From Chloroflexota bacterium (lineage in GTDB: Bacteria > Chloroflexota > Limnocylindria > Limnocylindrales > CSP1-4): DNA of 53,407 nucleotides. This document shows positions 1 to 53,407 of the stretch, piece by piece. Within the stretch, counting starts at the first letter, position 1, and every line of letters begins with the position of its first letter. The translations under genes and the position numbers were made by a program. Location of the stretch: NCBI GenBank assembly GCA_034666725.1, contig JAXDLE010000011.1, positions 1-53,407 of the forward strand, in the 5' to 3' direction. Under the pieces are notes generated by a model. It saw only the letters and a list, made by a program, of their open reading frames with translations, was not told where the DNA came from and made no database searches.

Positions 1-1
1 G

Positions 2-244
2 TTGGACCACGCCGATGATGTTGCGGTGGTTGGCGGGGTTCACGGCGACCATCGGCTCAACCTCGGCGTTGAGGTAGTTGACCGTTTCCCACTCGGGCGG
101 ACCGGCACCGATTGTGCAGCTGGCGAAGGGATTGCTGACCGTCGCGAGGACGCGCGGCGTGGCCGCGGCCACGGTCTGAGTCGCGAACACCATTGCCAGT
201 CCCGCGACCACCGTCGCGTGGCTGAGTCTCTTCAGCGATGCCAC
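2..244 (-). CDS. Exported protein, N-terminal fragment (BNR/sialidase-like); the gene runs off the window start
   Basis: Not in the ORF track because it has no stop inside the window. The minus-strand frame from GTG 244 reads MASLKRLSHATVVAGLAMVFATQTVAAATPRV...NAEVEPMVAVNPANHRNIIGVVQ. It has a basic n-region, a hydrophobic core and an Ala-rich cleavage region, which together form a signal peptide. The 'AEVEPxxAVNPxN' block recalls actinobacterial BNR/exo-sialidase-like proteins (recall only). Confidence 0.4.
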   Translation of the reverse strand, partial: MASLKRLSHATVVAGLAMVFATQTVAAATPRVLATVSNPFASCTIGAGPPEWETVNYLNAEVEPMVAVNPANHRNIIGVVQ

Positions 245-268
245 GTTGCCGACTATACGCTTGCCCAG

Positions 269-847
269 ATGCCCGAGATGAACACCTACGTGGTGCTGCT
301 GCGCGGGGTCAACGTCGGCGGCAAGAACGTCATCTCGATGGCCGCCCTGCGCACGGCGCTCGAGGCGCTCGGCTTCGAAAACGTCGCGTCGTACATCGCC
401 AGCGGCAACCTCATCCTGGACTCGACTAAATCCGCCGCGGCTACCCAGGCAGCGGTGGAGGGGCTGCTCGCCGACAAATTCAAGGTGAGCCGCGAGTCGG
501 CGCGGGCGCTGGTGCTGACGCAGCGCGACCTCGAAGCCGTCGTCAAGAAGCGGCCCAAGGGCTTCGGCGACGAGCCCGGCAAGTACCACAGCGACGCCGT
601 GTTCCTGATCGACGTCAAGGCGGCCGCCGCGATGAAGGTGTTCAGCCCGCGCGAGGGTGTCGACACGATCTGGCCGGGATCCCGCGTGGTCTATTCGCAG
701 CGCATCAGCGCGCAGCGGACGAAGAGCCGGCTCAACCGGATCGTAGGCACACCCGAGTACAAGCAGATGACAATTCGCAGCTGGAACACCACCGTGAAGC
801 TGTTGGAGCTCCTGAAGAGTCGGTCGGCCGCCGCGCGCAAACGTTGA
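269..847 (+). CDS. DUF1697 family protein
   Basis: ORF 2..847 trimmed to ATG 269 (or ATG 278). The N-terminus MNTYVVLLRGVNVGGKNVISMAALRTALEALGFENVASYIASGNLILDS matches the DUF1697 signature as I recall it. The upstream part of the ORF overlaps the divergent exported-protein gene. Confidence 0.75.
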   Translation: MPEMNTYVVLLRGVNVGGKNVISMAALRTALEALGFENVASYIASGNLILDSTKSAAATQAAVEGLLADKFKVSRESARALVLTQRDLEAVVKKRPKGFGDEPGKYHSDAVFLIDVKAAAAMKVFSPREGVDTIWPGSRVVYSQRISAQRTKSRLNRIVGTPEYKQMTIRSWNTTVKLLELLKSRSAAARKR

Positions 848-2103
848 CCAACGCCGCGTCGCCCGGCCCAAAGGCGCGGTGGAATCTCGCCACGGCCATC
901 ACGACGGCCGAGCTCATCACTCGAGCGGGCGATGCCGTCACGGACATCGCGTTGCCGTTGCTGGCGATCAGCGTCCTGGGCGCCGGTCCAGCAGAGATCG
1001 CGATCATCGGTGCCGCCCAGGCGCTGCCGGCGCTGTTGCTCAGCCTGCCCGCCGGGGCATGGGTCGACCGGCGTCGGCGCCGGGCGCCCATCGTCATCGC
1101 CGCCGACTTCGCGCGGTTCGTGTTGCTGGTCTCGATCCCGCTCGCGGCGATCACCGGCTACCTGTCGCTGCCGCTGGTCGTGCTCGTCGCATTCCTGGCG
1201 AGCTGCGCCGGGACGCTCTACGACGTGGGCTTCACCGGCTGGATCCCGCGTGTCCTTAAAGGTGATGTGCTGCACCGCGCCAACGCGCGCATGGAGCTCG
1301 CCCGATCGGCAGCGCTGATCACCGGCCCGGCAACGGGCGGACTGCTCGTGTCGCTCGCCGGCGCTGCCAACGCGCTCGCTGCCGACGCCCTGTCCTTCCT
1401 GGCATCGGGTGCCCTCTTGTTTGGCATGCGCAAGACCGAGCCCGATCAGGAGCAGACGCGCTCCCGCCCCAGGATGCTGGCCGATGTGACCGCAGGCTTC
1501 CGATTCGTCCTCGGTCAGCCCATCGTCCGCGCGATCATCGCCACCGCGTCGACGAACAACTTCTTCCGCAGCGTGGCGATGGCGGTCGCGTTCCTCTATC
1601 TGGTGAACGAGGCGGGCGTAACAGCGGCCGGCATAGGCGTGACCGTGGCCATCGGCAACCTGGGTTTCGTGCTTGGGGCGCTGGCGTCGCGCCCCCTCAG
1701 TCGCAGATTCGGGGTTGGCCGCGCGATGCAGATGGGCGTGGGGCTGTTCGGGCCGGCGTCGCTGGTGTTCGCGCTGGCGCCTCTGCCGCTCGCCGCGCCG
1801 GCGTTCACGCTGATGCTCTTCGCCCACGGCCTGGGTCAGGCGATTCACGGCCCCAACCAGGTCACGCTGCGCCAGGTCCTGGTGCCCGACAACCTGCGCT
1901 CGCGCGTCGGCGCCGTCTACCGCCTGACCATCTTCGGCGCGACCCCGCTCGGGATCATGCTCGGCGGGGTGATCGGCCAGCTGTACGGCCTGCACGCCGC
2001 GCTGCTGGTCGGTGCGCTGGGGCTGTTCCTGGGCTCCGCGCCCTACATCCTGTCGCGCGTCAGCCGCGTGCGGACACTCGAGGACGCTTCGTCAGCCCAA
2101 TAA
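844..2103 (+). CDS. MFS transporter (MFS_3 / enterobactin-exporter-like)
   Basis: 419 aa with about 12 hydrophobic helices. It has the 'PAGAWVDRRRRR' loop between TM2 and TM3 that is typical of MFS proteins. The TTG start overlaps the stop of the upstream gene (GTTGA). Confidence 0.8.
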   Translation: MTNAASPGPKARWNLATAITTAELITRAGDAVTDIALPLLAISVLGAGPAEIAIIGAAQALPALLLSLPAGAWVDRRRRRAPIVIAADFARFVLLVSIPLAAITGYLSLPLVVLVAFLASCAGTLYDVGFTGWIPRVLKGDVLHRANARMELARSAALITGPATGGLLVSLAGAANALAADALSFLASGALLFGMRKTEPDQEQTRSRPRMLADVTAGFRFVLGQPIVRAIIATASTNNFFRSVAMAVAFLYLVNEAGVTAAGIGVTVAIGNLGFVLGALASRPLSRRFGVGRAMQMGVGLFGPASLVFALAPLPLAAPAFTLMLFAHGLGQAIHGPNQVTLRQVLVPDNLRSRVGAVYRLTIFGATPLGIMLGGVIGQLYGLHAALLVGALGLFLGSAPYILSRVSRVRTLEDASSAQ

Positions 2104-2111
2104 GCGGGGGC

Positions 2112-2140
2112 TGGACGAACATCCGTTCGAATGGTATGAT
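2112..2140 (+). promoter_or_regulatory. Sigma70-type promoter candidate for the cold-shock gene
   Basis: TGGACG (2112-2117), a 17-nt spacer, then TATGAT (2135-2140) preceded by TGg (extended -10 like). This would give a ~95-nt 5' UTR, as is usual for csp genes. Confidence 0.45.
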
Positions 2141-2239
2141 TGGTGCTCGCCGCGAACCCCGCGGTGACGTCGTGTGATCGACCCCTTCTCGGACAGATCG
2201 TGCGTTTGATCTGTGTTCGAGAAGACGTTGGAGGTCACT

Positions 2240-2443
2240 TTGGCCACCGGAACCATCAAGAAGGTCGTCGCCGATCGCGGCTTCGGCTTCATCACTGCGG
2301 ATGACGCGAAGGAATACTTCTTTCACCGCAACTCACTCGACTCCTCGATCGACTTCGATCGCCTCAACGGCGGCGAGAAGGTCGAGTTCGAGATCGAGCA
2401 GAGCGACAAGGGGCCTCGCGCCAACCGGGTTCGCTCCGCCTAA
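2240..2443 (+). CDS. cspA: Cold-shock protein, CspA family
   Basis: ORF 2213..2443 trimmed to TTG 2240, which lies 5 nt after GGAGG (2230-2234). The product MATGTIKKVVADRGFGFITADDAKEYFFH carries the RNP1 motif (RGFGFI) and an RNP2-like motif (FFH). Confidence 0.9.
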   Translation: MATGTIKKVVADRGFGFITADDAKEYFFHRNSLDSSIDFDRLNGGEKVEFEIEQSDKGPRANRVRSA

Positions 2444-2462
2444 GCGCTAGTCGCTAAAGCGA

Positions 2463-2494
2463 AGACCGTCCGCAGCAATGCGGACGGTCTTTTT
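2463..2494. terminator. Rho-independent terminator between convergent genes
   Basis: Perfect 12-bp stem: agaccgtccgca (2463-2474) pairs with tgcggacggtct (2479-2490). The loop is gcaa and TTTT follows. It sits between the csp stop and the stop of the minus-strand oxidoreductase gene. Confidence 0.85.
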
Positions 2495-2502
2495 GATTCC
2501 GC

Positions 2503-3876
2503 TCAGCTTTCTGAAGCCAGCCTCTTGGCCGCCGTGGCGAACAGGCCGCCCAGCACGCGCACCGTCGTGGGGAACGGGTTGATCGTGTCGGCGAGGACAT
2601 GGAGTGGCGTCCGCGTCTTGACCGCGAGCACTGCCAGGCCAATGGCGTCGGGCGCACCTGGGGCCGCGATGAACGCCCCAAGGAGGCGCCGCTCGGCGCG
2701 ATCGACCACGATCGTCACGTGGCCACCGGCTTCAACGAGTTCGCCCGGCGCAGTCACTCCGTAGTCGACGGTCTCCTCGAACGCGTCATGACCCTGCTCG
2801 CGTGCCTGCTCCAGCTGTAGCCCCACGCCCGCCGTGGGTGGGTCGGTGTAGGTCGCGTGGGGGATGGCCGCGTAATCGGGCTTGACGTCATGGCCCAGCG
2901 CCAGTCGGCCGACCAGTTCGCCCTGGTAGACCGCGAGGTGGGTGTGCATCTCCGGCCCGCCGGCGTCGCCGGCTACGTAGACGTCGTCGGCAACGCGCAG
3001 GTGGTCATCGGGCTGGAGTCGGCCTTTGACGGGGCTCACACCGACCGATTCCAGGCCCAGCCCTTCGAAGGGAACGGTTCGGCCGACAGCCAGCAAGATC
3101 TGCTCGCCCTCAACTGACGAGCCGTCGCTCAGCTCGATCCTATGCTGCCCGTCTTTGCCCGCGTTTGGCGCAAGGCGTGTGGCGCGGACATTGGTGCGAA
3201 TGTCCACACCATCGCGGATCAGCGACTCTGCGATGGCGGCGGCGTTGCGCGGGTGGTCGGTGGGGTAGATGCGCTCGCGCGGCGCGAGGAGCGTCGTCCT
3301 GACGCCGTAGCGGGCGAAGACCTGGGCCATCTCGAGACCGGTTGGCCCGGGCCCGATGATGACGATGCTGCGCGGTAGCTGCCTGAGCGACGTTGCCTCG
3401 CGGTTCGTCCACGGTCTGATCTGATCGAGGCCCGCGATATCAGTGGGGGTGGTCGAGTTGCTCCCGACCGCGATCAGGATCGATCGACCCGTGACTGTCT
3501 GGCGCGTGCCATCGGCGGCCGTGACCTCCACGGCGCCGTGGCCGATGATGCGAGCGCTGCCGCGGATCGTGCTGGCGCCGGCCTCCTGCACCTCAGCCAC
3601 GCGGCGCGCATCGTCGGGGTAGTCGCGGTTCTCGCGGTTGATCTGGTAGTCGCGAAACGCCGCGGCCTTTGCCCAAGGGAAGTCACCGCCGCCCTTGTGG
3701 ATGGCCGCGGCATGGAGGAGCGCCTTCGACGGTATGCACGCCCAGTGGGCGCACGATCCGCCAAAGAGGTCGCGCTCGATGATCGCGACGCTGCCGCCCA
3801 GGCGCCGCGCCTCGTGGGTCGCCGCTTGGCCGGCTTCACCCGAGCCGATCACGATCAGGTCGAAGGGCTTGTCCAC
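2503..3876 (-). CDS. Class I pyridine nucleotide-disulfide oxidoreductase (Lpd/MerA/mycothione-reductase-like flavoprotein)
   Basis: ORF 2503..4155 trimmed to GTG 3876, giving MDKPFDLIVIGSGEAGQ (FAD GxGxxG). It has the redox CxxxxC motif 'GGSCAHWACIPSK', a second Rossmann motif 'IVIIGPGPTGLE' and a C-terminal dimerisation domain. The longer ORF would overlap the divergent rhodanese gene. Confidence 0.8.
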   Translation of the reverse strand: MDKPFDLIVIGSGEAGQAATHEARRLGGSVAIIERDLFGGSCAHWACIPSKALLHAAAIHKGGGDFPWAKAAAFRDYQINRENRDYPDDARRVAEVQEAGASTIRGSARIIGHGAVEVTAADGTRQTVTGRSILIAVGSNSTTPTDIAGLDQIRPWTNREATSLRQLPRSIVIIGPGPTGLEMAQVFARYGVRTTLLAPRERIYPTDHPRNAAAIAESLIRDGVDIRTNVRATRLAPNAGKDGQHRIELSDGSSVEGEQILLAVGRTVPFEGLGLESVGVSPVKGRLQPDDHLRVADDVYVAGDAGGPEMHTHLAVYQGELVGRLALGHDVKPDYAAIPHATYTDPPTAGVGLQLEQAREQGHDAFEETVDYGVTAPGELVEAGGHVTIVVDRAERRLLGAFIAAPGAPDAIGLAVLAVKTRTPLHVLADTINPFPTTVRVLGGLFATAAKRLASES

Positions 3877-3924
3877 GCCGCGCAGACTAGTTGCTGGCCC
3901 GATGATGGATGATGACGCCAGCAC

Positions 3925-4293
3925 ATGAGCGAGCCGCACAGATTTGCCGCGCTTGGGAGCGAGCCGATCCGCACTATCGGCCGCGACGAGCTGAAGAGCA
4001 AGCTCGATCGGGGCGACGACTTCAAGCTCGTCATGGCCCTCAACCGGTGGGCGTACGACGCCAAGCACATACCCGGCTCGCTCCACTTCGACAGCCCAGC
4101 GGAGCTCTATGCCGCCGTGCGACCGGACGACGAGGTGGTCGTCTACTGCTCGCATAACGACTGCCTCTCGAGCGTCGCGATGTACCGCGACCTCGTGAAA
4201 CGCGGCTACAGCAACGTCAGACGTTATTCCGGCGGGTTGCTCGAATGGGAGGACTCCGGCCTGCCTCTGGAAGGGAATTCGGTGGGCGAGTGA
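3925..4293 (+). CDS. Rhodanese-like domain protein (single-domain sulfurtransferase)
   Basis: 122 aa. It contains 'AKHIPGSLHF' and the active-site loop 'VVVYCSHNDCLSS', which are typical rhodanese-domain features. Confidence 0.8.
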   Translation: MSEPHRFAALGSEPIRTIGRDELKSKLDRGDDFKLVMALNRWAYDAKHIPGSLHFDSPAELYAAVRPDDEVVVYCSHNDCLSSVAMYRDLVKRGYSNVRRYSGGLLEWEDSGLPLEGNSVGE

Positions 4294-4787
4294 CGCACAC
4301 GTCCGATCGGTTGCCCGAGCTCCCGTCTGAACATCCCTATCGCGCCCAGATCGACTCCGAGCGGACGGGTTGGTACGAACTCGCGGGCCTGGTTCGGAAT
4401 CTCAGCCCAGAGGAGTCCGTCCTCCCCGGTTATTACAAGAATCCCGACTGGTCGGTGCGCGACGTCGTCGCCCACATCGGCACCTGGCTCGCTCAAGCGG
4501 AGGTCCAGCTCGAGCGCCTCCGTGCCGGGACCTACGAAGGGCACGACATCGACATCGACGCGCTCAACGACGAGATGCTCGACTTGATGAGCGACCAGCC
4601 GTGGAGCGTCGCCTGGGTTCAAGCCAACGCCGGTAGGACGCTGATGCTCCAGGACTTTTACGCGCTCAACAAGCCCGATGCGGAAGCCGCCTGGTGGGTC
4701 GAGAAGTCGGGCGGTGCCCATTACGCCGAGCACCTCCCGCGGCTGAGGGACTGGGTCGCCGAGCTGATCGCCCGCCGCGAGATCTAG
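4290..4787 (+). CDS. DinB-family / mycothiol-dependent-isomerase-like (DinB_2) protein
   Basis: ORF 4245..4787 trimmed to GTG 4290, which overlaps the rhodanese stop (GTGA). The 'WSVRDVVAHIGTW' His-containing helix and the C-terminal 'AHYAEHLPRLRDW' are typical of DinB-fold metal-binding triads. Confidence 0.6.
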   Translation: MTHTSDRLPELPSEHPYRAQIDSERTGWYELAGLVRNLSPEESVLPGYYKNPDWSVRDVVAHIGTWLAQAEVQLERLRAGTYEGHDIDIDALNDEMLDLMSDQPWSVAWVQANAGRTLMLQDFYALNKPDAEAAWWVEKSGGAHYAEHLPRLRDWVAELIARREI

Positions 4788-4813
4788 GATGCCGGCGTGG
4801 GCATTGGCCGATT

Positions 4814-6142
4814 TCAGTCCTCGGGGGCTGCCACCGCGAAGAGCCGCATGTCGCCAGGTATCCCCTTGAGGGTGTGCGTGCCTCGATCGACGAATCTGAT
4901 ACCTGATCCGGCCACCAGATCTCGGACTGTCTGGGAGACGAGGACTTCGTTCGGACTCGCCATTGAGGCGACGCGTGAGCCGATGGTCACGGCAATGCCC
5001 GTGATCTTGTCATCATGCGGTTCGCACTCTCCGACGTGGATGCCGACCCGCGCTTCGAGGCCCAGCGCGCGGACTCCGTCAGTGATGGCCCGCGCTGCAC
5101 CGATCGCCCGCGCCGGACCATCGAAGGTTGCGAAGAAGCCGTCGCCAGCTGTGTCTCGTTCGTGTCCGCGAAACCGACTGAGCTCTCGTCGGACAACGGC
5201 GTGGTGGCGGGAGAGCAGGTCGCGCCAGTTTCGATCGCCGATGCGGGCAGCGTGGTCAGTTGAGCCGACGATGTCAGTGAACATGACCGTGGCGAGGACG
5301 CTCTCCGGTACTGATGGGGCGTCTTCGCCGGCGACAAATCGCTCGATCTCGTCCGCGATGTCGTGTGAGAGAAAGGTCCCGTAATCGTCGTTGCCCGAAA
5401 CGCGCATCGTCTTGGCACGCGGAATACGCGACGCCACCTCCATCGTGCTTACCTCGCGCGGGGAGCGGTAGAGGAGCAGCGTCGGGACGCGCAGTGTCGG
5501 CAGCACATCGCGCAGGTCGGTTTCGTTTACCGCACGGTTGAGCGCATAAGCGACGGCGGGACTCGCCCCAACCCGCAGGTGGTCCGCGAACGAACGACGC
5601 TCGGCCTCGCTGGCAGCGAGAGACGGACAGATGTCCCAGAACAGTTCGTCACACCAAGCCTGGGTGCCCCAACCCTCTCGGAGACGTGCCAGTTCCTGCA
5701 AGTCGGCTTCCGATAATCCGTTTTGCAGCGCGGTGTGAAAGAGCACGAGCGCACGCGTTCGCTCTGGGTACGAAGCGGCGAACATGACGGCCATCCCGCT
5801 CCCCTCCTGCGCGCCGAATACCACTGGACGCGACGACCCTGCCGCATCTAGAACGGCGTGCAGGTCCTCCATGCGTGTCTCCAACGTTGCGAACTGGCCG
5901 CCGTGATCGGAGATGCCGGTTCCACGCTTATCGAACAGGATCAAGCGGAACGAGCGGGCCAGGCGGAGATAGAAATCGCGCAACGGCGGATACCCCCAGC
6001 CGTAGACGAGATTCGAGACCCAGTCCGGAACGTAGACAAGGTCGACATCCCCCTCGCCGACAACCTGGTAGGCAATCGCGACCCCACCGTTTCGCGCGTA
6101 CCGGATATCAGCCGTGCTCAAGCGCTGGGCATCCAACTCCAT
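4814..6142 (-). CDS. Alpha/beta-hydrolase fused to a class III adenylate/guanylate cyclase (LipJ/Rv1900c-like architecture)
   Basis: ORF trimmed to ATG 6142 (MELDAQRL), because the longer form overlaps the helicase gene. The N-terminal half is hydrolase-fold-like (FDKRGTGISD..., AQEGSGMAV in place of the nucleophile elbow). The C-terminal half, 'ATVMFTDIVGSTD...DTAGDGFFATFDGP...VGIHVGE', is a class III cyclase core. Confidence 0.8.
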   Translation of the reverse strand: MELDAQRLSTADIRYARNGGVAIAYQVVGEGDVDLVYVPDWVSNLVYGWGYPPLRDFYLRLARSFRLILFDKRGTGISDHGGQFATLETRMEDLHAVLDAAGSSRPVVFGAQEGSGMAVMFAASYPERTRALVLFHTALQNGLSEADLQELARLREGWGTQAWCDELFWDICPSLAASEAERRSFADHLRVGASPAVAYALNRAVNETDLRDVLPTLRVPTLLLYRSPREVSTMEVASRIPRAKTMRVSGNDDYGTFLSHDIADEIERFVAGEDAPSVPESVLATVMFTDIVGSTDHAARIGDRNWRDLLSRHHAVVRRELSRFRGHERDTAGDGFFATFDGPARAIGAARAITDGVRALGLEARVGIHVGECEPHDDKITGIAVTIGSRVASMASPNEVLVSQTVRDLVAGSGIRFVDRGTHTLKGIPGDMRLFAVAAPED

Positions 6143-6165
6143 CGCGACATTCTCCGCGGTCAGGA

Positions 6166-7581
6166 CTAGCCGCGGGTGAGGCGTTCTCCGGGGATGCTCA
6201 CCGGGCGGCCGATTGAGCCCTGGGAAGGCCGAGGGCCACCGTAGGCGGGCCGACTCTGACCGTAGGCAGGCCGACTCTGACCGTAGGCAGGCCGACCACC
6301 ACTTTGGGCTGGCCGACTCCCACCCTGGGGCCGGTCCGTTCGCTGGGGCTGCCACTCGCGCCGGGGTGCCGGGCGGAAAGCAGCTGGTCGGGACTGTTGG
6401 CCGGCGGGTCGGCTGCCGCGGTTCTGGATGGGCTGCGGGCGGATCGTTCGGTCGGGGGTGAAGCCCGGGATGATCTCCTGCTCAATGCGATGGCCGAGCA
6501 GGCGCTCGATCTCGCCGAGCATCGAATTCTCGTCGACGCAGACCAGCGAGATCGCGTCACCGTCGGTGCCTGCACGGCCGGTGCGCCCGATGCGATGCAC
6601 GTAGTCGGATGCCACCATGGGCAGCTCGTAGTTGACGACGTGGGGGAGGGCATCGATGTCCAGGCCGCGCGCCGCGATGTCTGTCGCGACGAGGATTGCC
6701 ACCTTGTTGCGCTTGAAGTCGGTCAGCGCGCGAACGCGCTGCGGCTGGCTCTTGTTGCCGTGGATGGCAACCGCGCTGATGCCGTCGAGGACCAGCTGCT
6801 GGACGAGCCGATCGGCGCCGTGCTTGGTGCGCGTGAAGACCAGCGCCTGGTAGATGCGACCGCTCTTGACGAGCTGCGACAGGAGCTCGCGCTTGCGGCT
6901 CTTGTCGACCGGCATCACGATCTGCTTGACGAGATCGGGCGCAGTGTTCTTGGGCGTGACCTGGACGTACGCCGGATCCTTCAGGAACTCCGCGGCAAGG
7001 CGGCGGATCTCCATCGAGAACGTGGCGCTGAACAGCAGGTTCTGGCGCGCAACTGGGAGCAGCGCGATGACCTTCTTGATGTCGTGGATGAAGCCCATGT
7101 CGAGCATCCGGTCGGCCTCGTCGAGCACCAGAACCTCGACCCGGGACAGGTCGATCGTGCGCTGGCCCACGTGGTCGAGCAGCCGGCCCGGCGTAGCGAC
7201 GACGATCTGCGGTCCCTGGCGCAGGTTGCGGACCTGCTGCTCAAAACCAACGCCGCCGTAGATGACGGCCGATTGGACCGGTCGCTGCTTGCCGTACGTG
7301 CGGACGCTTTCCTCCACCTGGAGGGCAAGCTCGCGCGTGGGGGTGAGGACGAGCACGCGGATAGGGCTCCGGCCCTCGCGCCTGCTCGCGTTCAGTTTTT
7401 GGAGGATGGGCAGCACGAACGCGGCCGTCTTGCCCGTACCCGTCTGGGCGCCGGCGAGCACGTCGCGGCCCGCGAGCACATGGGGGATTGCTTCGCTCTG
7501 TACGGGCGTGGGCTCTGTGTAGCCCTGCTGCGCCACGGCGCGAAGCAGCTCGGGCGTCAGCCCGACTTGATCGAAAGACAC
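6166..7581 (-). CDS. rhlE: DEAD-box ATP-dependent RNA helicase (RhlE-like) with an Arg/Pro/Gly-rich repeat tail
   Basis: GTG start 9 nt after AGGAG. Motifs present: Q motif (TPVQ), [15 protein letters not shown] and HRIGRTGR. The C-terminal ~90 aa are low-complexity. Confidence 0.9.
6241..6296. repeat. 21-bp tandem repeat (about 2.7 copies) inside the helicase 3' end
   Basis: The units are gtaggcgggccgactctgacc, gtaggcaggccgactctgacc and gtaggcaggccgacc. On the minus strand they encode [21 protein letters not shown]. Confidence 0.9.
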
Positions 7582-7766
7582 GAGGAATAGCTCCTGACGA
7601 GGCCCTCCCGCTCTTGGCGGGGCCCGGTCAGGGCTTAATTAGTTGGTGGATCGAGTCGAACGGAACTTACCGGGGCGCAGACCGGAGCGCCCAACGAACA
7701 CGAGGTGAGCCCGAAGGATAGCAGACGACGAACAAATGTTCGAGTCGGCGGCACCCGCCGCTCAAC

Positions 7767-7982
7767 TCAGGCTTGCGGCTTGGGGCGCTCCGTTTCGACG
7801 TTGTCTGTGTCGACGTCGCTGACCGTCGCGCGCTCCTGCGGCGCCAGGCCGGGCACACCGCCGATGCCTTCGCTCAGGTCCGTGGGATCGGACCTGGCGG
7901 CCTTTTCCGCTGGGTCTGCGCGAGACGGATTCCGCGTGTCCGGGCCACTGGCGAGCGTCGCGTCGCTCTTGTCGTGGGTCAT
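7767..7982 (-). CDS. Small acidic, disordered hypothetical protein (71 aa)
   Basis: MTHDKSDATLASGPDTRNPSRADPAEKAARSDPTDL... Its ATG overlaps the stop of the upstream small ORF (ATGA at 7982-7979). Third-codon positions are strongly G/C, like real genes here. Confidence 0.45.
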   Translation of the reverse strand: MTHDKSDATLASGPDTRNPSRADPAEKAARSDPTDLSEGIGGVPGLAPQERATVSDVDTDNVETERPKPQA

Positions 7983-8167
7983 CGAACCGGCCCTGGCTTG
8001 ATCGTCTTTGCGGGGTGGTTCTTGGACCCGCCGCCCCACTGCGTGGCGCCGCCTGCGCCCGTCCCCAGGTTGTGGGATAGCCCTTGATCGGGCCGCCCGG
8101 TGTACGCGTCCTTGGGATGCTGGCTCTTGGCTGGGTTGTTCTTGTCTGGCGTCTCTCGTTTGCTCAT
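7979..8167 (-). CDS. Small basic, hydrophilic hypothetical protein (62 aa)
   Basis: Internal ATG 8167 of ORF 7979..8227 gives MSKRETPDKNNPAKSQHPKDAYTGRPDQGLSHNLGTGAGGATQWGGGSKNHPAKTIKPGPVR. By hand count, about 80 % of third positions are G/C. It is coupled to the downstream small ORF. Confidence 0.45.
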   Translation of the reverse strand: MSKRETPDKNNPAKSQHPKDAYTGRPDQGLSHNLGTGAGGATQWGGGSKNHPAKTIKPGPVR

Positions 8168-8304
8168 GCATACGAATATCGCGCGGCGGGCGCAACAGTC
8201 GTGACTCAGGGCGCCCCTGCCCAGCATTACGAGTGCGCGACTACTACCGCACCGGTCACGCGACGCCGACTCGCGAATAGCCAGGACGTTCCGTCCGAAG
8301 ATGA

Positions 8305-9279
8305 CTACATTCGCGACAGAAGGTCGTTCTTCTTCTGCTCGAACTCGTCTGCGGAAATGATCCCAGCATCGCGGAGCTCGGCCAGCTTCTTAATCTGATC
8401 AGGGATATCGACTTGAGGTGCCGCTGCCGCCGCGGGCCTGGTTCGCTCGAGCCGGATAGCCCGCATTCGCTGTTCGACTTCGACCTTGACACGCTCGAAG
8501 GCCTCGCGCCGACTCGAGTCAAACATCACCGCGTTCTCATCTTCGGACGCTGTTTTCGCTGCTGTCGAACCACCGATGAGCTCAAACTGAATATGACCGA
8601 GCCAAAGCGACCCGGGGTTGCGCCACTGGATTCCAGCGATCTGGTCGATCCAGACATCCTTGTCACCTTTCTGAAAGCCCTTGGTCATTAGGCCCCGCAG
8701 GCCGTGATGTTTGATCCGGATCTTGTCGGGGAACACCCAAACGTGTCCGCCGTTTCCCTCCGCCTCAATGATCAGCGACTCGCTGTCGCCGGGCATGTGA
8801 CTTGACCGCGTCTGCGCTGGACCAATGACTCCAAGTTCCTCCGCCTCTATCAGGCTCTTGCCCTCGGCCGCGCCAACACTCGGCACATTCCGGATGAGCC
8901 TTTCGACCTCAGGCGCAAGTGTCTCCGCGACCTTGTCGCTCTTCGTTTGAATGACATAGTCAAGTTTGCCGAAGTCAGAGAATCCAAACGCCTTTGAAGG
9001 TAGGCTCGGTCCGGCCAGTGCCAAACAACTCTTGAAGCCCTTTTGAAGGTCGACCCCGTCGAGTACCTCATAGGGCCATCTCCGCCATCCGCCCTTCGAG
9101 TAGATGTAGGCCGCTGAATCAGTTGCCACCAGGCCAGCCTTACCCATGCCGTTGATTACTACTCGGATTGTTTCTGCCTCCGGAATGACGCCGATCAGCG
9201 CCACGTGAATGTCCGGATGGAGCCGGTTCAGATCGTTTGGCGCTCCGACGTCAGCCGTGACACACCTCCCACCAAGCAA
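8305..9279 (-). CDS. DUF4429 (bacterial PH-like) domain protein with a C-terminal SHOCT domain
   Basis: 'GHVWVFPDKIRIKHHGLRGLMTKGFQKGDKDVWIDQIAGIQWRNPGSLWLGHIQFELIGG' resembles DUF4429. The C-terminal 'IKKLAELRDAGIISADEFEQKKNDLL' is a SHOCT motif. The start is uncertain (TTG 9279 or GTG 9204). Composition is low G+C. Confidence 0.65.
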   Translation of the reverse strand: MLGGRCVTADVGAPNDLNRLHPDIHVALIGVIPEAETIRVVINGMGKAGLVATDSAAYIYSKGGWRRWPYEVLDGVDLQKGFKSCLALAGPSLPSKAFGFSDFGKLDYVIQTKSDKVAETLAPEVERLIRNVPSVGAAEGKSLIEAEELGVIGPAQTRSSHMPGDSESLIIEAEGNGGHVWVFPDKIRIKHHGLRGLMTKGFQKGDKDVWIDQIAGIQWRNPGSLWLGHIQFELIGGSTAAKTASEDENAVMFDSSRREAFERVKVEVEQRMRAIRLERTRPAAAAAPQVDIPDQIKKLAELRDAGIISADEFEQKKNDLLSRM

Positions 9280-9395
9280 TGATCCCTCGGCACGTCCGCG
9301 GTCGCAATGGCTGACGCTCGGTAACCATTCCCAATTTGGGCGAGCAATCCAACAGGGGTGCCGACGCGCCTTCTAGGCGTCATGATCTGCTCGGC

Positions 9396-9793
9396 ATGTC
9401 GACAATGGATGAGGCGACCACTCGGACCGCGCTGATCGATCCGACCCTGCACTCCCGAGGCTGGACCGAGGAGCTCATCAAGCGCGAGGAAACTCTCGGC
9501 ACCGTCGAGATCGTCGCTACGACCTGTCTGGCACCAAGGTGACGAAGAACCAACCGCTCACCATAGATCGCTTTGAAGAGTTCTTCGCGCTCAAGGATGC
9601 GCGGGCGGACTCAGAGCACTCGTGGACGCTCGCGCGCGCGGAGATCGAAGCCCGAGGGTTTGACCTCAAGGCCGTCAACCCGAACGCAAAGTCGGATGTG
9701 GACACGCGAACGCCGGCTGAACTGTTGGCTGAGATCGAGGAACGCCACGCCGAGGTCGGGGAGGCAATCGCGGAGCTGCGGCGCCTGCTATAG
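9396..9793 (+). pseudogene. Type I restriction-modification remnant: HsdR N-terminal fragment abutting an HsdM C-terminal fragment
   Basis: 9396..9542 encodes MSTMDEATTRTALIDPTLHSRGWTEELIKREETLGTVEIV, which resembles the start of the HsdR N-terminal domain, then stops after ~48 aa. 9539..9793 encodes ...SWTLARAEIEARGFDLKAVNPNAKSDVDTRTPAELLAEIEERHAEVGEAIAELRRLL, which resembles an HsdM C-terminal tail. No methylase core, HsdS or HsdR helicase/nuclease region is present. Confidence 0.6.
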
Positions 9794-9874
9794 GAGCGCC
9801 CAAGCGCAGTATGTAAGCGGCATCTCCAGAGTTTGGCTGCGGCTCATCAGTTGTTGCACCTGCAGCACCGCGAC

Positions 9875-10309
9875 CTAGAGGCCCGGCACCTGTCCATCAG
9901 CGGGCCACTCGCGGTACTCGCACCCAGCGGCGATGAGGCGTCGTATCGGACGGCTCTTGTCACCGTTGATGTGGACGTGCGCTGCGCCGAAAGACAAGTC
10001 GTTCGGCTCCCAAGTCACCCCCAATCCGAGGCCGCGCAGAAGCGCGACTGTGATCGCGACGACCCCAAACCCTTCAAAACCTGCGATAAGGTCGCGCGCA
10101 GCAGCTCCCAATTCGTGCAAGCGCGTTTCCTCGAAAACCGAAACCGCGGTCTTGCCGGTCTCTCGGTCGGTCAGGTTTTGGAACGCATTACTGGTCACGC
10201 GCAGCGCGTTTCCATCCATTGCCATCTGGCTTGGATGTACTACCCTCAGAACGTAGGAGTCGTCACCGATGGACTCGTCGTCTTGCGGTCCCTCATCCAC
10301 GCTCGCCAT
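9875..10309 (-). CDS. Hypothetical protein (144 aa), last gene of the island operon
   Basis: ATG start 12 nt after the stop of the upstream gene. It has an acidic N-terminus (MASVDEGPQDDESIGDD) followed by 'YVLRVVHPSQ...RVTSNAFQN'. I recognise no family. Confidence 0.6.
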   Translation of the reverse strand: MASVDEGPQDDESIGDDSYVLRVVHPSQMAMDGNALRVTSNAFQNLTDRETGKTAVSVFEETRLHELGAAARDLIAGFEGFGVVAITVALLRGLGLGVTWEPNDLSFGAAHVHINGDKSRPIRRLIAAGCEYREWPADGQVPGL

Positions 10310-10321
10310 TCACGCGGCGGG

Positions 10322-10819
10322 TCAGAGCCCTGGATGCACAAGGCTCGTTAGAACCTGAACGACACGCGGCAATGCACTGACAAGGTCGTCCTCCCACTCA
10401 GAGTTTGTTGCGGCGTCCATCAGGTAGGCGGTTGCGTTCCGAATGCCAGATGCACCTGACAACTCGATCGCAAACTCGAACAAAGGTCGACGCCATTCGA
10501 TCGAAATGCCGCCATCAGGTCGAGGGACGATCCGCGGCTCCTGAACGCTCTGGACTAGAAGTTGAGACAACACGTTCCTCGCGTCTGCTGCGGCTACGTC
10601 ACTTATCGGTTCTCCGCCATGCAGATCCCAATTCCGCCCCAGCCTGAGTAAAGGCGCAAGATGGGTTTCGATCCAGCGGTCGACAGCTCCGTGCGACCCA
10701 CCGAAGAGCCAATCCATTGAGCCGTATGCAAGGTCGGCAGAGCTCATTGTGGGTGTCTCGTGAGCGGGTTCCCGTCGGATGGCAGGGCTATTGGTGAGCT
10801 CACGTTCTGAAAGCACCAT
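10322..10819 (-). CDS. Hypothetical protein (166 aa), middle gene of the island operon
   Basis: ORF 10322..10915 trimmed to ATG 10819, 26 nt after the TIGR04255-like stop. It contains 'LGRNWDLHGGEPISDVAAADARNVLSQLL...PRIVPRPDGGISIEW'. I cannot name the family. Confidence 0.6.
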   Translation of the reverse strand: MVLSERELTNSPAIRREPAHETPTMSSADLAYGSMDWLFGGSHGAVDRWIETHLAPLLRLGRNWDLHGGEPISDVAAADARNVLSQLLVQSVQEPRIVPRPDGGISIEWRRPLFEFAIELSGASGIRNATAYLMDAATNSEWEDDLVSALPRVVQVLTSLVHPGL

Positions 10820-10845
10820 CCCTTGCGGGATCCACGTTGCGGTGA

Positions 10846-11685
10846 TCACGAGGCCTCCTTCCAGGATTGCTGAACATCCTCGCGGATAAGTCCGATAAAT
10901 GCCTTCCAGGCCCACTCTCTCCCTAGATCCTGAAAGGCGACAACGCCTTCGATGCCCTCGCCGATTGGGAGACCGCGCGCCGTGGAATTGAGTACGGCGA
11001 TTGCTTTTCCATCAGAACGTCGAACAGCAGTATTCACTGTGACATGAAGGCGGCCCACGCTGGCCCCTTCGTTGCTTAAGAGGTAATTCAACGCAATGCC
11101 CTGACCGTCGGGAGGCAGGTCGAATGATGCTGGAGGATCACTCACAACGGACAATATCGATGACAGAGGCAGATCCGCCTCTCCATCGGGCAGCTCGATA
11201 TGGTCGACGTATGTGATTTCGCACTGGGTGGGCACCAGTCCGCCGATCCCCTCGGACGCAAGGTAACTCTGAAACTTCGTTAGGTCCGCGACGAATGCGT
11301 CACTGAGTGCCGGATACCGTGGATATCCTTCCTGATCGTCAACGCGACGCCAATTCCGCGCGAACCAATCGTTCTGGATTTGCACCAACTGGCTCCCGGC
11401 GTTGTCGATCAGCCAGAGTCTGGGTAACGCCACATCGACCAGCTCCAACGTAATGGTTGGCCCAGGTGGTTGGCCGAAAGTCTCGATCTGTAGCTTGTAT
11501 GGCGGCTTTTGCTCCACGTTGGGGAATCGTTCCTTGAATGCCGCCCAAAGCCCTCCGAACTGGACCACAGTGAAGGGGAGTGGCTGAAATCCGACCGAGA
11601 GGATGAGTTCCCGGATAGGGGGCGCCAAGAAACGCAAGTGCGAACTGATTCCGCGCTGGCTGGCTGTGCTCACCGGCTTAGGCAT
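10846..11685 (-). CDS. TIGR04255-family protein (sporadically distributed, function unknown)
   Basis: ORF 10846..11970 trimmed to ATG 11685. The blocks 'PPIRELILSVGFQPL', 'RLWLIDNAGSQLVQIQNDWFARNWRRV...GYPRY' and 'QCEITYVDHI' match my recollection of the TIGR04255 signature. This was not searched. Confidence 0.6.
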   Translation of the reverse strand: MPKPVSTASQRGISSHLRFLAPPIRELILSVGFQPLPFTVVQFGGLWAAFKERFPNVEQKPPYKLQIETFGQPPGPTITLELVDVALPRLWLIDNAGSQLVQIQNDWFARNWRRVDDQEGYPRYPALSDAFVADLTKFQSYLASEGIGGLVPTQCEITYVDHIELPDGEADLPLSSILSVVSDPPASFDLPPDGQGIALNYLLSNEGASVGRLHVTVNTAVRRSDGKAIAVLNSTARGLPIGEGIEGVVAFQDLGREWAWKAFIGLIREDVQQSWKEAS

Positions 11686-11798
11686 GTGACGTCGTGGTGC
11701 TTCGGGCTGGCCGCAATATGCAAAAGATACTAGGGAACCCACACTGCCGGATGAGTCTGTGCTCGGGTGGGAGCCGACCCAGCGGTCAGCGCGAATAG

Positions 11799-12059
11799 CT
11801 AGTGCACGCTCCAGCGGCGCCAAGGCAGCGCGCTTGCGGGGATCTTCGACAGGAAGCGGACGATGTCGGGCCTGCCTCTGTATTCGATCCGCTGACCTTC
11901 TCGTCGCGCCATAAATACGACATTTGCCCCCGGCCACCAGCGGTGACAATCCGGCAGCAGGCGCTCCCACGCTCGTGGCGAATCAAAGATGTGCGCCTTG
12001 ACAGGGACTACTACGAAGGTGACGCCTTGCTCTTTGACTAGTGCAGCTTCAACGCTCAT
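11799..12059 (-). CDS. Small hypothetical protein (86 aa)
   Basis: ATG start preceded by AAGGGAG with ~9 nt spacing. The product is MSVEAALVKEQGVTFVVVPVKAHIFDS...RGRPDIVRFLSKIP. I recognise no family. It lies 113 nt upstream of the TIGR04255-like gene. Confidence 0.55.
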   Translation of the reverse strand: MSVEAALVKEQGVTFVVVPVKAHIFDSPRAWERLLPDCHRWWPGANVVFMARREGQRIEYRGRPDIVRFLSKIPASALPWRRWSVH

Positions 12060-12136
12060 GACAGTAGCTCCCTTATGACGCCTATATGCCGGTAGGCAAG
12101 TTCCCAGACGAGCGTGACAGCTTGCGTGGCACGATC

Positions 12137-15100
12137 TCAGCTACAGCCGGACGTGGAGCCGCAGTTCAAGCACTTGTAGCAAGAGCCATTGCGGACCATG
12201 ATCGAGCCGCAGTCCGCGCACGAGGGCGAGTCGGCCGAGACGGAGAATGCGACTTTTGGGCCGCCGCCGAGCTCAACACCTCCGGCGCTCAGAGGCTTCA
12301 GAGGCAGGGCAGGCGTGGCGTGGCCGTTTGAGTAGGCCAGGTTGGAGTGGACGGGGAGGTCGGTGCCGCCGACAGCGCTTGCGGGAGGAGGTTCCGCAAT
12401 CATCGCCGACGCTTTGGGCCCACCGGCCTCCCCGATGGTTGAAGTATCAACCTTCTCTGACGTAGGGGCGAGGGGAGATGCGACTTCTGACGCGATTGGC
12501 ATTTCTGAAGCGGCCGCGGCAGGTGTCGCGGAACCACCCCAGGACTCAGGGAGCGCACCGTACTGTGCGTCGACGTCGTCCCTGCTGATGATGCCGAGAG
12601 CGTCGCGCTCATCCTTGCCCAGGAACCGACTTCCCATCCAGCGGAAGATGTAGTCCACGACCGACTTGGCGATCGGGATCTCCGGGTTGCCGGTGAAGCC
12701 AGCCGGCTCGAAGCGCGCGTGGGCGAACTTGTTGACCAGGTCGCGCAGCGGCACGCCGTACTGGAGCGACAGCGAGGTCATCGTCGCCAGCGTGTCCATG
12801 AGACCGCTGATCGTCGAGCCCTCCTTGGACATCTTGAGGAAGATCTCGCCGGGCGTCCCGTCGGGGTACAGGCCGACCGTGATGTAGCCCTCGTGGCCGG
12901 CGACCTGGAACTTGTGCGTGAGCGCGCGGCGCTCATCTGGCAGGCGGCGGCGATACGGCTTGGGCTCAGGCGGAAGCGCAGCCTCGACAGGGGCGGCGGC
13001 AACTGGCGCTGCCTCAACCACTGGCGCATCCTTCTTCTTGCCCGTCGAGAGCGGCTGCGAGCGCTTGCTGCCATCGCGATAGATCGCGATCGCCTTCAGG
13101 CCGAGCTTCCAGCCCTCCATGTAGACATCGGCGATCTCGTCGGCCGTGGCCGCCTCGGGCATGTTGACGGTCTTGGAGATGGCGCCTGAGATGAACGGCT
13201 GCGCCGCGCCCATCATGCGGACGTGGCCCATGTAGTGGATGGAGCGCTCGCCGTTGACCGGCTTGAAGGCACAATCGAAGACGGACAGATGGGCAGGAGA
13301 GAGGTGCGGGGCGCCCTCGATGGTCTCGTGCTCGTCGATGAACCTGACGATCTCTTCGACCTGCGTCGGGCTGTAGCCGAGCTTGCGCAGGGCCGCGGGC
13401 ACCGTCTTGTTTACGATCTTGAGGAAGCCCTCACCGACCAGCTTCTTGTACTTGATGAGCGCGATGTCCGGCTCGATGCCGGTCGTGTCGCAATCCATCA
13501 TGAAAGCGATCGTGCCAGTCGGCGCAAGCACGGTCACCTGGGCATTGCGATACCCGAACTGCGTGCCCAGTTCGAGTGCCGCGTCCCAGGATGACCGTGC
13601 CGCGTCGATCAAATCGGACGGCGCGCCGTCGCCAGCGGGGATGGCGTACGCCGCGTCGCGGTGTTTTGCGATGACTCGGAGGAAAGGCTCCTCGTTCTTG
13701 CTGTATTCCTTGAACGCGCCACCGTGGTCGCGCGCGATAACGGCCGACTGGGCGTAGGCCGAGCCGGTCATGATCGCCGTGAGTGCAGCCGCGGTCGCGC
13801 GGCCCTCGTCGGAGTCGTACGCCAGGCCGCGGCTCATGAGCAGCGCGCCAAGGTTGGCGTAGCCGAGGCCGAGCGGGCGGAAGAGGTGCGAGTTGAGCTC
13901 GATCTGGGGAGTCGGGTACCCGGCGTTGTCGACCAGGATCTCCTGCGCCGTGATCGTCAGGCGCGCGGCGTACTTGTACGCCTCGATGTCGACCTCGCCA
14001 TCTTCCTTGACGAACTTCATCAGGTTGAGGCTGGCCAGGTTGCAAGCGGTGTCGTTGAGGAACATGTACTCGGAGCACGGGTTGCTGCCGTAGATGCGGT
14101 CCGTGGCGAGCGACGTGTGCCAGTCGTTGATCGTGGTGTCGTACTGGATGCCGGGGTCGCCGCAGATCCAGGCGGCGTCGGCCATGCGCTTGAAGACGTC
14201 GCGCGCCTTGTAGGTGGCCTCAGCCTCGCCGCTGACGATGCCGATCGTGTCCCAGTCTTTGTCCGTTTCGACGGCGTGCATGAAGTCGTCCGTCACGCGC
14301 ACGCTGTGGTTCGCGTTCTGGAACATGACGCTGCCGTAGGCCTCACCGGTGAATGACGCGTCGTAGCCTTGCTCGATCAGCGCCCAGGCCTTCTTTTCCT
14401 CGTTCGCCTTGGAGTCGATGAAGTCGAGGACGTCCGGGTGGTCGGCGTTGAGGATGACCATCTTGGCCGCGCGGCGGGTTGTGCCGCCCGACTTGATGGC
14501 GCCGGCGAACGCGTCTAGGCCGCGCATGAAGCTGACGGGGCCGCTGGCCACGCCGCCCTTGGAGAGCCGCTCGTTGGCGCCTCTTAGCGGGCTGAGATTG
14601 ACGCCCGAGCCGGAGCCGTACTTGAACAGCATCGCCTCTGTCTTGGCGAGGTCCATGATGCTGCCCATGTCGTCGCGGACCGAGTTGATGAAGCACGCCG
14701 AGCACTGCGGCTTCTCTTCGACGCCGACGTTGAACCAGACCGGCGAGTTGAAGCTCATCTTCTGGTTGACCAGCAGATGCGTCAGCTCAGCCTTGAATGC
14801 CGCCAGGTCGTCCTGCGACGCGAAGTAGTGCTGCGTCGCGGCCCATGCGGAGATGGTGTTGACCACGCGGTCGATGAGCTGCTTGACGCTGCGCTCGCGG
14901 CCGGGTGAGCCGACGTGGCCGCGGAAGTACTTGCTGACGACGACGTTGGTCGCGAGCTGGCTCCAGAAGGACGGCACCTCGATGTCTTCCTGGACGAAGA
15001 CGACCTTGCCCGACTCGTTCTTGATCTCCGCGGTGCGCAGCTCCCAGGTGATCTCGTCATAGGGATGAACGTCAGGCCGCGTCCAGCGCCGATCCCACTC

Positions 15101-15271
15101 GAGGCCGTTCACGCCGCGGCCGGTGAAGCGACCGTCCGCGTCGATGGGGGAGCGCTCCGCGTCGTGCTTCTCAAGCACCCCGATGAGCTCCGAGTTGGCG
15201 GCGATCACTGACGTTCCGTCGTCGTTCGTCGCGGTCGCTTCTGTGCTCTCGGAACCCGGCGCCTGCAGCAT
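12137..15271 (-). CDS. nrdJ: Class II (adenosylcobalamin-dependent) ribonucleoside-diphosphate/triphosphate reductase
   Basis: ORF 12137..15634 trimmed to ATG 15271 (MLQAPGSE), preceded by GGAGAGAGGGAG. The active-site region is '...YGSNPCSEYMFLNDTACNLASLNL'. The C-terminal Cys cluster is 'CADCGSIMVRNGSCYKCLNCGSTSGCS'. I see no intein-like insertion. Confidence 0.92.
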   Translation of the reverse strand: MLQAPGSESTEATATNDDGTSVIAANSELIGVLEKHDAERSPIDADGRFTGRGVNGLEWDRRWTRPDVHPYDEITWELRTAEIKNESGKVVFVQEDIEVPSFWSQLATNVVVSKYFRGHVGSPGRERSVKQLIDRVVNTISAWAATQHYFASQDDLAAFKAELTHLLVNQKMSFNSPVWFNVGVEEKPQCSACFINSVRDDMGSIMDLAKTEAMLFKYGSGSGVNLSPLRGANERLSKGGVASGPVSFMRGLDAFAGAIKSGGTTRRAAKMVILNADHPDVLDFIDSKANEEKKAWALIEQGYDASFTGEAYGSVMFQNANHSVRVTDDFMHAVETDKDWDTIGIVSGEAEATYKARDVFKRMADAAWICGDPGIQYDTTINDWHTSLATDRIYGSNPCSEYMFLNDTACNLASLNLMKFVKEDGEVDIEAYKYAARLTITAQEILVDNAGYPTPQIELNSHLFRPLGLGYANLGALLMSRGLAYDSDEGRATAAALTAIMTGSAYAQSAVIARDHGGAFKEYSKNEEPFLRVIAKHRDAAYAIPAGDGAPSDLIDAARSSWDAALELGTQFGYRNAQVTVLAPTGTIAFMMDCDTTGIEPDIALIKYKKLVGEGFLKIVNKTVPAALRKLGYSPTQVEEIVRFIDEHETIEGAPHLSPAHLSVFDCAFKPVNGERSIHYMGHVRMMGAAQPFISGAISKTVNMPEAATADEIADVYMEGWKLGLKAIAIYRDGSKRSQPLSTGKKKDAPVVEAAPVAAAPVEAALPPEPKPYRRRLPDERRALTHKFQVAGHEGYITVGLYPDGTPGEIFLKMSKEGSTISGLMDTLATMTSLSLQYGVPLRDLVNKFAHARFEPAGFTGNPEIPIAKSVVDYIFRWMGSRFLGKDERDALGIISRDDVDAQYGALPESWGGSATPAAAASEMPIASEVASPLAPTSEKVDTSTIGEAGGPKASAMIAEPPPASAVGGTDLPVHSNLAYSNGHATPALPLKPLSAGGVELGGGPKVAFSVSADSPSCADCGSIMVRNGSCYKCLNCGSTSGCS

Positions 15272-15377
15272 GTTCGGGGTCTCCCTCTCTCCTCGTAGCG
15301 GGGCCGTCTGGGGCATCTGGGCCGGCCAGCCGCATCCCCCAATGCTAGGCATGGGGTAGGGCAGTGTCAAGACTGAA

Positions 15378-15395
15378 ACCACAACATCTGGTGGT
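15378..15395. promoter_or_regulatory. NrdR-box-like imperfect palindrome upstream of nrdJ
   Basis: accacaacatctggtggt matches its own reverse complement at 14 of 18 positions. It lies ~107 nt upstream of the nrdJ ATG. Its outline resembles the 16-bp NrdR box. I could find only one box. Confidence 0.3.
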
Positions 15396-15459
15396 CCGGC
15401 TTGTTTTGTAATGCTAGGCCTAGTGGTTCGGTGAAAACCGTGGTGGACAGCCCGTGGAG

Positions 15460-15528
15460 CGTCTGGGGACCGTCTGGGGACGCTCGGTGGACGGCCGACG
15501 ACGCCCAGTGGACGGCCGATGACGCCCT
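15460..15528. repeat. Short tandem repeats (11 bp x2 and 21 bp x2) in the nrdJ upstream region
   Basis: cgtctggggac occurs at 15460-15470 and again at 15471-15481. gtggacggccgacgacgccca (15487-15507) is followed by gtggacggccgatgacgccct (15508-15528). Confidence 0.85.
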
Positions 15529-15540
15529 CAGCCGGCATGG

Positions 15541-15910
15541 CAGGACCGATGCCGGTGTGGCTGGCATATCGGGGACATCGGACGCTTAAGCACCGACCAA
15601 CCCCCCCGCCGCCACGCTCAGTTTCCGCGCGCACGCTGACTTGGGGTGCGCGGCAGACTCCTTATGCCGCGCCTGTGGCAGTTATGCCGGTGTGGTTGGC
15701 ATTCAAGAGCCTGGGCCCGGCTTGACGTTGGCAATGTCGGCGTGGCCGACATATCGGGGCTAATAGAGGCTTAAGGCACCGATTGATCGGCCGTCTCACC
15801 CTCAGCTCGAGTCGGACACGCTGGCGTGGAGCCCGCCCCGAGTCGCTTGTGCCTCGCCAAGGCCAGTTATGTCGGTGAGGCCGACACTCCAAGGGTCTAG
15901 GCGGCGGCAC
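15541..15910. repeat. Diverged 185-bp tandem duplication (2 copies) containing four 19-nt hairpins
   Basis: The anchors are offset by exactly 185 nt. Hairpins A 15549-15567 and C 15734-15752 are each followed by atcgggg...gcttaag(g)caccga. 'cacgctg' occurs at 15632 and 15817. Hairpins B 15684-15702 and D 15869-15887 are each preceded by g(g)cagttat. Confidence 0.85.
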
Positions 15911-15922
15911 GGTCGCCCATCT

Positions 15923-16717
15923 TCAGGGGCCGCGCCTGCCGAATTCGTCCAGAAGCAGTTGGATCTCACCCACTTTGCGGAACCCGACGCCCTCCAGCAC
16001 GGGCCGGGACATCTGTCCGCCCTGAGTGAATAGCGCGGGCGTGCCGTTACGAACGGCCTCATCCCAGCGAGCGTTCAGCAGCGCCCGATAGCCGCCGCGA
16101 CCGCGAGCGCTCGGAAGGGTCGCGCCACCGAAGAGCAGCAGGCCGTGCTCGGTGATTGCCGAGGTGCCGGCCGAGACCATCTCCCCGTCGATCCAGGCGG
16201 CGTGCATCACGTTCACGGTTTCGCGCCAGCGCTCTTCGAATTTGGAGCGCGCCTCGGCGATCTCGTCCTCCGTTGATTCGAACGCCTTCATCTGAACCTC
16301 GTTCGCTGTCACGTACTCGTCGAAGGTCTCGAGCCGCCGCGCGACCACTCCGGGCGGCGGCGCCGGTGGCGGCTGAGTCAGGACGAGGGCTGCCGCGACT
16401 GGATCCTTGTCGCGGATCAGTCCCAGTGCGAGCAAGCGATCGACGAGGTCATTCGGAGTCGCTTTGCTCCCGACTTCCCACTGGGTCGACTCACGGCCGC
16501 GCTGGCGCAGCAGGCCGCGAACCTCCTCGACGGCCGTCTCAACCTGGTCTGCCGCCAACCGTTGACGCTGCACGGTGTTCCACTTGGAGCCGCCCGCGCC
16601 AATCCACAGGCTGTATCGGTCGTTTTCGATCAGCTCGTCGCGCGGTCCGAGCGGCGCGAACGAATTCGGGTACTCGGCGATCTCGCGCAGCAGCTCGTCG
16701 TCATCGGACAGCGTCAC
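15923..16717 (-). CDS. GNAT family N-acetyltransferase
   Basis: ORF trimmed to GTG 16717, which overlaps the stop of the upstream giant gene (GTGA). The C-terminal 'LLLFGGATLPSARGRGGYRALLNARWDEAVRNGTPALFTQGGQMSRPVLEGVGFRKVG' is an acetyl-CoA-binding (R/Q-x-x-G-x-G/A) region. Confidence 0.7.
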   Translation of the reverse strand: MTLSDDDELLREIAEYPNSFAPLGPRDELIENDRYSLWIGAGGSKWNTVQRQRLAADQVETAVEEVRGLLRQRGRESTQWEVGSKATPNDLVDRLLALGLIRDKDPVAAALVLTQPPPAPPPGVVARRLETFDEYVTANEVQMKAFESTEDEIAEARSKFEERWRETVNVMHAAWIDGEMVSAGTSAITEHGLLLFGGATLPSARGRGGYRALLNARWDEAVRNGTPALFTQGGQMSRPVLEGVGFRKVGEIQLLLDEFGRRGP

Positions 16718-19700
16718 GCCGCCTTCGAGGCCCAAACTTCGGCGGCCCGGGCCGCGCGCGTTTCGATGTAGGCCAGGATGGGCGATTGAGCGCCGTAACG
16801 ACGGTTGACGGCTCGGGCCTTTTCGAGCCATTCCTCAGCTTCCGCGGCGCGTCCGTGGCGCAGGAGGAACTCGCCCAACGTCATTTGTTCTTCCCAGATC
16901 GCAAAGGCGACCCGTTCGGTGATGGCCGCTGCATCGCGGAGCAGCCGCTCGGCCTCCGCGTCGTTGCCCTGCGCCTCGCGCAGCATGCCCAGGACCATGC
17001 CGGTGGTCGCGATAGTGACCAGGTCATCCTTCGAGGTGATCCGAACAGCCTCATCGATGACCGGCTCCGCCTCAGCCAGGCGTCCCATCTCGATGAGGAT
17101 TTGCGCTATTCGCCGCATTGCCTCCGGCTTGTAGCCGACGTGCCCGGCCACGTGTTCTAACGCCTGCCGGTGAAGTGCCAAGGCCGCCTCTTTGTCATCG
17201 CGCTTCATCGCGATTTCACCCAGATGGCTCAGCGTCACGTACTGCTCCTCGTGGGCGCCGAATTCTTCGAGCGTTGGCAACGCGGACCTCAGCGCCCGCT
17301 CGGACACGGCCGTGTCAACGCGTTGGTTGTAACTGCCGAATATGCGCTCGATCTGCGCCTGGATGAGCCGGCTGTTTCCCTTGGCGGCGAGAGCGCGCGC
17401 TTCCGCCAGCAGCTGGCCGACGTCTCCGCCTTCGGTGCCTAGCCCCCTCGCGCGCACCAGTTGGCTCACGGCCTCCGCCTCTTGGCTCGCCCAGCCATGG
17501 GTACGGGCGATTTCACGTTGCTCGGACCAGAACTTGTTTGCCTCGACGAGGTCGCCGCGCCACCAGCCGCGGTAGCCGAGCAGCTGAAGCACACCGAGCA
17601 GGTGCAAATCATCGCCCGATGCCTCGAGCAGTTTCCGGGCGCGGTCGAGCTCGGCGAATGCCCCTGCCGTATCGGACCTCTCGGGGCTGATCCATTGGTC
17701 ACCCGCCTTGGCTAGGACAGCGCGCCCTTCGATGTCACTCCGGCCGAGCGCATGTGCGTCGATCTCGAGCTGTGCCGCGAGCTCGCCGGACCGCCGGTAC
17801 TGGCTCTGGCGACGAAGCGAGTCGATGTGCAGCCACCGAATCTCGAGGCGCTGCTCGCCGGGCTCAGGATCGAGTGCCAGCGCTCGTTCAGTGAAGCTAA
17901 GCGCCGCGCGGGAGTCGTCACGTGCCTTGGCTTTCTGACCGCTGGCAAACAGGGCATCGACGGCCCGCTGCTTGTCGGCCGGATCCGCTCGTCCGGTCAG
18001 CTCCAACTGCAGGAGTACCCGCTGCTCGAGGTGATAGGCCTCGATCTCGACGAATTCATCGATGCGCGCGCCGGCCCAGGCGCGAAGCCAATCGGCGACG
18101 GCGCCGTGCAGCTCCGCGCGTTGCGCCTTGGGCAGCGTCGCGTAGGCAACATCGCGAATCAGGATGTGGCGGAAGCGGAACGTGGGCTCGGCTGCAGTGC
18201 GCTCGTCCGTGATCAGGTCGCGCAGCACGGCATCCTCGAGGTGGCGCGCAAGTAGGCCGGCGCCCTCTGTTGGTGAGATGGCCGCCACGGCTGATCGCTG
18301 GAAGATCCGACCGACTACCGACGCTGCCTGGAGGACCTTCCGCTCCGGTGCAGGCAACGTGTCGAGACGTGCGCGGATCAGGGCTTCGACGCTCTCTGGG
18401 ACCCGGACCGACGATGCCGCCTGGTTTGCGACCCAGTGATCGCCCTTGCGCTCGACCACGCCCTCCTCGATGAGCATGCGAACGACCTCCTCGACGAAGA
18501 GAGGGTTGCCCTCGGCACGGTCCAGGATGCGCTGCCGCAATTCCGGCGGGAGGTCGTCAACGGTGAGGAGTGCACCCAGCAGCGTGCGCGACTCGGCTTC
18601 AGTGAGCGGCTCGAGTGAGATGCGGCTGCCTTCCATGCGTCCAGCGCCCCAAGCCGGTCGCGTGTCGATCAGCTCGGGCCGTGACGGGCAGACCACGAGC
18701 AGCGGCGCGTCGCGGGTCCATGTGACGAGGTACTCGATGAGGTCGAGGAGGGGCGGCTCGGCCCAGTGGATGTCCTCGAAGACGAGCATCAGCGGCCCGC
18801 GCTCGCGCACGAGATGCTCGACCAGCGCGCGAAAGCCCCAAGCGATCTCGCGATCTCCGCCGGTGCCCGTCTCTCCGGCGCCCGGCCCGGATGGACCAGT
18901 CGCTCCCACTATTAGCGCGAGCCGATCTGCAACGCCCGGATCGGGACTGACGTCCGCCAGCCGAGTCGCCGCTTCGTCGGGTGACATTTGCGGCGTGATC
19001 CCGCAGAGCTCACGCACGATGTCCGCGACAGGCCAATAGGTGATGCCGTCGCCGTAGGGCAGGCACCGGCCCTTGACCGTCGACCAACCTTCGGCGGCAA
19101 GGCGTGCGGAGGCCTCGCGCACGAGCCGGCTCTTGCCCACACCGGGCACACCGAGGATCGTGAACAGCGTGGCCTTGTTCTCCTGTTTTGCGCGACGCGC
19201 GGCGTCCAGAAGAAGATTGAGTTCCTCGTCCCGGCCGGTCAGCGGCGCTTCCAGGCCGGGCACGCCGCGCGGCCGGCCAACGTCGCTCGCGATGTCCTTC
19301 ACGCGCCAGCCCTCGAGATTCTGGTCGCGACCCTTGAGCGCGAGGTCGCCCATCGACTCGGCCGCGACCAGATCGCGAACCTGTTCCCACACTGTTGGGC
19401 CGATCACGATCTCACCGGGCTCTGCCTGCTGCTCCAGCCGGGCGGCGATGTTCATCGTGTCGCCAGTGGCCATCGTGGCGCCACCAAACGGATCGCCCAC
19501 CACGACCTCGCCGGACTCAATTCCGATACGCGCCTGGAGCGCAATGCCATGACGTTCCTGGGTGTCCACCGCGACCGCCGCGATGCCGTCGCGGATCGCT
19601 AGCGCAGCTCGGACGGCGCGTTCGGGATCATCCTCGTGTGCCTGCGGTAGGCCGAAGACAGCCATGACCGCGTCCCCACTGAACTTCTCGACGGTCCCGC

Positions 19701-19932
19701 CGCGACTCTCGATCTGCGCCGTCGCCAGCTCGAAGAAGCGTCCGACCATGCCGCGAACAACTTCCGGATCCAGCTTTTCGCCTATTGCCGTGGAACGGGC
19801 GAGGTCAGCGAAGAGCGCGGTAACGACCCGTCGTTCCTGGATGCCGACTCGGGTGACGAGGCTATTGCCACAGCTGTTGCAGAAGCGGGCGTCAGGCGCG
19901 TTCGGAGTTCCGCACCGCGGGCAATCGATCAC
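16714..19932 (-). CDS. Zn-ribbon / class III nucleotide cyclase / STAND (AAA_16-type) ATPase / TPR multidomain protein
   Basis: ORF 16714..20211 trimmed to GTG 19932, 10 nt after the methyltransferase stop. It contains 'CPRCGTPNAPDARFCNSCG'. The cyclase core is 'VVTALFADLARST...FSGDAVMAVFG...ATGDTMNIAARL'. The Walker A motif is 'GVPGVGKSRL'. The C-terminal half is a long helical/TPR region. Confidence 0.8.
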   Translation of the reverse strand: MIDCPRCGTPNAPDARFCNSCGNSLVTRVGIQERRVVTALFADLARSTAIGEKLDPEVVRGMVGRFFELATAQIESRGGTVEKFSGDAVMAVFGLPQAHEDDPERAVRAALAIRDGIAAVAVDTQERHGIALQARIGIESGEVVVGDPFGGATMATGDTMNIAARLEQQAEPGEIVIGPTVWEQVRDLVAAESMGDLALKGRDQNLEGWRVKDIASDVGRPRGVPGLEAPLTGRDEELNLLLDAARRAKQENKATLFTILGVPGVGKSRLVREASARLAAEGWSTVKGRCLPYGDGITYWPVADIVRELCGITPQMSPDEAATRLADVSPDPGVADRLALIVGATGPSGPGAGETGTGGDREIAWGFRALVEHLVRERGPLMLVFEDIHWAEPPLLDLIEYLVTWTRDAPLLVVCPSRPELIDTRPAWGAGRMEGSRISLEPLTEAESRTLLGALLTVDDLPPELRQRILDRAEGNPLFVEEVVRMLIEEGVVERKGDHWVANQAASSVRVPESVEALIRARLDTLPAPERKVLQAASVVGRIFQRSAVAAISPTEGAGLLARHLEDAVLRDLITDERTAAEPTFRFRHILIRDVAYATLPKAQRAELHGAVADWLRAWAGARIDEFVEIEAYHLEQRVLLQLELTGRADPADKQRAVDALFASGQKAKARDDSRAALSFTERALALDPEPGEQRLEIRWLHIDSLRRQSQYRRSGELAAQLEIDAHALGRSDIEGRAVLAKAGDQWISPERSDTAGAFAELDRARKLLEASGDDLHLLGVLQLLGYRGWWRGDLVEANKFWSEQREIARTHGWASQEAEAVSQLVRARGLGTEGGDVGQLLAEARALAAKGNSRLIQAQIERIFGSYNQRVDTAVSERALRSALPTLEEFGAHEEQYVTLSHLGEIAMKRDDKEAALALHRQALEHVAGHVGYKPEAMRRIAQILIEMGRLAEAEPVIDEAVRITSKDDLVTIATTGMVLGMLREAQGNDAEAERLLRDAAAITERVAFAIWEEQMTLGEFLLRHGRAAEAEEWLEKARAVNRRYGAQSPILAYIETRAARAAEVWASKAA

Positions 19933-19942
19933 GGCGCCAATG

Positions 19943-20668
19943 CTATGCGGGCGGACCCGTGGCGGGCCGGTCCCAGACGGCGGTGTACCAGAGGAGCGTG
20001 GAGTCGGAGCTGCGCCGGTGGAAACCCTCGGCCGCCAGGCGCCGCTCGATGTCGTCGACGCTGTGGACGTAGCCGGGACAGTCGTCCTTCCGGACGCGCG
20101 TGAGCAGCGACTCGAAGCCCCACATGATCTTGTTGGCGAGACCGCGCACGCCGCGTGAAGTGGGCACGCTGAATGCGACTCGCGCCGGCTTTGCGGACAG
20201 TGCCGCGCCAATGAGCCGGGGCATATCCGGGTAGCAGCAGATCGCGCGGTCGAGCAGCACCCAGTCGTGCGCGGCGTGGGTCACGCGGGCGCCGTCGGCA
20301 ATCTCGAAATGGGCACGTTCGGCTACGCCTGCGTCTGCCGCGCGGCGCTGGGCAGTCGCGATCGCCTCCGGGGAGAGGTCGACCCCATCCGCGGCACTGG
20401 CGCCGCGCGTCAGCAGTGTCACCAGGAGGGCCGCGCTGCCGCAGCCAAGTTCGAGGATCGTCGGCCGCGCGTCCGCGACATCGTCCAGCTGCGCCAACAG
20501 CCGCTCCGAGACGGCGACCATGGACGGAAGCACGGTCCCGTCTTCTGTGCGCTGGCGGGTCATGTGGTCGAAGTGTGCTGGGATGCGCGGGTCGGGGCAG
20601 CAGTCGGCAGCGGCCGGCCTGGCGGGAGAGTCAGGGGAGTCGGTCCTGTTGGGCCCGTCGGCTAGCAT
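19943..20668 (-). CDS. Class I SAM-dependent methyltransferase
   Basis: Motif I is 'ILELGCGSAAL' and an acidic post-I motif 'GVDLSPEAI' follows. Overall it is about 240 aa. The start could be an internal ATG. Confidence 0.7.
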   Translation of the reverse strand: MLADGPNRTDSPDSPARPAAADCCPDPRIPAHFDHMTRQRTEDGTVLPSMVAVSERLLAQLDDVADARPTILELGCGSAALLVTLLTRGASAADGVDLSPEAIATAQRRAADAGVAERAHFEIADGARVTHAAHDWVLLDRAICCYPDMPRLIGAALSAKPARVAFSVPTSRGVRGLANKIMWGFESLLTRVRKDDCPGYVHSVDDIERRLAAEGFHRRSSDSTLLWYTAVWDRPATGPPA

Positions 20669-20703
20669 CGGGACCGAGCCTACAACTTCGCCAGGAGGAC
20701 CCG

Positions 20704-21093
20704 ATGGGCGTCTACGTCAAGAGCCTCGACAAGCCCGAGGCCACCGAGGAATACGACGGCGACGGTGTCGCGGAGGCCGTCCAGATCGGTGAGTCTGTCG
20801 TGTGGCGCTCGCGCCTCAAGCCGGGCTGGTCGTGGGCCAAGAACGCGGAACCAAGGATGGGCGTGCCCTTCTGCCCCGCATTCCATCGCGAGTACGTGGT
20901 CAGCGGGCGGATCCTCTATCGGCTCGAAGACGGCAGCTCTGTGGAGGCAAAGGCCGGCGACTACCTGGTGATCGAGCCCGGGCACGCCGCCGAGGTGCTG
21001 GGCGATGAGGACTGCGTCACCCTCGACTGGTACGGGCCGGATCCGGACGCTGACCTTGAGGAAAGTCACGAGGGCCACGACCATCCGCGCTGA
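20704..21093 (+). CDS. Cupin domain protein
   Basis: ORF 20416..21093 trimmed to ATG 20704, 6 nt after AGGAGG. It is a small beta-barrel-type sequence, 'HREYVVSGRILYRLEDGSSVEAKAGDYLVIEPGH'. Confidence 0.65.
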   Translation: MGVYVKSLDKPEATEEYDGDGVAEAVQIGESVVWRSRLKPGWSWAKNAEPRMGVPFCPAFHREYVVSGRILYRLEDGSSVEAKAGDYLVIEPGHAAEVLGDEDCVTLDWYGPDPDADLEESHEGHDHPR

Positions 21094-21109
21094 CGACGGG
21101 GGCCGACGC

Positions 21110-22132
21110 ATGAGCGCGATCGAAGCTCACGGCGGGTCTGATGTCGCGCTGTCAGTCCGCGACCTGCGCAAGAGCTATGGCTCGCGCCGCGCCCTGGACG
21201 GTCTCGATCTGACGGTGCCGGCTGGCGTCGTCTACGGCTTCCTCGGCCCCAACGGCGCCGGCAAGACGACGACCATGCGGTTGCTGACGGGGCTGCTTCA
21301 CGCGGACGCGGGCACGATCGAGATACTCGGCAAGCCATACACCCGGCGCGAGCGCCACATCCTGTTCGACGTCGGTGCTTTGGTCGAGAACCCATCCTTC
21401 TATCCATACCTCTCGGCGCGCGCGAACCTGCGTGAGCTCGCCGCGAGCGGCCCGCCTGCGAACGCGCGCCGGATCGAGGAGGTGCTCGAGCTGGTCGGGC
21501 TGCACGACCGCGCAACGGAGCCCGTGTCGCGCTTCTCACTGGGCATGAAGCAGCGCCTTGGGATCGCCGCCGCGCTGCTCAACGACCCTCAACTTTTGCT
21601 GCTCGATGAGCCGTCCAACGGACTCGACCCGGCCGGAATCGCGGCTATGCGCGACCTGCTGCGCCACCTGGCGTCGATCGGCAAGACCGTCTTCGTCTCG
21701 AGCCATCTATTGGGCGAGGTGCGCCAGATGGCGGACATGGTCGGGATCATCGCGGCCGGCAAGATGGTGCGCGAAGGGCCAATGAGCGAGCTGCTCGGCA
21801 GCGAGGGCGTCGTTCGCGTCCGGGTGCGACCCGAGGACGTGGCGCGCGCGCTTGAGTTGCTTACGCCCTTTGGCCCGTCTGAATCATCTGAGCCCGAGGC
21901 CGGCTGGGTGGCCGTCACGATCGCCCCCGATTCGAGCGAACAGGTCAGCAAGGCGCTTGCCGACGGCGGCATCTACCCGTCCGAACTTCTGCTCGGAAGC
22001 GATCTCGAGGAGCTATTCCTGAAGCTCACCCAGGAGTCCGTTCACATGGATCCCGACGGCAGCTTCGCGCGCATCGACACGGCAGGCGCGGGTCCGCAGA
22101 CGCCCGCCGCCGGGCCGCAGGTCCAACCATGA
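21110..22132 (+). CDS. ABC transporter ATP-binding protein (ABC-2/DrrA-like)
   Basis: ATG 21110. The Walker A motif is GPNGAGKTT, the signature is 'FSLGMKQRL' and the Walker B motif is 'LLLLDEPSNGLD'. Confidence 0.9.
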   Translation: MSAIEAHGGSDVALSVRDLRKSYGSRRALDGLDLTVPAGVVYGFLGPNGAGKTTTMRLLTGLLHADAGTIEILGKPYTRRERHILFDVGALVENPSFYPYLSARANLRELAASGPPANARRIEEVLELVGLHDRATEPVSRFSLGMKQRLGIAAALLNDPQLLLLDEPSNGLDPAGIAAMRDLLRHLASIGKTVFVSSHLLGEVRQMADMVGIIAAGKMVREGPMSELLGSEGVVRVRVRPEDVARALELLTPFGPSESSEPEAGWVAVTIAPDSSEQVSKALADGGIYPSELLLGSDLEELFLKLTQESVHMDPDGSFARIDTAGAGPQTPAAGPQVQP

Positions 22133-22944
22133 AGCTCTTCTTGTCAGGCGTGCGCAAGCTCCGTCGGCGCGCCGCGACCATCGTGACGTTCGGTCTGCTC
22201 GGCGGGCTGCTGACGCTCATCATCATCGCGGTCGCGACCACACGCGGCGGGCCGGGCGGCGGTGGGGGAGGCGGACCGCGCTTCGATCCAATGCTCCTCG
22301 TCACTTTCCCAGCCGCCTATGAGCTCGTGCTGTCGTTCATCCTCCAGATCGGCGGCCTGTTCGCCCTCATCTTCGGCGCCGCGATCGCCGGCTCCGAGTG
22401 GTCGTGGGGCACGCTCAAGTCCGCGGTCGCCCGGGGCGAGAGCCGCAGCTGGTACATGCTCAGCCTCTTCGCCGCGATCGCGGTCGTCACCACGATCGGC
22501 CTACTCGTCACGTTCCTGATTGGGGTCGCAGCGGCAGTCATAGGTGCCTCAATCGCGGGCATCCCGCTCGACGGCCTTGGCGACCTCGACGCCATCACCG
22601 CGCTCGGCGACCCGCTCGTTCGCGGGCTGATCGGCATCATCACCCAGGGTGCGCTCGGGTTCGCGATTGCCACCCTGGCGCGTAGCCAGCTGGCGGGCAT
22701 CGGCGCCGGCATCGGCCTCTACCTCGGCGGAGCGTTCGCGACGATCTTCCTGCCCGATGTCGTCCGGTACCTGCCTGCGCAACTGGCCAGCGCAGCAGTC
22801 GGTGCATCTACTCGGTTCGGCGGCGGCCAGCCCACCGTGTCCGCGGTCGCGCCAGACGTGGCAGTGGTGCTGCTGATCGTGTGGCTAGTCGGGTCGCTGG
22901 TCGTGGCGCTCGGCTACACCCAACGCGCGGAGATCACCGGCTGA
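22129..22944 (+). CDS. ABC-2 type transporter permease
   Basis: An ATGA overlap links it to the ATPase gene. It has about six hydrophobic helices and a poly-Gly loop (GGPGGGGGGGP) after TM1. Confidence 0.8.
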   Translation: MKLFLSGVRKLRRRAATIVTFGLLGGLLTLIIIAVATTRGGPGGGGGGGPRFDPMLLVTFPAAYELVLSFILQIGGLFALIFGAAIAGSEWSWGTLKSAVARGESRSWYMLSLFAAIAVVTTIGLLVTFLIGVAAAVIGASIAGIPLDGLGDLDAITALGDPLVRGLIGIITQGALGFAIATLARSQLAGIGAGIGLYLGGAFATIFLPDVVRYLPAQLASAAVGASTRFGGGQPTVSAVAPDVAVVLLIVWLVGSLVVALGYTQRAEITG

Positions 22945-23002
22945 CGCTTTGACGGAGGTGATCGGCGAGAGCTGTGCGTCCCTTATCGACTGGTAGCGCG
23001 CG

Positions 23003-24370
23003 TCAGGGCTGGAGGACGCGCCCCATGAAGAGGATCTCTCCGACATCGCCGGCGCGAATGAGGTAGATGAAGGGCCGATCGATCGTGAGGCTGGCCGATG
23101 GATGTCCCGACACCGCCTCCACGACAGCCGCAGTCGCGGCGGCCGCCTCGGTGCCTTCTTCGTCGACTGTGATGTTGGCCTGGTGAACGACGCCTGAAAT
23201 GTAGAGCTGCTCGATGTCGGCGATGCCTGTCAGGTCGGCTGTGCCCTGGTCGAACAGGCGCGACACGCCGAGTTCTTGCATTGCGGGGATCACGTCGAAT
23301 CTGGTATTGGTCTCCCACTTGGGCATGTCTAGGTTCAGCGTGTACACATCCAAAGCACCGTCGACCTCAGCCAGGAAGTCGGAGTTGAGCTTGCCTTCGA
23401 TTTCTGAGTAGTGGCCCTCGTCGGGCACGATCATCAGCATCGACGCCCCGCCGTAGTAGGAAAGGCGTGCTGCCTGCCATCCGTCACCGATGGCATACGA
23501 ACTGGTTCCGCCCCCGCCGTTATGCATCATCGGGACGTCGACGGTCGACCCATCGAGGAGGTGAAAAGGCGCGGGCCCGGTCAGGCTGGGCTTGAAACCG
23601 CCCGTCCAATTCCCTTTGAAGTAGATCGCGTTAACGAGAACGGCACGGGTCAACGTGTCGATGGAATCTTTGTTAAGGAGCTCCTCGATCCGATCGTGCG
23701 TCTTCTCGGCCACCCAGGCGTTTATCGCCACTCGCGCGGCTTCCGGATCGCTCGAAATGTCCAGGGCGTTCATGCCCGCGCCGTAATCCGTGGCGAGGAT
23801 GTCAAGGAAGTCTTCCTGGAACGGGTAACCGGACTGGCCGACAATCGCGTTGGTTGGCTCGAGTGTCAGCGGGACGGCGACTCCATCTGGGTGGTGGCTC
23901 GTTGGATGGAACTGCGACAGCTCGTCGAGCAGCAGTTCCAGGTTGTTACGCGCCGCGTGCCAGTCCTCACCCAGGTCTGTCGCGCCAAGTGCGGCGGCCA
24001 GCTCGGCGGCAGTTTCCTCCCGCGCGCCCGCGAGAACCATCGAAAGAGCCGTGGAAATGGAGTACGGCGACAGGAAGACGTTTCCGTCCTCCATCCCGGC
24101 GAGGTATTGATAAAGATTAAAGGCGAGCGCTTTGTCGCCCGCAACCATCTCGGCTAGAGCGTCGAGACCTTCCTGCGTTGCGGGGCTGCGCGTTACCTGC
24201 GAGCGGAACTCGGCGATCTCGCCCAGTAGCGCAGGAGGCGGTGTCGTGGAGGGATTAGACGTGCCGGTTGCCTGGGGGATGGCGTTGTCAGTCGGGCTGG
24301 GCGCGAGGGGCGCGGTCGTCTGCGAGCAACCAATCGCAAGGATCGCGACTATGACCGCGAGGACCCTCAT
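23003..24370 (-). CDS. Serpin-family protease inhibitor, predicted lipoprotein
   Basis: ORF trimmed to ATG 24370, giving MRVLAVIVAILAIGCS (lipobox L-A-I-G-C). The serpin core includes 'NVFLSPYSISTALSMV'. The reactive-centre hinge is 'EEGTEAAAATA' and the C-terminus has 'DRPFIYLIR'. Confidence 0.85.
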   Translation of the reverse strand: MRVLAVIVAILAIGCSQTTAPLAPSPTDNAIPQATGTSNPSTTPPPALLGEIAEFRSQVTRSPATQEGLDALAEMVAGDKALAFNLYQYLAGMEDGNVFLSPYSISTALSMVLAGAREETAAELAAALGATDLGEDWHAARNNLELLLDELSQFHPTSHHPDGVAVPLTLEPTNAIVGQSGYPFQEDFLDILATDYGAGMNALDISSDPEAARVAINAWVAEKTHDRIEELLNKDSIDTLTRAVLVNAIYFKGNWTGGFKPSLTGPAPFHLLDGSTVDVPMMHNGGGGTSSYAIGDGWQAARLSYYGGASMLMIVPDEGHYSEIEGKLNSDFLAEVDGALDVYTLNLDMPKWETNTRFDVIPAMQELGVSRLFDQGTADLTGIADIEQLYISGVVHQANITVDEEGTEAAAATAAVVEAVSGHPSASLTIDRPFIYLIRAGDVGEILFMGRVLQP

Positions 24371-24416
24371 CGTTGGTTGAGACGAGCGGCGCGGCCGCCG
24401 AGTTCCGTTGTGGCGC

Positions 24417-25346
24417 TCAGATATCGCCGCTGAAGGTGTCGCAGGCCGCGGGGTCGCCCTCGCGGTAGCCCGTCGAAAACCACTTGACGCGCTGGTCCGA
24501 TGAGCCGTGCGTCCAGGTCTCGGGGTTGATGCCGCCGCCCGACTGCGACTGGATGCGGTCATCGCCCACCGCGGACGCCGACTGCAGCGCCTCGTTCACC
24601 TCCGACTCGGTGAGCGGCTCGATGTATTCCGTATCGACTGCGTTCGCGGCCCAGACGCCGGCGTAGCAGTCGGCCTGCAGCTCAACGCGGACGCTCGATG
24701 ATGTCGGGCCGGTCGTGCCGTCCTGCGAGCGCTCGATCACGCCGAGCAAGTCTTGAATGTGGTGGCCGTACTCGTGGGCCACGACGTAGGCCTGGGCGAG
24801 CGGCGCCGACGAGCCGCCGTATTGCTGCTCGAGAACGTTGAAGAAGCCCAGGTCGAGATACACGTAGCCGTCGTTCGGGCAGTAGAAGGGCCCGGTATTA
24901 GAGGTCGCGGGGCCGCAGCCCGTGTCGACCGAGTCGGTGAAGAGCGTCGTCTGCGCCATCTGATACGTCTTGCCCAGTTTGGGCAGCTCCGCGGTCCAGT
25001 AGGCCTGGATGCTGTTGACGTAGCCGACGATGCGGCAGTCCTGGCGGGCGTTCGCATCGGCGCCGGTTTGGCATTCCGTTATCAGCGTCGAGCCGATGGG
25101 GCCCGTCGCCTGGCCACCACTCGGCGCGCCGCCGGTCAGGCCGCCCGACAGGTAGAGCACCACCACGACCACGATGACGAGCACGATGATGCCGCCGATC
25201 CCCCCGCCCATGGGGATGCCACCGCCCGAGCCACCGCCACCCATGCCGGGGAAGCTGAAGTTGCCGGGCAGTCGCCGACCGCCGCCGGCGCCGCGCAGGT
25301 CGCGCACCTGCCCGGGATCGAGCCGCGCGCCAGGTCGAAATGTCAT
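24417..25346 (-). CDS. ypfJ: YpfJ-family neutral zinc metallopeptidase (membrane anchored)
   Basis: A Gly-rich N-terminus is followed by one TM helix. The HExxH motif is '[11 protein letters not shown]', with '[11 protein letters not shown]' downstream. This is the YpfJ/PF04228-like layout. Confidence 0.8.
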
Positions 25347-25605
25347 GCCCGGATGCTAGTTGCTGGGCCTTGCACCGCCATTGCGGTGGGCCTGCCCGTT
25401 TGTGTCAGATATAGACCCGCAAGTTGCTAACTCAGAACGCCAGCCCGCGCGATGGCACTTCTACCCGATTCGGGCTCATACAAACCGCCTCACGGTTATC
25501 TGATGACGAATCGGGCCCCATTCTGCGTTACCAACCCGCCCATCTCGATTAGGCCGTTGACCCGGCCGATACGCTCCGGTCCTGCAGGGGAGGGACCGAC
25601 CCTAT

Positions 25606-28014
25606 ATGCGCGCGCTGCCCGGGGGCACGCTAACTCTCATGTTCACGGACGTGGAGGGGTCAACTCGCGCTCTGGAGCAGCTGGGCGCAGAGGCATACGG
25701 CGCGGCGCTCGAGGAGCATCGCCGTCACGTTCGCGAGGCCATCGCGGGCGACGGCGTCGAGGTTGATACCCAGGGCGACGCGTTTTTCGTGGTGTTCGAG
25801 TCGGCCGCCGCGGCTGTCGAGGCCGCCCTGCGCATCCAGGCCGCGACGCGTCGCTCGCCGATTAAGGCGCGCATCGGGCTGCACACCGGAACCCCGGCAC
25901 GTAACGGCGACGGGTACATCGGCCAGGACGTTCACCTCGCGGCGCGCATAGCGGCCGCAGGGCACGGCGGCCAGATCCTGATGTCGCGGGCTACACACGA
26001 TGCGAGTGCCGCTCCCGGCGTAGACCTCGGCGAGCATCGCGTGAAGGACTTCACGCAACCGGTATGGATCTTCCAAGCCGGAGGAAGCCGCTTCCCGCCC
26101 ATTCGCACGATCTCCAACACCAATCTTCCGCGGCCGGCCTCGAACGTCATTGGACGCGAACGGGAACTCGCCGAGCTGCGCGAGCTCGTGCCCAGGAATA
26201 GGATCGTGACCCTCTTGGGACCCGGCGGCAGCGGCAAGACGCGGCTCGCGATCGAGGCCGCGACGGACCTCGTCAGCAACTTCAAGAACGGCGTCTTCTG
26301 GGTAGATCTGACACCGGTTACCGATCCCGCGCTTGTCCCGGACACTATCGCTTCCGCCCTGGGCGCCACCGGCAACCTGGCCGATTTCCTCGCCGCACGC
26401 GAAGTCCTGCTTCTGCTGGACAACTTCGAACAGGTCGTGGCCGCCGCACCCGCTGTAGCCGATCTTGTCGAGGGGTCGCCGCGCCTCGCGGTCATCGTTA
26501 CCAGCCGCGAACGACTGCGGGTGCGCGGCGAGCATGCCTATCCGGTCGGGCCGCTCAACGATCAACCGGCCGCGCACCTCTTTGCGGAACGCAGCGGGAT
26601 GGAGATCGACGACGACATCCGCGCGATATGCCGGGATCTCGACGGATTACCCCTGGCAATCGAACTCGCCGCCGCGCGGACATCGACCCTTTCGCCGAAG
26701 CAGCTTCGTCAGCGATTGGGCGATCGCCTGGACTTCCTCCGCGGCGGGCGCGACGCCTCGGACCGCCAGCGCACGTTGCGGGCAACGCTCGAGTGGTCGT
26801 TTGACCTGCTCAGTGAGGAGGAAAAGCGCGTATTCGCCCGTTTGTCCGTCTTTCGCGGTGGGTGCACTCCGGAAGCCGCAGAAACCGTGACCGGCGCCGA
26901 TATCGACCTGCTCGGGTCACTCGCGGACAAGAGCCTCATGCGACGCGAGGGCGAGCGATTGAAGATGCTCGAGACGCTCCGCGAGTTCGGCGCCGAACGG
27001 CTGGAGGAGATCGGCGAGGTCGAGCTGCTTCGCGGTCGCCACGCACAGAGTTTCGTCACCCTGACCGCGTCGTCCACCACGAACGGCTTGGTATGGCACT
27101 ACACACCGGAGTGGATGCGGATCTGTGCTCAAGAGCTCGACAACTTCCGCGCGGCCCTCGAGTGGTGCGACGCCAACGCGTCTTTCGAGGACCTTCGGGT
27201 GTTGACGATGGCGCTTTCAACGTATTGGCTCCAGGTCGGAGCCCAGATGGAAGCCGAGCGCTGGTTTACCCGCGTGCTGTCTCTGTTGCCAGACGACTCG
27301 CCGCGCCGCGCCGACATCCTGGCCATCTACGGCGAGTTCCCGCGCTATTCAGGTGAGCCCGAGCGCGCCCTCGAGATCAAGAAGCAGGCAATTGCGGCAT
27401 CCGCGGACAACCGCGGGCTGTATCTGGCCGTGCTCGCGGACCTCGCGTCGCTGTCGGCTGCCACGGGCGACGCTCGAGCAGCGACCGAGTGGGCCGAGAA
27501 GGCGGTCGCGGAACGGACGCTGGAAGGTTCGCCGATCGGGATAGGCCATGCCCTCGTTGGCCGCGGGGAGGCCGCGATCGCCCGGGGCGATATTCCAGAA
27601 GCGGAACGAGCTTTCAGGGAGGCCTACGAAACCAGCCGCGCGGCGCAAGATGACATCCAGGCGCTCGAGACGGGCTCAATGCTGGCCGAAGCCATGCGCC
27701 GGAATGGCAATGAGCTCGAGGCCGCAGCTCTCTTCAGGGAGCTGGGACGAGAGGGGGCCGAATGGGGCAGTCTGCCGACTGTCGTGTCGGGATTGCTGGG
27801 AGCCGCGCACTCATTGGCGGCAGCCGAGCCGGAGACGGCAGCTCAGATGGTGGCCATCGCGTCGGAGATGATGGCCACCACCAGCGCCCGACCCTACTGG
27901 GTTATCGCAGGGCTCGAACAGGTCAGAGCTGAGATCGAGCGGAACCTCGGTCCGACCTTGGCCGAGGAAGAGATCGCGAATGCGCGATTCCGCGATCCGC
28001 TGGAAGTCCTCTGA
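25606..28014 (+). CDS. Class III nucleotide cyclase / STAND (NB-ARC-like) ATPase / TPR multidomain protein
   Basis: The cyclase core is 'LTLMFTDVEGSTR...TQGDAFFVVFE...IGQDVHLAARI'. The Walker A motif is 'GPGGSGKTRLA'. 'LDGLPLAIELAAAR' is an NB-ARC/BTAD-type motif. The C-terminus has TPR-like repeats. Confidence 0.85.
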   Translation: MRALPGGTLTLMFTDVEGSTRALEQLGAEAYGAALEEHRRHVREAIAGDGVEVDTQGDAFFVVFESAAAAVEAALRIQAATRRSPIKARIGLHTGTPARNGDGYIGQDVHLAARIAAAGHGGQILMSRATHDASAAPGVDLGEHRVKDFTQPVWIFQAGGSRFPPIRTISNTNLPRPASNVIGRERELAELRELVPRNRIVTLLGPGGSGKTRLAIEAATDLVSNFKNGVFWVDLTPVTDPALVPDTIASALGATGNLADFLAAREVLLLLDNFEQVVAAAPAVADLVEGSPRLAVIVTSRERLRVRGEHAYPVGPLNDQPAAHLFAERSGMEIDDDIRAICRDLDGLPLAIELAAARTSTLSPKQLRQRLGDRLDFLRGGRDASDRQRTLRATLEWSFDLLSEEEKRVFARLSVFRGGCTPEAAETVTGADIDLLGSLADKSLMRREGERLKMLETLREFGAERLEEIGEVELLRGRHAQSFVTLTASSTTNGLVWHYTPEWMRICAQELDNFRAALEWCDANASFEDLRVLTMALSTYWLQVGAQMEAERWFTRVLSLLPDDSPRRADILAIYGEFPRYSGEPERALEIKKQAIAASADNRGLYLAVLADLASLSAATGDARAATEWAEKAVAERTLEGSPIGIGHALVGRGEAAIARGDIPEAERAFREAYETSRAAQDDIQALETGSMLAEAMRRNGNELEAAALFRELGREGAEWGSLPTVVSGLLGAAHSLAAAEPETAAQMVAIASEMMATTSARPYWVIAGLEQVRAEIERNLGPTLAEEEIANARFRDPLEVL

Positions 28015-28036
28015 GCTTCGAAACGGGTTCCCGGCG

Positions 28037-29278
28037 CTAGCCGGCGAGGACAGGTTCGCCCATTGCGTGTTCGCCCGCGGCCACGCCCAAAGACGCGCCC
28101 AGGAGAAGGGGCCGGCCCAGGCGGTTGTGGTACTGCGGCCGGAAGCGCTCGAGGTCGTACATGGTGTCGACGTCGACCTTGCGTGGGTTGCCAGGCTCGG
28201 GGATGGGCACGTGGGTGTACTTGCCGTCCTGGACGGCGATCATCCGCCCGGTCATGCCGCCTTCGCGGATCAGGTCGACCGCGATGTTGGCGAACGTGAT
28301 GGCCACCATCGTGTCGAGCGAGTCGGGATCGCCCGATCGGAGGTCGTAGGTCAGCTCCGACGAGACGGTTTCCTCGCCGCTGCGCTTCTTGATCTCGTCT
28401 GCCAGCGCCTCGCCGACGTCGACCTTGTGGCGATGGCCGAACGAGTCGGTGTCGCCGATCTCGGCGAGCGTCCCACCCTGCCAGATCGCGCCTTCACTCG
28501 CGATCACAAAGGCGTAGCGCGAGGGGTTGGCGTGCTTGTCCTCGAGGAGCACGCTCGTCAGGCGATCGAGGTCGAACACCGCCTCGGGGATGACGCAGCG
28601 CGCGCTGGTGACATACGCGGTGTAGAGGGCGCTGAACCCGGCGTCGCGGCCGAAGATCCGGAACACGCCGATCCGCTCATGCGAGCCGAGCGTCGTGCGC
28701 TGGCGCGTGATGAGCTCCTTGGCGCGGGTGATCGCCGACGAAAAGCCGATGCAGTACTCGGTCCCCTGGACGTCGTTGTCCATCGTCTTGGGGATGGCGA
28801 TGAGCGGCACGCCGGCACGGTCGAGCACCTTCGAATACGACAGCGTGTCGTCGCCGCCGATCGTCACGAGATAGTCGAGGCCCAGGTACTCGATGTTGTC
28901 GAGGACGAGCGGTGTCAGATCGTAGACATCGTCACTGACCTGGAGCTGCGCGGCGCGCTCAGGCGCGAGCCCGGCCGGCAGACGCCGTGCGGGCATGCGC
29001 GAGGGATTGGTGCGGCTGGTGTGGAGCATGGTGCCGCCCGACCGGTCGATGGTGCGGGTGTTGGTCCGATCGAGCTGGCGGACGTAGTCGGGGTCGGTCC
29101 GCCCACCGGCTGACAGTGCCTCGGCGCGGCGCATGTGCGTCAGCCCTTCCCAGCCGCGGCGGATGCCGATGACCTCGCAGCCGATCTCGGTCGCGTTGTA
29201 AACGACGCTCTTGATGACCGAGTTCAAGCCCGGGACGTCACCGCCGCCGGTCAGGATGCCTATTCGTCGAGCTGCCAC
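28037..29278 (-). CDS. pfp: 6-phosphofructokinase, predicted pyrophosphate-dependent
   Basis: Contains 'GILTGGGDVPGLN', 'TIGGDDT' and 'PKTMDND'. Asp and Lys occupy the positions equivalent to E. coli PfkA Gly104 and Gly124. That pair is the known signature of PPi-dependent enzymes. Confidence 0.85.
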   Translation of the reverse strand: MAARRIGILTGGGDVPGLNSVIKSVVYNATEIGCEVIGIRRGWEGLTHMRRAEALSAGGRTDPDYVRQLDRTNTRTIDRSGGTMLHTSRTNPSRMPARRLPAGLAPERAAQLQVSDDVYDLTPLVLDNIEYLGLDYLVTIGGDDTLSYSKVLDRAGVPLIAIPKTMDNDVQGTEYCIGFSSAITRAKELITRQRTTLGSHERIGVFRIFGRDAGFSALYTAYVTSARCVIPEAVFDLDRLTSVLLEDKHANPSRYAFVIASEGAIWQGGTLAEIGDTDSFGHRHKVDVGEALADEIKKRSGEETVSSELTYDLRSGDPDSLDTMVAITFANIAVDLIREGGMTGRMIAVQDGKYTHVPIPEPGNPRKVDVDTMYDLERFRPQYHNRLGRPLLLGASLGVAAGEHAMGEPVLAG

Positions 29279-29297
29279 CGATAAACCCCTTCTTGGC

Positions 29298-30218
29298 CTA
29301 GAGACCAGAGTAGGAGTGCAGGCCGCCGAAGAACAGGTTGCCGCCGAGATACGTGAAAAGGACGGCTGCGAAGCCGATCACCAGGATCAGGGCCGCGGGA
29401 CGGCCAGCCCAGCCGCGTTGGCTGCGGGCATGGAGATACACGGCATAGATGAGCCACGTGACGAGCGCGCTGGTCTCCTTGGGATCCCAGCCCCAATAGC
29501 GACCCCAGGCGATGCTCGCCCACCAGCTCCCCAGGACGATGAGCGTCGCGAAGATGGGGAAGCCGATGATCACTGCGCGGTAGGCAACCTCGTCCAGCAC
29601 CTTTGCCGGCGGCAGCCACGAGACCCGGTTCTCGCGGCCCTGGATGAGATAGCCCACGGCCGCGCCGAAACTCACCGCGAAGATGCCGTAGCTGATCATC
29701 GCCATCGCGACGTGGATGGTGAGCAGCGGGGGGTTGTCGAGCGCCGGTACGAGGTTGCTGATTTCCTGCGGCAGCGTGAAGGCGTAGCCCAATAGGAATG
29801 CCGCGACGCCGATCGGCAGGAAACCGATCGGGCGGATCGGGTAGCGCCGGCCCAGGTAGAGGTAACCACAGATGACCCCGAAGGCGAACGCGACACTGAA
29901 CTCATAGAGGTTGCCCCACGGGCCGCGGCCTACGAGATAAGCGCGCACGATGAGGCCTATCGCCAGCAGGACCGCCGACGCCCAGATGAAGACTTGGCCG
30001 ATCGATCCGGCCGACGTGGCGCTTGGTCCGGCCTGGCCGACTGACGGGCCGACAGACGTGCCCACTGAGACGGACGGGCCGCCTGCTGTGGCTACCGTGA
30101 GCGATTGGCGCCGCCCCGCGGCGAGCAGCGTCGTGTGCACGACGAGCAGCAGGAAGCCGATGAACGCCAGCACGGTGCCGACGTCGAATGCGTAATAGGA
30201 AAGCTTGGCCAGCGTCAT
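29298..30218 (-). CDS. ccsA: Cytochrome c biogenesis protein CcsA/ResC (system II heme handling)
   Basis: It is polytopic. The Trp-rich WWD motif is 'WGRYWGWDPKETSAL', and conserved His residues flank it. Confidence 0.85.
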   Translation of the reverse strand: MTLAKLSYYAFDVGTVLAFIGFLLLVVHTTLLAAGRRQSLTVATAGGPSVSVGTSVGPSVGQAGPSATSAGSIGQVFIWASAVLLAIGLIVRAYLVGRGPWGNLYEFSVAFAFGVICGYLYLGRRYPIRPIGFLPIGVAAFLLGYAFTLPQEISNLVPALDNPPLLTIHVAMAMISYGIFAVSFGAAVGYLIQGRENRVSWLPPAKVLDEVAYRAVIIGFPIFATLIVLGSWWASIAWGRYWGWDPKETSALVTWLIYAVYLHARSQRGWAGRPAALILVIGFAAVLFTYLGGNLFFGGLHSYSGL

Positions 30219-30233
30219 GAACCGCGCGACTCC

Positions 30234-30719
30234 CTAAGCGACCGCGGCACCACCGGCTGGCGGAGCTCCGCGCTTGCGAACAACCACTGGAGCCAGCGAC
30301 GCGCCGAGCTGATAGCGGGTTCCGCACGAGCGGCACAGCTGCTGGCCGGCAGGCCGGATGGTGTCGTCCACTGGGCAGCGCACCAGCAGGTCGTCGCGGT
30401 CAATGTCGCACTCGTGCGCAGTCGGCGGATAGACCAGGTGGTGGGTGGGGCAGTAGGGCGCATTCGCGGGGTATGTGAACGAACCATCGGCATTGGCCGC
30501 GATGAGCGTCGGCTGCGGGTCGTCGTAGCGCACCTTGCCGCGCTTTTCTCGCGCGCGAACGTAGAACCAGTAGAGAACGAGCAGCGACAGGCCGGGACCG
30601 AGGACGCCGAGAATGATCAAGATCGGCAGCAGCGCAATGAGGCCGTTCCAATCCGGGATGAGGATTGTCGAGAGCCATTGCAGGAACCCGGTCCACGGAT
30701 CTACCGGCGTCGGTGGCAT
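30234..30719 (-). CDS. Hypothetical membrane protein with a C-terminal Cys-rich (zinc-ribbon-like) region
   Basis: ORF trimmed to ATG 30719, 10 nt after the upstream stop. It has one or two TM helices (LIALLPILIILGVLGPGLSLLVLYWF). The Cys-rich region is 'CPTHH...HECDIDRDDLLVRCPVDD...CRSCG'. Confidence 0.55.
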   Translation of the reverse strand: MPPTPVDPWTGFLQWLSTILIPDWNGLIALLPILIILGVLGPGLSLLVLYWFYVRAREKRGKVRYDDPQPTLIAANADGSFTYPANAPYCPTHHLVYPPTAHECDIDRDDLLVRCPVDDTIRPAGQQLCRSCGTRYQLGASLAPVVVRKRGAPPAGGAAVA

Positions 30720-30729
30720 CGCTCGAAGT

Positions 30730-31206
30730 CTACCGCCGCTTCCCGTCGCGCGGCGGAGGTACGGATGGCCGGCGATTGCCAATGGCAGGGGTGTGCTTCA
30801 GCGAGGGCCGCGGCAGCAAAAGTCCCTCGAGCCACGCGAGCCGTGCGGTGTGCGCACCCAGGTGGCGGATCCGCTCGGTCAGCGCGCGATCGTCAGTGAC
30901 AACGGTCGTCATCGCGCGGCTGCCCAGCGGTGTGTCGCGCACGATGTTGAACAGCGCATCGTCGGCCGTGTGTGAGCCGGCATGGCGCACCTCGAGGCCG
31001 TTGCGGATCTTCTGAACGCGGCCGCTGCCCATCGCGGCGTGGCCGTCGAGCATCACCGTCGTATTGATGTTGATGGGGATCACTGATGCGAGACGCGGCA
31101 ACAGACCTCGCTGCGCGCCCTCGCCGGCGCTGCCCGACATGCGATGGAGCAGGTTGTTGCCGTCGATCAGCAGCACTTCGATCGCGGCAAACGGACCAGT
31201 GAACAT
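30730..31206 (-). CDS. NYN/YacP-like (PIN-related) RNA-nuclease-domain protein
   Basis: ORF trimmed to ATG 31206. 'VLLIDGNNLLH', '...TVMLDGH' and '...SHTADDALF...TTVVTDDRAL' follow the YacP/Rae1-type acidic-residue pattern. Confidence 0.6.
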   Translation of the reverse strand: MFTGPFAAIEVLLIDGNNLLHRMSGSAGEGAQRGLLPRLASVIPININTTVMLDGHAAMGSGRVQKIRNGLEVRHAGSHTADDALFNIVRDTPLGSRAMTTVVTDDRALTERIRHLGAHTARLAWLEGLLLPRPSLKHTPAIGNRRPSVPPPRDGKRR

Positions 31207-31223
31207 GCGCGACCATTGTCGCG

Positions 31224-31649
31224 GTGACGCGGCACAAGGTCTTGGGAGCATTCCTGGTGGCGTATGTGGTCGTCGCCGCGACCGGCTGTTACGAGCGCCC
31301 AGCGCCCAACTCCACGCGCTTGAGCTTTCCCGTCACGAACATGAGCGCCCAGGCAGCGACGCTGGAGATCCTTAACCCGGTCACCGGGGCGCCGGTAGGT
31401 AGGGTCACGCCCGGCGTCATCCCGCCCAATGGTCGGATGGTCGTGGTCCTCGAGGTGCCGCTCACCCCCGGCTGGGTGGTCTTCGTCAACAAGGGCAGGC
31501 CCACCGGGGGCGCGACATTCGGCGGCAATGAGCTTGCCGCCTGCGGGGGCGAGTTGAATGTCGAGATTTTCGTCGACCGCCGAGGTGCGCCTTCGTGGGG
31601 TGTGCCGTCGTCGGGTGCGCCGCAGGCCGATTGGTGCGGCGCTCCGTGA
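31224..31649 (+). CDS. Hypothetical lipoprotein
   Basis: GTG start. The signal peptide has a lipobox (FLVAYVVVAATGC). The mature part is beta-rich with no recognised domain. Confidence 0.55.
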   Translation: MTRHKVLGAFLVAYVVVAATGCYERPAPNSTRLSFPVTNMSAQAATLEILNPVTGAPVGRVTPGVIPPNGRMVVVLEVPLTPGWVVFVNKGRPTGGATFGGNELAACGGELNVEIFVDRRGAPSWGVPSSGAPQADWCGAP

Positions 31650-31889
31650 GGAGTGCGTCTGGCTCGAGGCGGTCCACAGTGATGGGGTCCACATTGATGG
31701 TTGTGAGTCCAATCGCGCCATCAAAGCTTCATCGCTGAGTCGGCCGGCCGCATCATCGGGCGCGACGTTGGCGATCGATCCGGACCTCCGACCCTGCCGC
31801 CTGATGGCGCGCACGCCATGAAAACGTGCGATCTGATGGCGCGATTGGCATCGAGCGAACAAGTGGGTCCTTCCCCGTAACATCGCGCC

Positions 31890-32705
31890 GTGCTGCTGCT
31901 CGTCGATCTCGATGGCGTCGTATACCGCGGAACACAGGCCGTGCCCGGGGTAGCTGGCGTGCTCAAGCGCCGCGCGGCGGCGGGCGATCGCGTCATGTAC
32001 GTGACCAACAACTCGCGCTGGCATCGCGCGGACTACCGGACACGCCTCGAGGGCCACGGCGTGCCGCTGGGTAACAGCTGGGACAGCATCGTCACGGCGG
32101 CGCGCGCGGCCGCGATCCTTCTTATGGAGCGCGACCCGAAGCCGCGCGTGGCCATGGTCTTCGGCGGTCCCGGCCTGGCGCGCGAGCTGCGCGACGTCGG
32201 CATTCGCACTGTGGGGCCGACGCCAGGTGGCCTGGCCACCAAACCGGACGTGGTCATAGTCGGCGTCGATTTCCAACTGTCCTACGCGCGCCTCTCGACT
32301 GCGGTCGAGGCGATCCGGCGTGGCGCGCTGTTCGTCGCCACGAACCGCGATCCGGTGTATCCCGGCCCCGACGGTCAGCTGATGGCCGGCGCCGGCGCGA
32401 TGGTCGCGGCGCTGGCTGCGGCGGCGATGCGCGAACCGGACCTGGTGGTCGGCAAGCCCGAACCGCGCCTTTTCGAGGCTGCGGCCGAGGTCGCCGGCAT
32501 GGACCTCCGTGACGCGATCGTCATCGGCGACGGCATCACGACCGACATACGCGCCGCTAATAGGGTTGGGGCGCGATCGGTGCTGATGTTGACCGGAGTG
32601 ACGACGCGCGACGACATCGCCCGATTTCCGGAGATCACGCCAACTCGGATCGCGGCGAACTCGAAGGAGCTTGAGCGGGCGCTTGCGGAGCTGTCCGCCC
32701 GCTAG
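31890..32705 (+). CDS. HAD-IIA family hydrolase (NagD-like sugar phosphatase)
   Basis: GTG start. Motif I is 'LLVDLDGVVY', with 'YVTNNS' following. 'VGKP' provides the motif III Lys and 'VIGDGITTDI' is motif IV. Confidence 0.8.
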   Translation: MLLLVDLDGVVYRGTQAVPGVAGVLKRRAAAGDRVMYVTNNSRWHRADYRTRLEGHGVPLGNSWDSIVTAARAAAILLMERDPKPRVAMVFGGPGLARELRDVGIRTVGPTPGGLATKPDVVIVGVDFQLSYARLSTAVEAIRRGALFVATNRDPVYPGPDGQLMAGAGAMVAALAAAAMREPDLVVGKPEPRLFEAAAEVAGMDLRDAIVIGDGITTDIRAANRVGARSVLMLTGVTTRDDIARFPEITPTRIAANSKELERALAELSAR

Positions 32706-32710
32706 CCCTC

Positions 32711-32744
32711 ATTCACGCTACGTAAATATTTACGCTGGGTGAAT
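32711..32744. other. AT-rich 34-bp imperfect palindrome between convergent genes (possible bidirectional terminator or binding site)
   Basis: The sequence is attcacgctacgtaaatatttacgctgggtgaat. Its central 14 bp (cgtaaatatttacg) are a perfect palindrome, and the outer attcac/gtgaat arms also pair. It is strikingly AT-rich for this genome. Confidence 0.5.
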
Positions 32745-32751
32745 ATGGTCC

Positions 32752-33822
32752 TCAGGCGAGGGCCGGCTCGGAAGAGGCGAAGGCCTCGAATTCACCGATC
32801 AGGCGCTCTCGCTCCGATTCGGTTTGATCGAGGAAGGCGACGCGGAGCGCGTGCATGTTCATGCGCCACAGGTCGGCCAGGGACACACCGATGATGTCGT
32901 GAGCGTTCGCGTACTCGCGCACGAGCGTCAGGTCTGACACGGTGCGATCGTCGGTCGATAGCGTGACCGGAACACCTGCTGCCAGGAGCTGGGGGAGCGG
33001 CACATCGGCCAGGGTGGCGAAGTTATCGGCCTGGACGTTGCTCGTGGGGCACACATCAAGAGTGACACCGCGCGCGACCAATTCAGCCATCAGCGCCTGG
33101 TCCTCCGCTGCCCGCGCGCCATGGGCGATCCGCGCCGGCGCCACCGCTTCCAGCGAGCGCCGCACCTGATCGGCGCCGCCCCATTCCCCCGCGTGGATGG
33201 TGATGCCGAGGCCCGCCTCGCGCGCAACATCGAAGGCACGCGCGTGAACGAGCGGATCGGGGAATGCTTCTTCCTGCCCCGCTAGGTCGAAGCCTGTCAG
33301 CCCCTGGCTGATGAACTCGGCGGCCGTCCGTGCCATCACCGCGTTCGCGTCCGGCGGATGCGAGCGCAGCGCCACCGCGACGAGCCGGGCAACGACACCG
33401 GTCGCGGCGGCAGCGTCGCGCGTGCCTGCCGCCACTGCCGCGATGCCATCGGCCAGTCCCAGGCCGCCGTTCACGTGGAGCAGCGGTCCCCACTTGATCT
33501 CGGCGTAGCGCGTCCCATCCGACGCGACGTCCTCGACCATCTCGTAAGCCGTCCGGTACAGCGCCTCCGCATCTTGCATGATCGCGATCGGCAGGTCGAA
33601 CGCGGCGAGCAGCTCCGCCTGGTCGGCACACTTCGCGGGCGCTTGCAGCCGCGCGGCCATCGCGGCCAGGTCCATGCCCTCGTCGAGGCCGCGTTGCCGC
33701 GCGAGCTCGAGTGCCGTCGCAGGGCGGAGCGAGCCGTCGAGGTGCAGGTGCAACTCGGCCTTGGGCATCCGCGCAAACAAGTCGCGCAACGCGGCTCCCC
33801 CAGGCAGGTCATGACCACCCAT
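32752..33822 (-). CDS. add: Adenosine deaminase
   Basis: ORF 32752..34191 trimmed to ATG 33822. It contains 'KAELHLHLDGS', 'ITIHAGE' and 'TLSTDD', which are the metal and catalytic motifs of the ADA family. Confidence 0.9.
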   Translation of the reverse strand: MGGHDLPGGAALRDLFARMPKAELHLHLDGSLRPATALELARQRGLDEGMDLAAMAARLQAPAKCADQAELLAAFDLPIAIMQDAEALYRTAYEMVEDVASDGTRYAEIKWGPLLHVNGGLGLADGIAAVAAGTRDAAAATGVVARLVAVALRSHPPDANAVMARTAAEFISQGLTGFDLAGQEEAFPDPLVHARAFDVAREAGLGITIHAGEWGGADQVRRSLEAVAPARIAHGARAAEDQALMAELVARGVTLDVCPTSNVQADNFATLADVPLPQLLAAGVPVTLSTDDRTVSDLTLVREYANAHDIIGVSLADLWRMNMHALRVAFLDQTESERERLIGEFEAFASSEPALA

Positions 33823-33875
33823 AACCCGATCGTACGGCAGCGGACCGCCCCTCGGCCGACCTAGACTCGCGATCA

Positions 33876-34910
33876 ATGGCCGCTCCAGCGTCACTTTCGT
33901 CCGCCGATAAGCCGCGCACGCTGCGGCTGCACCTGTGGTGGACGATGGTGCTCGTTCTTGCCTCCCTGGGTGGGGCGGGTCTCGCTGTGGCCGCCGACCG
34001 GCCGGGCAACCCGGTCCAGCGGCCCGAGCTGACCTATCGCGCCGACATGGCCGCGCAACCTTGGGTGGACCACCTCTTTGGCGATCTTGGCGCGGTCCGC
34101 GACGACGGCACCGAGCTTTCGAGCAACGGCCGCGACGTGCTCGGCAGCCTGTCGTCACTCGACCTGGATGGCGCGAACGCGGCGCTGGCACGGGGCGACC
34201 AGACGTCGGCCGCGATCGCCATGCTCATCAACGGGCTGCACGACACCGTCTCGCGCGCCCATGGCGCGGTCGACATGTGGCGGCTTGGGCCCTTGTGGGC
34301 GGACGTCTTCAATCAGATCGACGCGGCCATCGCTGCCGCCGACCAGCTGCCGGCCGATTGGGCGGCCATCTCTGCGACCGGCCGCCCTGTGACCGGCGTT
34401 GTTGATGCGCTCAACGCCCACGACCAGGCGGTGTTCCAGGCCACTGCCGCCGGACGCGAAGGCCGCTGGGCGGACGCGATCGCACTGCTCAACGGTGCGG
34501 CGGCCGACGCGCTGGCGATTGCCACTGGGGCTCGCGACCAGCTGGCCGCCGTCGCCCCGGTCGAAACGCTCGACGATCTGCTCGGCCGCGAGCGCGCCTA
34601 CGACGCCGCGCTCGCCGGGCTGTACCAATTTCTCGCCAATGGCGGCTCTCAGTCGGGCGATCAGTTCGTGGCGCTCAAAGCACAGGTCGATACGACGCAG
34701 GCCGCGCTGCCATCCGATAACGGCGCGCTCGTAGTGATCGTCGGTGAGGCCGCCGGGTTGCCGATAGCCGACCAGCTGCTTGCGATGGAACGGGCCCACG
34801 GCACGATCAACGACGCGCTCGAGGCCATCGCTGACGCCAAGAACGGCGGGCCGACGAGTGACGGCACGCCCGACGAGACCCCGCTCCCCGGCGAATCGGC
34901 CGCACCCTGA
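33876..34910 (+). CDS. Membrane-anchored Ala-rich hypothetical protein
   Basis: It has one N-terminal TM helix (LWWTMVLVLASLGGAGLAVAA). The extracytoplasmic part is long, helical and Ala/Asp-rich. The stop overlaps the next start (TGATG). Confidence 0.6.
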   Translation: MAAPASLSSADKPRTLRLHLWWTMVLVLASLGGAGLAVAADRPGNPVQRPELTYRADMAAQPWVDHLFGDLGAVRDDGTELSSNGRDVLGSLSSLDLDGANAALARGDQTSAAIAMLINGLHDTVSRAHGAVDMWRLGPLWADVFNQIDAAIAAADQLPADWAAISATGRPVTGVVDALNAHDQAVFQATAAGREGRWADAIALLNGAAADALAIATGARDQLAAVAPVETLDDLLGRERAYDAALAGLYQFLANGGSQSGDQFVALKAQVDTTQAALPSDNGALVVIVGEAAGLPIADQLLAMERAHGTINDALEAIADAKNGGPTSDGTPDETPLPGESAAP

Positions 34911-35542
34911 TGGCACTGGTAATAGCCGCCGCCGTAGTGGGCGCCGTCCTTGGCGTCGCTGCCGACTGGCTGTCAAGGCGCTGGCCCGACCACGAGGACG
35001 ACAACGAGCGGAAGCGGCCTGACTGGCGGACGCTCGTCGTTCCGGCGGCGGGCGCCCATGCCGGCGCGGCCCTCCTGTCGCGTTGGACCGAGCCGCGCGA
35101 TGTGGCCGTTCTCGGGATCTACTGCGCGGCGCTGCTGGTGCTTCTCGCGACCGACCTCGATCAGAAGCTGCTGCCCGACCTGATCACGCTGCCGCTCGTC
35201 GTCCTATGCGGCGCGGCTCTGGCGCTCAACTGGGCGCCGCCGCTCGCCGACAAGGCGCTCGGCCAGGCAAGCGGCCTGCTCGCCGCAGTGGGTGTGCCTG
35301 CCTTCCTGTTCGTGTCGGATCGGCTTTTGCGGGGTGATCTCGGTGCAGGTGACCTGAAGCTGGCGGTGTCGGTCGGGCTGATGTCGGGTGTCTACAACGT
35401 GTTCGTCGGCCTCATCGTCGCCAGCGTCGCTTTCTCGGCTGTCCTGATCGTGCTGATCGTCCTGCGTCGCCTGACGCTGCGCTCCGCGGTGCCATTTGGA
35501 CCGGTGCTGATCGTCACCGGGTTCATCGCGGCACTCTTGTGA
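34910..35542 (+). CDS. A24-family prepilin (type IV leader) peptidase, short form without a methyltransferase domain
   Basis: It is polytopic. The two catalytic Asp motifs are 'ATDLDQKLLPD' and 'GAGDLKL'. Confidence 0.75.
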   Translation: MALVIAAAVVGAVLGVAADWLSRRWPDHEDDNERKRPDWRTLVVPAAGAHAGAALLSRWTEPRDVAVLGIYCAALLVLLATDLDQKLLPDLITLPLVVLCGAALALNWAPPLADKALGQASGLLAAVGVPAFLFVSDRLLRGDLGAGDLKLAVSVGLMSGVYNVFVGLIVASVAFSAVLIVLIVLRRLTLRSAVPFGPVLIVTGFIAALL

Positions 35543-36171
35543 GGTCCGCTATGGGTATGGACACTGGGCTTACGATGCGCCATGCGAAGTGGGCCCACCC
35601 CAGTTGGCCCCGGGGGATCGCCGTGGAGAGTGCCGTGTTTTCGAGATCTGGTCGTTTTGCGCTCAGTGTGCTGGTCGTGCTTGGGCTGCTCGCGGCCATT
35701 GCGCCGCTGTCCGTCACCGCCCGCTCGGCGCCGTACATGGCCTGGCCGACGGTGGGTCGCGAGACGCAGCCCTTCGGTTGCACCGGCTTCAAGATGGAGC
35801 CGCGGCGCGGTGACTGCGCCCATTTCCACGCCGGCATCGACATCGCCAACAGCAGCGGCACGCCGGTCCGTGCGGTCGCCAACGGGACGATTGCATATGT
35901 CGGACGCGAGCCGTGGTATCACGGCGCGGACCGTGCCTGGGTAGTGATGATCAGCCACGGCAACGGGGTCAAGTCGATCTACGTCCACCTTCAGGCGCGG
36001 CAGATCGACGGCGTCGCGAAGGGCAAACACGTCGACCAGGGTCAGCTCATTGGGCTCATGGGGTCGTCGGGCCGCTCGACCGGACCGCATCTCCATTTCG
36101 GGGTGTGGGTCAATCATGTCGGCGTCGACCCGGTCAAGTTCATGGCCAGCACGTCGCCGCCACTCCACTGA
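35539..36171 (+). CDS. M23-family (LytM-type) metallopeptidase
   Basis: Contains 'HFHAGIDI' (HxxxD) and 'GPHLHF' (HxH). An N-terminal signal/anchor is present (FALSVLVVLGLLAAIAPL). The start is uncertain: GTG 35539 overlaps the upstream stop. Confidence 0.8.
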   Translation: MRSAMGMDTGLTMRHAKWAHPSWPRGIAVESAVFSRSGRFALSVLVVLGLLAAIAPLSVTARSAPYMAWPTVGRETQPFGCTGFKMEPRRGDCAHFHAGIDIANSSGTPVRAVANGTIAYVGREPWYHGADRAWVVMISHGNGVKSIYVHLQARQIDGVAKGKHVDQGQLIGLMGSSGRSTGPHLHFGVWVNHVGVDPVKFMASTSPPLH

Positions 36172-36188
36172 GGGTCTAGCATCCGCGG

Positions 36189-37556
36189 GTGAAGCGCGTC
36201 ACCGCAGTCGTGCTGGCCGGCGGCGAAGGGGAGCGCCTGTCGATCCTCAGTGCCGTGCGTGCCAAGCCCGCCGTCCCGTTCGCCGGCAAGTACCGGATCA
36301 TCGATTTCACGCTGAGCAACTGCGTCAACTCGGATATCGACAACGTCCTCATCCTGACCCAGTACAACCCGCGCTCGCTCAATGACCACATCGGCGCGGG
36401 GCGGCCGTGGGACCTCGACCGCAATGCCGGCGGCATCCACATGCTTCAGCCGTACATTGCACGCGGCCGCGCGTCTGAGTGGTATCGCGGCACAGCTGAC
36501 GCGGTACTCGTCAACCTGGAGATGATTCGCCAGCAGCCGGGCGACATCGTGCTCATCCTGGCCGGCGACCACATCTACAAGATGGATTACCAGCCGTACA
36601 TCGCATTCCACCGGCGCAACCGTGCGGACGTGACGGTGGCCGTTCAGCGCGTGCCCATCGGGGAGGCGTCGCGCTTCGGCATCCTGGCCTTGGACCCTGA
36701 CGGAAAGGTCACCGAGTGGCAGGAGAAGCCGTCGCAACCCAAGAGCGACCTGGCGTCGCTGGGCATCTATGTCTTCTCGAAGAAGGCACTCCTCGCCTGG
36801 CTCGACGAGTCGCGCACAGACTTTGGGCGAGACGTCATCCCGGCGATGCTCGACGGCGGTGCACGGGTCTACGGCTATGAGTTCCAGGGCTACTGGCAGG
36901 ACGTCGGCACGGTGGCCGGCTATTGGCAGGCGCACATGGACCTGCTCGAGGAGCACCCCGGGCTCGACCTGTACGACAACGACTGGCTCATCCACACGCG
37001 ATCAGAGGAGCGCGCGCCCGCGCGCGTGGGCCCCACGGCATCCGTCCACCGCTCGCTGATCTCGCATGGCTGCCAGATTTGGGGCACTGTCGAGCGTTCG
37101 GTTCTCTCGCCTGGTGTTCGCGTCGATCCGGGCGCCGTCGTGCGCGACTCGATCATCATGTTCGACACGGTCATCCGCGCCGGTGCCGTCGTTGACCGGG
37201 CGATCATCGACAAGAACGTGTCGATCGGCCCGAACGCGATCGTGGGCTTCGGATCCGATCTCGGGACGCCCAACAAGCAGGAGCCGACGCGACTCAACAC
37301 CGGGATCACCGTCGTCGGCAAGCGCGCGGTCGTGCCGGCGGGAGTGCGCCTTGGGCGCAACGTGAAGGTCAACGAGGGCGCGCGCCCTTCTGATTACGGC
37401 GGCAAACGTGTATTCGCATCGGGGGCGACGATCGAAGTTCACCGATCACCCGCGGGTGCCGCCGGCCGCGGGAAGGCTGGCGCGACGCGCACGGGCACAC
37501 AGGGCGAGCCGATGTCAGAGCGCATGACCGCAAATCCCCGCGGAGGCGTGCGCTAA
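36189..37556 (+). CDS. glgC: Glucose-1-phosphate adenylyltransferase
   Basis: GTG start. Contains '[11 protein letters not shown]', '[20 protein letters not shown]' and 'WYRGTADAV', followed by a left-handed beta-helix C-terminal half. An extra ~45-aa Arg/Gly-rich tail follows. Confidence 0.9.
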
Positions 37557-37583
37557 CCGAGCCCGATGCAGCGGGGTCGCGTG

Positions 37584-40500
37584 CTACTGAGCCGCGGCCT
37601 CGAATCGAGCCGCAGCCCCCTCGAGCGCAGCCGTGAGCTCCGGCGTGTGCAGGGCGAATTCGCGGTAGTCGGCTGCCGCTTGGCGAAGATCCCGGGACTG
37701 CCACTGGGCTGCATAGGGAGCCCATTCCTCCGCAACCGCGGTGCAGCTCTGTCCGGATGGACACTGGAGATCGGCGTACGAACTGGCAGCTGCGATGGCT
37801 GCGTCGACGGCAGTGGTGAATTCGGTTTCGTTGCCATTGGTCAGGGCCACCAGACCGCGGTGCGCTGCAACCAACGCCGATTGCGACCGTTCCGCTGCCT
37901 GCTCCAGCAATGCATTCGCGCCGGCAGGGTCGTCTGCCCAAAGACTCGCCATGGCCAGTGCGTCAGCGGCTTCAACGTACGCTGGGACCGCATGGGCAGG
38001 CAGGTCGGCAGCCCCGAGCCAATCTGCTGCCTTGGCGACAAGAGCAGCTATCTCCGCCCGCGCTGCGGGGTGCTTCTCCGCAGCGAGATGCAAGTCACGG
38101 GCAAGAGCCTCGACGAAGTCAAAACCTGTGGACGGCGGCTCGGCGGCGAGACCCGCGAGGCCAGTCTCGAGAACGGCAGTCGCCTGCACCACCCGTTGGC
38201 CGACGAGAAGCGGTGCTACCGCTGCGAGTTGAACGTCAGGCTGCTGGGGGGCGACCAGGGTCGCCGATTGGGCCAATTGCATTGAACCGTCTGGATCCCC
38301 GTTCGCCGCATAGGCGCGCGCCAGGGCGACCAGCGCAGCGGGGTCATTCGGGTAGTCGCCTAGGTATTTCTCCAGATGGGATATCGCGCCGGCCGCATCT
38401 CCCTGGGCAAGGGCCTGGTTGGCGCCCGTCTTCTCGTCGGCACCGGCGCACTGGCCGAGCGGCGTTTGGAATGCTTCTGGCGTGGTGGGCTCAACCGCCT
38501 GCTGTTTCTGTGCGTTATCCGACGCCAGCGCCCTGAGCCGTGTGGCCTCGACGTCATCACCAGCGATGTGGGCTTCCCCGGAGCGCGCCAGGTATGCATT
38601 GGACAGGTATCCGAACACCTGCCAATCGACCAGGTTTCCGTCCTGATCGTCGGGCTCGGCTTCTATGCCAGTTCGAGCGGATTCGAGCTCGGCAATGGCT
38701 GCGTCAAGGAGAGTGATGCTGTCGGGCCAGCCGGCCACCTGACCATCGTTGGTCTTACCGAAAATGTAGAAGTATCTGTTCAGGGCATTGAGCCCGCGCA
38801 TGAGGCGCGCCTGCGCCTGCTGCCGCTGACTTGAGTCCGGCAGGGCGATGATGCGGTCGGTATCGCCGAAGAGTGCGTCTGTAGCATCTGTCATGCGCTG
38901 CGTGATGGAGTCGTCTGCTGATGCGTTGTGGGTCGGGACATAGCGATCGAGCACACCGAACGCGCGCTCATCGACTGCGCTGACTGCCAGCCAGGCCTCA
39001 GGCCCGGGATCCAGCTCGACTGCCCACCGGAGCGCCGCCAGGCGAACTGTGTCAGCGTCATCGGCCACGGCCAGCAGCTCAGCCGCGTCGCGGACCATTG
39101 CCGCCTGCTCCCGAACGAAGGTTGGCACGTGAGCCCCGTTGCGCGGCGGGAGTAACCACGGCGGGAAATCGATCCACCAGCCCAGGGAAAGGCGCCGGTC
39201 ATCGACATAGGCCTCGAGGGTGAGCTCGTTTGTGGGATCCGCCTGCAGCATTGACTCCGCGATGGGATCGAGTAGGGCGGCACTATCCCGATCGACCAGA
39301 ACCGCATCAAGTGACTCGCGGATGTACTCAAAGCGAAGGTCGATGAGCCGGGGCGTGCCTATCTGCAGCAGACGGTCCAGGTCCGCCTCTCCTTCGAGGC
39401 TGGACCCGATTTCGAGGTCGCGCAGGCTGGCGATCCGAATGAGCATCTGAAGGGCTTCGCGATCGTTCGGGTCCGCGCGCAACAACTCCAGCATCTGGGC
39501 GTAGGCGTCAGGACACTTCCCTGATAGGTACAGCGCTCTTGCTCCTGCCAGCACGCTCCGTCGGTCTGATTGGCGGGATGCCAGCGAGCGTCCTTCCTCG
39601 GCCGCGCGGCTCAACCACAGCTCAGTCGCGTCGTTGTCGCCGTCGCCGCTCGATAACTCGGCCAAGACGATGAAGCTCTCGGCCACAGCCTGGTGGACCC
39701 GCACGTACGTTCCCTCGTCGGCCAAGGCCGACTCGTCGCGAAGCAGCGCGTCGCCTTCGCCAACAGCGCGTTGAGCCAGCGTCCGTGCTTCATCTCGTTG
39801 GTCGCCGATCGCAAGCAGGTGGGCGAGCATATTGCTGGCCGCGATGAAAACCAATCGGTCCTGTATGCCCGCTAGCGGCGCACCCTGAAGGAGTTCGAGA
39901 ACCCGCCGGAGCTCAGCCGTTGCGGTGGAGTCGTCGCCCAGCAGGTATGCGGCGCTGGCGATGTGAAATCTGACGATCGGCTCCATGGCCTCATGAACGC
40001 CCGGGGGCGGGAGCGCCTGCCGAAGGTGCTCAACCGAACCGGTCAGCCGATCCTGGTCGTAAAGGATCAGGCCCGCCGCAGCCTCCAGGAGGCGGCCGAG
40101 GTCGCGCGCCTGCAGTTGCGGAACCTCGATTCCCTGCTTCGCCCGGAATGCGGTGCTCGGCCCTTGAGGGGTGCGTATCGCCAGCGGCAGCTCGAGTCCA
40201 AAACTTGGGTCAACGAACGCGATTACGGCCGTCAGGTTGCGATCAGGCGTGAGCACATCCTCGCCTGTGCCGGGCGTGGGGCTACTCGCAAGCGATGCGG
40301 CTGAACTGTTGTCCTCGCGGATGATCACGAAGGCGCTGGCGCCGATTTTTCGTGCCAGGTCCCGGCCGCGATCGACGTCGTTCGCGCCGTAGCCCACAGG
40401 CAGTTCGCGGACAACGACAGCTTCGCCATGGCCAAGACCGGCCAGCTCGGACGAGATGGCGTCGATGGAAACTGATGAAAATGCCTGCCTGCTTATGGCA

Positions 40501-40880
40501 ACCCCGATGGCCCCCTGCGGCACAGGCAGGGCGACGTGCCATAGGTACTGCTGGTAGATCCAGGCGGCAAACACCAGTGTGGCAAGGCCACCGACGGCGG
40601 CGACGCCCTTCACCGTGACCAGGTAACGCTCGACGCGGCGCAGGAAGGGCTGGTGACCGACTCGCTCACTCAGTTCGGTGGCGGTCGTGCGCCGCCAACG
40701 CACGAATAAAAACGCTGCCAGTAATGCAAACGACAGTGAGATGATCAGCAGCAGCCATTCATTGAACTGCGACCACTGGATGACGAGCCCGGTCACGCTC
40801 GCCCACACCTCGAGGGGGGACTTCGCGTCCAACACTAGGGGGCGCCCTGTGCGACCAGGCCCAGTTGATACAGGACCCAT
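37584..40880 (-). CDS. Large membrane-anchored TPR/helical-repeat protein (~1085-1098 aa)
   Basis: Two N-terminal TM helices are followed by a ~150-aa globular region, then ~800 aa of Ala/Leu/Asp-rich helical repeats (TPR-like). The alternative start, GTG 40835, overlaps the TAG of the upstream small gene by 1 nt. Confidence 0.7.
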   Translation of the reverse strand: MGPVSTGPGRTGRPLVLDAKSPLEVWASVTGLVIQWSQFNEWLLLIISLSFALLAAFLFVRWRRTTATELSERVGHQPFLRRVERYLVTVKGVAAVGGLATLVFAAWIYQQYLWHVALPVPQGAIGVAISRQAFSSVSIDAISSELAGLGHGEAVVVRELPVGYGANDVDRGRDLARKIGASAFVIIREDNSSAASLASSPTPGTGEDVLTPDRNLTAVIAFVDPSFGLELPLAIRTPQGPSTAFRAKQGIEVPQLQARDLGRLLEAAAGLILYDQDRLTGSVEHLRQALPPPGVHEAMEPIVRFHIASAAYLLGDDSTATAELRRVLELLQGAPLAGIQDRLVFIAASNMLAHLLAIGDQRDEARTLAQRAVGEGDALLRDESALADEGTYVRVHQAVAESFIVLAELSSGDGDNDATELWLSRAAEEGRSLASRQSDRRSVLAGARALYLSGKCPDAYAQMLELLRADPNDREALQMLIRIASLRDLEIGSSLEGEADLDRLLQIGTPRLIDLRFEYIRESLDAVLVDRDSAALLDPIAESMLQADPTNELTLEAYVDDRRLSLGWWIDFPPWLLPPRNGAHVPTFVREQAAMVRDAAELLAVADDADTVRLAALRWAVELDPGPEAWLAVSAVDERAFGVLDRYVPTHNASADDSITQRMTDATDALFGDTDRIIALPDSSQRQQAQARLMRGLNALNRYFYIFGKTNDGQVAGWPDSITLLDAAIAELESARTGIEAEPDDQDGNLVDWQVFGYLSNAYLARSGEAHIAGDDVEATRLRALASDNAQKQQAVEPTTPEAFQTPLGQCAGADEKTGANQALAQGDAAGAISHLEKYLGDYPNDPAALVALARAYAANGDPDGSMQLAQSATLVAPQQPDVQLAAVAPLLVGQRVVQATAVLETGLAGLAAEPPSTGFDFVEALARDLHLAAEKHPAARAEIAALVAKAADWLGAADLPAHAVPAYVEAADALAMASLWADDPAGANALLEQAAERSQSALVAAHRGLVALTNGNETEFTTAVDAAIAAASSYADLQCPSGQSCTAVAEEWAPYAAQWQSRDLRQAAADYREFALHTPELTAALEGAAARFEAAAQ

Positions 40881-41065
40881 GTCGCGGCAACCATCAGCAC
40901 GGCGATGGCGAAGCCCTTGATGATGTCCTTCGCAACGGATGTGGCACCGCGCCGCGTTCGTGCGAACAGATACCGTCGGGTTCTGATTGAGACGCCGGCC
41001 AACCAGCGACGCCTGGGTGGCGGTGCCGGCGAACCTGGGTCAGACGCCTCCTCGGAAGGCTTCAT
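40835..41065 (-). CDS. Small membrane protein (76 aa)
   Basis: Internal ATG 41065 of ORF 40835..41203 gives MKPSEEASDPGSPAPPPRRRW...IIKGFAIAVLMVAATWVLYQLGL, with one C-terminal TM helix. The start is uncertain. Confidence 0.4.
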   Translation of the reverse strand: MKPSEEASDPGSPAPPPRRRWLAGVSIRTRRYLFARTRRGATSVAKDIIKGFAIAVLMVAATWVLYQLGLVAQGAP

Positions 41066-41172
41066 GCTCGGCCCGGGGGTTTCCACCACATCCTCCCTCC
41101 GCGATGGGTGCCATTCGCGCTGACGGAGCATAGCGGCCGAGCAACGGCCTGGGCCTCTCCGCGAAGCCGTGG

Positions 41173-41844
41173 CTAGGTCAGGTCGCGGTCTTCCATCTCC
41201 CACGTGTGGTCGAGCACGTGATAGGCCGAGTGGCGTAACAGGTACGAGAGCGTCCAGGTCCGGCCAATCGGCTTGTCGTCGCGGTGCCAGTCACGCATCG
41301 CCTCGACGTAGCGTTCGCGATGCGTCATGCGGTGAGCGGGTGTCCGTGTCGCGAGATCCTCGAAGTCGGCCGGGGCATTCACGCGCGCGGCAAAGTCGCT
41401 GCCTTCGACCACGAGGGCGTGGCGGACGATCGCGTCGCGACTCCGCCCGCCGCCGCGCACGCCCGGCCGCAGCTCTTCTGAGACGCGCGCCGCGACATCA
41501 TCGAACTCCGCCCAGCAGGCACGAAGCAGCGCCAGGCGTCGCTCGAAGGTCGCATCATCGACGGGCTGGCGGTCCTCGTCGGACGGCGCGAAGGAGATTC
41601 CCCAGAAGTCGGTCGAACCCGTGCCTGTATGGCGGCCGACAACGGTGGGTTTGGTTTCGCGCTCGAAATCGGTGCCCAGGCCCGCCCGCCGTGCGACCTT
41701 CAGGTAGCGCGGGATGTAGGCCTCGAGCTTGGCCACGGCCTCCGCTTCCGACTTGCCATTGCGTTCGAGGCCGGGCCAGTCGGCGGCGATGGCCACCCAA
41801 CGCTTGCCGCGCGGTGCTTCCTCGATCAGGACACGCAGCTTCAT
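41173..41844 (-). CDS. Hypothetical protein: HicB-like (UPF0150) N-terminal fold fused to a DinB-like helical domain
   Basis: The N-terminus 'MKLRVLIEEAPRGKRWVAIAADWPGLERNGKSEAEAVAKLEAYI' resembles HicB-type antitoxin folds. The C-terminus 'LSYLLRHSAYHVLDHTWEMEDR' resembles DinB-family His motifs. Confidence 0.5.
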   Translation of the reverse strand: MKLRVLIEEAPRGKRWVAIAADWPGLERNGKSEAEAVAKLEAYIPRYLKVARRAGLGTDFERETKPTVVGRHTGTGSTDFWGISFAPSDEDRQPVDDATFERRLALLRACWAEFDDVAARVSEELRPGVRGGGRSRDAIVRHALVVEGSDFAARVNAPADFEDLATRTPAHRMTHRERYVEAMRDWHRDDKPIGRTWTLSYLLRHSAYHVLDHTWEMEDRDLT

Positions 41845-41914
41845 CTGCGCTGATTGTCGCCGCGCGGAGATACTTGGTTCGAAACAGAATGGTCAAGCTG
41901 AGAGGGAAGCCGAA

Positions 41915-42166
41915 GTGCCAGCGATCAACGAAGCATTCATCCCCGACATGTTCGAGCGCGTCAACAAGAGGTTGCGCGCCATCGAAGACCAACTCGTGCT
42001 CCTATCCGAGAAGGCGGGCATCCCGTACGCCGCGCCGGGCGCCAACGTTCCTGCGGAGGTCGTGGAATTGAAGCGCGCCGGCAAGACACTCGATGCGATG
42101 AGGAAGTACCGCGAGCTGACCGGCGCGAACGCCGAAGAGGCGAACAACGTCGTGAGCGGCATCTAG
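41915..42166 (+). CDS. Small protein with a ribosomal L7/L12 C-terminal-domain-like segment
   Basis: ORF 41729..42166 trimmed to GTG 41915, 5 nt after GAGGGAAG. The C-terminus 'VVELKRAGKTLDAMRKYRELTGANAEEANNVV' resembles the L7/L12 CTD helix pattern (K..IKvIKavRe.TGlgLkEAK.lV). Confidence 0.5.
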   Translation: MPAINEAFIPDMFERVNKRLRAIEDQLVLLSEKAGIPYAAPGANVPAEVVELKRAGKTLDAMRKYRELTGANAEEANNVVSGI

Positions 42167-42697
42167 TTGTCCGCTTCCTTAAGCGACCGCCGTGGGGGCC
42201 AGCTCGACGGCTGGCTGACCGAGCTCGGCCTCAAGCCGGTCGAGCGAGTCGAGCGCGAGGGCGCGACGTCGTGGGACCTGGTGCTCGACGGTCGGCGGCG
42301 CCGGGGCGTTCGCGTCACGCTGATCTTCGATCCCGCCGTTGCCGTGGTCGCGTGGGCCCACTTCGGTCCGCCGCTGTCGGACAACTTTCGCAAGACCTAC
42401 CGCCAGCTGCTGCGTTGGAACGACGAGCTGCCTTTCGCCAAATTTGCGCTCAGCGAGGATGAGCGGCCCGTCCTCACCGCGGAGGTCGCGGCCGAAGGCC
42501 TGACGCGCGACGTCGTCGGGACGCTCCTCGCGCGGGTGCTGGCGATCTGCGACCTCGTCCACGAGCCCGTTCTGGCGCTCATGAGTGAGCTGCGCCGTAA
42601 AGACGCGGCCCTCGCGGCGGCCGAGCGCGGCCCGGCCGGAGTCGCGCTACTCGATCGCTACGCGTCCGAGCTGGTCGAACTGACTGCCGGGTCCTGA
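42167..42697 (+). CDS. YbjN-domain protein (T3SS-chaperone-like fold)
   Basis: The TTG start directly follows the upstream TAG. 'SWDLVLDGRRRRGVRVTLIFDPA...LLRWNDELPFAKFALSEDERPVL' matches the actinobacterial YbjN-like pattern as I recall it. Confidence 0.55.
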   Translation: MSASLSDRRGGQLDGWLTELGLKPVERVEREGATSWDLVLDGRRRRGVRVTLIFDPAVAVVAWAHFGPPLSDNFRKTYRQLLRWNDELPFAKFALSEDERPVLTAEVAAEGLTRDVVGTLLARVLAICDLVHEPVLALMSELRRKDAALAAAERGPAGVALLDRYASELVELTAGS

Positions 42698-42829
42698 CCG
42701 CGCCGCCCTGACCGCGGCGCCACCGCCGCGCTCCTTGCTGGGCTTCGACTCGCTGATGCGCGGGACCGCAGCCAAGTCGGGCGGGCTGGTGCAACCGTGT
42801 ATGACCGCTCCGCCATACTTGAGCGACCA

Positions 42830-43894
42830 ATGACGTCACCCAAGCCAATCATGCCGGGCATCCGGCGCATGCCGTCGCGCGACATCCTGAGCGGCGAGTC
42901 GGCCGACGTCTATTTCGCGCGGGCCGATGAGATCCTGTCCAAGGAGGGCATGGATCCGTCGGTCGTGATGGAGGTCTTCTGTCGCCGCGAGGCCGTGCTG
43001 TGTGGCATCGACGAGGTGAAGGTCCTGCTGGCGCACGTGTTCAAGGAGGCGGAGGGCCCAGCGCCCGACAAAGTCGTCGTCGAGGCACTGTCCGACGGCG
43101 ATCGTGTCGCGCCAAAGGAAGTGGTGCTGCGCATTCGCGCGAGGTACCGCGCGTTCGGCCTGTACGAGACCGCGATCCTGGGCATCCTCGCCCAGTCGAC
43201 CGGCTGGGCAACCGCCGCGCGCGAATGCGTGGATGCGGCCGCGCCCGAGCCGATCGTCTCGTTTGGGGCACGCCACGTCCACCCTGACGTGACCGACAAC
43301 CTCGACTACGCCTCGATCGTCGGCGGCTGCGTCGGCGCATCGACGCCCGCGGGCGCGCGCCTGGCCGGCTTGAGCCCCACCGGGACGATGCCCCACTCGA
43401 TGGTGCTGATCTTCGGAGACACAGTCCGCGCCGCCGAGGCCTTCGACCGGCATATGCCGCCGGATGTGCCGCGGATCATCCTTGTCGACACTTTCCGCGA
43501 TGAGGCCGAGGAGTCGTTGCGCGTCGCCGAGGCGCTGGGCGATCGGCTCTACGGCATCCGCCTCGACACGCCCAGCGAGCGCGGCCGTGTCACGCCCGAG
43601 CTCGTCCGCGAGGTCCGGGCGCGGCTCGACCAGGCGGGCTACGGCCACGTCAAGATCATCGTCAGCGGAGGCTTCGACCCGACGCGCATCGCGTTCTTCA
43701 AGGAAGCCAAGGCGCCCGTCGACTCGTTCGCGGTCGGCTCCTACATCAGCGGCGCGCGGCCCATCGATTTCACGGGCGATCTCAAGGAGATCGACGGCAA
43801 GCCGATCGCCAAGCGCGGCCGCATCCCGGGCCTGACACCCAGCGCGCGTCTCGTGCCACTCGACCTTTCGGCATGGCGAGCGACCGAGTCGTAA
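42830..43894 (+). CDS. pncB: Nicotinate phosphoribosyltransferase (archaeal/short type)
   Basis: ATG 42830; the ORF itself begins at GTG 42797. It contains 'GESADVYF', 'GTMPHSMVLIFGD', 'ILVDTFRDE', 'GIRLDTPSERG' and 'IIVSGGFD'. Confidence 0.8.
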   Translation: MTSPKPIMPGIRRMPSRDILSGESADVYFARADEILSKEGMDPSVVMEVFCRREAVLCGIDEVKVLLAHVFKEAEGPAPDKVVVEALSDGDRVAPKEVVLRIRARYRAFGLYETAILGILAQSTGWATAARECVDAAAPEPIVSFGARHVHPDVTDNLDYASIVGGCVGASTPAGARLAGLSPTGTMPHSMVLIFGDTVRAAEAFDRHMPPDVPRIILVDTFRDEAEESLRVAEALGDRLYGIRLDTPSERGRVTPELVREVRARLDQAGYGHVKIIVSGGFDPTRIAFFKEAKAPVDSFAVGSYISGARPIDFTGDLKEIDGKPIAKRGRIPGLTPSARLVPLDLSAWRATES

Positions 43895-43905
43895 CCTCAC
43901 GAGTG

Positions 43906-44310
43906 ATGAACCAGGACGACGCCGACCGGCTCGCGGAGCTGGCCGAGCGCGAGACGGCGTACGGCCTCTTCCAGCGCGCCCAGGCCCTTCAGCGCAAGCG
44001 CCACAACGCCCAGGCCGCGGTGCTTCTCGAGCGCGCCGACCGGCTCGAGCCGCGCAAGGGCTCGATCGTCGAGGCGCTCGCGCGGGCCTACTACAACAGC
44101 CGCCAGCACGAGCGCGCCGCGGACAGCTTTCGCCAGCTGCTCGAGATCGATCCCTCCTCCCACTACGGCCACTTCGGCCTGGGCCAGTCGCTCAAGCAGC
44201 TTGGCCAGGAGGCTGAGGCGCTTGTTCATCTGCGTCTCGCGGTCGCGCTCGCGCCCGAGAGCGCTCTTTATCGCAACGCGCTCGCGCGGCTCACGCGGCA
44301 GAGCCAGTGA
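43906..44310 (+). CDS. TPR-repeat protein
   Basis: ORF 43873..44310 trimmed to ATG 43906. It has about three TPR-like helix pairs (...[40 protein letters not shown]...). Confidence 0.65.
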
Positions 44311-45335
44311 ACAACCGTTCCGCGCAGGTCGTGGCAGCGACCTTGGCGTTCCTGCTTATCGTGCTCGTGGGGGTGACGATCTTCATCGCGCTCAGCCGGC
44401 CGGCGGTTCCGGGGCCGACGCCGACGCCATCAGGCCATGCGACCGCCGGGCCCTCCTTCACGCCGACTCCCGGGCCGAGTTCGACCGGAGCTCCCCTCCC
44501 GACTTCGAGCGGGACCGCCCTGCCGACCTTCTCCTTCCCGGTTGAGTCGCCGACACCGATCATCCTTCCGACGGACACGCCCAGCCCGACCCTCGAGCCG
44601 ACGATCACCCCCACGCCCTCGCCATCGCCCACCCCGTCCCCGGCACCGACACCGTCACCGACGTTGCCGCCATCGACCTCGCCACAGCGCGAGGTCACGG
44701 TCGTCGACATAGGCCTTGATCAGCGCTCCGATATTGCCGGTGTCCAGCGCACCATCTCCTTCTTCGTCGACGGACCGAGCTTGATAAGCGCCCGCCTATC
44801 GAACGTGAATGCCGGCAAGGTCCGCATGTGCCTGCTGCGCAACGACCAGGAGCCGCAGAAGGAGTGCATCAACGTCCACGAAGGCACTCTCTCTCGGGCG
44901 GTGTTCGACGCCGGCCAGAGCGAGTGGAACGTGACCTTGCTCGGCACGTCCGGCGTGGCCGGGCAGTTTGGCTCGCTGACGCTCGAGTTCAACGCGCTCA
45001 GCCCCGATATCCGACTCGACAGCTTCCGTTTCAACGGTACGGACAACCCGCACTACAACGGCTTCACCGTCGTTTTCGGTACGGGCGCCGATGGCACTTT
45101 CCGGCTCCGTGCGCAGATCGACGATGGCCACGACAACCCCTATCAGTGGCATCTCAACGTTGCCGTCGACGATGTTCCCGTGTATGACAACACCGCTGGT
45201 CCGGACACGTCGGTCGATCAAAGCGTCGCCGTCAGCGGCGGCACGGCGTACACGGTCCTGTTCGAGGAACCGGAAGCGTCTGCCGGTGGCGGCCTCTTCC
45301 CGGTGTTCGTCGACGCGCGGCTGACCTGGCCGTAG
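44307..45335 (+). CDS. Membrane-anchored protein with a Pro/Thr/Ser-rich linker and a beta-rich C-terminal domain
   Basis: A GTGA overlap links it to the TPR gene. An N-terminal TM helix ([22 protein letters not shown]) is followed by a ~110-aa PT-rich linker and then a ~200-aa domain I do not recognise. Confidence 0.65.
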
Positions 45336-45351
45336 GTACCGGCCGCGCCGC

Positions 45352-45945
45352 CTAGGGGAGCGTCAGCTCGCCGGCGCGTACCAGGGCATCAAGCCAGAGC
45401 ACGCCGATGAGCGTCTTGGCGTCGTGGATCTCGTCGCGCTCGACGCGCGCCAGCAGCTCGGGCAGCGTGAGCGCCTCGAGGAGCAACCGTTCGTCGGTAG
45501 CGGGTCCGCCGTGGTTCGGATCGGCCGTGAGGTCCGTCGCCAGGTAGAGCGTCATGTGCTCGCTGGCGAATCCCGGCGCAGTCCAGAAGGCACCCAATCG
45601 GCGCCAGTTCTGCGCGGTGTAGCCGGTTTCCTCGCGCAGCTCGCGCGGCCCTGCGACGGCCGGGTCTTCGATTGAGCCGTCATCAAGGCGGTCCAGCGTC
45701 CCGGCCGGCAGCTCGAGCAGCACCGTGCCGGCTGCGTGGCGGTACTGCCGCACCAGCAGGATTCGGCCATCGTTCCGCACAGCGGCAATGGCCACCGCAC
45801 CTGGGTGGAGGACCACGTCGCGCTCGCGCCGCTCGCCGTCCGCTGTCTCGATCGTGTCGAGCACGACCTCCATGTAGTTGCTCTTGCGCACCACTTGTCG
45901 ATCGACGAGTCGCTCGACCAGATCCGATTCACGCTCAATTTTCAT
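45352..45945 (-). CDS. Nudix hydrolase (ADP-ribose pyrophosphatase-like)
   Basis: ORF trimmed to ATG 45945. The Nudix box is 'GTLDRLDDGSIEDPAVAGPRELREETGY'. Confidence 0.85.
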   Translation of the reverse strand: MKIERESDLVERLVDRQVVRKSNYMEVVLDTIETADGERRERDVVLHPGAVAIAAVRNDGRILLVRQYRHAAGTVLLELPAGTLDRLDDGSIEDPAVAGPRELREETGYTAQNWRRLGAFWTAPGFASEHMTLYLATDLTADPNHGGPATDERLLLEALTLPELLARVERDEIHDAKTLIGVLWLDALVRAGELTLP

Positions 45946-46067
45946 CACTTGCGAGTATGCCAGTCCACGTCCCAGTACTTCCTTCTCATGGCGTATAGCC
46001 GGTTCGACCTGCCAAATTGGCGACCTCGACGACACACCAGGTGTCGTGCTCACTGGAGATCGACCAA

Positions 46068-46154
46068 ATGGCCAATGTCCGGCAGATCGCCTTCAGCCTC
46101 GTAGTGCTGGCGGCCTTCGTGCTCGTCGTCGCTGCGCCGTTCAGGTGGTGGTAG
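46068..46154 (+). CDS. Micro-ORF / candidate leader peptide (28 aa) ending in Trp-Trp-stop
   Basis: ATG 46068 lies ~9 nt after GGAG. The product is MANVRQIAFSLVVLAAFVLVVAAPFRWW. 24 of 27 third positions are G/C. It is too short to appear in the ORF track. Confidence 0.35.
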   Translation: MANVRQIAFSLVVLAAFVLVVAAPFRWW

Positions 46155-46184
46155 TCACCACCTCCGGGCAGCACTGATCCGCGT

Positions 46185-46260
46185 CCGCCGTCTTCGGCCA
46201 AGTCCGAACGGCGGGCCCCAATCCTGACCGGCTAACGGCGCGTACGAGAGACGCGCCGTT
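46185..46260 (+). promoter_or_regulatory. Two strong stem-loops in the leader of the DUF5317/GGDEF operon
   Basis: Hairpin 1 (46185-46214): ccgccg..ttcgg, loop ccaagt, then ccgaa cggcgg, giving 6+5 bp with a 2-nt bulge. Hairpin 2 (46234-46260) is a perfect 10-bp stem, aacggcgcgt / acgcgccgtt. A third 6-bp hairpin (46147-46162) overlaps the Trp codons and stop of the micro-ORF. Confidence 0.5.
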
Positions 46261-46298
46261 CCGTCTATCTGGAGGCCGCGCAACCGCGCATTTAGGCA

Positions 46299-46967
46299 AT
46301 GCTCCTCCTGTATGCCGTGATCATTGGCCTGGTGGCCGGGCTGCTCACCGGCGGCAAATTCGCCGCGTTGGGCTCGGCCCATATCCGGCTGTGGCCCGTG
46401 GCACTGATCGGTCTCTTCGCGCAGCTGCTGCTGTTCAGCTCGCCGCTCGCCGCCGTCGTCGGTCCGTGGGGCCCGTCGCTGTACGTGGTCAGCACCGTGG
46501 CCGTCCTGATGGCGCTCGTGGTGAACCTGCGCCAGCCCGGTTTCTGGCTGATCCTTCTCGGCGCGCTGGCCAATTTCACGGTGATCGTTGCCAATGGCGG
46601 CCAGATGCCGGCGGCGCCCGAAGCGTGGGCGGCGCTCAACGGCGTGGCCGCCGTGCCCACAGCCGACTTCAGCAACTCGATATTGGCCGGACCGCACACC
46701 GTGTTCGCGTTCCTGGGCGACAACTTCGTACTGCCGCGGCCCATGCCCCTCGCCAACGTGTTCTCGATCGGTGACATGCTGATCGGCGCCGGCGGGGCGC
46801 TCTTCGTCTATCAGCAGATGCACGGTCGCGTCCTTCCGCGGCTGCTCCGGCCCGAGGCGCAAGTCACGCGCGCAACACGTGACGTAACCCAGTCCCATGA
46901 CGCAACCCAGTCCCTTGACGCAACGAAGGCCCGCGCCGCAACGAAGGCCCGCGCCGCCCATGGCTGA
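46299..46967 (+). CDS. DUF5317 family membrane protein
   Basis: It has about four to five TM helices. 'ANFTVIVANGGQMP' and 'NVFSIGDMLIGAGGALFV' match my recollection of DUF5317. The C-terminal tail is encoded by tandem repeats. Confidence 0.65.
   Translation: MLLLYAVIIGLVAGLLTGGKFAALGSAHIRLWPVALIGLFAQLLLFSSPLAAVVGPWGPSLYVVSTVAVLMALVVNLRQPGFWLILLGALANFTVIVANGGQMPAAPEAWAALNGVAAVPTADFSNSILAGPHTVFAFLGDNFVLPRPMPLANVFSIGDMLIGAGGALFVYQQMHGRVLPRLLRPEAQVTRATRDVTQSHDATQSLDATKARAATKARAAHG
46881..46955. repeat. Two consecutive 18-bp tandem duplications at the DUF5317/GGDEF gene junction
   Basis: gacgtaacccagtcccat (46881-46898) is followed by gacgcaacccagtccctt (46899-46916). gcaacgaaggcccgcgcc then occurs twice, perfectly (46920-46937 and 46938-46955). 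Confidence 0.9.
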
Positions 46968-48831
46968 GGCCAGGCAGGGGGAGCTCGCGGCCATACTCGA
47001 GGAGCTGTGCCAGGCGGTCGCGGCAGACGGCGGCGCCGCGCTGTATCTCGATGACGGCGAGGGCGCCCTGCAGCGCGTTGCCGTTTCAGGTGGTGGTGGC
47101 ACACGACCGCCGCGGTTGCTCGACCAATTCCGTGACGAGAGCCACGACAAGCGCAGCCTTGTCCTGGGCATCCCCGGGTCGCCTGCCGGGGTCATCGTGC
47201 TCAGCCGTCGAACGGGTGGCAACTTCACTCAGCAGGATCGCGCCGTCGCGCGGCTCTATGTCCGCCGCCTTTCTGATGGCGCCGGCGCCGCCAGTGCGCC
47301 GCTCGCGCGCTCCGTCTGGACCCACCGACTCGAGGCGATCCAGCGCATCGGCGCGCGGCTCAATCGGCTGGGGTCATTGAACGAGGTAGCGGCAACGATC
47401 TGCGGTGGCGCGTTCGATGTCATCGATCACGATGAGTCGTACCTGCTGCTTGCCGACGAGAAGGGCTATCTCCAGTCCGTCGCCCAGGCTGCTGCCGATG
47501 GCACGGAGCCAATGCCACTGCCGGCCGAGGGCCAGATCGCGCGCCACATCGGGCGTGCGCTCGTATCAGCGCTGCCGGTGCTCGAGGGGAACGTGACCGA
47601 CGCCGGCCCGGGCAGGGTCGGGCCGCACTCCCTACTGGTCGCGCCGCTGCTGCACGAGTCACAGGTGACAGGCGTGCTGTGCCTACTCGCCGCGGGTGAG
47701 GCGCGCTTCGACGACGACCACCTGCAGCTGCTCCAGATCCTGTCCGACCAGGCCGCCGTCGCGCTCGAGAACGCGCGCCTCCTATCGGGCCGCGACGAGC
47801 TCGTACATGAGCTGGCCGGCCTGCTCGACATCAGCGAGGCTGCGGGCACGGCATTCGATGAGCGCGAGCTCGCGACACTGCTCGCCACGCGGATGCGCCG
47901 CGCGATAGAGCTCGATGGCGCCCGGGTCAGCCGCTGGGAGGAGGGCTCGACATTCCTGCGCCTGCTCGGCCGTGACGGGCGCGACCCTGACGAGGAGATG
48001 GTCGAGCTGGCCGACGCCCCGTTGCGCTGGTTCGCGCTGCGCGACGGCCGACTTGCGATCCTCCAGGTCGACACGCTCGAAGACAGCAAGGAGACGCACG
48101 AGCTGCGGGCACGCGGCGTTCGGACGCTAATCCTGATGCCGCTCACCACCGGTGGGCGCACGATCGGCCTGGTCGAGCTGGTCGCCCTGCACCAGCCGCG
48201 CGCCCTGAGTGAGTCGCAGCTCAACGCCCTCGAGGCGATGGCCCGATTGACCGCGACGGGCCTGGAGCGAGTGCGCCTATTCGAACAGCTGCGCAGCGCG
48301 GCCGACACCGATCTCGTGACCGGCGTGCACAACCACCGGTACCTGCAGGAACGGCTGCGCCAGGAGGTTGCGCGCGGGGCACGCAGCCATTCGCCGCTGG
48401 CGGTCCTGATGATGGACCTCGACAAGTTCAAGCTGGTCAACGACCGGCATGGTCACGCCGACGGTGACCGCGTCCTGCACAACATCGGCGCCGCGATCAT
48501 GAGCCAGGTGCGCACCAACGATGTTGTGGCGCGCTACGGCGGCGATGAGTTCGTCGTCGTTATGCCCGACACCAGCGCCGAGCAGGCCGCATTCGTCGCC
48601 AAGCGTGTTGTCAACGCGATCCTCGAGCGCCGTCACGAGCTGTCCGACGGCAGCCACGCGAGCGTCGGCGTCAGTGCGGGATTGGCGCTCTATCCCGAAG
48701 ACGGCCGCACGACGGCACAGCTTCTCGCGACGGCGGACGCGGCGATGTACGGGGCCAAGCGCGGTGGTGGTCGCGACATCGAACGCTCCACGGCCTACGC
48801 GTTGGTAGAGGCGATCGCCCCCGCCGTCTAA
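46960..48831 (+). CDS. GAF-domain-containing diguanylate cyclase (GGDEF)
   Basis: ATG 46960 (MAEARQGELAAILEEL); the alternative is ATG 46897. Two or three GAF-like regions precede 'DLVTGVHNHRYL...MMDLDKFKLVNDRHGHADGD...RTNDVVARYGGDEFVVVM'. Both the GGDEF active site and the RxxD I-site are intact. Confidence 0.85.
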   Translation: MAEARQGELAAILEELCQAVAADGGAALYLDDGEGALQRVAVSGGGGTRPPRLLDQFRDESHDKRSLVLGIPGSPAGVIVLSRRTGGNFTQQDRAVARLYVRRLSDGAGAASAPLARSVWTHRLEAIQRIGARLNRLGSLNEVAATICGGAFDVIDHDESYLLLADEKGYLQSVAQAAADGTEPMPLPAEGQIARHIGRALVSALPVLEGNVTDAGPGRVGPHSLLVAPLLHESQVTGVLCLLAAGEARFDDDHLQLLQILSDQAAVALENARLLSGRDELVHELAGLLDISEAAGTAFDERELATLLATRMRRAIELDGARVSRWEEGSTFLRLLGRDGRDPDEEMVELADAPLRWFALRDGRLAILQVDTLEDSKETHELRARGVRTLILMPLTTGGRTIGLVELVALHQPRALSESQLNALEAMARLTATGLERVRLFEQLRSAADTDLVTGVHNHRYLQERLRQEVARGARSHSPLAVLMMDLDKFKLVNDRHGHADGDRVLHNIGAAIMSQVRTNDVVARYGGDEFVVVMPDTSAEQAAFVAKRVVNAILERRHELSDGSHASVGVSAGLALYPEDGRTTAQLLATADAAMYGAKRGGGRDIERSTAYALVEAIAPAV

Positions 48832-48873
48832 CGCCTTCCCTCCGCTGCGGCTTCGGCCGAGCTGCGCACGAAG

Positions 48874-48908
48874 CGGGCGGCTCCCGGCCGTTGGCCGGTG
48901 TCCGCCCG
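48874..48908. terminator. GC-rich hairpin between convergent genes
   Basis: The sequence is cgggcgg ctc ccggcc gtt ggccgg tgt ccgcccg, giving 7+6 bp stems. There is no U-tract, as with many high-G+C terminators. Confidence 0.4.
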
Positions 48909-48915
48909 TCGCTTG

Positions 48916-50010
48916 CTAGTGGAGGGCTTTGCCCTCAGCCAAGTCGAAGAGCCTGATCTTGTCGATCGGCACGAACAGCTCGACCACGTCACCCGGGCGG
49001 ATGCGGTGCTCGGCGTCGACCAATGCCACGAGGTCGTACTCGCCGACACGAACGTGGAGCAGCTCCTGGTTGCCCAGGAACTCGACCACGTCGCACGTCG
49101 CGCGGACGCTTGCCCCCGCACCGGGCGCAGCGCCGTTCACGATCTGGAAATGCTCCGGCCGGACGCCCGCGGTCAGTTCCGCGGCGGCGCTCTCGACCGC
49201 ACTCTTGAGGCCGTCGGGCACGGGTAGCTCGATGCCCTCGCCGGCGAGCTTGAGCGAGCCGCCCTCGGTCGTGGGCGTGACGGTGACGAAGTTCATGGCG
49301 GGGCTGCCGATGAACCCGGCGACGAACTTGTTGACCGGATGCTGATACAGCTCCTGCGGCGGGCCGACCTGCTGGAGCACGCCGAAGTTCATGACCGCGA
49401 TGCGGTCGCCCATCGTCATCGCCTCGACCTGGTCGTGGGTCACGTAAACCACGGTGGTGCGGAGGCGCTGATGCAGGCGCGCAATTTCGGCGCGCGTCTG
49501 GACGCGCAGCTTGGCATCGAGGTTGGACAGTGGCTCGTCCATCAGGAACACCGCCGGTTCGCGGACGATCGCGCGGCCGAGCGCGACGCGCTGGCGCTGA
49601 CCGCCGGAGAGCTGCTTGGGCTTGCGCTCGAGAAGATTGGTCAGCTCGATCGTCGCCGCGGCCTCGCGCACGCGTCTGTCTATCTCGGCCTTGGGCACCT
49701 TGCGCAGCTTCAAGCCGAACGCGAGGTTGTCGAAGACGCTCATATGCGGATAGAGCGCGTAGCTCTGGAAGACCATCGCGACGTCGCGATCCTTGGGCGC
49801 CAGGTCGTTAACCACGCGGTCGCCGATCCTGAGCGAGCCCTCTGTAACGTCCTCGAGCCCGGCGATCATGCGCAGCGCGGTGGTCTTGCCGCAGCCTGAT
49901 GGGCCGACGAGGACCAGGAACTCCTCGTCCTGGATCTCGAGGTTGAGGTCGTTGACGGCGGTGACGTCGCCGTAGCGTTTGAAGACGTGCTCGAAGGTGA
50001 CAGTCGCCAT
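48916..50010 (-). CDS. Sugar ABC transporter ATP-binding protein (MalK/UgpC/MsiK type)
   Basis: ATG 50010 lies 5 nt after GAGGAG. Contains GPSGCGKTT, LSGGQRQRV and FLMDEPLSNLD, plus a C-terminal TOBE-like regulatory domain. Confidence 0.9.
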   Translation of the reverse strand: MATVTFEHVFKRYGDVTAVNDLNLEIQDEEFLVLVGPSGCGKTTALRMIAGLEDVTEGSLRIGDRVVNDLAPKDRDVAMVFQSYALYPHMSVFDNLAFGLKLRKVPKAEIDRRVREAAATIELTNLLERKPKQLSGGQRQRVALGRAIVREPAVFLMDEPLSNLDAKLRVQTRAEIARLHQRLRTTVVYVTHDQVEAMTMGDRIAVMNFGVLQQVGPPQELYQHPVNKFVAGFIGSPAMNFVTVTPTTEGGSLKLAGEGIELPVPDGLKSAVESAAAELTAGVRPEHFQIVNGAAPGAGASVRATCDVVEFLGNQELLHVRVGEYDLVALVDAEHRIRPGDVVELFVPIDKIRLFDLAEGKALH

Positions 50011-50130
50011 GACCACTCCTCAAGAGACGCCGTAAGCCGGCCCCGGCTTCGGTGCAATGCGGCTCGGCCGTCTCGTTGGCCGCATGCTATGACCTAATAC
50101 GATGCGTAAGCAACTGAAGAGGAGAGAAAC

Positions 50131-50424
50131 GTGCCTGACTTGTTCGCCATCCTGCCCGAGTTCAACGGAATTGGCTGGCTGGGCTGGATCATCGTCGGCT
50201 TCTTTGCCGGCGCGCTCTCCGGCGTTATCGTGCGCGACCGCTCGGCGGGTGGCTGCCTGGCCAACATTCTGATCGGCATCCTGGGCGGCATCGTCGGCGG
50301 CCTGCTGGCGCGCCAGTTCTTCGACACAAGCGAGGTCGTCGGCTGGATCGGTGCCTTCCTCGTCGCCTTCGTCGGGGCGGTGATCGTGCGCTGGCTGCTG
50401 GCGCTGGCGAGCCCGCGGCGCTAG
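50131..50424 (+). CDS. GlsB/YeaQ/YmgE-family stress-response membrane protein
   Basis: GTG start after GAGGAGAG. It is 97 aa with three Gly-rich TM helices (GWIIVGFFAGALSG..., ILIGILGGIVGGLL...). Confidence 0.8.
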   Translation: MPDLFAILPEFNGIGWLGWIIVGFFAGALSGVIVRDRSAGGCLANILIGILGGIVGGLLARQFFDTSEVVGWIGAFLVAFVGAVIVRWLLALASPRR

Positions 50425-50473
50425 CGCTGCGTTACCTCCGCAGTAGCGCTCACGCGCACTGCTGCGCGTCGTC

Positions 50474-50504
50474 GGTGACCTCACTCCGTTGGAGTGTGGT
50501 CACC
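50474..50504. terminator. Hairpin between convergent genes
   Basis: The sequence is ggtgacctcactcc gtt ggagtgtggtcacc: a 14-nt arm with one mismatch and a 3-nt loop. Confidence 0.5.
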
Positions 50505-50518
50505 ACCTCCTTGCGGCG

Positions 50519-50893
50519 CTACTTCTTCTTGGGTCCCAGGCTCATCGAGTAGGCGAGGGCGCGCTCCGCCCAGTCGCGCGTCGGGACAGTCCGGGACTGC
50601 CACTCGGTCAGGCCCATGTATTCACGCATCGGCCTGCCGGGCATGGGCTCGAGTGGCATGCCGCCGTCCGCCTTGAGCGCCGCTCGATCGTCCTCGCCCA
50701 GGCGGAAATACAGCTCGTCCGCGAAGAGGCACATGAACATGTGGTCGTTGGCGAAAGCGGCCACGCTGCCGAACATGGGCCGCACGGTGACGCGCGCGTC
50801 GTCGGGCACGGCCGCGCGAAACGCGTCCTGCGCATCGCGGCTGCTCTTGGCGTGCACCACGCCGGAACCGTCGTTGTCGTCGAGTTCTTTCAC
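50519..50893 (-). CDS. TfoX/Sxy N-terminal-domain protein
   Basis: 'VTVRPMFGSVAAFANDHMFMCLFADELYFRLGEDD' matches the TfoX_N pattern (MFGg.a.f..g.mF..i.dd.LyfK). Confidence 0.7.
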   Translation of the reverse strand: MKELDDNDGSGVVHAKSSRDAQDAFRAAVPDDARVTVRPMFGSVAAFANDHMFMCLFADELYFRLGEDDRAALKADGGMPLEPMPGRPMREYMGLTEWQSRTVPTRDWAERALAYSMSLGPKKK

Positions 50894-51117
50894 TTGACGA
50901 GTATGGGGGTCCGCCGTGCCCCCGACTCACAGGTTTTCCATAACTTCAGCCCGAATGCAGCTTTAAGCCATCGCGGGCCCCGTGGCGATGCGTGGTCGCT
51001 CATTCGTGCGGGAGAAATGGTCTCGTTCGTGCGATCAGGGCCGATCCCCTTCGTATCGCCATCTCCACTGAATTTGTGCAACTGAAGGCGAGCGGTCGCG
51101 GCCGATAACCTCTCGCG

Positions 51118-51417
51118 GTGCTCGAGATCGTGAACAACGCCGCGGACAAGCGCTGGGAGGCGCGGCTCGACGGTGAGGCGGCGGGTTACGCCGAGTACCG
51201 CGGCAACGCCAAGCGAGTCGTGTTCACGCACACCGTCGTCGAGCCGCAGTTCGAGGGCCGCGGCATAGGCTCGGGGCTCGCCAAGGCCGCGCTCGACGCG
51301 GCGGTCGCGGCCGGTCAGCGGATCGTGCCGTCCTGCCCGTTCATCAGCGCGTACCTGCGCCGCCACCATGAGTTCGACGCGCACGTCGACTGGCCGCGCG
51401 GCGCGGCCGAGGAGTGA
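51118..51417 (+). CDS. Small GNAT-fold N-acetyltransferase (YjdJ type)
   Basis: GTG start, 99 aa. 'FTHTVVEPQFEGRGIGSGLAKAALDAAVAAGQRIVPSCPFISAYLRRH' matches the YjdJ/Acetyltransf_CG pattern. Confidence 0.75.
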   Translation: MLEIVNNAADKRWEARLDGEAAGYAEYRGNAKRVVFTHTVVEPQFEGRGIGSGLAKAALDAAVAAGQRIVPSCPFISAYLRRHHEFDAHVDWPRGAAEE

Positions 51418-52361
51418 TCCGCCGGATCGTCATTTGGCTGGTCGCGCATCCGCGGCTGACCGCACTTCTGGGCGCGGTGTCGATCTCGTTCTCCGGCATC
51501 CTCTACCGACTCTCCGCGACGAGCCCCGAAACGGCCGCTTTCTTCCGCTGCCTCTATGCCCTGCCGATCTTGTTTCTCGCGGTGTGGTTTGAGCGACGCG
51601 AATTCGGCGCGATGCCGCGGCGCAGCATGGGTCTCGCCGCGGGCGCGGGCGTGCTGTTCGCGGTCGACATCATCTTCTGGCACCACGCGGTCGACGCGGT
51701 GGGCGCGGGCCTCGCGACTGTGCTCGGCAATCTGCAGGTAGTCATCGTCGGCGTCGGCGCGTGGCTGCTGTTCGGGGAGCGGCCGTCCACGCGTTCATTG
51801 CTCGCCGTGCCAATCGTGCTTTTCGGGATCGTCCTGATCTCGGGCGTCCTCTGGCAGGACCCAGATAGCTACGGCGCGAACCCCGCGCTGGGCGCCGGCC
51901 TGGGCATCGTCGCTGCCTTCGCGTACGCCTTCTACCTGCTCATCATTCGTCAGGTCGGCCGGCGCCGGGCAGGCGAGCCGGTGGCCATATCGACGACAGC
52001 CACGGCGGCCGTCTGCTTGATCGCCGGCTTCGGCCTGGGCACGATGGACCTGGTGCCGACGTGGCCGGCCCATCTGTGGCTGGTGCTGCTTGCCCTGAGT
52101 GCTCAGTCGGCCGGCTACATCTTCATCTCGCTCTCGCTGCCGAGGCTCCCGTCGGTGGTCACCTCGATCATCCTGCTGGCCCAGCCGGTCCTGTCGGTGC
52201 TGTTCGCAGTGCTGCTGATCGGTGAGACACCGTCGCTCGGCCAGTTCGCCGGAGTCGCGTTGTTGTTGGGCGGCATCGCCCTGGCGACGGTACAGCTGCC
52301 GAGCGGGCGTCCATGGCGCCGCCACGCCCTCGCGGAGGCAGGACCGGCCGACCTGCCCTGA
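51414..52361 (+). CDS. DMT-superfamily (EamA-like) transporter
   Basis: A GTGA overlap links it to the upstream gene. It has ten hydrophobic helices in two EamA-like halves. Confidence 0.8.
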   Translation: MIRRIVIWLVAHPRLTALLGAVSISFSGILYRLSATSPETAAFFRCLYALPILFLAVWFERREFGAMPRRSMGLAAGAGVLFAVDIIFWHHAVDAVGAGLATVLGNLQVVIVGVGAWLLFGERPSTRSLLAVPIVLFGIVLISGVLWQDPDSYGANPALGAGLGIVAAFAYAFYLLIIRQVGRRRAGEPVAISTTATAAVCLIAGFGLGTMDLVPTWPAHLWLVLLALSAQSAGYIFISLSLPRLPSVVTSIILLAQPVLSVLFAVLLIGETPSLGQFAGVALLLGGIALATVQLPSGRPWRRHALAEAGPADLP

Positions 52362-52382
52362 TGGGACGCGGCACGGACAGCA

Positions 52383-52412
52383 GGACGCGCCCCGTTTGAG
52401 CGGAGCGCGTCC
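52383..52412 (+). terminator. Hairpin after the EamA gene
   Basis: ggacgcgc (52383-52390) pairs with gcgcgtcc (52405-52412) across a 14-nt loop. There is no U-tract. Confidence 0.35.
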
Positions 52413-52453
52413 GAGGTGAGGAGGAAAGGAGGCGGCTCGGCGGCCGCGGCATT

Positions 52454-52579
52454 GGGTCTGTCTCCGCAGCCGCCCTTCGGGGCGCTGCTGCGCGCCTCCG
52501 TCGAAGCCCCGCTTGCGCGGTACTCCGAGTTCGGCTTGCGGCCTGGGTCTGACTCCGCAGCCGCCCTTCGGCTTGCGGC
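52454..52579. repeat. Direct repeats of GC-rich hairpin elements between convergent genes
   Basis: gggtctgtctccgcagccgcccttcgg (52454-) recurs as gggtctgactccgcagccgcccttcgg (52545-). ttcggcttgcggc occurs at 52529 and 52567. Each copy can fold, for example gcag(c)cgccc-ttcg-gggcgctgc. Confidence 0.75.
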
Positions 52580-53337
52580 TAGCCGATCAGGTAGACCACC
52601 GCGACGTCGATCGTCAGCTCGGCAGTGCCGGGCTGAATGGGTGTCGGGACACCGGCGCCGTCCTCGGCCAGACCACGGCCGAACCACGGCCACGGGGTCG
52701 AGGTGGTCTCTGAGATCGAGGCCACACCGGTGATGGTCACGCCGGCCGCGGCGGCAAGCGTGTCGGCTCGGGCACGCGCGTCACGTACTGCGGCCTCGCG
52801 CGCATCACGCTCAGCAGCAGCCCGGTCGGCGACGTCGAAGGAAACGCCCTGGACGTCGGTCGCACCGGCGCCCACCGACAGGTCGATGACATCGGCCAGT
52901 TTGGAGAGGTCGCGCACGTGGACGCTGATGACGTTGCTGATCTGGTAGCCGGTGATGCGCTGCGCGCCGCTGTAGTCGTAGATCGGCGAGACATACAGCT
53001 GCGTGGTCTTGATGTCAGCGTCGGCAATGCCGAGGCTCTTCAGCGCGGCGATGACCGCGGCCATGACAGCCGCCGCCTCATCGCGCGCGGTCGCGACCTT
53101 GTCGCGCTGGATGGTCACGCCCAGGCTGACGTCGGCGACATCAGGGATGAGCACGACCTTGCCCGAGCCGTTGACCGAGATCGTGTGCTCGGACGGATTG
53201 CCGTTGGGGTTGGCCGGGATCGGCGAGGCACCGAGGGCGGGGCCGGCGACGATGCCGACGAACAGCCCGGCGGTCGCCGCGAGCGCGACCCATGAGCGCA
53301 GCTCCGAGCCGGAGATGCGCGTCTTGACGGATGCCAT
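52579..53337 (-). CDS. SIMPL-domain (DUF541) exported protein
   Basis: ATG start ~8 nt after AAGGAG. It has a signal peptide. 'ISVNGSGKVVLIPDVADVSLGV...ITGYQISNVISVHVRDLSKLADVID...' is the SIMPL/26-kDa periplasmic immunogenic protein pattern. Confidence 0.8.
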   Translation of the reverse strand: MASVKTRISGSELRSWVALAATAGLFVGIVAGPALGASPIPANPNGNPSEHTISVNGSGKVVLIPDVADVSLGVTIQRDKVATARDEAAAVMAAVIAALKSLGIADADIKTTQLYVSPIYDYSGAQRITGYQISNVISVHVRDLSKLADVIDLSVGAGATDVQGVSFDVADRAAAERDAREAAVRDARARADTLAAAAGVTITGVASISETTSTPWPWFGRGLAEDGAGVPTPIQPGTAELTIDVAVVYLIG

Positions 53338-53348
53338 TTGGGAATCTC

Positions 53349-53407
53349 CTTGGTGGCGCTTGAAAGCGCGCCGCTAATGCTTGGTGGCGCGTGACGCGCG
53401 CCGCTTA
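53349..53407. repeat. Two 28-nt direct repeats (31-nt period), each an internal palindrome, upstream of the SIMPL gene and truncated by the window end
   Basis: The copies are cttggtggcgcttgaaagcgcgccgcta (53349-53376) and cttggtggcgcgtgacgcgcgccgctta (53380-53407). Confidence 0.8.

Follow-up and report, generated by a model that had tools for sequence, protein, structure and literature searches.

A low-G+C block beside nrdJ in an uncultured Chloroflexota genome as one filling of a variable slot between core genes

We found that a low-G+C block lying between a DEAD-box RNA helicase gene and nrdJ in a Limnocylindrales-group uncultured Chloroflexota metagenome-assembled genome (MAG; G000; 2.34 Mb, 187 contigs, 85.6% complete) represents one of the fillings found in a slot whose accessory and defense-type genes differ from each related species to the next. 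The block spans positions 8290–12135 of the stretch of DNA analyzed (53,407 nt; hereafter, the window) and is both compositionally foreign and accessory. It is likely, in our judgment, that the slot is variable genus-wide and that the block is its current filling, with mosaic cargo, a fixed anchor at the 3′ end of nrdJ, and the helicase gene at the opposite side.

The preliminary description had claimed a low-G+C island at 8290–12135, and sliding-window G+C, GC3, and tetranucleotide analyses agreed with this claim, including its coordinates to within ~200 bp. Specifically, the G+C content of 8290–12135 was 0.591, compared with 0.671 across the MAG and 0.669 in the remainder of the window, which is the lowest value among 3,371 genome windows of the same length (mean 0.671, SD 0.015, z = −5.4), and its tetranucleotide L1 distance from the genome was 0.367 (background, 0.161 ± 0.027), the most extreme of 909 windows; both ranks are relative to a trimmed background, since MAG binning discards atypical contigs. 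The composition profile therefore deviates clearly at this site. GC3 ranged from 0.58 to 0.78 in the island genes and was 0.85 in both helicase and nrdJ, with a genome median of 0.84 (1,377 ORFs of ≥250 aa); among ORFs of that length, the island genes for a TIGR04255 family protein and a DUF4429-SHOCT protein fell within the lowest 1.3% and 4.1%, respectively. The maximum-likelihood two-boundary G+C change point was located at 8100–12199 (0.592 inside and 0.657 outside), and, together with G+C and tetranucleotides, it delimits an unstranded compositional island at 8100–12136.

The flanks are core genes, as had been proposed. The helicase gene (6166–7581, − strand) was detected at E ≤ 1e−50 in 29 of 31 genomes, with 66–92% identity within the genus, and nrdJ, encoding a class II ribonucleotide reductase (12137–15298, − strand), was found in 28 of 31, with 78–83% identity (G000 being counted in both cases). 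Homology by blastn to eight same-genus genomes stopped between 7705 and 7750, at the end of a conserved region upstream of the helicase gene (7582–7750, − strand; 5′ leader or promoter), and restarted exactly at the nrdJ stop codon at 12137 (blastn starts, 12133–12144). The right edge stood as described, at nrdJ; comparison with relatives moved the left edge from 8290 to ~7751, where the variable segment begins. The intervening segment at 7751–8100 (unstranded) has host-like G+C (0.66–0.71) and is unconserved: blastn and tblastn found nothing similar in the slots of relatives or elsewhere in the MAG, and Pfam and PHROG likewise gave no match. Since the homology of relatives ends by ~7750, the pair of putative small ORFs predicted in the preliminary description (within 7767–8227, − strand) belongs to the non-conserved interval despite its host-like G+C.

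These boundaries also bear on whether DNA of another organism was misjoined into the contig by assembly or binning, a reading favored by the fragmentation of the MAG and by the block being its strongest compositional outlier. We consider such an artifact extremely improbable, as helicase and nrdJ lie 1–22 kb apart on single contigs in eight relatives, the junction between nrdJ and the three-gene cassette described below recurs in four independent assemblies, and the breakpoints match the stop codon of nrdJ and the leader of the helicase gene exactly.

The preliminary description envisaged one insertion between adjacent core genes, which the relatives did not bear out. Among the eight same-genus genomes used for slot comparison (different species, one genome per species), the interval measured 0.8, 1.7, 6.7, 7.9, 13.5, 17.5, 18.9, and 21.1 kb, and helicase and nrdJ were never directly adjacent in any relative compared. 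The block is not syntenic throughout the lineage: the island proteins had no match in the slots of the eight relatives or elsewhere in the MAG, almost no ORF families were common to the slots of different relatives, and only 7 of 111 slot ORFs had a homologue of ≥50% identity anywhere in the G000 MAG. The gene proximal to nrdJ encodes a methylase in two relatives (G016 and G017), an SLFN helicase in two others (G003 and G009), and a cyclase-DUF6582 protein in G008, and the GC3 of these nrdJ-proximal genes is mostly low. The long slots of G016 and G003 display host-like G+C and high GC3, indicating that not all slot fillings look foreign, and part of the slot-length variation may reflect ordinary gene-content differences. 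The cargo of the relatives' slots, which spans toxin-antitoxin genes, DNA methylases, and Schlafen-type helicases, included N6_N4 methylases (n = 3), PIN (n = 3), MazF, and SLFN-g3 helicases (n = 2).

Within the block, Pfam recovered the previously named DUF4429-SHOCT protein (324 aa; 8305–9279, − strand), with E-values of 2.8e−9 for DUF4429 (PH-like) and 2.3e−10 for SHOCT, and PHROG matches were obtained to phrog_2700 (4e−12) and phrog_888 (5e−10). Its N-terminal half matched no family; metagenome contig L133 encodes, in a different setting, a 423-aa protein that shares 67% identity with the C-terminal half. The type I restriction-modification (R-M) scar noted earlier proved to be an HsdR N-terminus joined to an HsdM C-terminus. 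The hsdR remnant (9396–9542, + strand) keeps the first ~41 codons and then runs on out of frame to a stop, and it escapes Pfam HSDR_N and HSDR_N_2; by tblastn, it matches the extreme N-terminus of the annotated HsdR of Carboxydocella plasmid CP028515 (61.5% identity, E = 2e−9). The hsdM remnant (9539–9793, + strand) holds the last ~60–84 codons of a type I methyltransferase (PADLOC MTase_I, 2.5e−10, profile positions 398–489 of 491; PDB 5ybb_A, residues 432–491, E = 3.7e−5), and the deletion junction between the two remnants lies at ~9519–9545. The operon order hsdR-hsdS-hsdM on CP028515 explains this R′-′M junction, in that the HsdR N-terminus and the HsdM C-terminal helix region stand in the order expected for R-S-M. 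In contrast to the plasmid operon, only ~41 and ~84 codons are left here, in different frames, and the scar is dead, having lost the nuclease/helicase, specificity, and methylase cores. An internal deletion of ~4.7 kb would have wrecked the operon by bringing the final ~84 hsdM codons up against codon ~41 of hsdR.

The remaining cargo lies on the (−) strand and begins, in the direction of transcription, with an 86-aa gene (11799–12059; AAGGGAG ribosome-binding site) that matches phrog_23950 over its full length (E = 3.1e−22). Its family comprises small proteins of phages and conjugative plasmids; 21 plasmids carry homologues that are ~40% identical, and a DUF2188 gene precedes the homologue in both plasmid regions inspected. 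This gene is followed by a three-gene cassette. Its first gene (10846–11685, ATG at 11685) encodes a 279-aa TIGR04255 family protein, as had been suspected (NCBIfam, 48.3 bits vs a cut-off of 30; 99 homologues of 270–295 aa), whose AF2 model (pLDDT 92.9) weakly matches the helix-grip fold (START/Bet v 1/PYL). The second gene, ORF5 (175 aa; 10322–10849), has a GTG start that overlaps the TIGR04255 stop (GTGA) and is preceded by a GGAAGGAGG ribosome-binding site. The ORF5 product combines a variable N-terminus with a ~110-aa domain ("NWDSYG...LEWH") that is conserved and shows homology to the C-terminal third of PDC-M32A (PADLOC, 1.2e−8, positions 264–342 of 375), a profile matched by all 31 scanned family members. 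The third gene, ORF4 (144 aa; 9875–10309), is PDC-M32B-like (PADLOC, 3e−3), with 8 of 31 family members matching PDC-M32B at ≤1e−3; the family is absent from Pfam, and ORF4 gave no sequence-profile match to PDB or Pfam.

The ORF5-ORF4 pair thus shares with the PADLOC candidate PDC-M32 the gene order A-like then B-like, whereas the matched part of the A profile covers only positions ~258–365 of 375. The first ~255 positions have no counterpart, and a separate TIGR04255 protein, itself without a PDC-M32A match even at E ≤ 1, precedes the pair instead. In the ORF4 alignment, S57 and H111 are invariant and R22, S40, F43, and R92 nearly so. The ORF4 AF2 model (pLDDT 93.4) has as its top three structural neighbors the ADP-ribosyltransferase-fold enzymes KptA/Tpt1, DarT of DarTG, and AvrPphF/HopF (9ldi, 7yk3_C, and 1s21), and in ORF4 a small alpha/beta core bears Arg, Ser-Ser-x-Ala-Phe, and His positions that are conserved; the structural matches are non-significant (E = 0.18–0.42, TM ≤ 0.41, 9–12% identity), so that an ADP-ribosyltransferase fold, for ORF4 alone, is a lead offered by the predicted model. 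The translationally coupled TIGR04255-ORF5-ORF4 operon probably constitutes a self-contained module of the toxin-antitoxin or abortive-infection type.

The three-gene cassette is a conserved mobile unit. TIGR04255 was found in none of 31 other genus genomes and in 5 of 400 genomes of the phylum. Among 80 species genomes from many phyla, an ORF5 homologue lay directly downstream in 62 and an ORF4 homologue in 32, in the same order, and nrdJ was within 6 kb of the cassette in none of the 80. Cassette neighbors in 31 other genomes were mostly housekeeping genes and not clearly defense-enriched. The cassette also directly follows nrdJ in at least four related metagenomic contigs (L036, L050, L051, and L052) at 44–64% identity, and in another (L037) TIGR04255 lies 3.9 kb downstream of nrdJ; beyond the nrdJ-linked cassette, the distal cargo is MmeI in L036 and an SLFN helicase in L050, and neither of these two cassettes contains a match to the 86-aa gene. 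Given this recurrence, the nrdJ-proximal cassette has either occupied the slot for a long time or been exchanged there repeatedly, and does not represent a recent, one-off import.

Such recurrence could also arise if the cassette were an ancestral, vertically inherited nrdJ neighbor in the genus that was lost many times, its low G+C being intrinsic and not a mark of transfer. In line with this scenario, nrdJ-linked alleles are mutual closest relatives (55–75% identity vs 41–44% to a non-linked allele of the same family), cassette G+C is below that of the host in every host examined (L036 and G211 as well), and the cassette lies co-directionally 77–220 nt beyond nrdJ and no terminator was matched, which means that the two may be co-transcribed. 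Nevertheless, we regard vertical inheritance as unlikely. The cassette was absent from all 31 other genus representatives, and G000 and L050 were sisters in 0 of 200 bootstrap nrdJ trees, which would demand many independent losses; between these two, the cassette proteins (44–64% identity) are far more diverged than nrdJ (~79%). Moreover, the family occurs sporadically in many phyla, with a prevalence of 1–2%, a pattern that calls for some horizontal transfer, and the R-M scar and the DUF4429-SHOCT gene would be left unexplained.

The absence of an integrase, transposase, tRNA, or convincing direct repeat, reported in the preliminary description, was upheld for integrases, tRNAs, and att-like repeats. 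No tRNA was found in the whole window and no mobility domain in any ORF of the stretch examined, and an Rfam search of 6000–17000 returned nothing except one chance-level match in nrdJ (E = 0.58, far under the gathering score). Flanking repeats were at chance level: the weak direct repeats 8272/11790 (13 nt, one mismatch) and 7828/11804 (19 nt, 89%) were no better than ~25 other families in 5 kb. These repeats, the uniformly low G+C over ~4 kb, the phage-family matches of the 86-aa and DUF4429-SHOCT genes, and a tail tape-measure gene adjoining a distant cassette homologue (L038) could suggest a single recent insertion, either an integrative element of foreign origin or a prophage or ICE remnant, with the integrase and att sites since decayed. 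However, relatives carry the same-site cassette at only 44–64% identity with different distal cargo, the slot varies in every relative, with no tyrosine recombinase inside it in the five examined, and 2.9 million viral contigs and the phage collection contained no relative of the cassette or of the 86-aa gene, making an integrative element a very doubtful source.

On the preferred reading of a variable slot, the filling would combine, as a mosaic, no fewer than three pieces that evolve independently: (i) the 86-aa plasmid/phage-family gene followed by the TIGR04255/PDC-M32A-domain/PDC-M32B-like operon, (ii) the destroyed type I R-M operon, and (iii) the DUF4429-SHOCT gene. The DNA of the block would have arrived horizontally, because its distribution is sporadic and its G+C persistently low. 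With no mobility machinery here or in the slots of relatives, gain, exchange, and loss would most likely have been driven by incoming DNA, from transformation or transduction, that recombined homologously across the conserved flanks, and also by local deletion. Of the earlier wording "horizontally acquired, defense-island-like," the foreign and accessory part holds, while the defense part rests on the dead R-M operon, homology to the PDC-M32 candidate, and the neighbors in relatives, this genome's block containing no complete known defense system.

In P. aeruginosa, core defense hotspots lie between core genes, fall into no mobile-element class, range in size from 1 to 224 kb, and are lower in G+C; recombination in the flanks has been proposed for them (PMC10250203); defense hotspots free of mobile elements also exist in the E. 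coli pan-genome, e.g., hotspot #37, which is occupied in K-12 (PMC10250203, PMC10121019). Like cDHS1 and cDHS2 of P. aeruginosa and the E. coli hotspots, the helicase-nrdJ interval is a fixed slot bounded by core genes, with variable length and content, lower G+C, R-M or defense-type cargo, no recognizable mobile-element class, and flank homologous recombination as the proposed route. It differs from them in that variability is seen here between species (one genome each) rather than across hundreds of strains, slot size is small (0.8–21 kb), slot composition is host-like in two relatives, this genome lacks a complete known defense system, and the anchor is the nrdJ stop codon, with no flanking tRNA or tmRNA. 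The slot thus matches the known kind of core-gene-flanked hotspot and not a single insertion, and the three-gene operon, with diverged alleles directly after nrdJ in several relatives, would be an old or repeatedly exchanged resident of it.

The low-G+C block reported at positions 8290–12135 is real and lies far beyond chance. Specifically, its G+C content was 0.591 versus 0.671 for the genome, with none of the 3,371 genome-wide windows of the same length being as low (z = −5.4), and by tetranucleotide composition it was the most distant from the genome among 909 windows (0.367 versus 0.161 ± 0.027); the background for these extremes is the metagenome-assembled genome (MAG) itself (2.34 Mb in 187 contigs, 85.6% complete), from which binning trims atypical contigs. 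Sliding G+C dropped from ~0.66–0.68 to 0.57–0.60 between ~8100 and ~12200, and a two-boundary likelihood scan placed the block at 8100–12199. GC3 of the genes inside ranged from 0.58 to 0.78, the values of TIGR04255 and DUF4429-SHOCT falling in the lowest 1–4% of the genome's long ORFs (n = 1,377; median 0.84); both flanking genes had a GC3 of 0.85. The low-G+C island of the preliminary description is thus confirmed, with sliding G+C, GC3, and tetranucleotide composition all deviating from the host. Elsewhere in the window, a 300-aa ORF at 41169–42068 on the (+) strand has a GC3 (0.55) that few long ORFs of the MAG undercut; it could be spurious or a further foreign gene.

The genes flanking the block, a DEAD-box helicase gene (6166–7581) and nrdJ (12137–15298), both on the (−) strand, had been proposed to be core genes, and this was borne out: the helicase was found in 29 and nrdJ in 28 of the 31 genomes searched (the source MAG counted). 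In eight same-genus genomes, the two genes share one contig and lie 1–22 kb apart; in the sister family, which has ~1.1-Mb genomes, this linkage is not kept, and the genes are on different contigs. Nucleotide homology with the eight same-genus genomes stops at 7705–7750, about 125–170 bp upstream of the helicase start, and restarts at 12133–12144, i.e., at the nrdJ stop codon, and therefore the non-conserved interval spans ~7751–12136. Its first ~350 bp, which include a pair of small ORFs, have host-like G+C. None of the island proteins had a tblastn match in the corresponding intervals of the eight relatives or elsewhere in the MAG.

We found that this slot is variable in every relative. The helicase–nrdJ interval measures 0.8, 1.7, 6.7, 7.9, 13.5, 17.5, 18.9, and 21.1 kb in the eight genomes, the shortest (807 bp, in G012) being the nearest to an empty site. 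The helicase and nrdJ are truly adjacent in none of them. Hardly any ORF families are common to the intervals of different relatives, and of the 111 slot ORFs of relatives, only 7 found a counterpart in the source MAG, wherever located, at 50% identity or more. The relatives' slots contain three N6_N4 DNA methylases, three PIN proteins, one MazF, two Schlafen-group-3 (SLFN-g3) helicases, and a paralogous DEAD-box helicase, along with ordinary-looking genes. The gene nearest to nrdJ is a methylase (G016 and G017), an SLFN helicase (G003 and G009), or a cyclase-DUF6582 protein (G008), and these nrdJ-nearest genes are often of low GC3 and often of defence type.

Several further observations concern the two anchor genes. 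Sharing 45–47% identity with the helicase at the flank, a second DEAD-box helicase is encoded within the interval of five relatives (G002:C1:474329-475468, G008:C9:971378-972517, G009:C1:250853-252019, G010:C40:1856-2989, and G017:C4:605613-606752) and is absent from that of the source MAG. In G017, the helicase 5′ region is duplicated, with window positions 7431–7703 aligning at two places. The source MAG carries a helicase paralogue (57% identity) on another contig (G000:C66:4946-6244), where the match spans an in-frame TAA stop; the stop could come from a sequencing error, or the locus could be a pseudogene or a pair of genes. On the other side of the slot, some relatives have inteins in nrdJ: that of the metagenome contig L050 (L050:3543-8477; 1,644 aa) has Intein_splicing and LAGLIDADG matches, and in G003 (C6:849849-853826) and G004 (C111:15526-19905) a gap of ~1.2–1.3 kb interrupts the nrdJ tblastn matches near residues 420 and 596. 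The nrdJ of the window has no intein, so that intein presence varies at two sites within the genus. The giant Zn-ribbon/cyclase/STAND/TPR gene upstream of nrdJ (15923–20668) is syntenic in L050:1-1634 (69% nucleotide identity over 785 bp), and therefore the upstream side of nrdJ is conserved while its downstream side is variable.

In the window, the slot is filled by pieces of different kinds. The first gene after the nrdJ stop (12137) encodes 86 aa on the (−) strand (12059–11799), with an AAGGGAG ribosome-binding site. It is followed on the same strand by a three-gene cassette, in which a 279-aa TIGR04255 protein (11685–10846) is succeeded by a 175-aa gene (ORF5; 10849–10322), whose GTG start overlaps the TIGR04255 stop (GTGA) and is preceded by GGAAGGAGG, and a 144-aa gene (ORF4; 10309–9875) starting 12 nt past the ORF5 stop. 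The NCBIfam assignment of the first protein scored 48.3 bits (curated cut-off: 30), residues 116–301 of the long ORF matching model positions 4–171 of 252; 99 homologues of equal length were found, several of which carry the TIGR04255 label at source. Two short ORFs on the (+) strand (48 codons, 9396–9542; 84 codons, 9539–9793) come next, and a 324-aa protein with the Pfam domains DUF4429 and SHOCT (9279–8305, (−) strand) completes the block.

The 86-aa gene is a separate addition, since it is absent from the other nrdJ-linked cassettes. It belongs to phrog_23950 (E = 3e-22) and has plasmid homologues of ~40% identity in Rhizobium, Agrobacterium, and Leptolyngbya. In both plasmid regions inspected (L141:2725-3261 of NC_021910 and L142:2726-3258 of NZ_CP028921), a DUF2188 gene precedes the homologue; the two may form a conserved two-gene unit, of which the window has the second gene alone. 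An AAA ATPase and S8 peptidase pair lies near the homologue in one of these regions, and an MvaI/BcnI restriction enzyme with Vsr in the other. A phage origin of the cassette or of the 86-aa gene was rejected, as neither had relatives in IMG/VR or in the phage collection.

The suggestion of a type I restriction-modification (R-M) scar proved correct, because the 48-codon ORF corresponds to the N-terminus of HsdR and the 84-codon ORF to the C-terminus of the methyltransferase. The former was 61.5% identical to the very start of an HsdR annotated on a plasmid of Carboxydocella (tblastn, E = 2e-9), where the operon order is hsdR-hsdS-hsdM, although neither Pfam HSDR_N or HSDR_N_2 nor a PDB match was detected for this remnant. 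The latter is the extreme C-terminus of HsdM (PADLOC MTase_I, E = 2.5e-10, profile positions 398–489 of 491; residues 432–491 of PDB 5ybb_A, E = 3.7e-5). The remnants amount to no more than ~41 hsdR codons and ~84 hsdM codons, and hsdS is absent. At about 9519–9545, hsdR′ was joined to ′hsdM by an internal deletion, estimated at roughly 4.7 kb against the Carboxydocella plasmid. The locus therefore lacks the intact hsdR, hsdM, and hsdS of a functional type I system. Nor did the rest of the MAG show an intact one, yielding no HSDR_N match and one marginal N6_Mtase match.

Domain, tRNA, and repeat searches upheld the reported absence of an integrase, a transposase, a tRNA, and convincing direct repeats. 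There is no tRNA in the whole window, and nothing significant was found among Rfam or tmRNA models at the borders, where the sole Rfam row was a chance-level sRNA match inside nrdJ (E = 0.58). No ORF of at least 60 aa carried a mobility domain, and alternative frames gave no Pfam matches to mobility-gene remnants. Flanking repeats were considered as att sites and rejected, as the best pairs (13 nt with one mismatch; 19 nt at 89%) were no better than ~25 other chance families. Likewise, no tyrosine recombinase was present inside the slot of the source MAG or of G002, G003, G009, G016, and G017, and no serine recombinase or transposase occurred among the best 25 of 65 Pfam families (by member number) in the relatives' slots. 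The block thus shares with classical genomic islands a deviant composition and a site-specific absence from relatives with conserved flanks (the exception being the cassette, which some metagenomic relatives carry at the same position) but has no mobility hallmarks. A decayed integrative element, in which such hallmarks would have been lost, is an unlikely rival explanation.

TIGR04255 homologues were found in none of the 31 other genomes of the genus and in 5 of 400 genomes of the phylum. When prokaryotes were scanned with each species represented by one genome, 80 loci were recovered, in Chloroflexota, Acidobacteriota, Actinomycetota, Proteobacteria, Planctomycetota, and other phyla. An ORF5 homologue directly follows TIGR04255 in 62 of these 80 loci and an ORF4 homologue then also follows in 32, always in the same order; a direct word-seeded search returned only three relatives for ORF4 and one for ORF5, the rest having been gathered beside TIGR04255 genes. 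None of the 80 loci has nrdJ within 6 kb. One Chloroflexia MAG contig (CAWGEL010000028.1, 6411–32173) holds two opposite-facing TIGR04255 cassettes ~13 kb apart (L057 and L058), each with a short SHOCT-like match ~2 kb downstream, and the pair could mark both ends of an element or have arisen by inverted duplication.

The closest alleles of the cassette come from metagenome contigs in which it again lies directly after nrdJ. L036 shares 71% identity with the window at the C-terminus of nrdJ and 54, 46, and 64% in the cassette proteins, which are followed by an MmeI-type enzyme. The 264-kb contig L050 is syntenic with the window across the STAND-cyclase gene and nrdJ, and beyond its cassette, whose proteins are 55, 44, and 63% identical, lie a 107-aa gene and then an SLFN helicase. 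The cassette likewise directly follows nrdJ in L051 and L052, while in L037 TIGR04255 lies 3.9 kb past it. Assembly chimerism, with DNA of another organism joined into the contig, is a very unlikely rival explanation, as the nrdJ–cassette junction recurs in four independent assemblies. Identity among nrdJ-linked alleles is 55–75%, versus 41–44% with a non-linked allele from another genus of the same family. In the nrdJ tree, the genus forms a poorly resolved radiation, and the source MAG and L050 are sisters in 0 of 200 bootstrap trees. The cassette is thus not a recent unique import but has either long occupied the nrdJ-3′ slot in the lineage's pan-genome or been repeatedly exchanged there. 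Purely vertical inheritance of the cassette with many losses is a less likely rival to this reading, favoured by the mutual closeness of the linked alleles but disfavoured by the lack of TIGR04255 in the 31 other genomes of the genus. The cassette also falls below the host's G+C in L036 and in the further genome G211, so that low G+C is a persistent property of it. Because the cassette is low in G+C across hosts, with 44–64% identity between relatives, low G+C here is not proof of recent import.

What the cassette does can be approached through its protein families. All 31 scanned ORF5 homologues matched PDC-M32A, a PADLOC candidate, in its C-terminal third only; the window's ORF5 covers profile positions 258–365 of 375 and is therefore not a full-length match. 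The PDC-M32B match of the window's ORF4 was weak (E = 3.2e-3), with 8 of 31 ORF4 family members reaching 1e-3 or better (best: 1.2e-6). We rejected the idea that TIGR04255 supplies the missing N-terminal part of PDC-M32A, as in a fusion, since seven family members gave no match at E ≤ 1. Of the papers searched, one, on S. meliloti prophage gene content (PMC12429752), names PDC-M32, and none mentions TIGR04255.

Sequence-profile searches of the three families against the PDB returned nothing, and fold searches gave sub-significant matches only. In the alignment of the ORF4 family, which is not in Pfam, Ser57 and His111 never vary, and Arg22, Ser40, Phe43, and Arg92 are near-invariant. Its AlphaFold model (pLDDT 93.4) has KptA/Tpt1, DarT, and AvrPphF as top PDB neighbours, all of ADP-ribosyltransferase fold and all non-significant (E ≥ 0.18, TM ≤ 0.41); we take this fold as a lead from modelling rather than a result. 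The TIGR04255 model (pLDDT 92.9) appears as two beta-sheet-plus-long-helix units with weak matches of the START/Bet v 1/PYL type. ORF5 proteins combine a variable N-terminus with a conserved NWDSYG...LEWH domain and show no catalytic-looking invariant residues.

We tentatively suggest, as one possibility among others, that the cassette works on its own as a toxin-antitoxin or abortive-infection-like module, in which ORF4 would be the effector, ORF5 its partner or neutraliser, and TIGR04255 a sensor of a ligand or protein. Enrichment of defence genes around the cassette was not supported in the 31 other genomes; its neighbours are heterogeneous and mostly housekeeping, and therefore guilt by association establishes no defence role. 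It seems improbable that the cassette is an uncharacterised three-component immune or abortive-infection system whose repeated co-directional place directly after nrdJ in this genus is functional. In such a system, TIGR04255 would be a tandem helix-grip-like ligand sensor, ORF5 an adaptor or antitoxin, and ORF4 a minimal ADP-ribosyltransferase-fold effector with the invariant Ser and His, and the cassette might, for example, be read through from the nrdJ transcript and thereby be expressed or triggered when phage perturbs nucleotide metabolism. Alternatively, the placement would be a by-product of a recombination hotspot.

Taken together, the data strongly support a compositional and gene-content island. 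It is best explained as the filling of a hotspot, assembled from several independent pieces, with one part that has long resided in the slot. The claim of horizontal acquisition accordingly stands as far as an accessory, horizontally moving content is meant, but not as a single recent and unique import, given that the slot is variable and the cassette recurs. The label of a defence-island-like region draws on the R-M scar and on the methylases, SLFN-g3 helicases, PIN proteins, and MazF of the relatives, but the source MAG has no complete known system here; a defence function of the island's cargo is plausible but putative. Core defence hotspots of P. aeruginosa, 1–224 kb long and of lowered G+C, are bounded by core genes and belong to no class of mobile genetic element (MGE), with homologous recombination through the conserved flanks as the proposed route of turnover (PMC10250203), and MGE-free hotspots have also been reported in E. 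coli (PMC10121019). The slot resembles those of P. aeruginosa in its core-gene bounds, lack of an MGE class, variable size, and lower G+C: the same conserved genes flank it, its size and gene content are highly variable, and no mobile element is recognisable. As for defence-type genes, type II methylases, SLFN-g3 helicases, PIN, MazF, the R-M scar, and MmeI (L036) were seen. Concerning the mechanism of acquisition, the data show breakpoints that are sharp where the conserved flanks begin, a filling that varies in every relative, decay by internal deletion, diverged alleles of one cassette at one site, and no integrase, tRNA, or att sites. We infer that DNA arriving by uptake or transduction would enter by homologous recombination via the conserved flanks and so turn over the slot, with local deletion as an added route.

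The core-gene-flanked, integrase-free hotspot architecture of Pseudomonas and E. coli is also at work in an uncultured, small-genome lineage of Chloroflexota, where its anchor is the nrdJ stop codon. The cassette is the most promising lead of the island, and the analysis has, as its most useful by-product, defined a widespread three-gene module that is conserved in order across many phyla and related to the PADLOC candidate PDC-M32. With two of its proteins (ORF4 and TIGR04255) now having confident structure models, the module is a tractable target for phage-challenge and toxicity assays, and the nrdJ-3′ slot offers a concrete place for seeking new defence cargo in this lineage.

Follow-up and report, generated by a model that had tools for sequence, protein, structure and literature searches.

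A conserved three-gene module with a TIGR04255-family protein: a possible toxin-antitoxin-like relative of the predicted phage-defence candidate PDC-M32

Closest described systems

TAC systems are tripartite toxin-antitoxin-chaperone systems of the HigB-HigA-SecB-like type, and typical type II antitoxins carry a DNA-binding domain (HTH, RHH or AbrB) that serves autoregulation. A further system to be considered is PDC-M32, a PADLOC phage-defence candidate predicted from "guilt-by-embedding" and designated as cassette CAS_00128, FAM_01821>>FAM_00608 (Payne et al. 2024, bioRxiv 10.1101/2024.01.29.577857). In PDC-M32, a single protein of about 375 aa (PDC-M32A) is encoded before PDC-M32B (A>>B), and the two genes overlap or nearly so.

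The window analysed here is a stretch of 53,407 nucleotides of contig JAXDLE010000011.1 from a Chloroflexota bacterium, and an ORF check found three intact genes on its minus strand at 11685-9875, in the order g1, g2 and g3. The likeness of this locus to TAC systems is an analogy only: there are three coupled genes, and the presumed antitoxin (g2) is extended by a disordered stretch found only together with the third protein (g1). However, g1 gave zero matches to Pfam, and hence no SecB-like domain was detected in it; the extension of g2 is N-terminal, whereas that of TAC antitoxins is C-terminal; the gene order is not the same; and HigB and HigA have no homologue among the components. From typical type II antitoxins g2 differs in that no DNA-binding domain was found, since neither g2 nor its 81 relatives showed a Pfam domain of this kind.

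The comparison with PDC-M32 goes further. g2 carries the C-terminal domain of about 100 aa of PDC-M32A, the A>>B order is repeated as g2 followed by g3 with a gap of 12 nt, and both systems are associated with type I restriction-modification (RM) loci. Unlike PDC-M32, in which A is one protein, the locus has a 175-aa g2 and a separate preceding TIGR04255 gene, which occurs in no PADLOC model; the N-terminal part of PDC-M32A (about 255 aa) has no sequence relation to TIGR04255, and in place of R92 of g3 the PDC-M32B-type protein examined has Gln. In the preliminary description the module was called undescribed, which has to be qualified for g2 and g3, apparently remote relatives of PDC-M32A and PDC-M32B, and still holds in so far as g1 is in no PADLOC model and PDC-M32 is itself a prediction.

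Gene organisation

g1 (10846-11685, minus strand) starts with ATG and encodes a TIGR04255-family protein of 279 aa with the same sequence as the deposited protein P0157 (279 aa). g3 (9875-10309, minus strand) encodes a compact alpha/beta protein of 144 aa with an acidic N-terminus, identical to the deposited P0001, and g2 (10322-10849, minus strand) is absent from the annotation of the deposited record. At the g1/g2 junction (10846-10860, minus strand), a Shine-Dalgarno-like AAGGAGG is read at 10860-10854, before a GTG (10849-10847) that overlaps the TGA stop of g1 (10848-10846) as GTGA. The additional g2 residues that result from this GTG (MITATWIPQG...) are kept in homologues (MIESAWMPRG, MIETAWTPRG), and 14 of 17 other distinct loci have the g2 start 4 or 8 nt ahead of the stop of g1. 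On account of the Shine-Dalgarno-like sequence, the conserved added residues and the overlap in these loci, GTG 10849 is most likely the start of g2, which gives the 175 aa. It is better supported than the downstream ATG 10819, from which the earlier g2 size of 165-166 aa and the 26-nt gap between g1 and g2 had been derived; that is to say, these two values fall, and the earlier 279 aa, 144 aa and 12-nt gap between g2 and g3 stand.

The GTGA overlap and the Shine-Dalgarno-like sequence imply translational coupling, and by their arrangement the three genes are one operon with coupled translation, in agreement with the three packed minus-strand genes and single coupled transcript proposed before. 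Across all related loci the gene junctions range from -11 to +26 nt. Since homologues of each of the three are found at 22-60% protein identity on many independent contigs, g1, g2 and g3 are real genes by the measure of protein conservation and not chance ORFs.

Scanning of the locus gave no promoters or terminators above the shuffled expectation. No Rfam match, and thus no RNA antitoxin or regulatory RNA, was obtained in 7000-17000; there are no tandem repeats in 7500-12300, that is, none of the repeats beside a toxin gene by which a type III TA system is recognised; and a search for repeats that might bound the island gave only short matches at chance level.

The TIGR04255 protein g1

NCBIfam calls TIGR04255 "sporadically distributed" and its function unknown, and in the full-text literature (TIGR04255, CHP04255, IPR026349) no described function or partner of the family was found. 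g1 reaches 49.8 bits (E 3.9e-13) against this profile, for which the curated cut-off is 30 bits, so that the earlier impression of a TIGR04255-like first gene is borne out, though by a partial match. Because only profile positions 4-171 of 252 are aligned, g1 appears to represent a divergent subfamily. All 33 sampled relatives of g1 also lie above the cut-off. Residues R89, Q102, Q104, N111, R113 and Y121 are the invariant polar residues of the g1 family, and T158, Y159 and R237 are nearly invariant. Neither the sequence search nor the profile search of the g1 alignment found relatives in the PDB, and g1 has no internal duplication. Beyond this, the Pfam, PHROGs and PDB-sequence searches of g1, g2 and g3 returned no family besides TIGR04255, and no characterised metabolic family was matched by any of the three in Pfam and NCBIfam, or by the g2 and g3 relatives in Pfam, which removes one of the ways in which the preliminary description could have failed.

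The tail and folded domain of g2

The g2 protein consists of a disordered tail (about residues 1-50) with the motif LSEREL, for which the family consensus is LS[DE]xD[VI], and an alpha/beta domain that is folded (about residues 50-172) and has the motifs NWDxxG..P and P.DGGISIEW; the "NWDLHGGEPIS...DGGISIEW" pattern quoted earlier for g2 was found again, as was "YVLRVVHP...RVTSNAFQN" in g3. In the AF2 model the tail has a pLDDT of about 60 and the domain of about 97, and nothing besides tail and alpha/beta domain is present, with no match to HTH or RHH. Against PDB folds the model gave nothing significant (no match at E<=0.001), and matches to the C-domain of sucrose phosphorylase (TM 0.24) were set aside as uninformative. 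g2 itself has zero matches in Pfam, and no consistent Pfam family emerged across the 81 relatives. The domain family comprises 1589 representative clusters at E<=1e-3; it is therefore a large family outside Pfam, with a confident predicted fold that has no significant match in the PDB.

The length of the tail follows the presence of g1. The disordered N-terminal tail (about 35-50 aa, with LS[DE]xD[VI]) occurs only in loci with g1, and the NWD motif lies at residue ~50-82 where g1 is present and at 12-44 where it is not; in the g1-less loci L008 and L018 the g2 protein has 130-140 aa. Because the tail is missing where g1 is missing, which is a correlation, the N-terminal tail of g2 probably binds g1, and this gives a concrete hypothesis for TIGR04255, namely binding to the tail of g2.

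The candidate effector g3

The AF2 model of g3 is confident (pLDDT 87, pTM 0.82). R22, S57, R92 and H111 are invariant in the family, and no acidic residue is invariant. Searching the model against the PDB and BFVD gave no match at E<=0.001. The only recurrent named weak fold matches are to KptA/Tpt1 and AvrPphF (TM 0.28-0.40, E > 0.7), among them 9ldi (TM 0.40, E 1.9), 6e3a (TM 0.28), 1s21 (TM 0.37) and a putative RNA 2'-phosphotransferase of phage PaBG (TM 0.39, E 0.74). These weak matches recurred across two independent libraries, and all lie outside the values taken here as fold similarity, which are TM >= 0.5 or a significant Foldseek E-value. The structure prediction and fold search proposed in the preliminary description for g2 and g3 have thus yielded confident models and no significant fold match.

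With Tpt1/KptA and the ART-fold proteins AvrPphF/HopF, the likeness of g3 is limited to these recurrent weak matches and to a hydrophobic-Arg of strand 1 and a Ser of a later strand, which may be read as recalling ART motifs. However, every fold match has E > 0.7 and TM < 0.5, g3 has no sequence similarity to either group, and it lacks a conserved catalytic Glu as well as R-S-E, H-Y-E or R-H-R-R, H111 being invariant instead. Searches of g3 in Pfam, PADLOC, PHROGs and PDB sequences recognised no family of toxins, nucleases, NADases or ARTs, no consistent Pfam family was obtained across 18 g3 relatives, and the profile search of the g3 alignment against PDB sequences returned nothing. An SspB-like identity, prompted by the annotation of an Acetobacter plasmid, was tested and ruled out. 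Since a model without significant match is combined with four invariant residues, g3 is a candidate for new effector chemistry.

Proposed mechanism and the roles of the subunits

The reading that is favoured here, though tentatively and somewhat short of being probable, takes the locus for a mobile conflict module with three components and a toxin-antitoxin-like character, acting as abortive-infection defence, as an addiction cassette, or as both. g3, a small protein of unmatched fold, would be the effector (toxin). Its invariant Arg/Ser/Arg/His site and the lack of a conserved acidic residue suggest that it acts without a metal on a substrate bearing phosphate (RNA or NAD+). The folded domain of g2 would bind and neutralise g3, and g1, as a sensor, regulator or chaperone-like protein, would hold the tail of g2 and set the state of the complex; in other words, g1 may either stabilise g2, or free g3 on sensing infection. 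Such a role would be analogous, not homologous, to that of the third protein in chaperone-controlled (TAC) or sensor-controlled TA systems. The gene pair shows the asymmetry to be expected of antitoxin and toxin: the g2 domain is found alone, and each g3 found adjoins an upstream g2, in loci that were ascertained through g1 or g2 homology. The kinship with PDC-M32 and the intact state of the module beside a deleted RM locus also speak for this reading. A defence, toxin or abortive-infection role of the module is one that we purely infer.

Some observations count against the toxin model. g2 is without a DNA-binding domain and g3 without a recognised toxin family, the fold matches of g3 to Tpt1/KptA and AvrPphF are weak, and the many invariant polar residues of g1 could make g1, not g3, the enzyme.

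The same complex with its roles exchanged is an unlikely reading, and it fares best among the alternatives. Catalysis or effector action would then fall to g1, g2 would be an adaptor whose tail tethers g1 to g3, and g3 would serve in sensing, specificity or regulation. None of the three proteins is larger than g1 or richer in invariant polar residues, and no catalytic family is recognisable in g3. In PDC-M32 the g2 domain has another partner at its N-terminus, a fused domain of about 255 aa; the N-terminal partner is thus exchangeable, which is often the case for effector modules. However, g1 matches no enzyme family, and the g2+g3 pair persists in L008 and L018 without g1 or a fused N-terminal domain, so that g3, not g1, would be the constant functional partner.

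A more specific form of the favoured toxin-antitoxin-like reading is doubtful: TIGR04255 would be a sensing or controlling subunit that grips a short linear motif in the tail of g2, a neutraliser of new fold, and on infection frees g3, an effector of new fold with RNA or NAD chemistry at its Arg/Ser/Arg/His site; PDC-M32 and the two-gene form would be sisters of the module with the sensor exchanged or missing, and stand-alone g2 domains of phages would be decoys against the defence. If it were true, the locus would belong to a previously unrecognised, widespread tripartite immune or toxin family, of which the g2 domain alone counts more than 1,500 sequence clusters.

Relation to PDC-M32

It is improbable that the module is simply the catalogued PDC-M32 with its genes split. 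This alternative draws on the match of g2 to PDC-M32A (E 6.7e-9, positions ~258-365 of 375), on the weak match of g3 to PDC-M32B (E 0.003, 16 bits), on the A-then-B order that is kept, and on the size of the TIGR04255 model (252 positions), which is about that of the N-terminal region of PDC-M32A (~255 aa). The relation of g3 is extended by its relatives, of which 9 of 18 match PDC-M32B at E<=0.01 (best E 9e-7), and by an hhalign comparison with the B-type protein of Rhodococcus (probability 66%, E 6e-5), and g3 is accordingly regarded as a putative remote relative of PDC-M32B. However, g2 and 10 relatives match PDC-M32A only at positions ~255-365 of 375, the last ~100 positions, and no full-length match was obtained; PADLOC models are matched by none of the 33 relatives of g1 up to E<=10; for the first 255 aa of a genuine PDC-M32-type protein from a Rhodococcus plasmid (L035), hhalign against the g1 profile gives a probability of only 0.2%, by which an origin of PDC-M32A from a g1-g2 fusion is rejected as well; and among 275 collected proteins there is no g1-g2 fusion. 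g2+g3 are the minimal core of the module, which it apparently shares with PDC-M32. Should the module be a defence system, PDC-M32 would widen from a single candidate to a family whose N-terminal partners are interchangeable.

Distribution

Co-occurrence of the three families had been named beforehand as the test on which the module could fail, and the families do co-occur. The surroundings of 7 g1 relatives (29-41% identity) were fetched, and behind every one of them homologues of g2 and g3 follow in the same order; among them are all six metagenomic relatives examined (34-41% identity). In total, 19 distinct complete modules were collected from MAG and metagenome contigs, one Mycobacterium plasmid and two viral contigs. 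The plasmid, the sole plasmid match, is that of Mycobacterium paragordonae, in which the complete module (NZ_CP025547.1, 79746-81485) directly follows mobF; it provides a version from a cultured organism, which could be cloned. Both IMG/VR viral contigs with g1 relatives also contain g2 and g3, and in one of them the module lies between phage tail genes in a moron-like manner. The order g2 then g3 is the same in all loci, including the two in which the pair stands without g1. Two viral contigs have the g2 domain by itself, and it is also part of other architectures. The scan of genome contigs gave only 2 loci. Comparison of these loci thus shows the operon kept as a unit across distant lineages and mobile elements. 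Three genes annotated as hypothetical become in this way a defined, testable unit, and TIGR04255, an orphan family, obtains its first fixed genetic partners, seen with g1 relatives of 29-41% identity.

Genomic neighbourhood

In the window the module lies in an island of low G+C, 0.586-0.615 over 8001-12000 against 0.64-0.70 around it, as the preliminary description had it. The decayed RM neighbour described there was also recovered, by tblastn against plasmids, as a type I RM remnant outside the module (9390-9793, plus strand), in which the N-terminus of HsdR abuts the C-terminus of HsdM. 9539-9793 (plus strand) is the C-terminal end of the M subunit (59% identity), and ~9390-9518 (plus strand), which corresponds to residues 19-61 of ORF 9336-9542, is the N-terminus of the R subunit (58% identity). 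By these matches, both pieces belong to a remnant of about 0.4 kb of one type I RM locus. The module is intact, though the adjacent RM locus has been deleted.

The neighbours in other loci fit a setting of defence, TA and mobile elements, in line with the anti-phage or TA context that had been supposed for the module. They are MmeI RM in L004 and L022, type I RM and SocA_Panacea in L031, a fragmented DUF2075/SLFN helicase in L001, DUF4411+M78 in L022, PIN/NYN/HTH plus an integrase in L025 and a FitA-like RHH in L033, and elsewhere also integrases, a relaxase and phage tail genes. Against the conflict-module model stands the observation that in L027 and L039 the module lies among housekeeping genes, with no defence neighbours.

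A function for the mobile element itself, against host defences or for establishment (e.g., anti-restriction) rather than as defence or toxin, is just as improbable as a split PDC-M32. It would agree with the copies that lie next to the relaxase gene of a plasmid, within the tail region of a prophage or near integrases, with the RM genes that repeatedly adjoin the module, and with the viral contigs that carry the g2 domain alone. However, the copies of the window and L001 are chromosomal, lying beside nrdJ, and other mobile-element genes are absent there; some copies stand among housekeeping genes; and the module was not found in 50,697 sequenced phage genomes. Least probable of all is a regulatory or metabolic complex outside any conflict, placed in an island incidentally, for which the L027 and L039 loci flanked only by housekeeping genes and the lack of a detectable toxin or defence domain would speak, and against which stand the sporadic spread across phyla at low identity, the carriage on plasmid, viral contigs and integrase islands with varying neighbours around a constant module, and the low-G+C island of the window.

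Elsewhere in the window, the ORFs 12137-15634 and 16714-20211, both of 1165 aa, are unrelated to each other, and their equal length is coincidental.

Organization of the Module

The module consists of three ORFs lying head-to-tail on the minus strand of the window, itself part of a Chloroflexota MAG; they are referred to here as g1, g2 and g3 in the order of transcription. Both g1 (11685..10846, minus strand, 279 aa) and g3 (10309..9875, minus strand, 144 aa) are identical to deposited proteins, P0157 and P0001, respectively. For g2, the ATG at 10819, which in the preliminary description left a gap of 26 nt after g1, is replaced by an in-frame GTG at 10849, so that the gene is placed at 10849..10322 on the minus strand and encodes 175 aa. 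This is because the GTG overlaps the stop codon of g1 (GTGA), AAGGAGG lies ahead of it at 10860-10854, the ten residues gained (MITATWIPQG) are conserved among g2 homologues, and in 14 of the 17 other distinct loci the g2 start precedes the g1 stop by 4 or 8 nt. The gap between g2 and g3 is 12 nt. The deposited MAG apparently lacks an annotation for g2: the g2 protein of the window is absent from a database of 5.8 billion proteins, and g3 (QOJ81_221) and g1 (QOJ81_222) bear consecutive locus tags in the record. Gene calling likewise skipped or shortened g2 or g3 in several of the homologous loci gathered here (L001, L023/L024, L025 and L039).

Family Assignment and Predicted Structure

The HMM searches recovered TIGR04255 for g1, as the preliminary description had supposed: the score is 49.8 bits against a cut-off of 30 bits, with the match spanning only positions 4-171 of the 252 in the profile, and the same family was matched by all 33 sampled g1 relatives. 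Pfam gave no match for g1, and for g2 and g3 the searches of Pfam, NCBIfam and PDB sequences all returned none, the PHROG matches being marginal only (E >= 0.1). The sole family lead for these two genes comes from PADLOC, because they match the proteins of PDC-M32, a candidate system catalogued there as cassette CAS_00128. The match of g2 to PDC-M32A (E 6.7e-9) is restricted to the last ~100 of 375 model positions, and in ten of ten further g2 relatives it is confined to the same C-terminal part; g3 matches PDC-M32B weakly (E 0.003), as do 9 of 18 g3 relatives (best E 9e-7).

The AlphaFold model of g3 (pLDDT 87, pTM 0.82) has a compact alpha/beta fold, and that of the g2 domain comprises two helices, a five-stranded sheet and a C-terminal helix. 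At E<=0.001, Foldseek found no match for g2 in PDB and none for g3 in PDB or BFVD. Since two confident models are thus left without a significant match, there is an appreciable chance of a new mechanism. The only named proteins recurring among the weak matches of g3 are RNA 2'-phosphotransferases (9ldi, TM 0.40; 6e3a, TM 0.28; a phage PaBG protein, TM 0.39) and the ART-fold effector AvrPphF (TM 0.37), a possible likeness to be taken as a lead, not a result. R22, S57 and H111 never vary among 22 g3-type sequences; R92 is likewise fixed apart from the PDC-M32B-type protein, which has Gln there, and no acidic residue is conserved. An internal repeat was looked for in g1, and none was seen.

Distribution and Architecture Variants

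The preliminary description had tied its proposal to the co-occurrence of the three families in other genomes, and this co-occurrence was borne out. The g1 profile search returned 558 proteins, and the six g1 relatives at 34-41% identity that were looked up are all followed by g2 and then g3 homologues in the same order; two look-ups from g2 representatives gave full modules again. In total, 19 distinct complete modules were collected through homology to g1 or g2, so that their ascertainment is biased; the junctions between their genes range from -11 to +26 nt. g1, g2 and g3 form a conserved, translationally coupled and horizontally mobile module. All three genes are retained in the close relatives L001-L006, and nrdJ adjoins the module in L001 as it does in the window; the downstream neighbours vary, L001-3 having a fragmented DUF2075/SLFN-type helicase and L004 an MmeI-type RM enzyme. 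The named sources of g1 relatives, from protein matches, include MAGs of Limnocylindrales, Nitrospira, Planctomycetes and Gemmatimonadales. In cultured collections the module is scarce: it was found in one of 72,556 plasmids and in none of 50,697 phage genomes. On that plasmid, from Mycobacterium paragordonae, homologues of TIGR04255 (hmmsearch E 2e-42), g2 (E 3e-16) and g3 (E 3e-9) come directly after the mobF relaxase gene. Two IMG/VR viral contigs carry it in full. In L038 (IMGVR_UViG_3300049218_000483, 3923-5719), the whole module lies moron-like amid the tail genes of a GTA-like or siphovirus-type cluster, in the order DUF2460, BR0599/baseplate hub, module and Phage-tail_3/Rcc01698_C (host-specificity gene); in the other contig it lies next to an integrase, a UvrD helicase and a ParB-methylase.

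The core of the module is g2 and g3, which is common to PDC-M32. L008 and L018 hold a two-gene form of g2 (130-140 aa) and g3 without g1, and a Rhodococcus plasmid holds a PDC-M32-type pair, namely a 377-aa protein with a C-terminal g2 domain and, after it, a 143-aa protein resembling g3 (hhalign probability 66%, E 6e-5). The g2 domain also occurs solo in two viral contigs, and among the 275 collected proteins there is no g1-g2 or g2-g3 fusion. Moreover, the tail of g2 tracks whether g1 is present: the NWD motif of g2 lies at residue ~50-82 in g1-bearing loci versus 12-44 in g1-less loci, and an LS[DE]xD[VI] motif in the extra segment is found in 38 of 104 long-form versus 2 of 26 short-form representatives. 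In the AlphaFold prediction this segment is disordered, its pLDDT being about 60 against about 97 for the g2 domain.

Another arrangement is seen in L034 (Acetobacter persici plasmid NZ_CP014688.1, 445-2036 and 4989-6294), which has two SspB-annotated gene pairs. In one, a 297-aa protein with two tandem g2-type domains overlaps by 11 nt the next gene, annotated as the ClpXP adaptor SspB; the second, 3 kb upstream, combines a hypothetical protein with an SspB-annotated gene. The SspB-annotated protein was compared with g3 and is not g3-like; the g2 domain may have a further class of partner here.

Proposed Function and Novelty

The model preferred here, albeit tentatively, is that g3 would be a putative effector, that the g2 domain would neutralise it, and that g1 would grip the g2 tail as a sensor, regulator or stabiliser. 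The operon logic agrees with this model, as do the neighbourhoods (RM systems, TA genes, integrases and the moron-like site inside a prophage tail cluster) and the solo g2 domains on viral contigs. Antitoxin mimics encoded by phages are an established means of counter-defence, and by analogy the solo viral domains may be such mimics. The model is weakened because no toxin-marking family was found in g3, g2 has no DNA-binding domain, and the loci were ascertained through g1 or g2 homology.

A swap of roles, with g1 as the enzyme, is rather unlikely; in its favour, the g1 alignment contains many invariant polar residues. There is little to recommend reading the module as PDC-M32 itself: PADLOC models were matched by 0 of 33 sampled g1 relatives, and the N-terminal 255 aa of the Rhodococcus 377-aa protein shows no similarity to the g1 profile (hhalign probability 0.2%). 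An anti-defence or establishment function is given equally slight credence. The copies in L027 and L039 sit amid housekeeping genes, which also weakens the effector model, and a function outside conflict is the least probable of all.

The term undescribed, as used in the preliminary description, holds for the three-gene assembly, since no PADLOC system model matched it, g1 by itself has no PADLOC match either, and the literature search gave no paper mentioning TIGR04255, but not entirely for its parts: judged by profile matches, g2 and g3 are remote relatives of a catalogue candidate. For this reason, the module is ranked among candidate defence/TA cassettes.

Surroundings in the Window

The low-G+C island and the decayed RM locus reported earlier were both recovered. 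G+C is 0.586-0.615 across 8001-12000 versus 0.64-0.70 on either side, and the island is bordered by a DEAD-box helicase gene (6166-7581) and the class II ribonucleotide reductase gene nrdJ (12137-15634, minus strand). Downstream of g3, on the plus strand, a type I R subunit N-terminus (~9390-9518, 58% identity) and the C-terminal end of an M subunit (9539-9793, 59% identity) make up a remnant at 9390-9793, where the first ~40 residues of HsdR are followed directly by the last ~84 of HsdM. This abutment points to one large deletion that took out most of hsdR, hsdS and hsdM, leaving ~0.4 kb. Also inside the island is a DUF4429+SHOCT gene (8305-9279, minus strand, 324 aa; DUF4429 E 2.8e-9, C-terminal SHOCT E 2.3e-10). 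The island scans gave no tRNA, Rfam match, tandem repeat or informative repeat. An 86-aa ORF of the island, situated between nrdJ and the module (11799-12059, minus strand), matches phrog_23950 over its full length (E 3e-22); because it is missing from the syntenic L001, it is probably a separate insertion outside the module. The ORFs at 12137-15634 and 16714-20211 (minus strand), 1 kb apart, are both exactly 1165 aa; a BLASTP comparison (E 1.0) shows no relationship between them, and their shared length is thus a coincidence. The nrdJ of the window (1165 aa) has no intein or LAGLIDADG domains, and its orthologue in L001 (1543-6477) is 1644 aa long and carries both.
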